A stretch of 64,000 nucleotides of DNA, taken from the NCBI GenBank assembly GCA_043228905.1, contig JBHGNT010000007.1:1302001-1366000 (forward strand), written 5' to 3'. Both the position numbers and the translations under genes were made by a program. This document shows, one piece after another, positions 1-64,000 of this stretch. Origin of the DNA: Azolla caroliniana (Eukaryota > Plantae > Polypodiophyta). The notes beneath the pieces are model-generated. The model ran no database searches and was not told where the DNA came from. It was given only the letters and a program-made list of their open reading frames with translations. The stretch's first letter is position 1. Each line of letters begins with the position of its first letter.

Positions 1-1202
1 ACAATGTACCACACTCATACATTAGAGGGTCAAAATAACAAAAGGAGAGCACAAGAATCCTCGATGTTAGGTGTTACAAGGGATTAGATTACTGATAACC
101 AAGACCATCTCATCTTCTACATCTTCAACAACGTGAGTGGAAACTTGACATCCTTGGTAGGAAGTGTTGGGGATGGCTCAAGCGTTTGGAGAGCAAAGGG
201 TTCTGAAGTGAGATAAGAGCTACTAGAGGAACTTCCATGTGGCCGATACATTGATGTTGTCACATGGACAATACCAATGAGCATAAATTGTGGTGCTAAC
301 CATTAGGTGATGGAACTCACTTGTGTTACTCAAGGAGAAGGCTACACTTTGTCGGGTCATGGGTTTCAATTGTGTTTATTGATCCACACAATTGATGTCT
401 AGTCCTCAAGATCTTTGTACTTTGCACAAAAAAGCTTATAGATCCAATATGGTATTATAACTAAGGATTAGCTCAACTTATCCCACTCAAGGGTGTTCCT
501 ACTCTTAATGTTTATTTAGGAGGGTGGTATATTGACACTTTAAGAAATTTTCTACGTTGAATGCATCCATTCTCGCCTCTTATCGACGTCCTCTTTCTTT
601 TGCGCATGTGGGATAGCCACTCATGCACCTGCCTCTCTAGATATTGACACCATAGGATTGAGAATAACTCAATCCTTACCCTTCATTAATCCTTGTGAAC
701 CAGCCAACACCCATTAACATTAAGTAACCTTAAGATTAGAGAACTACTGTTCATTATACCATGTGGTCACACTCGTAACACTAGCAAAGACAACATCCTC
801 GAACACTTGCAAGAAGATGTCCCTATCTTTTCATCGAGGCAATGACCTTGTATCCATGCGTAAGTACGTGAGTGAGCCCACATTTCTAGTCCGCCACCTG
901 TCCCTCTAGTTTGCAAAATTCAATCCCACACTTTGTTCAAAGGTCAATTCAAAAGTTGTTATTTGAAGAAATTGACATCCATTGAATAATTCAGCCAAAA
1001 CCAAAATGGTCACCATACCATTTGTTTCAAAATGGATAAGACATTGAAAAATGTAGGAATCTTTATCCAAGAAACCTTACAAAAGTCTAAAGCTTAATGA
1101 GGTTCTAAGAGTCTATAAATTGTGTTACACCAATATCCTCAATAGCAAGCAAGGTATTCCATCACAAGCAAATCCGTGTGTCCTCAGTGAATCTAGGGTT
1201 TA

Positions 1203-1892
1203 ATGAAGATGTCCCGACAAACATTTGTGCTTCTACTGTCAGTGGCCGCGGCATTCGTATTTACATTATCGATCAATCTTGGTGCCATGGCGCAAAGCGG
1301 CTGCGGGGGGAGTTGCAACACACTCGACGATTGTGACGGCCAACTCATTTGCATCAATGGTAAGTGTGACGATGACCCGGATGTAGGCACCACTATTTGC
1401 CAGGGCAGTGGGGGAGGCGGTGGCACTGGAGGAGACGGCAATACGTGCCCCACCACAAGCCAGAACTCGGACTCGTGTTGCAATAGCAATACATGCCAGA
1501 AGGTGTCGTGCTCCCCGCCGATTTCTTCTAGTGGAACCGCGGCCACTCTCACTCTCAATAGCTTTGCACCTGATGGTGATGGCGGTGGCCCGTCGGAATG
1601 CGATGGCCAATATCATTCGGACGACACTCAAGTGGTCGCGCTCTCGACCGGGTGGTACAGTGGAGGCAGCCGGTGCGGGCGCAACATCCGAATCAATGGC
1701 AACGGCCAGTCCACACTTGCGACCGTGGTGGACGAATGTGACTCGGAGAATGGGTGCGACTCGGAGCACGCCGGACAACCCCCTTGCGCCAACAACATCG
1801 TGGACGGCTCCCCGGCCGTTTGGGCAGCCCTCGGCGTGTCCCAGAATAGCGACATGTATGGCTTCATGGACGTGACGTGGCAAGATGCTTAG
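1203..1892 (+). CDS. KWL: Kissper-kiwellin (kiwellin/ripening-related protein family), secreted, copy 1, 229 aa
   Basis: Hydrophobic signal peptide; Cys-rich kissper domain [33 protein letters not shown], resembling the N-terminus of kiwifruit Act d 5; Gly-rich linker; DPBB/barwin-like core [10 protein letters not shown]...[14 protein letters not shown]...[31 protein letters not shown]. Intronless. TATAAAT at 1114-1120. Confidence 0.95.
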
Positions 1893-4195
1893 ATTGAACT
1901 GCCACCTTCTAATTGTACTCTCACAAAAAGTAGTAGCCTTTTGGGCTCTCTGCCTTTAACAATAAAAGAAAGGGTCACTAAGGTCATTCATTGGACGTCC
2001 TTATAAGTGACCTATTCTACTTTGAATAATGAGAATAATGTTATAACTTCATAACTTAATGGATTTGTCTAAAGCTTTCTCTTGTTTTGGATTTCCATGT
2101 GATGTGTTCGTTCGAAAGAGGTAGTTGCTTAGTTGAATTGTGCCATATGAGTCATCCAATTCTACCTCATCTCAGCTTGTAAGTTGTGCATAATGCGTAT
2201 CTTGCTCTACGGCGAGATAATATAACTATACCTTCAATTTAAGAAATAAATATTGGGACATTCCCATACTTGTTGGTAGCTTCACCCTTCACTAATTTAG
2301 GTGGCAATAACAACACTAGATTTAATATGTTTTGATGGCAATTCTCTCGGCTTTTTGATAGCTCCTGGGTGATTTGTCAAAGTTGAAATTAAATTGCCGA
2401 CTTGAATGTAGCAATAGTTCCATTGGAGGTTTTGATCACATTTAGTGCAATGTCTCCATGACTATTGTGTCAACAGTTCATAGGAATCATGGATGTACCA
2501 AAAGCGTGGAACATTAAATTCAACATCTAGAATTGGACAGAAAATTAACTCCAAAACGTGTGATATCACTAGTAGCTATCACCGATTATTACTTATGAAA
2601 CATTTGGCACTATGCTAAGATTACAAGAGAAGGGTAAGAGCAAGGAATGAAAACAATACACAAAAAATTAGCATAGAGTTGCAATAAACAACAATATCTT
2701 TTTGCATATTCTACGGAAATATCCTCTTTAAAATAGTGCCACAAGGCAACACATGTTGTGAAACATTAGTCTTCAAAGAGTCATGAACACCATTTAAGTA
2801 TATTTACAATGTGTGCTCCCTAGAAACTTCAATGAAGATGTTTTGTCCGTTTTGCACTCGTCAAAGGGCCAACACCCATTTCTTTTCATACTGGATCCTA
2901 ACTTCATGATCTTTCTAAGCTAGATGAAGGACATTTTGTCCATTTCGCACTCATTGAATGGCCGATGCCCCTTTCTTTTCATATTAGATCCTAGCTTCAT
3001 TATCTTTGCAAGGTAGATGACGTTTCTACCACATCTACACCATGTTTGGCCAAAAGGTTTCTCATGGCCTCCACCTATATAGTTAATTAGTTAGTCATTT
3101 GGCACCAAATAGCTTGCTCTTCAGGTGGGCTTGTCTTAAATTCCCCTAGGTGTTAGTTAGCACACCATTGCTAGGGTAATGACTAGCAGTGATGGAGTTC
3201 TCGATTGTAATCTCCCAACCTAAATGGACAAGGGCCTCTTCCTCTCTACCCTAGAAGCAACAACTAGCATGTCCTCATATGCTTGGAAGAACTTCCTATC
3301 TTTTCTTTGGAAGAACAATCAAAAGACCAAAGGAATTCAAAAGTAGTTACTTGAGGGAATTGCCATCCATTTTAATAATTTAGCCAAACCTAAGAAGGTC
3401 ACACCAGATGGTTGGGTCAAGGTGGATGGGCATAGAAAATGCACAAAAACCTATCCGGGATTAGTTTTATGGCCATGAGCTACCTTAAAGGAGTTTGGGC
3501 CCATTTTCTTTTAGTCATTTCATGCCCTTTGAGATTAAATGTATCAATAGGGAAGGATCTCTTGTTTTATCATTTTGGATATACCTTAGCATATATCTAT
3601 GCATACCAATGATTGGAAATCACTTGTGTATTTTAAAGTTTGTTTGTCGCATTTGATATTGCAATTCTAGATCTTGCAAAACCCGATTCACTCGGTGGAA
3701 AATCCTTTTCATACTTTTCATCACTCTCAATTCCCTTAAATCTATCTCTCTACATATTTTTTGTATATTTGGAACACACAAACTCTAAATCTGAGCCCAC
3801 GCGCTAATGGTTAACTGCACATTTTCCCGTCCCCAGTCCAAACTCCTCGATATGCATCATGTGGTATGCTAAAAAAGGCACTGAATTGACATCCATTGAA
3901 AAATTTAGCCAAACTTAATAAGGTCGCACCATATGGTTGGGTCAAGGTGGATAGACATAATACATGTCGGAACTCTTTTCAAGAGACCTAAAACGTCAAA
4001 GAGTTATGGATGACTATCGAAAACAAAAAGAAATTTTGAAAGCTATGTGGTACCATACCATGAAGGGGGGGGGGGGGGGGGGCGCTATAAATTGCACACC
4101 AATCTTCATGCCACATACATGATAACAAAACAAGCTTGGTATTTTCCATCACTACCAAGTGTGTCCTCAAGTGAACCTAAGGTTCTGATCTAAAA

Positions 4196-4891
4196 ATGGT
4201 CCACCAAGCATGTGTGCTTGTAATGTTGATCGCCGCGGCACTGGTATTTACATTATCAATCGATCTTGGTGCCGTGGCACAAAGCAGCTGTGGGGGGAGT
4301 TGCAACACTCTCAACGATTGTGACGGCCAACTCATTTGCATCAACGGTAAGTGTAACGATGACCCGGATGTAGGCACCACTATTTGCAAGGGAAGCGGCG
4401 GAGGAGGGGGTGCAGGAGGGGGCGGTGGAGGCGGCCGAAACACGTGCCCCGCGACAAACCAGAACACCGGCTCGTGTTGCCGTCGCAACACCTGCCAGAA
4501 GGTGTCGTGCTCGCCGAGAGTCTTGTCTAGTGGAACCAAAGCCACTCTCACGGTCAATAGCTTCGAGCGTGGCGGTGATGGTGGCGGGCCGTCCGAATGC
4601 GACGGCCGATACCATTCCAACCAAAGACAAGTGGTCGCGCTCTCGACCGGGTGGTACAGTGGAGGCAGCCGGTGCGGGCGCAAGATCCGAATCAATGGCA
4701 ATGGCCGGTCCACACTCGCGACCGTGGTGGACGAATGTGACTCGGAGAATGGGTGCGACTCGGAGCACGCCGGACAACCCCCTTGCGCCAACAACATCGT
4801 GGACGGCTCCCCGGCCGTTTGGGCGGCTCTCGGAGTGTCCCAGAATAGCGACATGTATGGCTTCATGGACGTGACGTGGCAAGATGCTTAG
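4196..4891 (+). CDS. KWL: Kissper-kiwellin copy 2, Arg-enriched (basic) paralog, 231 aa
   Basis: Same domain layout as copy 1. The last ~60 codons and the 3' flank are nearly identical to copy 1. TATAAAT at 4086-4092. Confidence 0.95.
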
Positions 4892-5330
4892 ATTGAAATG
4901 CCACCTCCTAATTGTACTCTCACAAAAAGTAGTAGCCTTTTGGGCTCCGTGCCTTTAACAATAAAAGAAAGGGTCACTAAGGTCATTCATTGGACGTCCT
5001 TATAAGTGACCTAATCTACTTTGAATAATGAGAACAATGTTGTAACTTCATAACTTATGTGCGTAGAGACTCGAAAGAGGTAGTTGCTTAGTTGAATTGT
5101 GCTATATGAGTCATCCAATTCTACCTTATCTCAACTTGTGCACATATCATACCCTAAAGTTTTGCATAATTGGTATCTTGCTCTAGAAAAAGATATTAAA
5201 GCTCTACCTTCAATTTAAATAAGAAATATTGGGACATTGCCATAGTTGTTGGTAGTTTCACTCATCACTAATTAAAATATGTTGATGCTTGCAAAAAACA
5301 CTGTCAACACATCTAAATATGTTACATGAC

Positions 5331-5556
5331 ATTAATCAGGCATACTAGGCAAGGCAACGCCGATCTACACTCAACATTGGATGAACACTTATACTCAAAA
5401 TCATTATCCATGACCTCTTGTGTGCACCTAGCACAATGCCTCGATTAATCAGGCATACTAGGCAAGGCAACGCCGATCTACACTCAACATTGGATGAACA
5501 CTTATACTCAAAATCATTGTCCATGACCTCTTGTGTGCACCTAGCACAATGCCTCG
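5331..5556. repeat. Direct tandem duplication, 2 x 113 bp, near-identical
   Basis: ATTAATCAGGCATACTAGGCAAGGCAACGCCG...CACAATGCCTCG starts at 5331 and again at 5444. One substitution seen (attatcc/attgtcc). Confidence 0.9.
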
Positions 5557-6506
5557 ATTAGAAGAGAAGAGTAAGAGCAAGGGACAAAAACGATATGGAA
5601 AATGACACAAAAGATCAACGTAGAGTCGCAATAAGCAAGAGTATCTCGTTTGTATATTCTACTAAAACATCCTCTTCACAATGTTGCCATTGTGCCACAA
5701 GGCAACACATGTAGTGAAACATTAGTTTTAAAGAGTCGTGAACACTATTTAGTACATTTACATGTGCTCCCTTTGCATACTACAACAAAGACTCTTTGTC
5801 CGTTTTGCCTTTCATGTTCGATCCTAGCGTCGTGATCATCCCCGAGGTATGATGAAGGACTTTTTGTCCGTTTTGAACTCATCGAATGGCAATGCCTCTT
5901 TCTTTTTGAAATCTTTTGGGAAAAAAAAAATGCCCCTTTCTTTTCATATTGGATCCTAGCTTCATGATCTTCCTCAGCAACAGGCATATCCTCATATGCC
6001 TGGAAGAGATTCCTCTCTTTTCATTGGAAGAAAAATCAAAAGACGAAAGGAATTCAAAAGTAGTTATTTGACGGAATTGACATCCATTTTAATAATTTAG
6101 CCAAACCTAAGAAGGTCACACCATATGGTTGGGTTAAGGTGGATGAATAACTCTCCAGGATTAGTTGTATGGCCATGTGCTACCTTAAGGATGTTTGGAT
6201 CCACTTTCTTTTAGTTATTTTTATGCCCTTTGACATTAAATGTCTCAATAAGGAAGGCATTAGACATAGAAAATGTAGTAACTCTTTTCAACAAACCTAA
6301 AAAGTCTAAGAGTCATGGATAACCACCAAAACTCCCAAGAAATTTCGAAAGCTATGTGGTACCATACCATGAAGGGTCTTGCATTTGGGAGGGGCCTATA
6401 AATCGCCATTAAATCCTTTTGCCACATACATGATAAACAAAACAAGCTCGACATTTTTCCATCACTACCAAGTGTGTCCTCTAGTGAACCTAGGTTCTAA
6501 TTGAAA

Positions 6507-7178
6507 ATGGTCCGACAAGTATGTGTGCTTGTAACATTGCTCGCCACGGCATTGGTATTTACATTAACGATCAATCTTGGTGCCATGGCACAGAACAGCT
6601 GCGGGGGCAGTTGTAGCACTCTCAACGATTGTGTCGGACAACTCATTTGCACCAATGGTAAGTGTAACGATGACCCGGACATCAGCACCACTATTTGCGA
6701 GGGCAGCGGAGGAAACACCTCCGATAACGGAAACATGTGCCCTGCTATGAGCCAGAACTCAGACACGTGTTGCTCTAGCAATACATGCCAGAAGGTGTCA
6801 TGCTCGCCGCCGATTTCTTCCAGTGGAACTGCGGCCACTCTCACTCTCAACAATTTCGGGAGTGATGAAAGCGGCCCGTCAAAATGCGACGGCCAATACT
6901 ATTCGGAAAATTCATTAGTGGTGGCTCTCTCGACCAGGTGGTACAGTGGGGGAAGTCGGTGCGGGCGCAAGATTCAAATAAATGGAAATGGCCGGTCCAC
7001 ACTTGCGACCGTGGTGGACGAATGTGACTCGGAGAATGGGTGCGACGCGGAGCACGCCGGACAACCCCCTTGCGCCAACAACATCGTGGACGGCTCCTCT
7101 GCCGTTTGGGCGGCCCTTGGTGTGTCCCAGGATAGCGACATGTATGGCTTCATGGACGTGACGTGGCAAGATGCTTAG
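6507..7178 (+). CDS. KWL: Kissper-kiwellin copy 3, 223 aa from ATG 6507
   Basis: Same layout. The ORF track starts at TTG 6501; ATG 6507 aligns with the copy 2 start. Short linker and altered [11 protein letters not shown] loop. TATAAAT at 6397-6403. Confidence 0.93.
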
Positions 7179-7980
7179 ATTGAAATGCCACCTCCTAATT
7201 GTACTCTAACAAAAAGTAGTAGACTTTTGGGCTCCTTGCCTTTAACAATAAAAGAAAGGGTCACCAAGGTCATTCATTGGACGTCCTTATAAGTGACCTA
7301 ATCTTCTATGAATGATAATAATAATAAGGCTATAACTTTATAACTTTGATGAGTTTTTCGAAAGGTCACCCTTAATATATTCGTGAACAAGTCAATTGGT
7401 TTGTTTGAATTGTGCCACATGTGTTGTAAAAAATCAAAAACATGTTTGTAAATATACATGGTAAATACGAGTACACATGCACCAATCATTGCACACACAC
7501 ACACACACATATATATATTTACTTACATGCACATGCACATGAATGTTTTCCTATGTTATCTCATAGAGGGAAGATAGGCATATAAGGCGCACATTGAAAC
7601 ACTTTCACACTTAGTCGAAACTTTTTTTACAAACTCTCGTGGATAGTTAGAGTAAAGTAGAAAGGAGACAAGGAATGTGAGACAAGAGACAATATATTGA
7701 GAGATAAAGAATGAGTTGTACTTGTGATACCATAACTAGTGTTGTTCAATCTTGATTGGGATCAAATTGAACCACTGTGTTTATACATGTCCCTGATCAC
7801 TGCATGTGCATGCATGCTCGAGAAGTGTCTATACCTTTCCAAAGATTTCTAGAATGACAAAACTATAAATATATAAACATGTTGTTATAATGAATTATAT
7901 AATGTGTGGAGATGCATTGGTTGTGACCTTTGGTTGGAGGCTCAATTGATGTTTCTTATACGAACATACTCATATTGAAA

Positions 7981-8115
7981 TGCAATACATCAAAATCATG
8001 AAAACACATACATGTTCATTTAGTTCTCATACTTGTTTACATATTCAAGTGCAATACATCAAAATCATGACAACACATACATGTTCATTTAGTTCTCATA
8101 CATGTTTACATATTC
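7981..8115. repeat. Tandem duplication, 2 x ~69 bp
   Basis: TGCAATACATCAAAATCATGA.AACACATACATGTTCATTTAGTTCTCATAC.TGTTTACATATTC at 7981 and 8050. Confidence 0.85.
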
Positions 8116-9071
8116 TAATGTAGTAGATCAAAATCACGACAAACACGTACATGCTTATGTAAATGTTGTCGAACAAAATCAGCGGTGGGTAGGTTGGGAT
8201 AGTCTAGTCCTAAGTTATGTAAATGAAAGGGACACTTTAAGGAAGAACACATGGATGTTCAACATGAATGAAATCATTAAGAAGGAATATGAGAGCCTAA
8301 AAGAAAATATCAATGTTGAAGAGAAGATGAAAATGATACCAAAGCTCAAATCTAAAGAACATTAAGTGGAGCCCACCTCCTTGTCCAAAATGCTCGATAA
8401 CACTGTCCACGAGAACATGGGAATAAAAGAAGCAGACAATACAAAGGTTCATGTGCAACATGAAGAGAAGACCAAGAGAGAAGGATGATTAAGTGGCCAA
8501 GGACAAGGCCAAATAAAAGCAAAAGGATGAATACAAGAGATCCATAGATACAATTTTGATAGATGATGAGGTACATCTCTAAAGGTATGAACCTAGGATA
8601 CACAATGTTGATAGTTTCCCATCTTGTCCATTGACTTATTATTTGGGGAGGGGTGAGTGTACATAGATATGGAATGAACCATGATTGAATGTATAATGTA
8701 ACCCAAGTTAAACATAGAAGCTATGGTGGATTTAAGAGTGTAATCATGTCGATGCTTGAGAGTATGTGTCCATAAGAATATATTGGCATACAATGCATTC
8801 CAATAGAATGTATAAATTCATTTGTGGACATCTCAACATGCTAACGAGCAAATGTTTGAAAGAAAATAGTACCCCATCATGAAACTAGGAAGGTGTTAAG
8901 CTTAGCGACATTTGGAAATCAACTTCTTAACCTTTTTGAAATTGCAAGGTATACGACAAGATCCTTCCAAATTTGGAGGATAACTTCAAGTATGATAATT
9001 TCAACATATGTAGATGAAGGTTATCACCTTTTGGGTGAAATGAATGATATATTTTATAATGTTTTTGAACT

Positions 9072-11952
9072 TTAGGATGTGATGATTGGAGGGAGTATGT
9101 TAGATTTGGTGCCAAGGATATTAGCCTTTGTATCCGGGAACATTGAACCTCCAGGAAGATGATCGACAACACCATCGGAAGAAACAGTGATAGGATATGT
9201 GAGGAGGTGGCCCGGGAGGTCCGACTCCACGTCATTGTCATCAATAAAAAGGCGCCAAAGCTCATCAGAGATTGTGTTCACACGACGTATACAATCAAGT
9301 GACCAAGGCGAGAGGAACACTTCCTCTAACCTCCCAAGGTGTTCATACCACAAGGACATTCGAAAGCCATGGATGTCACCCCTTGGGGCACCTTGTCTAG
9401 AGGCCGCGATAGTGTGACAAGGTTGAAATGCACCGACAGCGATCTCCGAGTCACGCCCCCCGTCCATCGAGCGTTGGTTGATGTTCGCGGACCCGACCAA
9501 TATATATTCATCGTCAACTATCATCATCTTCGCGTGCACGTATATCATGAACCGACGGTTGTCCTGGGCGAGAGCGTAATGAGACCCTTCCGGGGGGTTG
9601 TCAGGCGCCACGTATTCGTCCCCGACACGCGCTTCACGGTTCCCTAAGCAAAAGAAGCTGAGGTAGTCCTTGGGGTTGTGGGTCTCCGTGGGGATTCCAG
9701 CATCTCGGAGCGCATCCGCGATGATACGATACATCATCTCGATCGTCCGGCGTTGCCAAAACAAGATGGCTTGGACCGAGCCATCCGTGGGGATGCCTTC
9801 GGGCCACATGGGCATGACCACGTATATGGCAAAGCGCTCGCGCGCTTTAATCTTGGCCGCGATCTTGAGGGCCAGCTCGATTGGGACGAGGTGGACGCAC
9901 TCCGCCTCATTGTCGGAGGCCCAGGCGTGGGAGCTACCGAGGAAGTATTGGTTCTCGATGTAGATAAAGTTCTTGGCACGCCGGATCGCGTGGATGTATG
10001 CATCTTGGATGCTCCGGTCGAGGGTGCTATCTTTGCCGCTCACGAGGCCGGCTCTCGCGGCCAACGCGGGGTCTTCTGGGAAGCCGGACGCGGCACCGCC
10101 ATCGATCGAGCGGAAGACTTGGGCGTGCCACGAAGAAGGATCGTCCCGGAAGGTCACCGGAGATGGCGAGTCGATGGCCGGATTACGGGGTAATGGTACG
10201 AGTTTCCCGGAGATGCCTTGTTTATCCCACCGTTGCTCGAAGTTGTGGAGGATGTCCCATGCCGCCTGGCCCTCGACCCGGCAATGTATGTCATGCCAAG
10301 GCTCCCGTGGCCCGCCTCTCTTGATGCTTGCCCCCGAGAAATTCGGCTGGTGGAAATCTTCGTGGTGCGGCCCGCCTGGTCCGAGTGTCCGAAACAAGGA
10401 GTGGTGTTGGGTGTCGTAGCGACCGTCGCACAAATCGATCCCGCCAACGAAGCTAACTATCCTCCTTTGGTTGCCCGAATTGTCGCCTAGAATGTGAAAA
10501 CACATCTCATGTTAGGATTTCACCCTCCAATCTCATTCAATTGCGTTCGACATATGGCTTGGTGCAAAAATTTATGTGTATATGCTTTACCTGGAAGTGG
10601 GGCATCCACCACAACAGTCTTCTGGTGGTGTGTAAACATGGTGCTGATCTCGATCTCTTGCACCACACTAAGCCCGTTGTCCGGGTTCCTCCCGCACAAA
10701 ACGCAATTCACGTCGCTCCCTTTGAAATACTCTTCGGTATCTTCGTCATGGGTGCCCATGATGCCATTCTTCTTAATGAAGCCTACCGATGTTCGATCAT
10801 CCCATACGAGGATATTCACACGGACACCCTCGCTCGCCTTGTTCTTAAGCAATTGACCGAGCGTGAGACCTTGTGCGCCCTCGATAGGACGGTCGGGATC
10901 ACGAACAAGCTCGATCTTAGTATATATGGACCATCCCGTGACATAGATGAGGTGTTTAGCACCACTAATAGCCTTGTAGATGTCTTCCCAACAACGATGG
11001 AATTCGTGGAGCTTGCCATTGCTGAGGTAGATTTTGGGGTCGAAAGTGTCAGGAACATGAGAGTCTTGGTAGAGGGTGAGCTTACAGCCCGAGTATTGCT
11101 TGAAGAAAGTGTAAGGAACACCAGGGTATTTGTGGTCGACACAACCACGACCATAGAAAGGGTCGGTCGAGATATCAAAGTATTGCATTCGGATGTGAAT
11201 GCGGGCTAAGCCATTGTTGAGAGGGTTGTCATTAGGTTCGAAGAGTTCATAGGATCGGTCGATTTCTTGGCCGGACAAAATGTCGGACACCGGCACCTTT
11301 GTTTGCCCGATAACTTCAGCTCCCACAGGTTTGGCTTCCTTGAGCATGACCAAAATCTCTGACACATTATGTGCACAATAGATGTGGAATGACTCATCCC
11401 ACACTGGATTCAGTCGCTCGTTCTTGATTATGCGTGTCTTAGCCGCCCTCGCATACTCACCCATCTGAATTGATACATACAACTTCTTTGATCCCACCCC
11501 TACCTTTGTTACATCCTTAATTTCGTCTGCGATCTTCAGAACACAAAATTTTATCTATTTTTAGTTCAAGTCATAACTTATACAATCCTTAAGATTGATA
11601 CTTCCTAATCCAATTAATGTCTAATGGCTCATGCATATAATTGAGCTATAATAAGTAGATCTACAATCCAATATAGGTGTATGTAGTGCAACTTGCTGGA
11701 CAATAATGTAGACTTCAATGAGTGTGGTCATTTGCTTTAATAATGGTGGTGTTGGACCTAAAGCTAGATCTGTCTTAAGAGTACATTTAGGATGGGATTA
11801 AAAGCAAATTCCACAATTGACATAGGAATGAAAGTACTTGTATCGATAATATATACCTTGTAAAAGAACTCTGCTATGTTACAATGTTCCTCTGAGAGAT
11901 TTGATGCCTTGATAATGGTAACATGGAGGGTTCCATGGAGGAGCTCTCGAAC

Positions 11953-11955
<3 letters not shown>
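9072..11955 (-). CDS. PLDalpha: Phospholipase D alpha-type (C2-PLD); exons 11955-11857, 11533-10591, 10486-9072; 818 aa
   Basis: N-terminal [11 protein letters not shown]2 start; [14 protein letters not shown]; HKD1 HHQKTVVVD; IYIENQYF; HKD2 [23 protein letters not shown]; C-terminal LPPIITS. GT-AG introns 11856-11534 (phase 0) and 10590-10487 (phase 1) join in frame: 99+943+1415=2457 nt. Confidence 0.95.

Positions 11956-11994
<39 letters not shown>
11956..11994 (-). repeat. (GA)n microsatellite directly upstream of the PLD start codon
   Basis: (CT)~19 on the + strand abuts the CAT at 11953-11955. Confidence 0.9.
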
Positions 11995-11999
<5 letters not shown>

Positions 12000-14953
12000 G
12001 AGAAGAAAAATACAAGTTGCCAATAAGAATGCAAATTTAATGGGAGCACAAAAGTAAATGGATTATTTATTTGAAACTATGCTTTCATGCAAAGCTTCTT
12101 CCCAATTATTGTGGGTGCAAAATCCACATGTCGTCGATCTTAAGTACTCATTGCCTGCATTTCTAAGGGTGTTGGTGGTTATCATGTAAAATACGCCCAC
12201 CCACATTTCAACGGACAAGAATATGTGTCGCATATTCTGTAGACCATGTTGACATGCACTTGCACCAATAGACTTTGTCTCAACCAGAAAAACCAACGTG
12301 GCAGATATATACTTTAAAGCTACTTCTCATGAATTGATTGCAGTTCCATACATAACGATTATCTTACATTCTATTAATAATGTGAATAAATTTCACAAGC
12401 AGCCTTTTCATTTAAGTTTCATTGTCATGTTTCACGCTTTCATTTTCTATCTTATCCACATGAGTTTCACGAATCACGAGACTAAAGAGCCCACTTTTGT
12501 GTACCCTTCCAAGAAGTCCCAAAAATAACACAGACTTTATCATTACTTTGAAAGAAGGCATAAAGTACATGGGGACACTAACGTGCTTGCCCATTGCACG
12601 ATAAACAGGTTCCAATAACCAAGTATTTTTTTCACATGGAGTGTACATTAAGAAGAGCAATTTCTCACATGGCATCAAACCAATGGATAATTGTGTAGAC
12701 ATACACACACAAACCATCCCCAACAACATATAGATGGTTTTAACCTTCTACACAAAAGGGTGTGGTTGGATGGTGATCATCGTGTACCAAATGGAAGAGG
12801 TTGATCAGTAGTTATATAGATCGTTTAATTTCACTAAGAAAATGCAGTAAACAATTACCAATGCTTGGTTCAAATAATTGCAACATCCATCCATACTAAA
12901 AATGTATGGCTAGAGGGCAAATAAAAGGTTCCATTTTAACATTCCGAAACCTAGGTTGAGAAAAGCGATACTAAGAGATGCATGAAACAAAATTGTTTTA
13001 CTAGAAACAGACACGAAAAGCAAAGAAGCATTAGTTCATATCTCATGACTGTGTGTGTGTGCATTTATATGTATATGTATATGTATATGTGTATGTATAT
13101 ATACATACACATATACATATATATGTATGCATGTGCATGTGTAAATATATGGCACCATTTTGTAATGAATTATCATATAGGTAATTATTCTCATTTTTTT
13201 CATCATGTGGTTCACAACGGAGATTTAAACAAAAGAAAAAGAGGTTCTATAACCCCAAACTTTTCTTATCATCCAGCATGTCCACCTTGAGGTCTCAATA
13301 TTTAACACTTTGCCGAATTTCAACACAACATTCCAAGGAGTCTGTACACAATAGCAAAAACGCAAACAAAGAAAAATAAATAGATTAGAACTTTCTTTTC
13401 GCTAATTTATCCTCTCATAGATTTCTTTATTTATTGTTAATTTTGTTTTTTCTGTATTTTTTTGCTAACTTATTCTAATGTGTTGTAACCAATATTCATT
13501 TTAGTAAATTTAAGATCATATTTGTCACAGAAAGATGCATGGCAAAAGACTACCCATCACAACTCGAGGAAATACGAAACAGAAACAGTAGATCATTGCT
13601 AAACCTATAAAAAAAAAAATTACCAAATTTCTCCTATTTGAATCGCAAAGAACCAAAAAACTCAAAGAAAACCTCATGTGTGTCAATGCAACAAAGTTTG
13701 AAGATTCAAAAAAATTGAGATGTGACTTTCAGTTATACTGTTGTTACAAGGAGCTTTGCTAATAGAAATCAAGTGCATTGATTTTCCATGTCATTTGGGA
13801 TAATTGAGACTTAACATTTTTTAGTTATAATGCATTCTAAGGGACTGTAATATACAAGAAATCTGAGTGTCTGTTTGCCCTTATATAAAAGGTCTTTTAC
13901 ACACGGCACTTGCTTTATTATGTCTACTTCACCGATCTGACAACTCAAGTACCTAGTGGAATTAGAAAAGTTTTTACAAGCCTTTCATTTGAACAAACTA
14001 ATATACAGCACCAAATCAAACGATCTGTCAAAAAAACTTCACAAAGCATGATGTGGTAAAAAGTTACCTTCATCAAAAACTTAATGACCAACACCAATGT
14101 ACCAGAATAGGTTCACCTAGGTGCATGAAGAGAACCCGTGAACTGAGTTTCTACCATTTCTATGAAGGTGATATAGAAAACTTTAAAGTGTTAAAAGAAA
14201 CTAGCACTAGAACTCAAAACAAGGAAACGAACCCAAAACTTCATGATCCAAAGGAAAAATAGAAATGAATGCATACATAGGAAAATAGACATACATAGAA
14301 ACAAATTTGGAAATATTACAGAGGTAGGGATGTTGCGAAGAAGAGATGGAAATTGAAGAGAAAGAGTGGGAAAGCGTAAGAACAAGACAGAGACAAAGAG
14401 CATTTCCTGAGTGCAACAAAAAAATGATACAATCAGCTGAAATAAGCAGAATAAATTGTGGGATGGGCATAAATGTTAAACGAAAAATGCAGCAAAATAT
14501 CATTTATGGAAGGAAGACATAAAAGAAGCACCAGTTTTTTTTTATATAAAGAAGGATACGTTTATCATCATAATATGTGGGGATAACAAGGATGATGAAG
14601 AATGTGAATCAACTGATAGCAGATGTGTACTTTATGAAATGAACAAAATCACTTACAATACAAATTTTATGCTAAAGCCCCGTATAATTGTGGCATTCCC
14701 AGTATTTCCTTTAAGCTATATTACTAAAGAAAATGGTTCCCAGAATACTAGTAGAGAAATCACATAACAAGACATTTTGTGACTTTCATATTCAACAAAA
14801 TCATATGTCTCACAAACTATTGGAATTTGGCAGAACTACACAAATCTAGAAATATGTGGAATTTTGTGATAAAAAATAGATAAAAAATACTATTCCATAA
14901 AACAGGAGAATTTCTTGACATAGAAAAAACTGTTTAACACACGCACCATTGTT

Positions 14954-15214
14954 TTAACCAGACACAGCACGTTGCTCGGAATTGGGCGGCTCAATCTGAA
15001 TATGTGTTTCAGATATCCAGACATCCTCTTGATGAGCTGGCTCTCGGTTTAGAGGAATCAAAGGTTTAACTTCTGCTTCTTCATCTTCTTCCACATCCAT
15101 AGTCTCCAGATTTATGCAGGAGCATCGCTCCAAGGATGCAAAAAATGCAGAGGCTACACTCGCCCCTACCCAAGCTGCAAGGCGATCCAGTTTGCCTGAT
15201 GATATATGTAGGAT
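14954..15214 (-). CDS. Main coding exon of a small conserved plant protein of unknown function (not in the ORF track)
   Basis: After acceptor TATTAG| at 15215 the frame reads ILHISSGKLDRLAAWVGASVASAFFASLERCSCINLETMDVEEDEEAEVKPLIPLNREPAHQEDVWISETHIQIEPPNSEQRAVSG* (86 aa, TAA 14954-14956). The LD..A.WVG.SVASAFFASLERCSCINL motif plus acidic stretch is recognised from memory as a land-plant small uncharacterised family. Confidence 0.8.
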   Translation of the reverse strand: MLHISSGKLDRLAAWVGASVASAFFASLERCSCINLETMDVEEDEEAEVKPLIPLNREPAHQEDVWISETHIQIEPPNSEQRAVSG

Positions 15215-15372
15215 CTAATAGATGGTGAATATAACACTGATGATAATAGTGATATGTACTCTGCATATTCAAAATATACATATTAATTGTAATTTTAACA
15301 CATAGCCATATTGATCTTATTTAAAGTATCATAAACCACAATCCACAACAATCTTATGCAAGAAATAGATGT

Positions 15373-15681
15373 TACATCTGATATCAGGGTTTAACAAGAT
15401 TACAACATTTCAAATATTAATAAATAAGACTTTCCGCTTCGATTGGATGTGCCAATTGAGCCTTAACTTGAAATGTTAAACTATATTCTTAGCAGGTTTA
15501 TAAAATCAATACATAGGACACTACTATACATCTGATATCACGCTTTAACAATATTATGATATTTTCAAAAAAAATAAAAAAGACTTTCCACTTCAATTGG
15601 ATGTGCCAATTGAGCTTTAACTTGAAATGTTAAACAATAATCTTAGCAGGTTTATAAAATCAATACATAGGACACTACTAT
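15373..15681. repeat. Tandem duplication, 2 x ~154 bp, intronic
   Basis: TACATCTGATATCA...GACTTTCC.CTTC.ATTGGATGTGCCAATTGAGC.TTAACTTGAAATGTTAAAC...CATAGGACACTACTATA at 15373 and 15527. Confidence 0.9.
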
Positions 15682-16512
15682 AGAATATGAACTTGAATGT
15701 TCAGATACCAAAGAATCAGAAAAATAAGTCCAAATAAACTCTTCAAACATATATCTGTGTATGTACAAGATCATCGCATAGGTGGTAGGAAGAGAATAAA
15801 TTATGAGTAAAACACATGCATAGCATACACACAAACGATCCATGCCTATATTTCATAAAGAAATAAAAGGTTAAGGTAGAGCAACCAAAGAATGAGTTCA
15901 TATAATTAAATCCTTCAACCACTTACATATATATGTACACAAAAATCTCAGATTGAGGGGGAGAATAAGTTTACATAGTGAAGAAACAGAATTCATTATG
16001 AGCAAAACCAATGCATTCCATTCCAAAAACTAAACCATGACTACATTCATTGAAAAAGATTCATCACTATCTGATATAAGTAGATCAACCAATGCTTAAA
16101 TTTGATTAGCATTTTGGTCTTCAAATAATTAAGCCTAATTTCCATTTTAAAGATTTCAAGAGAAATGATTTACAAAATGCCCGAGAATGCAAAAAAAGAA
16201 AACGAACATAAAAAGAAATATTATGATTATAGATTTTTTGAGGTAAAAGAGAAAAAAGAGTTGGATTTCCACATTCAAATCTTTAAAACTTAAAAATTTG
16301 AATGCAAACACACAACAAACCTAATTTCCACGATTCTCCTCCAATATTTACAAATGAAAAGAAAGAAAACCTAGAAATAATGAAATAAATCAAGAAACGC
16401 GATAGGATTAAGAAAAAGAGAAGATTAAAAGCAACAACAAGATGAGGAGGAGGGGGAGGAGGAGGAAGAAAAGCAGTGGATCAAATTTTGGAGAAATGAG
16501 AGGATCCCACAC

Positions 16513-16660
16513 CTGCAGTAGTCCTGGACGAGAATCTGACGTGATTCCAGTGCCGAGAATCTTCGAGATCCTTGAGGGGAGAATCTTCAGGAAGAAGAGA
16601 AAGAAGAGAAAGAGAGAGAGGGAATGTGCACCGACTTTCAATTCTGTTCTGCTGATGGGA
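16513..16660 (-). other. Probable first exon (5' UTR or leader) of the small conserved gene
   Basis: CT-rich leader ending in donor CTGCAG|GTGTGG at 16513/16512, followed by a T-rich intron. CpG-retaining promoter-like DNA lies at 16.66-17.1 kb. Confidence 0.55.
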
Positions 16661-19600
16661 ATGAAAGGCGTTTCTCACGTATGGGCAGGCAAATGGCCGC
16701 TTTCACACTTGTCCGGACATTCTAATGACCGTCCATTATTCTCTATGCTCACTCAGAGGACCGAGACAAATACGATTCCCGGACTCAAATACTCCGAACA
16801 CGAACATTACACGTGGGCCTCACGGGTCCCGATTGAGCCCAGTGTCTCGACTCTTCCTTTCTGGGCTCTCTGTCTTCATATGCTCCTAGAGGCTCGCATG
16901 ATTAAGCCCTCCAAATGTTCCAGCTAAAAATATGGGATTCTGTGACAATGTTCCTATGGGAACAAGAGCGTGATAGGACAATATGTCATGTTCCCCAGAC
17001 CCCCCTTTTGTCGAGCAGAATCTGTGGCACGCCAAACGTTCTACGGGAAAAATCAGGTACATGATGGGACTCTATCGGCTATAATATGTAAAGGCATGAT
17101 TGGACAAGAGTCAATGATTCCACCCTCACCTATGAGTGGTCGGCTAAAGTATGAGAAATAGTTATGTATTCATGAATCTCTCGACAAGAACATGAATGGG
17201 AGCCAAAGTTTTTGTCTTTTGGGTGGTGTGTTTTTGTGGGATGAAATGCAAAGATTTGTGCGCATTCAAACTTTTCCCATGTGTGATAGCCACCTATACA
17301 ATAACTATTGTGTTTCTTTGTAGAAAAGACTAGACTTTCTTGAAATTTATATAGTAAAACCAGTTTATATGACGATGGACATTCATGGCTAGCATGTAAC
17401 TCCAAAGATAAACACATTCATTACATTTTTGTGATTTTGTTTAGTGCCCTCAAAATTCACTTTCCAAGTGATATATTTATACAATATAACAGAATCCAAC
17501 ATTAAAACATATATGCCCATGTGTATGTGTGTGATTACTTGTTCACAATTACCTATTATTCTTGTGGGTGAAAAGGAAGCTTGATCAACTATTAAAGAAA
17601 ATTTCCCTAAACAAATTTACAATTTGTATTGTGCAAAGTGATTTCTTGCTTTGTTTTGTAAGTCTCAAAGAGGTATGCTGATTGCGTGGTGAGGGAGGGG
17701 CTTCTCTTCATCTGGAATATCTCCCCCACACACCACAAAGATTATATATATTCTCAACATTTTCCCCTTGACAAATCTAGATTATAGCCAAGAGGTAAAT
17801 TGGCCTTAATCCCAAGTTGGTGCGAGTGCTAAGGATAAATCATAAGAGATTAAATCTCCAATCAATTGAACATATTAGGCATTTTGTTGCTATCTTAGTG
17901 CTAGGTTGCCCCTTATGTGCCAATGATGAGAGAGAGACATACTAAAGATGGAAGTATATTATGAAAAATATTATATACAATGAATGGAGGTCGTAATGTT
18001 AGTCATAACAAGTGTAACGCCCCTTTGGCATGATTTTGGTTTAAGCACCAATGATGTATTGTATAATCAACCAATGTTCACAAATAAACCGATGTTGCAA
18101 CCTAGAGATACTATGAGTGTGGCACCCAAGTATAATAAACATTTGCCTGAATGGCAATGAGGTATTGGTAGAGTTCTTAGTTAAACTTAATGTTCAATCC
18201 AAAAACGTTTTGTTAAGTCATGATGACGCGATAGTTGATTAAGGAATAATAAAGGGGAAATGCATCAGTTATTCATTTCCTTCATTCGTTTCCACCCAAT
18301 GGGGAACACACTGCTCATCTCTTAGTTTCCCCCACCAAAGATTTGTGTCATGTGAGAGTAAATTCTTTTTATGCAAAATCCATTAAAACGGGATCACACA
18401 CAATAAAAAATCCAATATGGCTAAGAACAACAAAATTGCAACTTTCTTGTCACTATTTGAGTATCTTATTCAAAACCTCACCGGAAATTATTGTAGATCA
18501 TGCATTTCATATTATGCCTTACTATTTTCATCGAACCTAATGCAAAACTCAGCGGAGGAACATATTTGGTATAAAAAATCAATAGGTCACCTCAAAATTT
18601 GACATATTTTGTCTTCAAATATGAATGCTCATAAGATGTTGCTTGCCTCAAAATAAAGAGTGTTGCATCATCTTTCATTCAATGGATAGACATACATGAA
18701 CATAGATGCATATGTTTTCATCGATTGGGAATGTATGACATCTTATTTTTGCCCTCTAGGTTTTGTGTGCATAGCTAGCACAAGTCTAACATAAGAATTA
18801 TGAAATAGATGAGTTTATATTGATCCATGGTCTAGACGACACATGTTGAGTACTACTGCAGGTAATGGAGAAATGCTTTAATCATTTCCATTCCCTAATG
18901 CAAAACATTCTAAGAGCACACATTGTGGTCAACATTATAGATGCTCTTTCGTGAAGTGAGTGTTCATCTTGTGTTAGGATTGATTTTTATGGTCTAGACA
19001 TGTGAAAAAGAACTTAACTTGTGGTCTCCAATTGAAGATGAATTTGTAAAGATAATTGAGGGGCTTATGCATGGCCTTGAATTCATGTGCATACACAAAA
19101 ATCCACAATCTATCTAATGACCAAAACTACAATCTTGTTGGCAAACCTTTGTATATGTTCACCCTATTATTCTATCTCTTCTTTTTTATTGGGATAATTC
19201 AAGTCCTTTTGAGTACCGTTGAGGAAGGTGTGGATTGTCGTATGGGTAAAGTATGAGAAGAGTATCATAATCTATCTACAAGGAAGCAGATGGAATTGCC
19301 AATTCATCGAGAGTAACATAAATAGATAAGCAAAAGTTGCACAACACATTGTGAACTTTCAAATGCGTGTGTGGGTGTGGGTGTGTCCCTCTCTCCTTAG
19401 AAAGGTTGATTTGATTGAATTTCAAATAGTACGAGCATTAGTAATTCATAAACTATTGCAAACATTCAAATTGTCTTCACTTAGATAGCGATTTGTTTTA
19501 TTTTATTTAATATTGATTTATGATATTAGAAATGTTCATGTTTTGGCCTTTGATCACATTATTGTTAGACTCTTGGATTTAGGTATACGATCAAGATTAC

Positions 19601-22394
19601 ATATGTTTTGTTTTATGCAAAATGTCTCCATTTAGTGATATGATATACGAAGTCCCAATGATATTAAAAAGGAGCACAAGTTTTTAAAAACTCTCTCACA
19701 AACCAAGTTTCCACCTTGGTAAAAGAACGAAATTTTTTTACCTTGAAAAGAATGTATTGTAACTAAAGGAAGATCTTGGAGATAGTTTATTACTATTATT
19801 TGATTATCTCATATTGGTTATTATTATGTAAAAAAAATCACATTGTTTATAAATTATTCTATAAATGTCGTAAAGTAGCGAGAATGCCATTGGAATCTAC
19901 ATATATAACATATTTTGCAAGATGTAAATAAGTTTGATCAAATGTGCAAATAAAACAAAACAAAAAAACATGTACAAAATAATTCACTATTGAAGCCTTG
20001 TTATATGGAAGCCATTGGTAGATAAAAAAAGCTATAGCAAATAACAAGTTTTGGAGACATTGGATTACATAGGGAAAGATATGCATGCACTCAATTACGA
20101 GTTTAATGATTATAACAAAATGCAATTGAGGTATTGCCAATGTATTTGGTAGTAATGCTCATGTATATGCAGTGTAAACTCTATTAAATAATGATTAAAA
20201 ACACAAACATGTTTATTGATTAAAAATGTTAAATGAGAAGTTGAGAGAGGCCAAGAAGAAATAGAAACAAACCAGAGGTCAAAATCCTTTGTCGATTTAC
20301 AAATGGAGTCTGGAGAGGAAACATTGGCACATAAAAGATGTGATGCCACTACATGACTTATGAATGATGATTTAAGTATCAATGGTGTGACTCGTCAAGT
20401 CGAAACACGCCAATATCATGTGCTTTGCATTTTGGAGAACAAGTAAATGAGTAAGTTTCGTGCTTCCCTGATTTTAGTTATTGCTATTCCCTCTGTCTAT
20501 ATGCACATGATTCACATGAGGCATGTTTTTTTTCTAGAGATTGATCTCTACTACAACTAGCCATAATCTTAAACCAAGTTTTGAAGTTAAGTTATACAAC
20601 ATTGATCCATTCAATCGGCCTTGGATACACCACCCTCTTTAGTTTTACCTTGCTCTTTTAAAATGGAACAAACACATTCTTTTGAGGTCATTGTAAAATA
20701 CTCCTTTAGTTCATGCTAGTACTGTTAACTTAGCTTGAACGATATCAAAAGTGATGTATTTTAACATCTTGCAAACCATCTTAAGTGGTTTTCTATAACA
20801 CATAATGGTCATTTACAATTCTTTTTTTCCTTAAAAATGAGGATCCTCATTGACAATGGTAAGTTTTTAACAAACGAATAAAAACTTGTAACCACTTTCA
20901 TGACTCGGTGACATCAAAATACTCTAGGGTAATAAAACAAACTAATGCTCAATCATGTTTATAAAGATTGCAACCATAGTCATCACAAGAACTTATAAAT
21001 TTGTAAAGGAAAGTTATGGTTTTTGATATAATATGTATTTATTTACAACTAATGTTACTTCTAATGTATGCTTCCCGTATATCTCCTTGACATATATAAC
21101 GCCATGTGTCTTGGCATCTTAGGAAACCATAGAGTTATAAGTTATAACTTGCCACATGGTTATAAGGGTGTAAAAACAATTTCAAGAATAACACATACTT
21201 CATGTGGCGGAGTCACAAAAGGATGAAAGCATTTTGTGACATGCGCAAATGGTAGATGACGGAATACTAGTGGTGCAAGGTCTATTTTTAGAGCTAAACA
21301 ATAGAGGCAAGAAAAAGGTTGTGAAGAATTTCAGAGTGAGTGGCAAGTGTTGCGCATGCTTTGTATGCTTCAAGAAATTTCCTCCATCAATCGAAAAGAA
21401 TTGGTTTCCAATGATGGGCACCAAGCCGTTTTCGCTTGCCAACTACAAGAATTTTTTTTTCGAGACCATCAAGTTATGTGGCAATTTTACGTAGTTTAAT
21501 GCACTGTACAAGACATTCCAAAAGACTGTCATTGAAGGCCAGCATAATGACAACTGCTTATATTACAAGTTTCACTATGTGATGATTGGGTGAACACAAT
21601 TTAACTAGGCTCACAAATGAAAAAAATTAAGGTTGGACTCATAAGTACCTTCACCTATTGGTAAATCATTGTCTTGTAAATACTAAGGCCTTGGGTTCAA
21701 GGCTCAACTCTTAAGACCTGCATGATCCAATACCCAAAAGTGCTACATAAGAATACCTTTCAAAAGAAACATGTGCCCGATCCCATTCCTCTCTTGCTTA
21801 AGGTTGAAACTATGTTATCCCCCCAATCATCACTCTCCAAATAAATACCTTTGCAAGAAATGGTTTGGGAATGCCAACTACACTGTAACATTTTCCACCA
21901 CCCTAAATATATCTACATACATTCCACTCCATCTTCTCTTTAGCTAAGAGTCAAGATAATGAAACCATGAGATGATGATACATTATATTAGTTATGACTT
22001 TTGGCAATAATATACCACCTTCCAAACATCAATCCACCAAGGAGTATTATTTGGTGGCGTCTCTCTCTCTTTCTCTCTCTCTAGTGTGAAAACACAATTA
22101 TATTAACAAATGTGTGTGAAAAGCATTACAATGATATCACAACTTAGTGGTGTCACCATCACCACTTCATGGGTAGTGAGACATATTGAATTAGCAATAC
22201 GTAAGATGAACACTCCACTCCGGGAAGAATTTCAACTTGCTCAAAAAAACAAAATTCTCACATCAATACTCCCTCCCACTTCTATAGATATGCTCTAGCT
22301 GCATGGCTATAATGAAACCATTGTTGTGAAGTAAATACTTCACAAATAGAAATTCTAATTAGAAGAACAAATTTCTGACTTGAAGATTTAGCTC

Positions 22395-22698
22395 TGTTGA
22401 GAATCAAGCTCAAGTTGGTCTAGTGTGTGAACTCACCTTGAGAGTGAATAGACACTCCAACAGTCAAGAGTCACCATTATGTCACCACTTTGTATTCTAG
22501 CATTTAGTATGAGTCATAGAATCATATTCTATGACACATAACTTATGAGCTTTCACATTCCCCATGCTCCATGAGTCTTGTAGTTAATGAAGAGAGAGGG
22601 TGACTATATAAAGCACACTCCTCCCACCTTGTATTATGTCGAGTCTTTCTCCTTTGTTAATATACTTACTTTGTGTATTCTTTGTGTCTTACTCCTCG

Positions 22699-22738
<40 letters not shown>

Positions 22739-22825
22739 ACTCTCTCTCTCTCTCTCTCTCATACACACACACACACACAATTCACTCATATTCCGCTACA
22801 CAAGAATCATACCCAATTCTTTACA
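22395..22825 (+). repeat. 5' LTR of element A (431 bp) with compound (CT)n(CA)n(CT)n(CA)n microsatellite
   Basis: TGTTGAGAATCAAGC...TTCTTTACA; TATA-like TATATAAA at ~22605. Confidence 0.95.
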
Positions 22826-25781
22826 TGGTATCAGAGCGATTTGGTAGCTCCATCTAGCCCATCTATGTGTGTTGAGCTCTACGCTGACGTTCAAGAAGAA
22901 CCGGCTCATCGCTATCGTAGGTTCGCTACATAGCTCGCATTCGAAGAGAGAGGAGGAAGAAGAAGAATCGACATAATGAATACTCAAATGGGGAGCGCTC
23001 TCCCTACCGAGAAATTGGATCGAAATAACTTCGCTTCTTGGGAGTACAAGATGCACCAATACCTTGTCAGACAAGGCTATTGGAGCTACATCAAAGGAGA
23101 GCATGAAGACCGACCTGCCGAAACGGCTCCCGCATACACGACATGGGAGCAAGCTGCAAGCCGCAAGCCGCGTGATGTATTGCTTGGCAACATGTGTTCA
23201 CGATCACATGCTCGGCTACATTCACGAAGCTAAGGCGCCGAAGGAGGCATGGAAAAATCTACGAAAGATTTTTGCGGCGAACACAACTGCAAGAAGGCTT
23301 CAACTCCGCCAAGAGTTGAACAACATTCAACAAAGGGACATGTCCATCACGACATACACCTCGAAGATCAAGGAGCTTTGTGACTCGCTCGGCTCGATAA
23401 GCGTAAATATCGATGATGATGAGATGGTGCAAATATGCCTCGGCGACCTCGCACCACGGTTCGGCGCGATGCAAACTGCCGTTCTAGCACGAGAGAAATC
23501 TCCCTCCTTGGAGCTCCAATCAATGTTATTGGTTGAAGAAAACCACGTGCGTACAAGGAGCAATGAGCCGGAAGGCCACATGCTCTACACGCACTCGAAC
23601 GGAGGAAGAGGACACGGACGAGCGAGAGGTCGATTTGGCCAAGGACAAGGCGGACGAGGTCTGACCTACGACAACAACTCCCAATTTCGGCCGCAAAACG
23701 GAAGCCAACGAGGAACCTTCGCAAGAAGGGGGAGCTTCCACTCCGGCCCGAGCTGTCAAAACGCAATCAAATGCGGATATTGCGGAAAGCTTAGCCACCA
23801 CAAAGAAGAGTGCCGAAAGAAGATGTGCGAATCAGCTTCCACAAGTCGACAACTCACGAATTACGCGCACAATTCCGATTACGAAGAGTATATCGGAATG
23901 TACGGGCACAACTACGACTACGAAGATCATAGCGGAATATACGAGCACAACTCCGACTACGAAAATCGTGGCGGAATGTATGCACACAACTCCGACTGTG
24001 GCGGAATGTTCATGATAAAACATAGAGCAAACTCTATGTCGGCCTCTACCTCAACTAGTGCCCTCAATCCGGAGGATGTATGGTTTGTTGACTCCGGAGC
24101 CTCAAACCATATGACATCCCATAAAGAATGGTTTCTCGAACTTTGAGAGCCGGAGTGACCCGGTTATGTCGAAACTGGAGATGACACTACGCACCCAATT
24201 CGGCACATCGACAATGTTCCGTTCGGGGAAAGAGGTAAGCAAACATACATTAAAAATGTCTTGCATGTTCCCACCATCACAAATAACTTGGTCTCAGTCG
24301 GCCAAATGGTTGAGCAAGGGATGCAAGTACGATTCGACCAAGAAGGGTGCTTCATTGAAAAAGAGGGTCGAATCATCGTGCGTGGAAGAAGAGAGGGCCG
24401 GATGTTCATTCTCGATTCACATGAGATGAAATCTGCCATGTTCGCAAAAAGCACGAAAGCTAACTCCGACATAGAGCTAAGGCACAAGCGAATCGGCCAC
24501 ATCAATCTCAACAAACTCAAAGCAATGAAATCGAAAGGAGTTGTCATCGGACTTCCGACATTCAAAGAGAAGGAGATTGAAGGTGTATGCGAAGCTTGCC
24601 AATTCGGCAAGCAACACCGACACCCATTCCCGAAAGAGCGGAACATGAGCAAAGGTCTACTCGACATAGTCCATTCCGACGTATGGGGACCGGCGCAGAC
24701 GGCTACATTCGGCGGATGCCGATATTACGTGCTCTTCATCGACGACTACTCTAGGCACACTTAGATCTACCCGATGCGCCAAAAGAGCGAAGTGTTCGGA
24801 CACTTCCAAAAATTCAAGAATGAAGTTGAGAAAGCCATGGGCCAACATTTACGATGTCTCCGATCGGATGGCGGCAAGGAGCACTTCTCGAATGATTTCA
24901 CGGCGTATCTCCGAAAGGAAGGAATTCGGCGATAATTCACTTGTCGACACACTCCGCAAAAAAACGGAGTAGCCAAGCGCAAAAATCGGCACATCCTCGA
25001 AGTAACGTGGGCCATGATGAACGAGTAGCATATGCCCAAGTCATATTGGGCCAAAGCTGCAAATACGGTCGTCTACCTAATGAACCGATGCACAACATTT
25101 GGAGTGCACGAGGTCACTCCACACGAAAAATACTTCGGAAAGAAGTCGGACTTATTGCACACCCGGATATCCGGCGCGAAAGCGTATGTGCACATCCCCA
25201 ACGAGAAGCGTCAAAAGCTTGACCCGAAGTCAGAGAAATGTATCCTCGTAGGATACTCACTAGAGCAAAAGGGGTACAAGTGCTACAACCCCTCAACTCG
25301 AAAATCTCGAGTAAGTCGAGACGTCATTTTTGACGAGTCCGCATCCTGGTACGCACCAGAGACAACTTCAACTCCGACTCCGCTCGACCTGGAATCCGTC
25401 GAACAAGGGATAGAGGATGAAGATCGCCTTACGCACATGTTCGAAGAAAGGCCGGTCACGACCCCGACTGAGCAGACCACAAGAGCCTTTGAGCGATCAA
25501 AGCACATCACGGCCTAGCCCGAAGATGGACAAAGGCAAGGCAAAAATGGCGGAATACGAAGACGATCGCTTCGACGACGATGAGTCGACTCACTCACTCG
25601 ACAATGAGTTCGGCGGCTTCGATGTACCAATTGGAGCTAAGAAAGCCCTCATCTGTGCAAATGAAAAGCTTCATCGCTCCACCCGTGAAAAGAATCCGAT
25701 CAATCGATTCGGCTACAACGACTACATGGCATATCACTATGCCTTTATGATGAAGGTGGGGACAGTACGCGAGTCGGAAAC

Positions 25782-28700
25782 TGTTGAGAGACAAGCTCAA
25801 CATCGGCCGGATCGGCTGAAGAAGCCGAGGACCGGATCGGTTAGGCCGTTAGGAAAGATATTCCGTGAGGAATATATTTGGGAGTTAGTGTAAGAGCTCT
25901 TAATGAGCCTTGAAGTACTGTAAGTACTTCAGTCAATCCTTCGAGGACTTGTATAAAAGTGTTCACTGAGCACGTCTTATGTACAGATCGAGTATTATTG
26001 TTGAATATAGTTCTTGTGTTCTCTCTCACTCTCTCTGTCTCTCCCGCGTATACTGCGTAAGCTCAAGCTCTCCATTAAACCTGAGTTTTCTTCCTTCTGT
26101 TCCGTCTTCATACCTGCTTCCGCACGCTACTTTCTACATGGTATCAGAGCGCGAGGGTTGAGAACCTCTCTGTAGCCGACACAGCTTGACGAAGAAGAAC
26201 AAGAAGAACGATGGATAGAGGCATGGCGAGCTCGCTTCCAACAGAGAAGCTCGACAGAACCAACTACGCGTCTTGGTCTTACAAGATGCACCAGTACCTG
26301 CTCGGGCACGGCTACTGGAGTTATGTCGAAGGAGCTAATGACGCGGCACCCGAATCGACACACAGAGACTTCCCGTCGTGGGAGCAATCGGCGAGCAGGG
26401 TATTGTACTGCTTCGCGTCGTGTGTGGGCGAACAACTATTGAGCTATGTTCGGGATGCAAAGACGTCGAAGGGTGCGTGGGAAAATCTAAAGAAGATTTT
26501 CGTCGCGAGCACCACAGCCAGGAAGCTTCAGCTCCGATAGGAGTTGAGCAACCTACGACAACGCGACTTGTCGGTGGCGGACTATACCTCGAAGATCAAG
26601 GATATCTGCGACTCCCTCGCCTCCATAGAGGTGAACATCGAGGAGAGCGAGATGGTCCAGATCTGTCTCGGAGGTTTGGCGTCGAAGTTCGGAGCGTTCC
26701 GAACGGCTGTGTGTACCCGGGAGAATACGTCGTCCTTTTTCGATTTACAGTCGATGCTCCTGGTAGAGGAGAACCACGCGGGTGCGTCGACGAGCATGTA
26801 CACTGACAGCAAGATGTTGTACACAGAAGGAGAAAGGCCCCGTGGTCGTGGCGGACGAGGCGAGTCGGTACGCAATGGAAGCGGCCGACGAGATCAAGGA
26901 AGAAGGCACCGAAGTGATGTCGACAGCAACTCCGGACCCTCCGGAAACAGGGGGAGTTGAAGCGATGAGAACCGGCAAGGGAAGGTCATCGCGGAGTGCT
27001 GGTACTGTGGCAAGAAAGGCCATAGGGAAAGTGAGTGCTTGAAGAAGCGCACCGATTCGGAGAGAACCGGTTACGGAAACGGCTCCGGACATATCGACAA
27101 GGGAAATCGGCAGCGATCGCACTACGTCGAAGACTCCGGGAGAGCCGGAGAAGGGTCTGCCTTCGTGACGAGACACGAAGCAAACTCAATAAAACAGAGT
27201 ACCCCGAGATCGAACGAGGTGTGGTACGTAGACTCCGACGTGTCAAACCACATGACGAGCCATAAGGAGTGGTTCTCGTACCTTGAAAAACCGATACAAC
27301 CTGGAGTAGTCGCAAATGGAGACGACACTCCGCATCCGATCACGAATGTCAGAGAAGTTCCCCTTAGCCATGTTGGGTAGAAAGGGAAACTCATGAATGT
27401 GTTGCACGTTCCGACAATCACGAAAAACTTGGTCTCGGTCGGACAGATTGTCGACCAAGGGATGGAGGTTCGGTTTACACACCTCGGGTGCTTCATTGAG
27501 GAAGAAGGCCGTGTGATTGCGCAAGGGCGCAGAGACGGGAGGATGTTCATCCTCGACTCCACTGACGGCGGCACCGCAATGTTCGCAAAGGGAAGAAAAA
27601 CCGAGTCGGACATCGACTTGTGGCATAAGCGGATAGGCCACGTCAACTACCAGCGGCTTCAAGATCTGCAAACGAAACAGGTAGTATTCAGATTGCCCAA
27701 ATTTAGTGGCCGAAAGGCACAAATTTGTGAAGCCTGCCAGCTTGGGAAGCAACACCGACTTCCTTTCCCAAACGAGCGAATCCGGAGCCGGAATAAGCTC
27801 GATCTTATACACTCCGATGTATGGGGGCCGACACAAAACGTTAGTCTTGGCGGGAGCCGATATTTCGTCTCCTTCATCGACGACCACACGCAGCACACGT
27901 GGATCTACCTCATTGAGAGGAAGAGCGAAGTTTTCGACTGTTTCCGGGACCTCAAAGGGTTCGTGGAAACGGAAACGGGACGTAAGATCCAATGCTTGTG
28001 GTCGGATGGCGGGAAAGAGTACTTTTCTGGTCAATTCAACGGTTATCTACAACAAATGGGAATTCGGCACGAATTCAGTTGTAGATACATGCCGGAGCAG
28101 AACGACGTGATCGAGAGGAAGAATCGGTCGATTGTGGAAGCGGCACGGGCAATGCTGGAGAAGAAGAGCTTGCCCAAGTTCTACTGGGCCGAGGCGGTAA
28201 GGACTGCGGTATACATCTAGAACCGGATCGGAGACAAAGTGTCGGTGCACAAGCTATATTTCGGAACGAAGCCGAACTTGCGACACTTGAGGGTGTTCGG
28301 TAGCATTGCGTATGTGCATGTACCGAAGGAGAAAAGGAGGAAGCTGGACACAAAGGCCGAGAAATGCATCTTGGTCGGTTACTCGGACGAGCAGAAGGGT
28401 TATAAGTGCTATAACCCTCGCACCAAACAAGCGCATGTCAGCCGCGACGTTGTGTTCGACGAGTCCGCGTCCTGGTACCAGCCCCCGACTCCGAACCCCG
28501 ACTCCAATCCGAGCTCTGACGATGAGGTCAGAGAGGCCGAGATGCCTCCGGATGAGCCCGAAATCGAGACCCGCGACGAGAGTCCGATTTCACTCCGTTT
28601 AAGTGGACCGAGTGGACCGATTGGACGACTGAGCTGGTACGACCAATCCGATGAAGAGCCGGCGAGTAGTGGAGACTCGGCCGTGCATTCCCCGCGCAGG

Positions 28701-31405
28701 AAGCCGAGGAGACGGCTTACGCGCAAAGAGAAAGGGAAGAAGAAGGTGTCGGATTCCGGCACGGATAGGAACGAGTCAGACCGACGCGAGTCCGACTCCG
28801 AGGGAACCGGTGACGGGTCTTTAAAGATGAAGACCGCGTCGACCGAGAAGGCCTCGACATCGGCTAATGTGAGATTACGTCGATCTACCCGCCAGAAGAA
28901 TCCTGTTGTGCGGTTCGGATACAACGAGTACATGGCGCATCATTATGCGTACATGACCCGTGTAGCGGAAGTGCGTGAGCCGGAGAGCTACGCGGAAGCG
29001 ACTAAAGACGTGAATTGGCGTGCCGCGATGGAGGAAGAGATGCACGCATTGGCGGAGAACGAGACCTGGGACTTGGTTGACGCACCAAGAGGGGTAAAAC
29101 CAATCGGGTGTAGGTGGGTGTACAAAGTCAATTACAACACCAATGGCTCGGTCAACCGGTACAAGGCTCGGCTAGTGGCAAAGGGCTACGCGCAGAAACA
29201 CGACATCGACTACGATGAGACATTTGCGCCGGTCGTGAAAATGACGACCGTCTGTGTTTTACTCGTAGTAGCCGCGGCCAAGGGGTGACACCTACATCAA
29301 ATGGATGTAAAGAATGTGTTCCTGCAAGGTGACCTTGAGGAACAAGTGTACATGGTACAGCCCCCCGGATTTCACTCCGGACCGAACTCCTCGGTAGTAT
29401 GCCGACTGAAGAAGTCCCTTTACGGACTGAAGTAAGCCCCGCGTGCCTGGAACGCGAAGATCACGCAACAACTGTGTCGGATGGGCTTCGTCACGTCAAA
29501 ATCAGACTCTTCCCTGCTCATCCGGAAAGGTCGACTCGGACCGGTTAGTATTCTTCTATATGTCGATGACTTGGTCATCACCGGCGCCAACCTAGGCGAA
29601 ATCGACCGCGTGAATCTCCAGCTTGCGGCATCGTTCGACATGAAGGATCTGGGGGACCTTCATTACTTCCTCGGGATCGAAGTGATCCGTACCCCCGAAG
29701 GCATATTGATCAGCCAACGTCACTACGTGCTGAGTATGCTCTTCAAATTCTGGATGGCCGACTGTAAGTCCGTCTCGACTCCTCTGGACAGAATCGTCAA
29801 GCTTCGTCCCGACACGGGAAAGGTATGCGACCCGATGAGGTTCCGACAAATTGTCAGAAGCCTCATATACTTGACCATCACCCGACCCGACCTCAGTTAT
29901 CCGGTCGGAGTGATCAGTTAGTTCATGGCGCGACCTACCGAGGAACACCTTCAGTGTGCGCAACGCATACTTCGGTATGTCAATGACACTAAGGACCGGG
30001 GACTGCTATATCGGACCGGTGCAGCCGTGCAGTTAGTCGGCTACACCGATGCTGATTGGGCTGGCAACGCCGCCGATCGACGATCCACGTCTGGATACGC
30101 GTTCTCCCTCGGGAGTGCCGCGGTCGCGTGGAGTAGTAAGAAGCAGCTGATAGTTGCACTGTCGAGCACGGAAGCTGAGTACCGAGGAGCGGCTGTCGCG
30201 ACATGCGAATCCATATGGTTGAAGCGGCTACTTAAGGACCTGCAAGAGGAGGTGTCAGATCCGACGATGATCTACTGCGACAACCTCAGCAGCATCCAGC
30301 TCGCGAAAAACCCTGTTTTCCACGCACGGACTAAGCACATTGAGGTGCACTACCATTTCGTCCGTGAGCGTGTCCTTTCCGGTGAAGTCAAACTTCAATA
30401 CGTGCCGATGGATCGGCAAATTGCCAACATCTTCACCAAGCCTCTTGGTCTGGACAAGTTGCGGCAATTCTCAGGTGCGCTCGGATTGCGTCACCTCGAC
30501 GTGCCAAACTTGAGGGGGAGAACGGACCCGAACGACCAAGCAAGGCAACAGGAAAGGAGCGGAGACCGCGACACCGAGTCGGTTGTCGAGTTCGGCCTCG
30601 CATCAGCTGAAGAAGCCGAGGGCGGACCCGCGGAAAAGTTCGGAAGAGGACAGAAGGGGAGCAGCCGAAGGAGAGAGCCGAAGCCAACCACGCATGGGGA
30701 AGATGACGCCATCGAGGGCGAGAAGACCGAAGACGAGTTGGAGACAGCCAACTCGGACGAGAGCGAAGACCGATCGGAGGTAGCCGAGTCGGTTCAGATG
30801 TTTGATTCAGACACGTTGAATCAACCGAGGCCCAAGCGGAAGAAAAGGCAGCAGGAGAAGCGTCAACACCGCAACAATAGAAGAGCTGATAAGGGCCACA
30901 TGAGCAGACAAGCCGACCGGAAGGGTCGAAGCGTGCGGAGTCGACCAGGTCGAGGAGCGTGAGCGAGGCGTGAAGCCAGGAGGAACCGGTGCTGTGAAGA
31001 TCCCGAAGAGCCTCAAGTTGAGCTTGAGGTGGAGTGTTGAGAGACAAGCTCAACATCGGCCGGATCGGCTAAAGAAGGCGAGGACCGGATCGGTTGGGAC
31101 CGATCGGTTAGGCCGTTAGGAAAGATATTCCGTGAGGAATATATTTGGGAGTTAGTGTAGAAGCTCTTAATGAGCCTTGAAGTACTGTCAGTACTTCAGT
31201 CAGTCCTTCGAGGACTTGTATAAAAGTGTTCACTGAGCACGTCTTATGTACAGATTGAGTATTATTGTTGAATATAGTTCTTGTGTTCTCTCTCACTCTC
31301 TCTGTCTCTCCCGCGTATACTGCGTAAGCTCAAGCTCTCCATTAAACCTGAGTTTTCTTCCTTCTGTTCCGTCTTCATACCTGCTTCCGCACGCTACTTT
31401 CTACA
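25782..31405 (+). mobile_element. Ty1/Copia LTR retrotransposon B, nested in the IN-RT linker of A; related lineage; several nonsense mutations
   Basis: LTRs 25782-26138 and 31035-31405; TSD GAAAC/GAAAA (one mismatch); PBS TGGTATCAGAGC 26139-26150; gag ATG 26211. CWYCGKKGHRESEC knuckle, WYVDSD protease, LWHKRIGH..CEAC, HSDVWGP, LLYVDDL, YTDADWAG, HARTKHIEVHYHF. Confidence 0.95.
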
Positions 31406-33197
31406 GAAAAATTTTCCGAACCAGCCAAGGATCCGCGATGGATCGAAGCCATGAACGAGGAGATGCAGGCACTACACAAGAACAAGACATGGGATCTTGT
31501 TCCCACCTCACCACACAAAAAGGCGATCGGATGTAGATGGATTTACAAAGTGAAGTACAACACCGACGGTTCCATCAACCGCTACAAAAGCGCGACTCGT
31601 CGCGAAAGGCTACGCCCAAACGCACGGAGTTGACTACGAGGAGACCTTTGCCCCTTGGCAAAGATGACGACGGTACAAACCGTAATTGTGCTTGTCGTGG
31701 CGAAAGGGTGGCACCTCCATCAAATGGACGTCAAGAACACCTTTCTACAAGGCGAATTAGAAGAGGAGGTGTACATGATACAACCAGTTGGCTTCAACTT
31801 GAGCACCCATCTGAAAGCAATATGCTAACTCAACAAGCCACTCTACGGCCTCAAGCAAGCACCGCGTGCTTGGCATTTGAAGATAATGCAATATCTTCAT
31901 CAAATCAGCTTCCGTATGTCAAAATCAGACAACTCCCTCTACATACGAAGTGATTCCGCAAGTCCGATTGTCATCATCTTATATGTGGATGACCTAGTCA
32001 TTGGAGGTGAGCATCTCGTCGAAATCAATAAGGTCAATTCCCTCCTTTCCGACAAGTTCGAGATGACGAACATGAAGGAGCTCCACTACTACCTCGGCAT
32101 CGAGGTAAGTCGGACTCTGGCCGGAATCATGATCTCTCAACGGCACTACATCCTCAACTTGTTATACAAGTTCGGTATGGCTGAGTGCAAATCCACGGCA
32201 ACCCCGCTCGATGTCAATCTCAAACTAGATGCGAACTCAAGCACCAAAGCGTGTGAGCCGACTCAGTATCGGCAACTCATCAGGAGTCTCATCTACCTCA
32301 CGATCACACGACCCAATCTCAGTTATCCAGTCAGTCTCCTTAGCCAATTCATGCAAACACTGCGTGATACTCACTTGGATTGCACTAAGTGAGTTCTACG
32401 ATACGTGAGCGGCACAATGGATTGCGGCATCCTCTACAAGACTGCGATGCTAATACGACTCGAGGGGTACACAGACGCCGATTGGGCCGGCTACAAAGTC
32501 AATAGAAGATCAACCTCCGGATTTGTTTTTTCCCTCGGCAGCGGAGCAATATCCTGGAGCAGCAAAAAGGAACCAATCGTCGCTCTTTCGAGCATAGAGG
32601 CGGAATACAGGGGCGCGACAGTGGCCGCATGTGAAGCCGTATGGCTCAAAAGGATACTCAAGGATCTGGGTGTACCCATCAAGGGTTCTACTTCCCTTTA
32701 CTGCAACAACATGAGCAGTATCTATCTGGCTTGGAACCCAGTGTTCCAAGCACGGACAAAGCACATCGAAGTGCACTATCACTTCATCCGAGAGTGCGTT
32801 CTAGTTGCCGATGTCGACCTACAACACATTAGCACCAATCTTCAAACGGCCAACATCTTCACTAAAGCCTTAGGAGCTGACAAGCTATGGCAATTCATGA
32901 ACGATCTCGGATTGACGATCCCTGACCTGCCAAGCTTGAGGGGGAGTATTGAAGACGCTACGCAATAATGCGTGGATTCCGCAACCGCGCAACGAAGCCG
33001 CGAAGAGCCGATCTACCGCGCAAAGCCGTGTAGAAAGTCACAAGCCGAAGCACAGACTTCACAACTACGCACAACGCAAGCTGGAGCACGGATTCCGCAA
33101 CTCCGCATAAATGCGAGTCGATGCGGACTCCGGAACGCGAGTCGAAATGGATTTCGGATACCGTCTGAAACCGACCCGACTTGAGCTTGAGGGGGCG

Positions 33198-33501
33198 TGT
33201 TGAGAATCAAGCTCAAGTTGGTCTAGTGTGTGAACTCACCTTGAGAGTGAATAGACACTCCAACAGTCAAGAGTCACCATTATGTCATTACTTTGTATTC
33301 TAGCATTTAGTATAAGTCATAGAATCATATTCTATGACACATAACTTATGAGCTTTCACATTCCCCATGCTCCATGAGTCTTGTAGTTAATGAAGAGAGA
33401 GGGTGACTATATAAAGCACCCTCCTCCCACCTTGTATTATGTTGAGTCGTTCTCCTTTGTTAATATACTTTACTTTGCGTATTCTCTGTGTCTTACTCCT
33501 C

Positions 33502-33579
<78 letters not shown>

Positions 33580-33623
33580 TCACACCTATTTCGCTACACA
33601 AGAATCATACCCGATTCTTTACA
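33198..33623 (+). repeat. 3' LTR of element A (426 bp)
   Basis: Matches 22395-22825 with roughly a dozen substitutions and a differently arranged microsatellite. Confidence 0.95.
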
Positions 33624-33866
33624 AGCTCTATAGGCGCAAAAATTTGAATCTATAATGTGTGATACAAGCATCAAATATTGGATGTACATCCACAATCAAC
33701 CTTTGTGGAGTCTATTGAAAGATCGATAGGCAAAAATTGAAAGGTTTGACATGGTACTTTGCATGCATGCCATGTGGGTGGCATCTAAATTAAATGCAAA
33801 ATATATTTTGAGAGGTATATATAGACTCTCAAGTGTTGTAATGTTAACATGTATATGAGATATCAT

Positions 33867-33944
33867 TGTGGAATGTAGGGGTTAAACTCATGACCTCCTA
33901 GTCTCCATTAAGCAACCTTACCAACTGAGCTACATCCATTTGGG
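33867..33944 (-). mobile_element. Single tRNA-derived SINE-like unit, homolog of the 46.3-46.7 kb triplet
   Basis: Reverse complement CCCAAATGGATGTAGCTCAGTTGGTAAGGTTGCTTAATGGAGACTAGGAGGTCATGAGTTTAACCCCTACATTCCACA aligns end to end with the triplet units. A box intact, B box decayed. Confidence 0.8.
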
Positions 33945-36481
33945 TACCTTTATATAAAATTCCTCTTGATGTATTGTATTTGAGCACTAGAACTTTCTAT
34001 GCATCGTCATGCATTCTCTACAAGTTTCTAGCTTGCATGCATCCTCATACATTCCCTAGGATATTCTTAGTTTGCATGTATACCCCCACCTTCTTATATA
34101 AATACTTGGGTGCACCTTGATTCTAAACAAGGTGAACAACACCAGTTATGAAAGCATAATATTGTGTTCTTGTTATCTTTCTCTTGTCTCTCTTAGTATT
34201 TAGTCTTGTCTTGGTTCTACTCTATTCTACTTGTCTGTGAGATCAAGACAATTGGGGATGGGGTGGGGGTGGGGTTAGTCAATAAGGTTCAAGAAGAGCT
34301 AAAACTTTACTATTGTAAGTTTTATTTGAGGTTTTGAATATTGAGAGTTAGGGTTTCACCACTCTATATTGTATTTATATAGCTATTAATAATCTAAGCA
34401 ATCTCTTGATTTTCCAACATAATCTATCTATCCATTTCTCAAATTCCATTATCTTTCGCGCTATCAATTCCACTCAAATCTATCTATTTTACTTTCTTTC
34501 ACACTCTCTATATCGCTTCTCCTTATTCATAGTCAAATTGGTTCCAACACACTAATCACGAACTTTACAACACGGGCATATACTTTTGTAATCTAGTTGC
34601 TTTACCTTTGTAAATACCTGTTGGGAAATCGGTCCATCCGAATGGGATCTGGTGATGAATGAAGAGGACCCGGTGAGAACAAGAAGAGAGCCGGTGAGAA
34701 CCGGAAGAGAGACCTATCTATAAATATGTTTCTTGAGTAAGCCTATTGAGGCTATATTTGTAGATAGCCCTAAGTTCATATAAGCATAAATATGACTTAC
34801 GGCAATCACTTTATATATATGTTGTAGGAGTTATTGTTGTATAGTGAGAGCAACAGAGAGGTAGAGAGAGATACAGAGCGATACTCTGTTGTAACCACTG
34901 CCTGGCGAAGATACAGAGCTCGATGTCGTTACCTACGAGTCTCTGATTGTACCCCTTCTCTTCATAGTGATAGTTCGGAGTTTGTGGGCTCCCGTGGTTT
35001 TTCCCTATTAGGGTTTTCCACGTAAACATCTTGTGTTCACTTTTTTTTAGTTCCCATTTTTGTGTTCTCCATTCTCATCGAAGTGTTCAAGACTCGGTTG
35101 TGGCCGAGCAATATTCCACACTAATTCTCAACAAACTAGTATCAGAGTGAACAACACAGAAAATGGAAGAATCGTTCGGCGGCATGTTCAAGCTCACCGG
35201 CTCCAACTACTTAGTGTGGAAGTCGAAGATGAGGGATATGTTGGTGGTCAAAGATCTTTGGTTGCCGGTTCAGTTCGGGGACATGAAGACAACGACATAC
35301 ATCCGGTGCTTCATCGACATGAGCCTGTACAACAACTTCAATGAAGAAAGTAAGGCTCATGAAATCTGGGAGAAGATAGGCATTATGTTTTTGAACAAAA
35401 ATGTTGTTAATCGGGTTTCGGTATTTCGGAAGCTAGTAAGACTCCGGTACCAAGATGGCTCCAGTATGGCGGAGCACATGAATGCCTTCCAGGGACTGAC
35501 ACATCAGGCAACCTTGTTGGAAGTATCTCTCGCCGATGAGGTACTTGCTCTACTCCTGCTCGGTTCCCTTCGGATAGTTGGGAGACGTTAGTTGTCATGT
35601 TGGGCAACGCCGGGCTGGAAGGAAAACAACTATCCCTAACAAGAGTCAAGTCGAGCTTGCTAGATGAGGAGGTGTGTCGGAAAGACAAGGAGGTGATCTC
35701 GGACGCCAAAGCCCTCCTTACTGATTCGGAACGCGGAAGACAAAGGAATCAGAGTCCTCAGAACCGGGAAAAGTCGGGGACACGGTCAAAGTCAAGGGGG
35801 AGGCCCACTTGCTTCTATTTCGGCAAGCCAAGGCACTTCTAGAAGAACTGTCGGCATTTTCAGAAAGACAAGGGAATTGAAAGTACCGATTCGAAGAAGT
35901 CACTGGACCGAAACGGTTCGTATCGGTGAGGCCAAGACCGGAAGGGAATGACGGTGATCGCGGCAAGTGAAGAAGAACTAATGCTCATCACCGAGGAGAG
36001 TGAGTTGAACCTTGCCGGCGACGAGACAACGTGGGTTGTCGATTCCGGAGCGTCGTTCCACCTTACCCCGAACTGGAAATGCTTCTCATCCTACACAACC
36101 GGTGAGCACGACTGTGTCCGGATGGGGAATGAAGGAACATGTTGAATTGTCGGCATAGGAGATGTGTGGTTGACGACACCAACCGGATGCAAATTGCTGC
36201 TGAAGGATGTCCGACACGTTCCGGAGGTTCGACTGAAGCTGATATCAGCCGGTCGGTTAGATGATGAAGGCTATACAAGTAGCATCCGGAATGGTGTCAT
36301 GAAGTTCTGCAAAGGGAGCCTAATAGTGGCTCGAGACCGGAAGGTCAACAATATGTACCTGATGAATGCCCGGATATGCCAGGAAGAAGTGAACGTAGCA
36401 TCCGACAATACCGGTGAGCTGTGGCACAAAAGACTGTGTCATATGAGTGAGAAGGGGATGAAGAGGCTAGCCGAAGGCAAC

Positions 36482-39400
36482 TGTCGAATACAAGTGTATA
36501 ATGGACGTATTCACACTATCCCTTTGTATAGCTCAAGTTTGGGCCATTTGTGTAATTAGCATAAATGGTAGTTGCCCTAAGTTGGTCACTATATAAAGTG
36601 ACCTAGTAACCTTTTTGTAAGGTTGGTTGTATTATTGTTTTATGGAATAGAAAGACTCTTTGTGCCTCTCTCTCTCTCTCTCTCTCTCTATCTCTGTCGC
36701 ACACGATCTTGGAAACTCTCATACGCAGGTATTCTACACGAATCGAATGCTACTTGATCTTCCGTAAAGACGGCCTTGTCTCCAACATCTGGTATCAGAG
36801 CTTGCACAGTATTCGGTCCCTCAACCCGCTGTCGGCCGTCATCTCAGCCTGCACAGCATTCGGTTTCTTGCGTCATTCGAAGAAGAGAGAAGAAGAAGAA
36901 AAAAAACGAGGCTTGCATCTCATCGCGTTAGATCATCTTCGCTTGGAGTAAGCCAGCCGGTTGTACTCTGTTCCTTGTGATCGTAACCGCTCGAGGTGAA
37001 ATCCCCTTGTGCAACATTGACACGATCGTGCTCCACTCGGTTAAACGGCATCCGAAGAGGTCATCAAACGCTGCTCGCCGCTCATTGTAACCACTCGGTG
37101 CAGATCGGTCTCAAGACAACAACCCCAAATTCGTGCTTCATCCGGCTGATCGACATTCGGGAGGATCAGTTGGATCCGTCTCTCTCGTCGCTGCAGTCAC
37201 CCGAAGCAGAATCGGTCCAGACAATCGGTTTCAATAATCGGTATTTGGCATATATATTCGGAAGCGAACCGGGCTCACTCCGACTCGGCAACATTCGGGA
37301 AGACCAGTCGGTTCTGTCCCTCAAGTTACTGGAGTCAATTCGAGCAAGTTCAACAATACATATATCCGAAGCCGAACCGACTCGGGTTCAAATCCGACTA
37401 GAACGATATCGGGTGAGCCAACCGGCTGCACTCCAACAAGGTTCGTAGTCAACTCCGAACCGAGCTTCGTCAACCGAAACCAAATTTGATGGCATCAACA
37501 TCCGGCTCGTCAGAAATGAGTCTACGAAAGTTCGATGGATCGAACTTCAACTTCTGGAAGGAGCAAATGCAGGACTATCTCATAGTCAAGGGGCAAATCG
37601 ATCCCATCGAAAATGAAGAACCTCCAGAAGGATACAAACCAATTGAGTGGCAGAAGCTGGACAGAATCGTCTGCGCCACGATTCGGATGCACCTATCGGA
37701 ATCGGTATACTTTACGGTGCAATCGTGTACGACAACATTCGAACTGTGGAAAACACTGTCGGACACCTACGAAAAGAAGGTCGCTGCAACAAAGATGTTT
37801 CTGATCCGGCGCCTCTACAACTTGCGGATGAAAGAATCAGATTCGGTCCAAGCACATCTCAATGAGTACGAAAGCATAAGCTCCCAAATCTCATCTCAGG
37901 GGACGGCAATCGAGGATGAACTCAGAGCAATGATACTCATGAGCAGCCTTCCCTCATCATGGGAAACTTTCGTCACAACCGTGTGCAACGCGTCAACCAC
38001 GGCTGTTAAATACTCCGAAGTCACGAGCGCAATCCTGACCGAAGCAGCTCGGAGAAAGTCTTTCGCCAAAGACTCAACAGACGACGCTTATGTAGTACAA
38101 GGTTCGACAGACCGATCGAACATACGAGGAAGAGATTCCTCACGGCAGCCGAACCATCAGCGAAGACGGAGCCAGTCACGGGATAATCGAATCTGCAACT
38201 ATTGCAAGAAACCCGGACACATCAAAGCCGACTGCCGCGCACTCAAGAACAAGAACGACAAGTCTCAGAAATCAGACAAGAAGAGTGGCCGGCATGAGGA
38301 GATCAATTACGTCAGCTTCTCAGCTGATGTGCTACCAAACGACCCGAATATACTATCAATCGAAAATCCAGTCGGATCAAAAGTTCTGCTCACGACTGAA
38401 GAATCGAGCACATGGCTCTTAGATTCGGGCGCATCATTTCACGTGACTCCTCATCGATCCCAATTTCGGCAATATACGATCCGTCACTCCGACTCAGTTC
38501 GAGTCGGCAACTCGCAACACTGTGACATCATTGGAATCGGCACAGTAGAGCTCAACCTTGCAGGTGGCTCTACACTTGTACTTCACAATGTCCGACATGT
38601 ACCCGAGCTCTCAAGGCCATTGATCTCAGTCGGACAACTAGATGAAGACGGCATTCGTGCCGGTTTTTCTTCGGGAGGGTGGACACTCCACAGGGGGAAC
38701 CTCCTGCTTGCTAGAGGACCCAAGATACACTCACTGTATCCGTTACATGTTACGCTCAGAGAGGGTAACCTGTTTTTGGTGGATATTCCTGTGTCATCAC
38801 TATGGCACAGAAGATTAGGACACCTCAGCAAGGCCGACATCACGCACCTATCTAGAGCCGGATACATCCCTAAACTCTCCTTCTCGGACCATCAATTCTG
38901 CGAACATTGCCAGTATGGCAAACAAGCAGCCGCATCACACCCGACATCAGCACCAAGAGAAACGAGACCTCTCGATTTAGTCCACTCGGACGTCTGTGGC
39001 CCAATGCCGCATCAGTCTCTCGGCGGTGCCTCTTACTTCGTCAGTTTTATTGACGATTCGACTCGAAAGGTGTGGGCTTATCCAATTCGCACCAAAGATC
39101 GTGTCTTCTCGATCTTCTCCGATTGGCTCGCTATGGTAGAAAATCAAACTGACCGAAAACTAAAATGCTTTCGGACCGACAATGGGGGAGAGTTCAAATC
39201 AGAAGAATTCGTCAAATTCTGCCGACAACGCGGCATCCGACGTGAATTTACGGCACCACACAGTCCGGAGCAAAACGGGATTGCCGAACACATGAATCGG
39301 ACAATCCAAGAACGGATAGTTTCCATGCTCCAACACTCCAGACTGTCGGATGGCTTCTGGGCAGAGGCTCTACTCACGGCAGTACAGATAATCAATATGT

Positions 39401-42017
39401 CGCCAAGCAGACCTCTAGGACTTCAAATTCCTCAGGAACTATGGATCGGCAGTAAGCCGAATTACGACAAGCTGAGGATCTTCGGATGCGAGGCGTACGC
39501 CCTTATTCCGAAAGATGCTCGCCGAAAACTTGCACCTCGGTCCAGGAAATGCATTTTCCTTGGATATGGATCGGACGGCGAAATGGGATACCGACTCTTG
39601 GACCCCGAACGCAGACAAATCGTTCGAAGTTCGGACGTTGTGTTCAACGAGTCGGCTATGACTCCATCAGTCGAAACACCGATCGAAGTCCGAAGGGTAA
39701 CATTTTCCGATGTGCCGACCCTTCAAGAAGGCCCCGCTCTTAACACACGGTCAGCTTCACGGGTAGGTGAACCTTACACTACCGACTCGGACAACTCTGA
39801 CTCGGCACAGCAGAATAATTCGCTTTCGGACCATCCGACCTCGATACCCGATGCGACCAGTCCAATCATACCTCGACGATCCGAGAGACTGTCGCAACCT
39901 CCGGAGAGGTATTCTCCTGGAATTTTCTTCACCGACGCCGGCGAACCAACGTCTTACGAAGAAGCATCGACATCTGTCGATTCCGCCACCTGGCATCTGG
40001 CGATGGAGTCGGAAATGCACTCCATTCGGGCAAACAAGACTTGGGATCTGGTCGAATTACCTAAGAATCGACGTGCTCTTCCTTGCAAGTGGGTTTATCG
40101 ACTAAAAGAGACGTCTGATTCGACCACCCCAAAGTACAAGGCTAGATTAGTTGCGAAGGGCTTCCGACAAGAATATGGCGTCGACTTCGGCGAGATTTTT
40201 TCACCAGTGGTGAAAATGACAACCCTTCGTTTTCTACTCGGCGTAGTGGCAGCCGACAACTTGGAGCTGATTCAGCTAGATGTCAAAACAGCCTTCCTCC
40301 ATGGTGATCTTGAAGAGGAAATTTATATGGAGCAGCCAAAAGGCTTCGTGGCAACTGGCCAAGAACATCTAGTCTGCCGACTCAGGAAGAGTCTATACGG
40401 CCTCAAACAGGCACCGCGACAATGGTACAAGAAGTTCGACGACTTCATCCAATCGATCGGCTTCTCAAAAAGCGATGAGGACCATTGTCTTTTTACCAAC
40501 ACAGCTCAAGATGGATCACCCATCTTCCTCATCATTTACGTGGACGACATGCTAATTTCCGGACGCCACGCGGGCGAACTTGCCGATCTCATTCGGCAAC
40601 TGCGGTTGAAGTTTGCCATGAAGGACCTCGGTCCGGCACGACACATACTTGGCATGAAGATTAGTCGGCATCGCGATAAACGACATCTTTTTTTGTCTCA
40701 GACCGACTATATCGGACGTGTCTTGGAACGCTTCAACATGCAATCAGCCAAATCTGCTTCAACCCCGCTCCCCATGAATCTTCGGCTCTCTCAGCGAGAC
40801 TGCCCGACATCCGGTCCGGAGGGGGAAGATATGAAATCGGTACCGTATGCACCGGCAGTCGGCTCCCTTATGTACCTGATGGTCGCGACACGGCCTGATA
40901 TTTCTCATGCCGTAGGAGTCGTTAGCAGATTTATGCACAATCCTGGCCGATCGCATTGGAACGCAGTCAAGCATGTGTTCAAATATCTGGCTGGCACAAA
41001 AGACCACGGCATTCTTTTCGGTCCGAACTCAACCTCAGGCGTAGTCGGTTACACCGACTCGGACTTCGCCGACTGTATAGACAGTCGGAAATCAACAACT
41101 GGATACTGCTTCAAATTCGGCAATGGAGCAATTTCGTGGAAGTCGAAACTTCAGGAGTGCACAGCGACCTCAACGACCGAAGCAGAATATGTAGCTGCGT
41201 CCGACGCTGCAAAAGAAGCTTTATGGCTCGGCCGGCTGGCGCACACGTTTCGACAAGTCGACCATGACTCGGCCCCAGTTGTCTACAACGACAGTCAAGG
41301 TGCTGTTGCCTTGTCGAAAAATCCGGTTCACCACAACGCCTCCAAACATATCGACGTTCGATATCACTTCTTTCGGGACTGCGTCATTTCAGGGAAAATC
41401 GGTCTAGAGAAAATATCCACAACCGACAATGTCGCAGATGGGATGACCAAGTGTCTTTCGGCAGACCGCTTTCGGTCCCTTCGGCATCAGATGGGCGTAA
41501 CGACAAACCAGTCCGGTTAGAGCCGGACACAGCGCAGGATGGTTTCAGACAACCGACATCAGTTCCTTAATGATCGGCTTCAACTCTTCCGACCTGACCA
41601 GTCCGGTCTTCTGCCTTCGGACCCTGCCGACTCGAACAAAACTGATATGTCCGAGAACCTAGGTTTATACCTGTAATCTTAGATAACCCATGGATACGCC
41701 CATTACGGGGGAGTGTCGAATACAAGTGTATAATGGACGTATTCACACTATCCCTTTGTATAGCTCAAGTTTGGGCCATTTGTGTAATTAGCATAAATGG
41801 TAGTTGCCCTAAGTCGGTCACTATATAAAGTGACCTAGTAACCTTTTTGTAAGGTTGGTTGTATTATTGTTTTATGGAATAGAAAGACTCTTTGTGCCTC
41901 TCTCTCTCTCTCTCTCTCTATCTCTGTCGCACACGATCTTGGAAACTCTCATACGCAGGTATTCTACACGAATCGAATGCTACTTGATCTTCCGTAAAGA
42001 CGGCCTTGTCTCCAACA
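36482..42017 (+). mobile_element. Ty1/Copia LTR retrotransposon D, intact and very recent, nested in the GAG-pre-integrase region of C
   Basis: LTRs 36482-36787 and 41714-42017 differ by one visible substitution and one CT unit; TSD GCAAC (36477-36481, 42018-42022); PBS TGGTATCAGAGC 36790-36801; PPT GGGGGAG 41707-41713; one uninterrupted ORF. Confidence 0.97.
37489..41520 (+). CDS. Gag-Pol polyprotein of element D (Gag, Zn knuckle, protease, integrase, RT, RNase H), 1343 aa
   Basis: CNYCKKPGHIKADC; WLLDSGASFH; LWHRRLGH..CEHC; integrase HSD/RTDNGGE/NGIAE; RT QLDVKTAFLHG, LYGLKQAPRQW, IYVDDML; RNase H YTDSDFA, STTEAEY, KHIDVRYHF. Copia domain order. Confidence 0.97.
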   Translation: MASTSGSSEMSLRKFDGSNFNFWKEQMQDYLIVKGQIDPIENEEPPEGYKPIEWQKLDRIVCATIRMHLSESVYFTVQSCTTTFELWKTLSDTYEKKVAATKMFLIRRLYNLRMKESDSVQAHLNEYESISSQISSQGTAIEDELRAMILMSSLPSSWETFVTTVCNASTTAVKYSEVTSAILTEAARRKSFAKDSTDDAYVVQGSTDRSNIRGRDSSRQPNHQRRRSQSRDNRICNYCKKPGHIKADCRALKNKNDKSQKSDKKSGRHEEINYVSFSADVLPNDPNILSIENPVGSKVLLTTEESSTWLLDSGASFHVTPHRSQFRQYTIRHSDSVRVGNSQHCDIIGIGTVELNLAGGSTLVLHNVRHVPELSRPLISVGQLDEDGIRAGFSSGGWTLHRGNLLLARGPKIHSLYPLHVTLREGNLFLVDIPVSSLWHRRLGHLSKADITHLSRAGYIPKLSFSDHQFCEHCQYGKQAAASHPTSAPRETRPLDLVHSDVCGPMPHQSLGGASYFVSFIDDSTRKVWAYPIRTKDRVFSIFSDWLAMVENQTDRKLKCFRTDNGGEFKSEEFVKFCRQRGIRREFTAPHSPEQNGIAEHMNRTIQERIVSMLQHSRLSDGFWAEALLTAVQIINMSPSRPLGLQIPQELWIGSKPNYDKLRIFGCEAYALIPKDARRKLAPRSRKCIFLGYGSDGEMGYRLLDPERRQIVRSSDVVFNESAMTPSVETPIEVRRVTFSDVPTLQEGPALNTRSASRVGEPYTTDSDNSDSAQQNNSLSDHPTSIPDATSPIIPRRSERLSQPPERYSPGIFFTDAGEPTSYEEASTSVDSATWHLAMESEMHSIRANKTWDLVELPKNRRALPCKWVYRLKETSDSTTPKYKARLVAKGFRQEYGVDFGEIFSPVVKMTTLRFLLGVVAADNLELIQLDVKTAFLHGDLEEEIYMEQPKGFVATGQEHLVCRLRKSLYGLKQAPRQWYKKFDDFIQSIGFSKSDEDHCLFTNTAQDGSPIFLIIYVDDMLISGRHAGELADLIRQLRLKFAMKDLGPARHILGMKISRHRDKRHLFLSQTDYIGRVLERFNMQSAKSASTPLPMNLRLSQRDCPTSGPEGEDMKSVPYAPAVGSLMYLMVATRPDISHAVGVVSRFMHNPGRSHWNAVKHVFKYLAGTKDHGILFGPNSTSGVVGYTDSDFADCIDSRKSTTGYCFKFGNGAISWKSKLQECTATSTTEAEYVAASDAAKEALWLGRLAHTFRQVDHDSAPVVYNDSQGAVALSKNPVHHNASKHIDVRYHFFRDCVISGKIGLEKISTTDNVADGMTKCLSADRFRSLRHQMGVTTNQSG

Positions 42018-45000
42018 GCAACCTCATTCCGATGAAGGATGTGCAACTTGAGAAGTGCACCGATTGCTTGGACGGAAAGCAAAACCAAACCTCCTTTCGG
42101 TCAAGACCACCGATGAGATGGAATGCACCACAGGAGTTGGTGCATACCGATGTGTGTCAAGTGGACACGAAGACACATGCCGGATCGCAGTACTTTGTGA
42201 CGTTCATAGATGCCGGAAGTTGTGGGTCTCACCATTGAAGACGAAGGATCAGGTGCTATCCATCTTCCAGGAGCTCCACGCGAGAGTGGAAAGAGAAACC
42301 GGGCGGAAGCTGAAGACGGTTCGAGCAGATAACGGAGGAGAATCTCGGGGGTAGTTTGAGGAGTACTATTGGTCGAAGGGAATTCGGCTCGAGTTTACTG
42401 TGCCGAAGACGCCGGAACTAAACGGGCTGGCCGAAAGGATGAACTGGACCATAATGAAGAGAGTCTGGAGCATTCTCGCACATGCCAAGTTACCCAAGAC
42501 GTTTTGGGTTGAGGCGTTGTCAACGGCGACCTATGTGATAAAAGATCACCCTCAGTACCCTTGGACGGAGACACACCTCAGAAGGTATGGACCGATAAAG
42601 ATGTTTCTTACCGGCATCTGAAGGTGTTCGGGTGTCTCGCATACATGCATGTGGCAAAGGACAAGAGAGCAAAGCTGGATCCGAAGTCCAAGTCATGTAT
42701 ATTCCTTGGATATGGCGATGATGAGTTCGGTTACCGGGTGTGGGATCTGGTCGACAAGAAGGTGTTCCGGAGTCGGGACATAGTCTTCATGGAAGACAAG
42801 ACCATTGCCGACTGGGAGTCGAAGAAGGTGATGAACTCCGGATCATTCATCGAAAACCGACTTGAGGACACAAGGGCATACCCGGTTGAAAACCGGACGC
42901 TAGACGGTAACCAGATGACACTCGACGAACCGGCTGGATACGGACAGGAAACCGAACGGACCGAAGAAGAAGAAGAAGAAGACACTGAAACCAGACAAGA
43001 TCCTGAATCGAATTCGGATGAGGAACAAACAGAGGAACCGGTAGTCAGAAACTAGGGACGGAGATATCCTCTCCGAGAAAGAAGAGCCCCCCGGAGATTT
43101 CCGGATGCAAAGCATGTGTTGCTAACCGATGAGGGGAACTCGGAAAGCTTCGAAGAAGCGAAGAGAGTGCCATGCAGGATGAGATGGAGTCCTTGCATGA
43201 GAACCACATATGAACTGATGGAGTTGCCGGAAGGGAAGAGAGCACTCCGGAACAAGTGGGTGTACAAGTTGAAACCGGGAGATGTCGGAAATACACCCAA
43301 GTATAAGGCCCGAATCATGGTGAAGGGCTTCCAGCAGAAGAAAGGAGTGGACTTCGATGAGATCTTTGGCCCGGTAGTAAAGATGACATCCATCTGGACG
43401 GTATTGGGCATAGCGGCAAGCATGGACCTCGAGGTAGAGCAACTGGACGTGAAGACGACATTCCTCCATGGTGACCATGAAGAGAAGATCTACATGCATC
43501 AACCGGAAGGATTTGAGAAGAAAGGGAAGGAGCACCTTGTGTGCTGGCTGAAGAAGAGCTTATACAGACTGAAGTAAGCTCCCCGACATTGGTACCGGAA
43601 GTTCGACTCCTTCATGACCGACCAAGGGTACCACAAGACACAGGCCGATCACTGCGTGTTTGTGAAGAAATTTGATGGAGGAGACTTCCTGATACTCCTC
43701 TTATATGTGGATGATATGTTGATCGTCAGACGAGACCAAGGCAAGATTCGGATGCTGAAGAAGGCTTTGAACCGGACCTTCTCAATGAAAGACTTGGGTC
43801 CGGCAAGACAAATATTGGGAATGCACATCATCCGGGACCGGTCAAAGAAGCTATTGTGGCTGTCACAGGAAAAGTACGTGACGAAGGTGCTTCATCGGTT
43901 CAACATGTCGGATGCGGAAATGGTCGGATCGACACTTCCGGTAAACTGCAAGTTATCCAGAAAGCAGAGCCCGAGGACAAAGGCAGAGAAGGCGGATATG
44001 ATGAAAATACCATATGTCTCTGCCGTCAGGAGCTTGATGTACGCAATGGTGTGTACCCGACCGGATATCAGATATACAGTCGGAGTGGTGAGCCGGTTCA
44101 TGAGCAATCCCGGAAGAGAGCATTGGAACGCGGTCAAGTGGATACTCTGGTATTTGAAAGGTACCTCGAGTATGTGCCTCCGATTCGGCTCCAGTAAACC
44201 CCAACTCGACGGATTCACGAATTCGGACATGTCGACTGATGCGGATACCAGCCGTTCTACATCCGGTTATGTCATGACTTATGTAGGGAGAGCTGTTTCG
44301 GAGCAGTCGAGGCTGCAGAAGACGGTTGCATTGTCAACCACGTAAGCGGAGTACATGGCAGTTGTGGAAGCCGACAAGGAGATAATCTAGATGAAGGACT
44401 TCATCGGAGAGCTAGGGATCCAACAGGAGGAATACCGGCTCTACTGCGACAATCAAAGTGCCATCCACCTTGCAAAGAACGCGGCCTACAATTCCCGGAC
44501 GAAACATATCCAACGGAGGTACCACTAGATCTGGGAAAGAGTAGAAGATCAAGAGTTCGTGCTGACAAAGATCCACATGAAGGAGAACGGGTCGGACATG
44601 CTGACCAAGGTGCTGACAACTGACAAGCTGGAGGCATGCCGAAAGCGGATCAAGCTGACAAGACATCCTACGCCGGAGTGAAGGGGAAGATTGTTGGGAA
44701 ATCAGTCCCTCCGGATGGGATCTGGTGATGAATGAAGAGGACCCGGTGAGAACAAGAAGAGAGACATATCTGTAAATATGTTTCTTAAGCCTATTGAGGC
44801 TATATTTGTAAATAGCCCTAAGTTCATATAAGTATAAATATGACTTAGGGCAATCACCTTATATATATGTTGTAGGAGTTGTTATATTGTTGTATAGTGA
44901 GAATGACAGAGAGGTAGAAAGAATACAGAGCGATACTTTGTTGTAACCGCCGCCTGGCGAAGATACAGAGCTTGAGGTCGTTGCCTATGAGTCTCTGATT

Positions 45001-46268
45001 GTACCCCTTCTCTTCATAGTGATAGTTCGGAGTTTGTGGGCTCCCGTGGTTTTTCCCTATTAGGGTTTTCCACGTAAACATCTTGTGTTCATTTTTTTTA
45101 GTTCCCATTTCTGTGTTCTCCATTCTCATCGAAGTGTTCAAGACTTGGTTGTGGCCGAGCAATATTCCACACTAATTCTCAACAATACCTTATACCACAC
45201 CTATTAGAAAATAGTTTTTCATTAGTGAAATGATTTAGTTGATGCAATCTTCCAAACTAATTCAATAAGAACAACCTCCCAAGATTAGGGCATATAACAA
45301 GAATCTTGATAACGTTGAAACGTCAATGGCTCGCCCCTTTAAAATGTTGGAATATCACTTAAAAACATCATTGGTTGGGATATCTCAAGGAGGATTCTTA
45401 CCGCTAGGAAGATGCCTTAAAACCATGTCCACCTCATCTATCGTGAAATTTGCATCTAATTCATGACGAAGGGGGATGTGCACAATACATCCAACCCATC
45501 ATAATATTTTTGGTATGTTCTAATTACCTCATTACTTATGTATAATTATGGTCCAAGCAACTCCATACGTGCTAGAATTAGGTTTAGTAAATTCATTCAT
45601 TGATTTCCCTTACTCTGAAGCTACAATTTTGAAATAGGGCATCTTTGTAACATGTTTGGATAATGTTCTTTCATCCATAACCACCACAATATTGGACATT
45701 CCAAAATCTCTCCCAAACCCTTCATTAGGGACCTCCATAGACAAAGGTGCATGATGTTAGGATTCAACCATAAAGTGGCCCATTCACTGCATCCAAAGGA
45801 ATGACCCACTAATGTCTCCTAAGTTTATTAAAACAAAGTCATTTCATACAAATTGTAATCACATGCATCCATCATGTATTCATATAACAAAGTGCTTTGT
45901 TGGCTGGCCAATGGTAAGAACATAAGTACAATCACTCTCATTAGTACAATTTTATCGTTTAATTGATAACGTTCTCGTGATTAGGTGAGCTTGTTCACTC
46001 TAGTAGCATGTTGACATTGGTTGGCACCCTCTCTAACCCATATTACCAATTATGGAGTGTTCGCCCACAAGATCCCCATAGCCATGAGTCAACGAGGTAT
46101 ATTCTCCTAGAATGCTTGGTAAGTAAGAATTACCATTTTACTTGTCTTTTGGTGTTCATGCCAAGGACTCGATGTTAATGGGGTGGAGGGTGGAACCTAG
46201 AATGGCTCCACCCCCCTCCCAAGGGGGTTGAGAGAGAGAGAGAGAATGGCTCTACCCCCCTCTCAAGG

Positions 46269-46319
<51 letters not shown>

Positions 46320-46323
<4 letters not shown>

Positions 46324-46678
46324 ATATGGATGTAACTCAGTTGGTAAGGTTTCCCAGTGGAGACCAGGTGGTCATGGGTTCAACCCCTACATTCCACAGT
46401 GGCATCTAGTGAATTAAGAGATATGTATAGAGAGAGAGCCCAAATCGATGTAGCTCAGTTGGTAAGGTTGCCCAGTGGAGACCAGGTGGTCATGGGTTCA
46501 ACCCCTACATTCCACAGTGGCATCTAGTGAATTAAGAGATATGTATGGAGAGAGAGAGAGAGAGAGCCCAAATCGATGTAGCTCAGTTGGTAAGGTTGCC
46601 CAATGGAGACCAGGTGGTCATGGGTTCAACCCCTACATTCCACAGTTGCATCTAGTGAATTAAGAGATATGTATGGAG
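46320..46678 (+). repeat. Head-to-tail triplet of tRNA(Ala)-like SINE units separated by (GA)n; units start at 46320, 46438, 46566
   Basis: Each unit: GCCCA.AT.GATGTAGCTCAGTTGGTAAGG (A box)...GGTCATGGGTTCAACCCC (B box) TACATTCCACA GTGGCATCTAGTGAATTAAGAGATATGTAT(G)GAGAG. The ends resemble plant tRNA-Ala (GGATGTAGCTCAG.TGGTA...CCCC.CATCTCCA), but the cloverleaf is imperfect. Confidence 0.85.
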
Positions 46679-46695
46679 TATATAATAGAGAGGTG

Positions 46696-46769
46696 AGTAA
46701 AGTTGGGTTTCGAACCGAAGACATAGTTGTTGACTTGTAGTGTAACAACTTACCAATAGGGTAAGCTAA
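46696..46769 (-). mobile_element. Second, degenerate tRNA-derived (SINE-like) head
   Basis: Reverse complement ...CCCTATTGGTAAG...TCTTCGGTTCGAAACCCAACT has a canonical B box (GGTTCGAAACC). A similar sequence is on + at ~21650-21710. Confidence 0.5.
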
Positions 46770-48078
46770 TTACGATAAAAAAGAAAGGGAGAGAGCAAGA
46801 GATGACAGATGAAGCTTATTGTTATCATTCATGCCCCATGTTGGGTTATATAGTACGAGAGGATCATACATCAACGTGATACATACCCACTCACACACCC
46901 AACTCACTCATACTCTTTCATATCTACACACATGCACACAAATGTGCATGTCTTCAAATACGAATATCCTCACTCACTCTTGTGCACATTACACATATAC
47001 TTACAACAATACTTTTCACACAAAGACTCTCACTCATCCATCCTCGTACCTCTCGTAAGGATAACACTCGGTGGGCGCCTACAAACATCCAATCAAACAC
47101 AACTTGTTAATTAATTGGTTAAACATTCATTTCTCATTGTTGTTTATATACATCTTATCATAAACGCTTGGGGGTTTAATTTGAGTAAATCTCTAGAATA
47201 TTACTTGACTAAGCACTTTAGTACTAGTCTAGAAGTTAAGGATACTTAATTCGAAAATAGTTCCCAAGATATATTGTTTCTTGAGCATAAACTTTGATGA
47301 AAGTAGAAACTTTCAAGAAGATCAACGGAGCTTCTCAATTACTCTTTTTGACTAAATTGCTTACGTTATTAGGCAAATGATAGAATTCAACATGACACGG
47401 TACTTAGAAAATCCATGAACTCATGAGAGCTTTCAAAACTAATGGTAAGTCAATTGTGTCCTAACTTGGAGGTGCAAGGTCACCCCTTGGTATGCACGAA
47501 AATGCTACTAGGCCTTAGAGGTTCTCATTTCATTCATATTTACAGCATGCTAACGTACGAATGTAACTATCACCCCATTCATTTGTGTGCACATTGCACC
47601 TTCTCGATTTTCTCCGTTCCACGCGATTTTCACACTATTGTCAAAAATCTTCACGACAACACATTGAGTTCTCTAATTATTCACACTTTTGTATAGGTAT
47701 ACTCATAAGGAACAAGGACATATTATTGGTTGTTAATATCTTATTTCTTTCCTTATTTTAAGTGATGAAGTGTGATTGAAATAATTCCTTACGATAATCT
47801 CTTTCATTGTCTTCGATAAGTTTAATAGAGGAAGAATGTTTAGTTAGTTTAGGAGTCCTTGCAAGGTGCAACCAATGGTTGACACACACTTCTTGTTCTG
47901 TTTCACTGCAACCAAAAGTGTGAATATCCATGCAATGATTTAATATAAAGGTCATAGTTAGCAAATCTTGTTGACCCAAGGTGTCTATACAAAGTTCCTT
48001 CTATGGTTGAATTAACACCTCATGTTTATGTTGTCAACAATACGTTAATTCCCATGATTAGTGTCATACAAAGAAGAA

Positions 48079-52509
<4,431 letters not shown>

Positions 52510-52510
<1 letters not shown>

Positions 52511-53440
52511 TTTCATCTTTTATTACATGTGAAAGTGAGAAGCGACTCTCGATGTTCAAGAACTTTACCAATGAATGTTGCAATCGAGAGTGCACATTGT
52601 GGTTGTGAGAGAAATTCATGCAACGATTGGGCTTGGTCGAAGATGTGTGAAAAGCATGGTCGAATATGATCAAAGGTAGAGTATTGTATCAAAGTGTGAT
52701 ACTCAGACTCTTGAACTTGTTTAGGGCAAAGTGTGCATAGTCGACCACTCTCACCACTTGTGCCCCAACACCCCATCTCACATCACAATGCATGTTAGCT
52801 AAGTCGCATGAAAGCAGTGGTTCGAATAGAAGACAACGGAATAGGCTCTAACATGTATCGATGTGTACGATTTCCCCGTTCCGCAAAGAATATGGTTTTG
52901 TAGTTAGCTGCAACATGTGTAGTATAATGTATGAAGCGTAAGCCTCCACATTTTCCCCATGTCATGATACATTGGCATTGCAAAAATGCCTCATTTACAA
53001 AGGAATCTAGCGATGCATCATGAAGCAAATGTGCATCCCATCTCCTTAACTATTTTTTCATATCTTGCATCTAACCGGAACACAAAATTTTGCTTTTGTG
53101 TGTCTCTTTGGATCTTTTTGCTTGCTTCCCATGCGATTCTAAGAAGTCGATGTGAGGGACTTTTTTGAACCTTAAGCATGTATTCAACAACCCTTTCCAT
53201 GGCCAAGATCTCAATGGGAAGTGATCCCGTCTTAAGGAGGAGGAGGATGTATGACATTTATTTCTTAACTTGTAGAAACATTGTAAGAAAATGTTTTTGG
53301 ACATTTTCAAACTCTTTCCAAGTAGATTTAGGGATGCTACCACCCCATACTTCCACCCCATAGAGAAACACCGGTGTCACCAAAGTGTCGAAAAGGTAAG
53401 TGGATGCATTAGAATGTTGAAATGCATTCTCACATGGCAA
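52510..53440 (-). mobile_element. Older 5'-truncated, degenerate LINE fragment of the same type (post-RT region plus Zn finger)
   Basis: LFDTLVTPVFLYGVEVWG (cf. LFDSLVTPSLMYASTVWA in the neighbouring ORF2) and RLCTLCPKQVQESEYHTL. Broken by frameshifts. Confidence 0.75.
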
Positions 53441-56400
53441 GTGTGGATGCTAGTTCATGTGGGGGGGTAATTTCTTTGTGTGAGTATTTAACTTTTATGA
53501 TGGCACCAATGAATGTCCCTCTCCCTATGTAGGGAGGGAGGGCAACAATACTATAATGGTGGTTTCTACATACAATTTAGCAAATTGAGTTGTTTGCAAA
53601 AAGGGAAAAAAGAGAATCTTATGAATTTTTTCTTTGGTGAGATGTTCATCTTGCATATTGACAATTCAACATGTCCCATGACCCATTTAGTGATGATGTC
53701 ACTTAGTTGTAGTACCATTATAGTGTTTTTAGCACACGTTTATGAATATAATTCTATAATATTCTCAAATAAAAATAAAGAGAATCTTATGAATGAGCCG
53801 TAGAGACAAAATGGGACATGTGTAGTGAAATCTACAAGAAGAATAAAGATAAAATTATAAACTTTTTACTTCTTCTTCATCGCTTTTCGTTTTGGAGCTA
53901 GAGCTCTCTCACACACACACATTAAGCTTTGACCCTCTTCTCTGATTTTGAGCTTAAGCCTCAAGCATTCATCTTGAGTGCCTAGGCTCCATCTTATCAT
54001 AAGAGCTTGTTTGGCCTAAACAATTTGTATGATAATTGAGGTGTAGACTTTCTCGATTTCTCATTTGCCATTAGTGAATTAAGTGATTCATTTATGGCTA
54101 GATAAATTAAGTCCCGATTGCACTTGTTTATTGATATTTGTGTTAGAGAGTAAGAGTGAGGAGAGGATTAGAGAGTTCTCCTATGAGAACTAATCCCTTG
54201 GTGTGATCAAAAGGGATTGGTACTCTCTCTTGCCCAACTCGCCATTCAACCGACATGATGATCAATGAGGTTCTAACCTTGTCATGTTTAATCCCAAGTA
54301 TGATTACCCTATTATTTAAAAACAATTGTGTAAATGATGAAGTATCACATAATCTCAAGGAGCCTCCAAAGGCATTGAAGAATTTGCTATGTTCACTAAC
54401 AATGAGGTAATCAAAGTAGTTGGAGAGGCACATGAGACCAAGAGTGTTAGAAGAAAAGACACCATACAATGTGAAACCACCAAGAACTCGTTAATGCTCT
54501 TGAATGTAGATGAAGTTGTAGTTGACCTTTGTAAATAACCTAATAAAGTAAAACTTTGAACCCGCAACATTCTATCAATAGCATTTTCTCTAGATATTCC
54601 ATTCCAACACGAATACGAGTGAGAAGGGATACACATGCACCCACATATCATTTCACACATAACTTGTGTATTACACTAATGGGTTAGAGATAGCTTGAAT
54701 GTTCACAAGATCAAACATGGATACATCAAATATTATTACATAAAACTCTCTAGGTGTGCCCAAGCACATGCCAAAGTTGGTGAAAACAATCAAGTAGCAT
54801 TTTTGTTCAATGCAAAAGTTTGCATAAAAATTATTTAAAAACAGCAAGACACTCAAGACATATATTTGTTTTGAAATGCTTGCAAGACAAAATTAATACT
54901 TGACAAGTTTTAGCATATGACGGCCATGAATTGTTGTTCTTTCATCATAGAAGGCCCTTTTCCATGTTGACAAGGCATTTCAACTTTATTAGATTCTACA
55001 ATTCTTTTGTTCTTGAGGTAAATGAGAGTGTTTTCATAAGTTACCCAAAACTTTGCACATGTACTGCTAAGAGAACTTGGATCTTATCCTTCTTTATAGA
55101 ATACTTCAAAATTTCACAATTTCCATTTCTTATGAGTCATGACAATAGAATATATCTCCCAGTTCAATTAAAGGAAGAGCCTTAGTGACCCTCCCATATC
55201 TATACGACAACAAGTAGCAGTTTCTTCTTTGGTAATGAGTCATGACTTCTTGCTCATATCTCATAATGCTCCATTTTTATTGGTGGGAATTGATTGAACA
55301 ACTCTCTCAACAATTGATTTTAAAAAACATGGAATAAACCTTAATAAACAAGGCAATATGTTAAATACTTGTAATGATACTTTCGTGCATCAACAATTGG
55401 AATTGCAATTATTGAACTTTTATTAATGTATTAACAAATGCATACTTTGAATTTGAATGATTCACTCACAAGATACATCAACCTAATGATTCACTTAGAC
55501 AATGACACCTCAATGGTAGAATTTTAGAAAGAGCTTTGCGCTTTATCCCAACATCATCCGGAATTAACTCAAATTGGAAGAGACCGTCCTAAATAAGTTC
55601 ATCATATGACCAAATGGTCATGGACATTAACAAATAAATCTTGCGAGTTTGAAGTCTGAATCAACTATACACAGAGCACATGATTGAGATAGAGGATGCA
55701 TGCAAGTTTACACATTTCCCTACCTTATGACAACCATCAATTTACATCTCTTTTTCATCCTTGAATGGCCATGAAATTTGTCTCTATGACTTCATCTAGT
55801 CATTGCATGAGCATTCTACCCCCAAAACAGGACATTGCATGTCTATTTCCAACTTTGTAGTGGAGTTCATGGTCTTTATATCTCCCTTGAATGCTTCAAA
55901 CTATGTCCCAACTATATAGATCTAAGCTAAAGGTACAATATAGCTAGCGCGAGTTGTGGCTATCTCATTGAGTTTCGATAAACAATTCAAGAAAGCATTT
56001 AGACATGATGCCCATCGTATGCTCTAAAGAGCGAAAAAAAGGGCACATGAAGCGCTTCTCATTAACAAGAAACTGGTGAGTTAAAATGTTTTGGTAGTAA
56101 GAAAGAAAAGGTGTCAAAGAATACATATTAGGAGACATAAATATTGTACAAAAAGGTTGGATATTATTACATCATCCAAAAATTCAATTAATTGGAGTAG
56201 GTAGACAAATGTGGACCTTCTTGAAACTTCACTTTATTGGTAAGAGCTTGCACAACTTTTGGGCCCAGTGTGCACAAAATTACCACACATTGGCTAGGCC
56301 ATGTGAAGTTACTCGCACCTTTATCCAAGAATCCTTACATGTCGATGGCATTCTCGAACAACTTCAATGAGGCAAGGCGTACATTATAGGTTTGGAATGG

Positions 56401-56599
56401 ACGAGTGTTTGATTTGGAGGGGGAATTTGAGGAAGGAGCTCATAGACCAGGGCATTACGGATTCTAGTCATCTCTTTGGTGCCATGCCAAGCAGACGTTG
56501 AATCACATGGATAAGGCGGCGGAAAAAGAAGGCAACCATGTGAACCTTGTGGGCTTTGGGGTTTCGAAATATGTTAGATACATTTGTTAGTGGAGTGTG

Positions 56600-56800
56600 C
56601 ATGTATGCATGTAATGTATGTAATGTATGTAATGTATGTGTGTATGTGATGTATGTGTGTATGTGATTTATGTATGTATGTATGTAATGTATGTGTGTAT
56701 GCGATGTATGCGATGCATGTTTGTATGTATGTATGTATGTATGTATGTGATGTATATAGGTATGTAATGTATGTATGTGGATTGGATGGATGTATGTATG
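56600..56800. repeat. Degenerate (TATG)n/(ATGT)n low-complexity repeat
   Basis: Read directly. Confidence 0.85.
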
Positions 56801-57458
56801 TGAAGGAGGCACATTATCCATGTGAGAACGAAAGGAAGAAGACTTGTGATTATCTAAATAAAGCTTTTGTGGATTCTTCTGCACCGTCCAACCATGGAAA
56901 ATGACAGATTATGTGGTAAGCTCAACTCAGACCATTTCTTCCTTTTTCTTTTGTGGTCACACGTCAAATTTCTCTTTTTTTATCATCAGACACAGCACAG
57001 GAAAGCCTAGAGTCCTCACAAATAAGAATGGACCCATCAAAGAGAAGCATAAACCCATCATACATATGCCCTTTTCTTCTTCCGGAGGACCAAGTTGTGG
57101 TCTCAATACGTGGCTCATATTCACAGTAATGGGCATGTTTGCTTGACCTAATTTAGGTATTTCTTTTCGTTTTCATGATGATCAAGTTCTGGCCTTATGG
57201 GCATATGAAGAGCCCTGTTATTTTTTGTGTTTGTTCGATCTTGATTTAGGCATGTTTTATTTTCTGCTCTTCACAAGACCAAGTTTTTTGTCTCAAATAT
57301 TTGGTTTTTTCTATATAAACGAACGTATGAATATGTCCTCTGTTTTTTACCTGATTTCTTATACACACTACTATGCATAAAAAGGGTACTCTGTTTGGCC
57401 TTGATTTCCTTTAAATTTGCCATAATTCTCCGGTTTCCTGATATTTTCATCTTAAAGT

Positions 57459-60424
57459 ATGATGGCAGGTAAAGAGACTGCTAATAGGAGACAAGATTCA
57501 GGAGCTTCTGAAGCTTTATCAATGAGTTATGAAGAATATGACCTTCATCCCTCTCACCCTCACCGTCCGTTGAGAATATTAAGTGGAGACTCGGTATTCT
57601 ACCTTACGATCTTTTCTCTTTGTGTGAATCTGCTCAATTGGATTGTGATATCTTCTTTGAATTTCCTGCACATAATGTTTTAATAAGCTTCAAATTTCAT
57701 TAGATGTTTTGAATGTAAATGGAATCTACATTTAATTAGGAGAGAAGATTTGTCTTGCAATTTTTGCATATTTCCTTGCATATCATGTCGTAATAAGATA
57801 AAAATGGAGAAGGATTGGATTTTAATATCTTTATATGTCGTGGATATCATGTTTAAAAGATTTTCATGTTTCTTGAATGTTGTTTCTATTTGAAGTGATC
57901 TGCTTATCATACTTTAATAAAATAAAAGGCAACCTGATTCTTTGCTAGATGTTGTTTCAAATGTGAAGAGATCCACATATCTCGATATTTCTTACATATC
58001 GTGTTTTAATAAAGTGAAAGGCACACCCATTTCTTGCTAGATCTTGTTCCTTATCTAAAAGGATCCACACATATTTGGATTGAACTCCCATCATCTGTTA
58101 GATGCTATTTCAAATGTGGACAGATCCACATTTGATTGGGAAAGAAGATTGTAATACCTTGGTAGTACTTGCATCCTATGTTCTAATAAGATAAAAGGCA
58201 CTCTCATGTTTGCTAGATATTGTTTTAAATGCAACAAGAGAGAAGATGTGGATTCTGATATCTTTCTGTATATTTTGTATCATGTTTTAATAAGTCGCAT
58301 GACACTTTAATACTGGATGCTGTTTCAAATGTACAGTGATGTACAATTAGTTAGGAGAGAAGCATGAAACAGAACCTAATTGGGTTCTTGAGAGCACGCA
58401 ATGAATCTCATCCTTGTAATAAGATAACCAGAGTTTATAACATGAAAACACCTTTTGATGAGAAGCATGAGCTTTTTAATTGACTCAGGCTTGCGTATAA
58501 ATTGATGAAGACATTCCATTGTAAGAAAAAGGTCTTCCAAAGGAATAATTTCTTGTGAAATACTAATCTCTTGAGCAACTAAGGAAACATTTAAGTGAAG
58601 TTAGTCTCCCTTGAACAGCTGAGGGTGGGGGTGGTCCTTTCCCATTGGATGCTCATGACATTTTGTAGTGTATTAACGTATTCTTTATGGAAATTTTCAA
58701 GCAGATTTGCCTCAGCTTTTCTTGTATTAAATGTGGAGAATATATATTTTTGTAAGCTTTGCTCTGAGCACTCTGTCATTGCTTTTGATGGTTCAGAACG
58801 GGATTGCTTCCATAACTCCACAAGTTCAGTCCTCAATGCAAACAGGCTCCAGTATCCCACCACACACATCAATGAATTCTGTTGATGTAACCATGAACAC
58901 AGAAGGGGATGTCACAGAAACACCAGATCAAATTGATGAAACACTGGTTACGGCATTACGAAGCCCCAGGTGCGATTCACCAACTTTTCAGGCTCAATGA
59001 CATATTATTATGTGTGTATAAGTGTATGCATGTGTATGCACACAATATCTATTTATGCGTTTCAGGTTAGAACCATTAAAAGTAATAGCGTATGTATTTA
59101 TATCAGGATCATAAATATTCAGAAAAAGGGCATAAATATACGCCCCACAGATGTCATGAGAGGCATAACAAACATAAAGGAAAAGGATTGTCTGAGGGAA
59201 AACTTAACTGATATGAATTAAAAGACGATTGTCCATAATTCTGATCATTATGAAGCATCAGAATATCCAGAGCCCAATATAGGGTCCATAGTGAAAAGCC
59301 GAGGAACCAAAAAATGTTTAATGGAATTAATGAGCAGGGAATCATAACTATCGCCAGTGGGTAAATTGCTGCAAGAACAATATGGAATGAGGACAAGTCC
59401 AGAGTAGATAAAAGGTTTCACACACAAACAAGCACACCAATACACAAAGAGGCTCAACCACACACACGTGACACACTCGCTCACAAATTATATTGGTCAC
59501 CAATATTTGCATTATATAGTGTACTAAAGTTGCTATTACATAATTTGAATTGTAATAAATCCTATGAACACAATAGAAAAGAGTAAATACAAGCCTATGT
59601 TTTATTGGGCGTAATGCTAGCATTTGCATGGCAGCACTGGAAGTAATTAGGATACTCAACAAAAATAGTGAATTTCTATGTATGTACAATGTATGTATTT
59701 GCATATTTATACATGTATATTTGTGCATGCCTATTGAGTAGCATGCATGGATATGTGTGTTTATGGGTTTGTATATGTATGTATTGAAGATGAATAAAAT
59801 TTTAGACATTATTTTGTTCATATGTCCATAAATTGTTGTGCATTCAACCATTGCAGCTATAACAGTTTGGGTTCTTCTAGAAACTTCCTAGAAGAACTAA
59901 CCCTTCTCCTAGAGGATGATGAAGATGGATGGAGCGACGACGAGTTATGTGGTATCCAGGAGTGGTTAGCCGCCTTAGGTTTTGGAGAGGGCTGGCAAGT
60001 AGATACTGATCCATCTTCATTATCTTCGTTATCATCGGAACCCAGTTTGAGCAAAGCTGTAATCAGAAGCTTGCCAAAAGAGGTATTTCATACAAACCAA
60101 TCAGGAAACAACACCAAGGTTGGAAGTTCTTTGGATGAGCCAAAGCAAGAAGAATGTTCGGTTTGTTTAGAAGCTTTTCTCACAGGGCAGATACTTACAT
60201 GTCTTCCATGTAACCATAGGTTTCATGAAGATTGTGTTACACCATGGTTGGAGAACCATGCACATTGCCCCTATTGTAGAACAAAGGTGACCATAGGGGG
60301 AGGAACAAGTAGTACAAGTTCTAATGAGGAGAGAAATAGCCAGGCTTTCCCTTTGAATCATGAAGATGTGATTGCATGGATGGAAGCTGTAGACTCCGGT
60401 CTCATACAAATGGGGATTAGGTGA
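57459..60424 (+). CDS. RING-H2 (C3H2C3) E3 ubiquitin ligase; exons 57459-57593, 58797-58969, 59857-60424; 291 aa
   Basis: CSVCLEAFLTGQILTCLPCNHRFHEDCVTPWLENHAHCPYC, preceded by LSKAVIRSLPKE. Splices GACTCG|GT..TTCAG|AAC (phase 0) and CCCAG|GT..TGCAG|C (phase 2) join in frame: 135+173+568=876 nt. The last exon is solid; the first two are inferred. Confidence 0.8.
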
Positions 60425-63400
60425 TTGTTAGTAAAGAAGGTATATATGTGCTCACAAAATTTTGCATGTTTTGTTGAGTATTTCAATCATACACCGAAGT
60501 CATTTTCAATAGTCTCAATGCAAATGCAATTAGCCCTCACACTGCCCAATAATACAGCAGTTTTTTTACTTAATACTTTTGTTTCATATGTTTGCATTAG
60601 AAATTCAGAAGTTCCAACTTCTGGGTACTACTACACAAAAATGCAACAAGTGTTGGTGGAAAGATCAAAGGTCAACTTACGAAGTGTTGGTTAGGGTGGT
60701 GAAAATATTGAAAAGGAAAACTGAATTTTGTACACCCTTCTCTTTGGGAACATCTATTCTTCCCAAAAAATAAAGTCAATTTCAATGCTTCACTGAATGT
60801 GTGGACTCTTGTGGTGTTATCCTACTGTTCTTGGCCGTTTATTGGGTATTGCATTTGTACATATGAAGAAAGCAAACATTTTCTAGTGTCAAATGACACT
60901 TTTAGATTAGCCTCATTAAAAATTGAAGTGCATTGTAGATACAATTAAACAGAAGGACAAAATTTGTATGCATTATGTTTGCTGATTATGCTGCAAGTAC
61001 ATTCAAACTAAAGGGCAATAGCTATGCGTGCTTATGTTTGACGGAATTATATCCATTATTGCCTACATTATAAGCATTGAAAGCGTAATTAGAGTGAGTG
61101 GGTACGTGTGGGCATTGTTGATAAGGTCAAGCATATCAATGATATGATTGTGTGACATATTGTCGGACCATTGATAATGAACTGTATGGCCAATAAAAGT
61201 CAACGTTATAGGTAGTTTTGCTATTTTGGTTCTTTTGTATGTCATGCGTGAATGCAATGATAATGACTATCTGCCAATTCATTATGAAGATTATTTCAAT
61301 ACAAATTGAGGGTTCCTTTGTATATGGTGTCACATTTTTGGGTGTCATCTATTATGTGATGCATATAATTATTGCATTTTGCGAGGATAGTGAATAGCAT
61401 GCAACTAGGACAATGAATTAAATTTCCTAATAAATGGAATAACTCAGCTACATCTCAAGAAAGTTCAATTAAATGACCCTTTCTTGAAAATGACATGTGC
61501 TCAAAGCCTCGAGTTGTTGGCTTGATTGAATTTGATATTTAGGCCAAAGATTTGAGTTCTTTCAAGCTCATTCTAATACTAGCTCATATAGTGCTACATT
61601 CCCTTGTATGTACCATTGTAAGATTTGAAATTATAATTGAGTGTGAGGAAAGCAAATATGCATGAACATGTACCTAGCGTCTTGGGTATAAACTATCCAC
61701 ATGGGATATTGTAAGATGTTGACACTCTATGGAAAATGGCACCTAACAATAAAAGCAGGCAAATTGAAGTTTTGTTTCTCTACCTATGTGAAGAAATGTT
61801 AGAAACATGACAAATAGATGATTATATGTACAATGCACACTAGTTAGTTTGGACATGAAGAATATTGTAGGAGTTTGCCAAATCATACAACCATATTCTT
61901 ACTTTAATATGTGCATGTGGAAGAATTTTACTGCTACCTATCAAAGCCAATACATGACTCAACTAATGGTAAATCATAACATTTGCCCCTACATCATCAA
62001 TGTTAAAGATTCCAATTCACATCTCCCAATCCAATTCAAAAGAATTCGATAATCAAAACATTACAACAACCTTGAAATTTCCAAGGTAAGAAGGAGAAGA
62101 CATCAATTCAACTTATCACATTATCTTGAAGACTTTCTATAGTATAGGTGGATATCATTGCTAGATGGGCAAAGGCAAAACCAAAAGGAGATAAAATAAC
62201 TCAATGTAACTTATTGATTGATTCAATTGGGTTTCTTACATTTAATGTGCTCACATACTTATGTACACCATCCTCTTCTTGTACTTCTTTAGATTCCTTG
62301 CACTAGGTAACCATATAAGTTTATGTTAGAAACAAGAATGATTCACTTATTCCCTCATCATAGTCTTGAAAGAAATGACCAAAATAATTATATAAGGTGG
62401 TAGTTAAAATAATTGGATACCAAAATGTGTTGGGATCGCAACACTTTGTACAATTGATATTGTGGTTGAAATCGTTGTACTATACAAAAATTTTATGAGA
62501 GTAACGTTGTTTTGGTATTCATACCATGGTTGACTGAGACATTACATGCTTTGTTATTGTTCTTCATTCCATCAAAAGCTTTGTATATGGTTATTTAATT
62601 ATCTATCTAGTTATATACATATTATAATGTATATTTCACATGGCCACTATTTTTATCAACTCAAACTTGAGATGTGTATCAAAAATAAAAAATAATGAGA
62701 AGCCGTTTTCGAGTTTTTCAGACACATTTTGCAATGAATGGTTGATTTGGGTATCAGGTCCATGCATGAAGAATTGGTAAGAGACAAAAGAGAAAGACAA
62801 AGAAAGAAACAAATGGTGAAGTCATTATACGAAAGAATAAAAGAATGAATTATTCAATAACTACAAGGGCGTGGTTCCCTAAGATTTAGTAAGAGAGAAA
62901 GACAATGTCGACAACCATTAGAGAGGAGAAATTCATTCTCATAAAACTTAACGAAGTAGTGGAGTTGTTTATTGAATTTGTTTCCACTTACCATGTGGCG
63001 GATGCGAAGCATTAACATTTGATGATATATTAATTTCCAATTTGCAAACTCTTATGAATAAACGCTAGCTAGCAACTAGTGCAATGACATGAATAATTTT
63101 TACAATCTCAAGTTACAATACATAATCATGATAATAGTGAAAAACATGTCAATTACTTATCTGTATAATGACACAAAGGTGAAACTATGAATGCTTTTTC
63201 CAACAAACGTAACAATAGACACGTTGTCTTTTATGATTGTATAACTTCTAGCATACGCTAAAAGGTAGCATTTCACATTTTGCTTTCGCACAATCTTCTT
63301 TGATTGGGTGAAATTTGATATTTGTGGAAAACACATGGATACCTTGTATTACATTGAGAGCAAAGGATCATTTTTGAACATCTTCAATCCCATAAATTTT

Positions 63401-64000
63401 GACTGAGGGTTAAGAAAAGGTTAATATTTCTCATGCATTCAACAATGCTCCAAGCATATACATACAAATTTATTTTTTTATAAGCTTGGAAACGTCCCAT
63501 CTTGATCTCGGCAAGGTTCCTTGGACCATGTATGGCCAACAAGTGTAATGTTATCATGAGAAGGGTTTGAAAGATGCAAGTGGGACAACCACACATATAT
63601 TTACAGGCTTGGAAACCTCACATCTAATCTCGGCAAGGCTTCCTCAGACCGTGTAACATTGTTGCAAGAAGGGTGTGAAAGTTGCAAGCAGGACCACCGA
63701 GGATTTGACATAGGTAAGATGGCTTTAATAACATTGTCGATAAAGGGTTGTAGGGTTTGAGTATGTACGATGGCACATTGTCATTCTCCTAGTGTTTTCA
63801 CCCTTCTTAAATTACGTAGATGCACTTGTAAAAACTATGTGCTTGAGGTAATGTGATGTAGTGGGTGAAATGTGCATGTTCCTTTATGTGAAAAGCGATT
63901 TGATTCTGGGATCATGTATGTTAGAAAGTGTAAATATGTTCATTTTACTTATTGATTGGGTGCATACGTGTGTATGTGTTTGTATTAAATGTGTGTGTGT

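What the first reader, a model, noticed from the sequence alone, without database searches (positions are those of the whole stretch)
31017..44721. All four Copia elements have an inverted repeat that puts the PPT and 3'-LTR start in a hairpin loop
Seen in sequence, for each element. A: CCGACTTGAGCTTGA (33176-33190) pairs with TCAAGCTCAAGTTGG (33207-33221), 15 bp with one G.U, loop GGGGGCG|TGTTGAGAA. B: GTTGAGCTTG (31017-31026) with CAAGCTCAAC (31045-31054), 10 bp perfect, loop AGGTGGAG|TGTTGAGAGA. D: TGGATACGCCCATTA (41691-41705) with TAATGGACGTATTCA (41731-41745), 15 bp with one G.U and one mismatch. C: ATCCTAcgCCGGAG (44665-44678) with CTCCGGaTGGGAT (44709-44721), imperfect ~12 bp. A and B share the TTGAGCTTG/CAAGCTCAA core but the next pair flips (C-G versus G-C), which looks like compensatory change. 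C and D use unrelated stem sequences. One arm is internal and the other is in U3, so the hairpin can form only at the 3' end of the genomic RNA or minus-strand DNA. Inference: a conserved structure that presents or protects the PPT for RNase H cleavage and plus-strand priming, or defines the U3 att end. I do not recall this described as a general feature of plant Copia elements, but cannot exclude prior reports.
Basis: partly seen in the sequence, partly recalled or inferred. Interest (0 to 1): 0.8.

Follow-up and report, generated by a model that had tools for sequence, protein, structure and literature searches.

The report
Known Copia hairpin around second-strand primer
Four jumping genes (Copia retrotransposons) here carry a short inverted repeat around the site where second-strand DNA synthesis starts; it is real and was already described in 2010, and it likely works as a hairpin in the first DNA strand that helps set up that priming step.

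Summary
The feature is in print: Bousios et al. 2010 (PMC2829016) found this inverted repeat around the PPT/3'LTR junction in 18 of 21 Sireviruses and 14 of 30 classic Copia, and proposed the same role. It exceeds chance: 22 of 47 Copia families from metagenome contigs have a stem abutting the PPT, against 6.8% of arm swaps. Real compensatory pairs occur in other subfamilies. Beyond the 2010 paper: (1) the repeat follows lineage, missing in 21 of 22 members of one clade and present in 30 of the other 34 rows; (2) the stem is predicted in 14 of 32 families on genomic RNA but 25-28 of 32 on the minus strand, which hints that it acts on minus-strand DNA. Function is untested. Earlier notes of this scan hold related Ty3/gypsy hairpins on other DNA, not this one.

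The parts
22395..22825 (+). Element A 5' LTR
   Evidence: self-alignment; TSD AGCTC/AGCTC, LTRs 95.9% identical, Met-tRNA-type PBS directly after
25782..26138 (+). Element B 5' LTR (B is nested in A)
   Evidence: TSD GAAAC/GAAAA, LTRs 98.0%
30513..30520 (+). B: second, upstream PPT octamer at the end of RNase H, in frame in the LRG codons, with no partner arm
   Evidence: IR score 5
31017..31026 (+). B left arm (linker), abuts the PPT
31027..31034 (+). B PPT (the T at 31030 is G in 28 of 29 other copies)
31035..31405 (+). B 3' LTR
31045..31054 (+). B right arm (U3, +11)
32939..32946 (+). A: second, upstream PPT octamer at the end of RNase H (LRG codons), with no partner arm
   Evidence: IR score 5
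33176..33190 (+). A left arm (linker), abuts the PPT
33190..33197 (+). A PPT (first base shared with the arm)
33198..33623 (+). A 3' LTR
33207..33221 (+). A right arm (U3, +10); G at 33217 is private to this copy and stands in both its LTRs
34619..35133 (+). Element C 5' LTR
   Evidence: TSD ATACC on both sides read, LTRs 95.5%
36482..36787 (+). Element D 5' LTR (D is nested in C)
   Evidence: TSD GCAAC/GCAAC, LTRs 99.7%
37417..41520 (+). D gag-pol frame, 1367 codons, Copia domain order
41691..41705 (+). D left arm (linker), abuts the PPT
41706..41713 (+). D PPT
41714..42017 (+). D 3' LTR
41731..41745 (+). D right arm (U3, +18)
44665..44681 (+). C left arm; it is also the last codons and stop of pol, and ends at the PPT
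44682..44691 (+). C PPT octamer plus AT spacer
44692..45184 (+). C 3' LTR
44706..44721 (+). C right arm (U3, +15)

Best explanation
This is the known Copia PPT-flanking inverted repeat (Bousios 2010), a lineage-conserved pairing that likely acts during reverse transcription as a hairpin in the minus-strand DNA that supports plus-strand priming. Shown: arms flank PPT plus LTR start; the left arm ends at the PPT 5' edge; pairing, not sequence, is kept across lineages. Inferred: after RNase H removes the flanking RNA, the two minus-DNA arms pair while the 8-nt PPT RNA stays annealed in the loop. The stem would push off RNA upstream of the PPT, fixing the primer's 5' end, and would stack on the short hybrid so RT holds a longer duplex. 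It would unzip as the primer is extended. It would also mark the terminal PPT against upstream copies.
For: Position lock: left arm ends at -6 to -12 and right arm starts at +8 or later in all 21 anchored metagenome families listed; anchored stems in 22 of 47 families against 6.8% of swaps (p 7e-14). Compensatory pairs: G-C to A-U in 8 of 62 C-like junctions (columns 15/58); C-G to U-A in 3 and G-C in 1 of 15 A/B-clade rows, 6 double-sided cells, 1 of 500 shuffles. Predicted arm-arm helix of 5 bp or more in a 200-nt context: 14 of 32 on plus RNA, 21 plus DNA, 27 minus RNA, 25 minus DNA, 28 minus DNA with the PPT positions blocked; the effect is strand, not chemistry, and holds at three window sizes. 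Stem mismatches read on the plus strand: 17 A.C against 9 G.T in 33 stems, the opposite of an RNA wobble bias. Upstream PPT copies in A and B lack a partner arm. PMC3616985 (passage) argues that RNA structure is unlikely to modulate PPT priming because the PPT acts in a hybrid.
Against: No experiment. The A.C excess is not significant (p 0.17 two-sided; 0.08 one-sided against the swap null of 0.50), and some single-copy mismatches are later decay (L190's A.C is private). The folding advantage of the minus strand follows from its C-rich loop competing less; it shows where the stem forms more easily, not what selection acted on, and stems were picked by Watson-Crick matches only. Within-family constraint is not significant (shared/private variants 5/31 in arms against 108/351 in flanks, p 0.22). 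Covariation in the L169-type family is not significant (47 of 500 shuffles). Much's double-sided count comes from a register shift between families. One large clade does without the repeat, so it is not essential to Copia priming.
Confidence: 0.4

Rival explanations
1. The stem acts in the genomic RNA: it keeps the PPT in a loop, or pauses RT, so that RNase H cuts precisely (the model of Bousios 2010 and of the first reader); packaging or dimer roles would be variants.
For: Proposed in PMC2829016 and PMC3601003 (with the RSV U5-IR stem as analogue). RNA stems are stronger in isolation (-5 to -33 kcal/mol). 14 of 32 families fold it on the RNA, 21 of 32 if the PPT is held open.
Against: Predicted mean PPT unpairing on RNA is 0.40 in 21 families; only A folds so in 80-nt windows; no G.U preference; the hairpin cannot exist once the RNA is copied into a hybrid.
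Confidence: 0.27
2. The repeat is a by-product: fold-back or template switching near the PPT copies one arm onto the other, with no function.
For: The private base in window copy A turns a C.C mismatch into a pair and stands in both LTRs, as templated correction would give. Within-family constraint is not significant.
Against: Mismatches persist in whole families (D 29 of 29 other copies, A 29 of 29); strict position; lineage structure (5 changes against 18.7 shuffled); absent in the 2 Ty3/gypsy elements scored. One base is an anecdote.
Confidence: 0.15
3. The right arm is kept as a sequence signal (integrase end recognition or a promoter box) and the left arm as pol/PPT sequence; pairing is incidental.
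For: In C and L209 the left arm is coding; the arm core of A and B is kept in sequence across distant families.
Against: Unrelated stem sequences in different lineages, each self-complementary; arm swaps reach score 10 in only 3.5% against 16 of 47 observed; double-sided changes.
Confidence: 0.08

Closest known systems
PPT/3'LTR-junction inverted repeat of Sireviruses and classic Ty1/copia (Bousios et al. 2010, PMC2829016)
   Same: Left arm borders the PPT, right arm inside U3 (mean +18 in classic elements; here +10, +11, +15, +18), loop holds PPT, spacer and LTR start, short imperfect arms, left arm may be coding, upstream PPT copies lack it, same proposed role. Read: parts 1-5 of 7 of the text, supplements 1 and 2.
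   Different: Nothing in anatomy. The paper's text as read has no shuffle, swap, covariation or strand test and does not tie absence to a clade. Host here is likely a fern; none of the hosts in its Table S1 is a fern. A and B have a second PPT octamer, whereas the paper reports one PPT in all classic elements.
PPT-in-loop 3' stem of LTR retroelements as reviewed by Benachenhou et al. 2013 (PMC3601003)
   Same: [quoted passage not shown]
   Different: The HIV source paper was not held. SHAPE passages on SIV/HIV and Ty3 put the G-rich PPT in paired regions, not in a loop.
Rous sarcoma virus U5-IR stem at the PBS end
   Same: Pairing between an LTR end and adjacent internal sequence around a primer site (analogy drawn in PMC3601003; title seen in its reference list).
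   Different: 5' end, RNA, minus-strand initiation.
Small minus-strand DNA hairpin controlling plus-strand priming in duck hepatitis B virus
   Same: Recalled from memory: a DNA hairpin beside the plus-strand primer site.
   Different: Different virus order and primer; search did not return the primary paper, so this is a lead only.

Membership tests
Ty1/copia LTR retrotransposon | TG..CA LTRs with 5-bp TSD, PBS and PPT | tested here: met
   (B's TSD has one mismatch; C's PBS has one change)
Ty1/copia LTR retrotransposon | gag-PR-IN-RT-RH order with RVT_2 | tested here: met
Bousios PPT-flanking inverted repeat | Left arm borders the 5' edge of the terminal PPT | tested here: met
   A -7, B -8, D -8, C -10
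Bousios PPT-flanking inverted repeat | Right arm a short way inside the 3' LTR; loop = PPT, spacer, LTR start | tested here: met
   +10, +11, +15, +18
Bousios PPT-flanking inverted repeat | Short arms of high complementarity (classic: mean 19 bp, 88.6%) | tested here: met
   10-17 nt arms; window copy of C not significant alone (p 0.10)
Bousios PPT-flanking inverted repeat | Upstream PPT copies lack the repeat | tested here: met
   score 5 at both upstream copies
Bousios PPT-flanking inverted repeat | Forms a stem-loop that aids RNase H cleavage (proposed, not shown, in the paper) | not testable with these tools
   only folding predictions
Sirevirus | Large element (about 10.5 kb), LTR about 1.3 kb, long linker | tested here: not met
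   elements about 5-5.7 kb without nested inserts, LTRs 304-515 bp
Sirevirus | 3-5 PPT octamers in the linker | tested here: not met
   one upstream octamer in A and B, none in C and D
Sirevirus | CA/ATTGG-PBS 5' junction and octamer-AT/TG 3' junction | tested here: not met
   5' junctions differ in all four; only the C family has the AT/TG 3' junction
Ale/Retrofit lineage (for the clade lacking the repeat) | Clusters with named Ale references | tested here: inconclusive
   no named reference in the tree; one search gave no lineage names; one search found no paper. The name is from memory, prompted by Hopscotch, Retrofit, AtRE1/2 and Evelknievel lacking the repeat in the paper's lists

The most novel reading that the evidence does not exclude
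The Copia PPT-flanking repeat is a minus-strand DNA clamp, not an RNA hairpin: it stacks on the very short (8-nt) PPT hybrid to build the plus-strand initiation complex, is ancestral across most Copia lineages from ferns to flowering plants, and was dropped in one large clade that must define its primer another way.
Probability: 0.3. Interest if true: 0.55.

Novelty: new member of a known kind. Interest (0 to 1): 0.25.

Why it matters
The feature itself is known, so the finding is ordinary. What remains useful: a 2010 proposal with no test found in print (searches, listings only, open-access library) now has statistical support, a clade that lacks it as a natural control, and a strand prediction that short model substrates can test. 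If the DNA-clamp reading holds, it would explain how an 8-nt PPT primes accurately, and the repeat can help annotate the PPT and LTR start in most Copia lineages.

Tried and rejected
Sirevirus identity: rejected. Viral contig scans gave nothing usable. The RVT_2 genome search returned almost only B-related copies, so a PBS-pattern sample was used instead. Within-family selection test not significant. Wobble-strand test not significant. Covariation in the L169-type family not significant. Lineage naming by homology search failed. The HIV paper cited for a PPT loop was not held; the hepadnavirus hairpin paper was not found. PMC9324142 and PMC5445492 (passages) proved irrelevant; PMC3185511 passages say nothing on a flanking hairpin. 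Only 20 of 60 further planned Ale-type loci were obtained, so subfamily sampling of the A/B clade is thin. No tRNA gene in the window.
Full report
Observation. The eight arms read exactly as reported. Self-alignment and Pfam define four Copia elements: A (LTRs 22395-22825, 33198-33623), B nested in A (25782-26138, 31035-31405), C (34619-35133, 44692-45184) and D nested in C (36482-36787, 41714-42017), with LTR identities of 95.9, 98.0, 95.5 and 99.7%. The best named relatives of the window's phospholipase D gene are fern proteins, apart from one barley-labelled entry, so the host is likely a fern. With a Watson-Crick-only arm score and 300 dinucleotide shuffles, A, B and D are significant (p 0.003, 0.02, 0.017) and C is not (p 0.10). 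The 5'LTR flanks score 4-7.

Family copies. C's relatives have a better stem than the window copy, reaching the PPT edge. In C and in family L209 the left arm is the end of the pol frame.

Prior art. Bousios et al. 2010 (PMC2829016; read parts 1-5 of 7 of the text and supplements 1-2, of which one page is a picture) describe 'a precisely positioned inverted repeat' around the PPT/3'LTR junction in all but 3 of 21 Sireviruses and in 14 of 30 classic Copia (Tnt1, BARE-1, RIRE1, Copia, Osser and others). [quoted passage not shown] Benachenhou et al. 2013 (PMC3601003, passages) repeat this and ask for a systematic search. I found no experimental test in searches (listings only; subscription journals mostly absent).

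Generality in this genome. The first 100 of 13,439 PBS matches were fetched; 63 had a matching 3' LTR within 8.8 kb. I scored the four window copies and one copy each of ten other Copia junction types: 10 of 14 reach p at most 0.05, with unrelated stem sequences; C, L195, L210 and L238 do not (p 0.07-0.12). Two Ty3/gypsy-type elements score 5 and 6.

Generality elsewhere. A metagenome scan gave 80 Copia loci. 51 allowed a junction call (45 by a rule blind to the repeat, 6 by the 5' LTR) and 47 remained after clustering; a few calls may be off, such as L378. 16 of 47 score 10 or more against 3.5% of arm swaps; 22 of 47 have a stem of score 8 or more ending at the PPT edge against 6.8% of swaps (p 7e-14). 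This matches the paper's 'almost half'. On an RT/RNase H tree of 56 rows (47 metagenome, 9 own-genome rows labelled positive by hand, L210 among them though it misses the anchor rule; A and C dropped for short peptides), the label needs 5 changes against 18.7 when shuffled. One clade (support 100/98) has 21 of 22 rows without the repeat, and its one positive (L351, right arm at +36, p 0.15) is probably chance; 30 of the other 34 rows have it. From memory that clade looks like Ale/Retrofit, and the paper's lists lack the repeat for Hopscotch, Retrofit, AtRE1, AtRE2 and Evelknievel, but I could not test the name.

Covariation. In 62 C-like junctions 86.6% of cells pair against 80.1% shuffled; the clean change is G-C to A-U in 8 copies, while an abundant young subfamily carries A.C at that pair; much of the remaining double-sided count is a register shift. 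In 15 A/B-clade rows there are 6 double-sided cells (1 of 500 shuffles). In 11 L169-type rows the signal is not significant. These shuffles ignore relatedness. Shared against private variants in arms and flanks do not differ significantly (p 0.22). Selection on pairing is therefore supported across lineages and only weakly within families.

Mechanism. Which strand? Predicted arm-arm helices of at least 5 bp in 200 nt: 14 of 32 families on plus RNA, 21 plus DNA, 27 minus RNA, 25 minus DNA, 28 minus DNA with the PPT positions blocked as if the primer were bound (same trend at 120 and 300 nt). The G-rich PPT pairs elsewhere on the plus strand (mean unpaired 0.40 in 21 families). Stem mismatches are 17 A.C to 9 G.T on the plus strand, which would be wobble pairs on the minus strand, but this is not significant and includes decay. 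Established reverse-transcription biology adds that the PPT primes as an RNA/DNA hybrid; PMC3616985 (passage) draws the same doubt about RNA structure, and SHAPE passages place HIV, SIV and Ty3 PPTs in paired RNA. I infer a minus-DNA hairpin with the short primer in its loop: left arm flush with the primer's 5' end, right arm at +8 or later so the loop can span the hybrid (integrase end needs would explain that offset too). A and B carry a second PPT octamer at the end of RNase H with no partner arm, so the stem could mark the terminal one. All of this is inference; confidence 0.4.

Verdict. Real, more than chance, already described; these are new members in a likely fern genome. The lineage pattern and strand hint are modest additions. 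Interest 0.25.

Noticed in passing
window 32939-32946 and 30513-30520: A and B each keep a second PPT octamer in the last codons of RNase H (LRG motif), 260 and 520 nt upstream of the LTR; Bousios 2010 reports a single PPT in classic Copia. It may be the old junction left after a linker was gained.
   Followed up: partly
window 31060-31107, 25807-25840: B's U3 holds repeated CCGGATCGG-type palindromic boxes, like the Sirevirus RM boxes that the paper calls absent from classic elements.
   Followed up: no
window 29922-30962: B's pol frame runs about 150 codons past RNase H into a charged, low-complexity tail with no Pfam match.
   Followed up: no
window 33217 and 22414: A private base in both LTRs of A turns a family C.C mismatch into a pair; possible templated correction, single case.
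   Followed up: partly
window 1197-7178: Three tandem copies of a small secreted-type protein gene; the first matches Kiwellin-1 (PF24300).
   Followed up: partly
window 9072-11554 (-): Phospholipase D alpha gene; best named relatives are ferns.
   Followed up: partly
window 46311-46678 and 33858-33944: Three tandem copies of a ~120-nt unit with tRNA-like A and B boxes after a GA microsatellite, and one inverted copy at 33858; likely a tRNA-derived SINE; ARAGORN finds no tRNA.
   Followed up: partly
window 48365-52101 (-): LINE-type endonuclease plus RVT_1 frames.
   Followed up: no
L343, L357 (metagenome): LTRs appear to start with TA rather than TG, by 5'/3' LTR alignment.
   Followed up: no
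L345, L376 (metagenome): Left arms match those printed for Art1 and Tpv2 in the paper's Figure S3.
   Followed up: no
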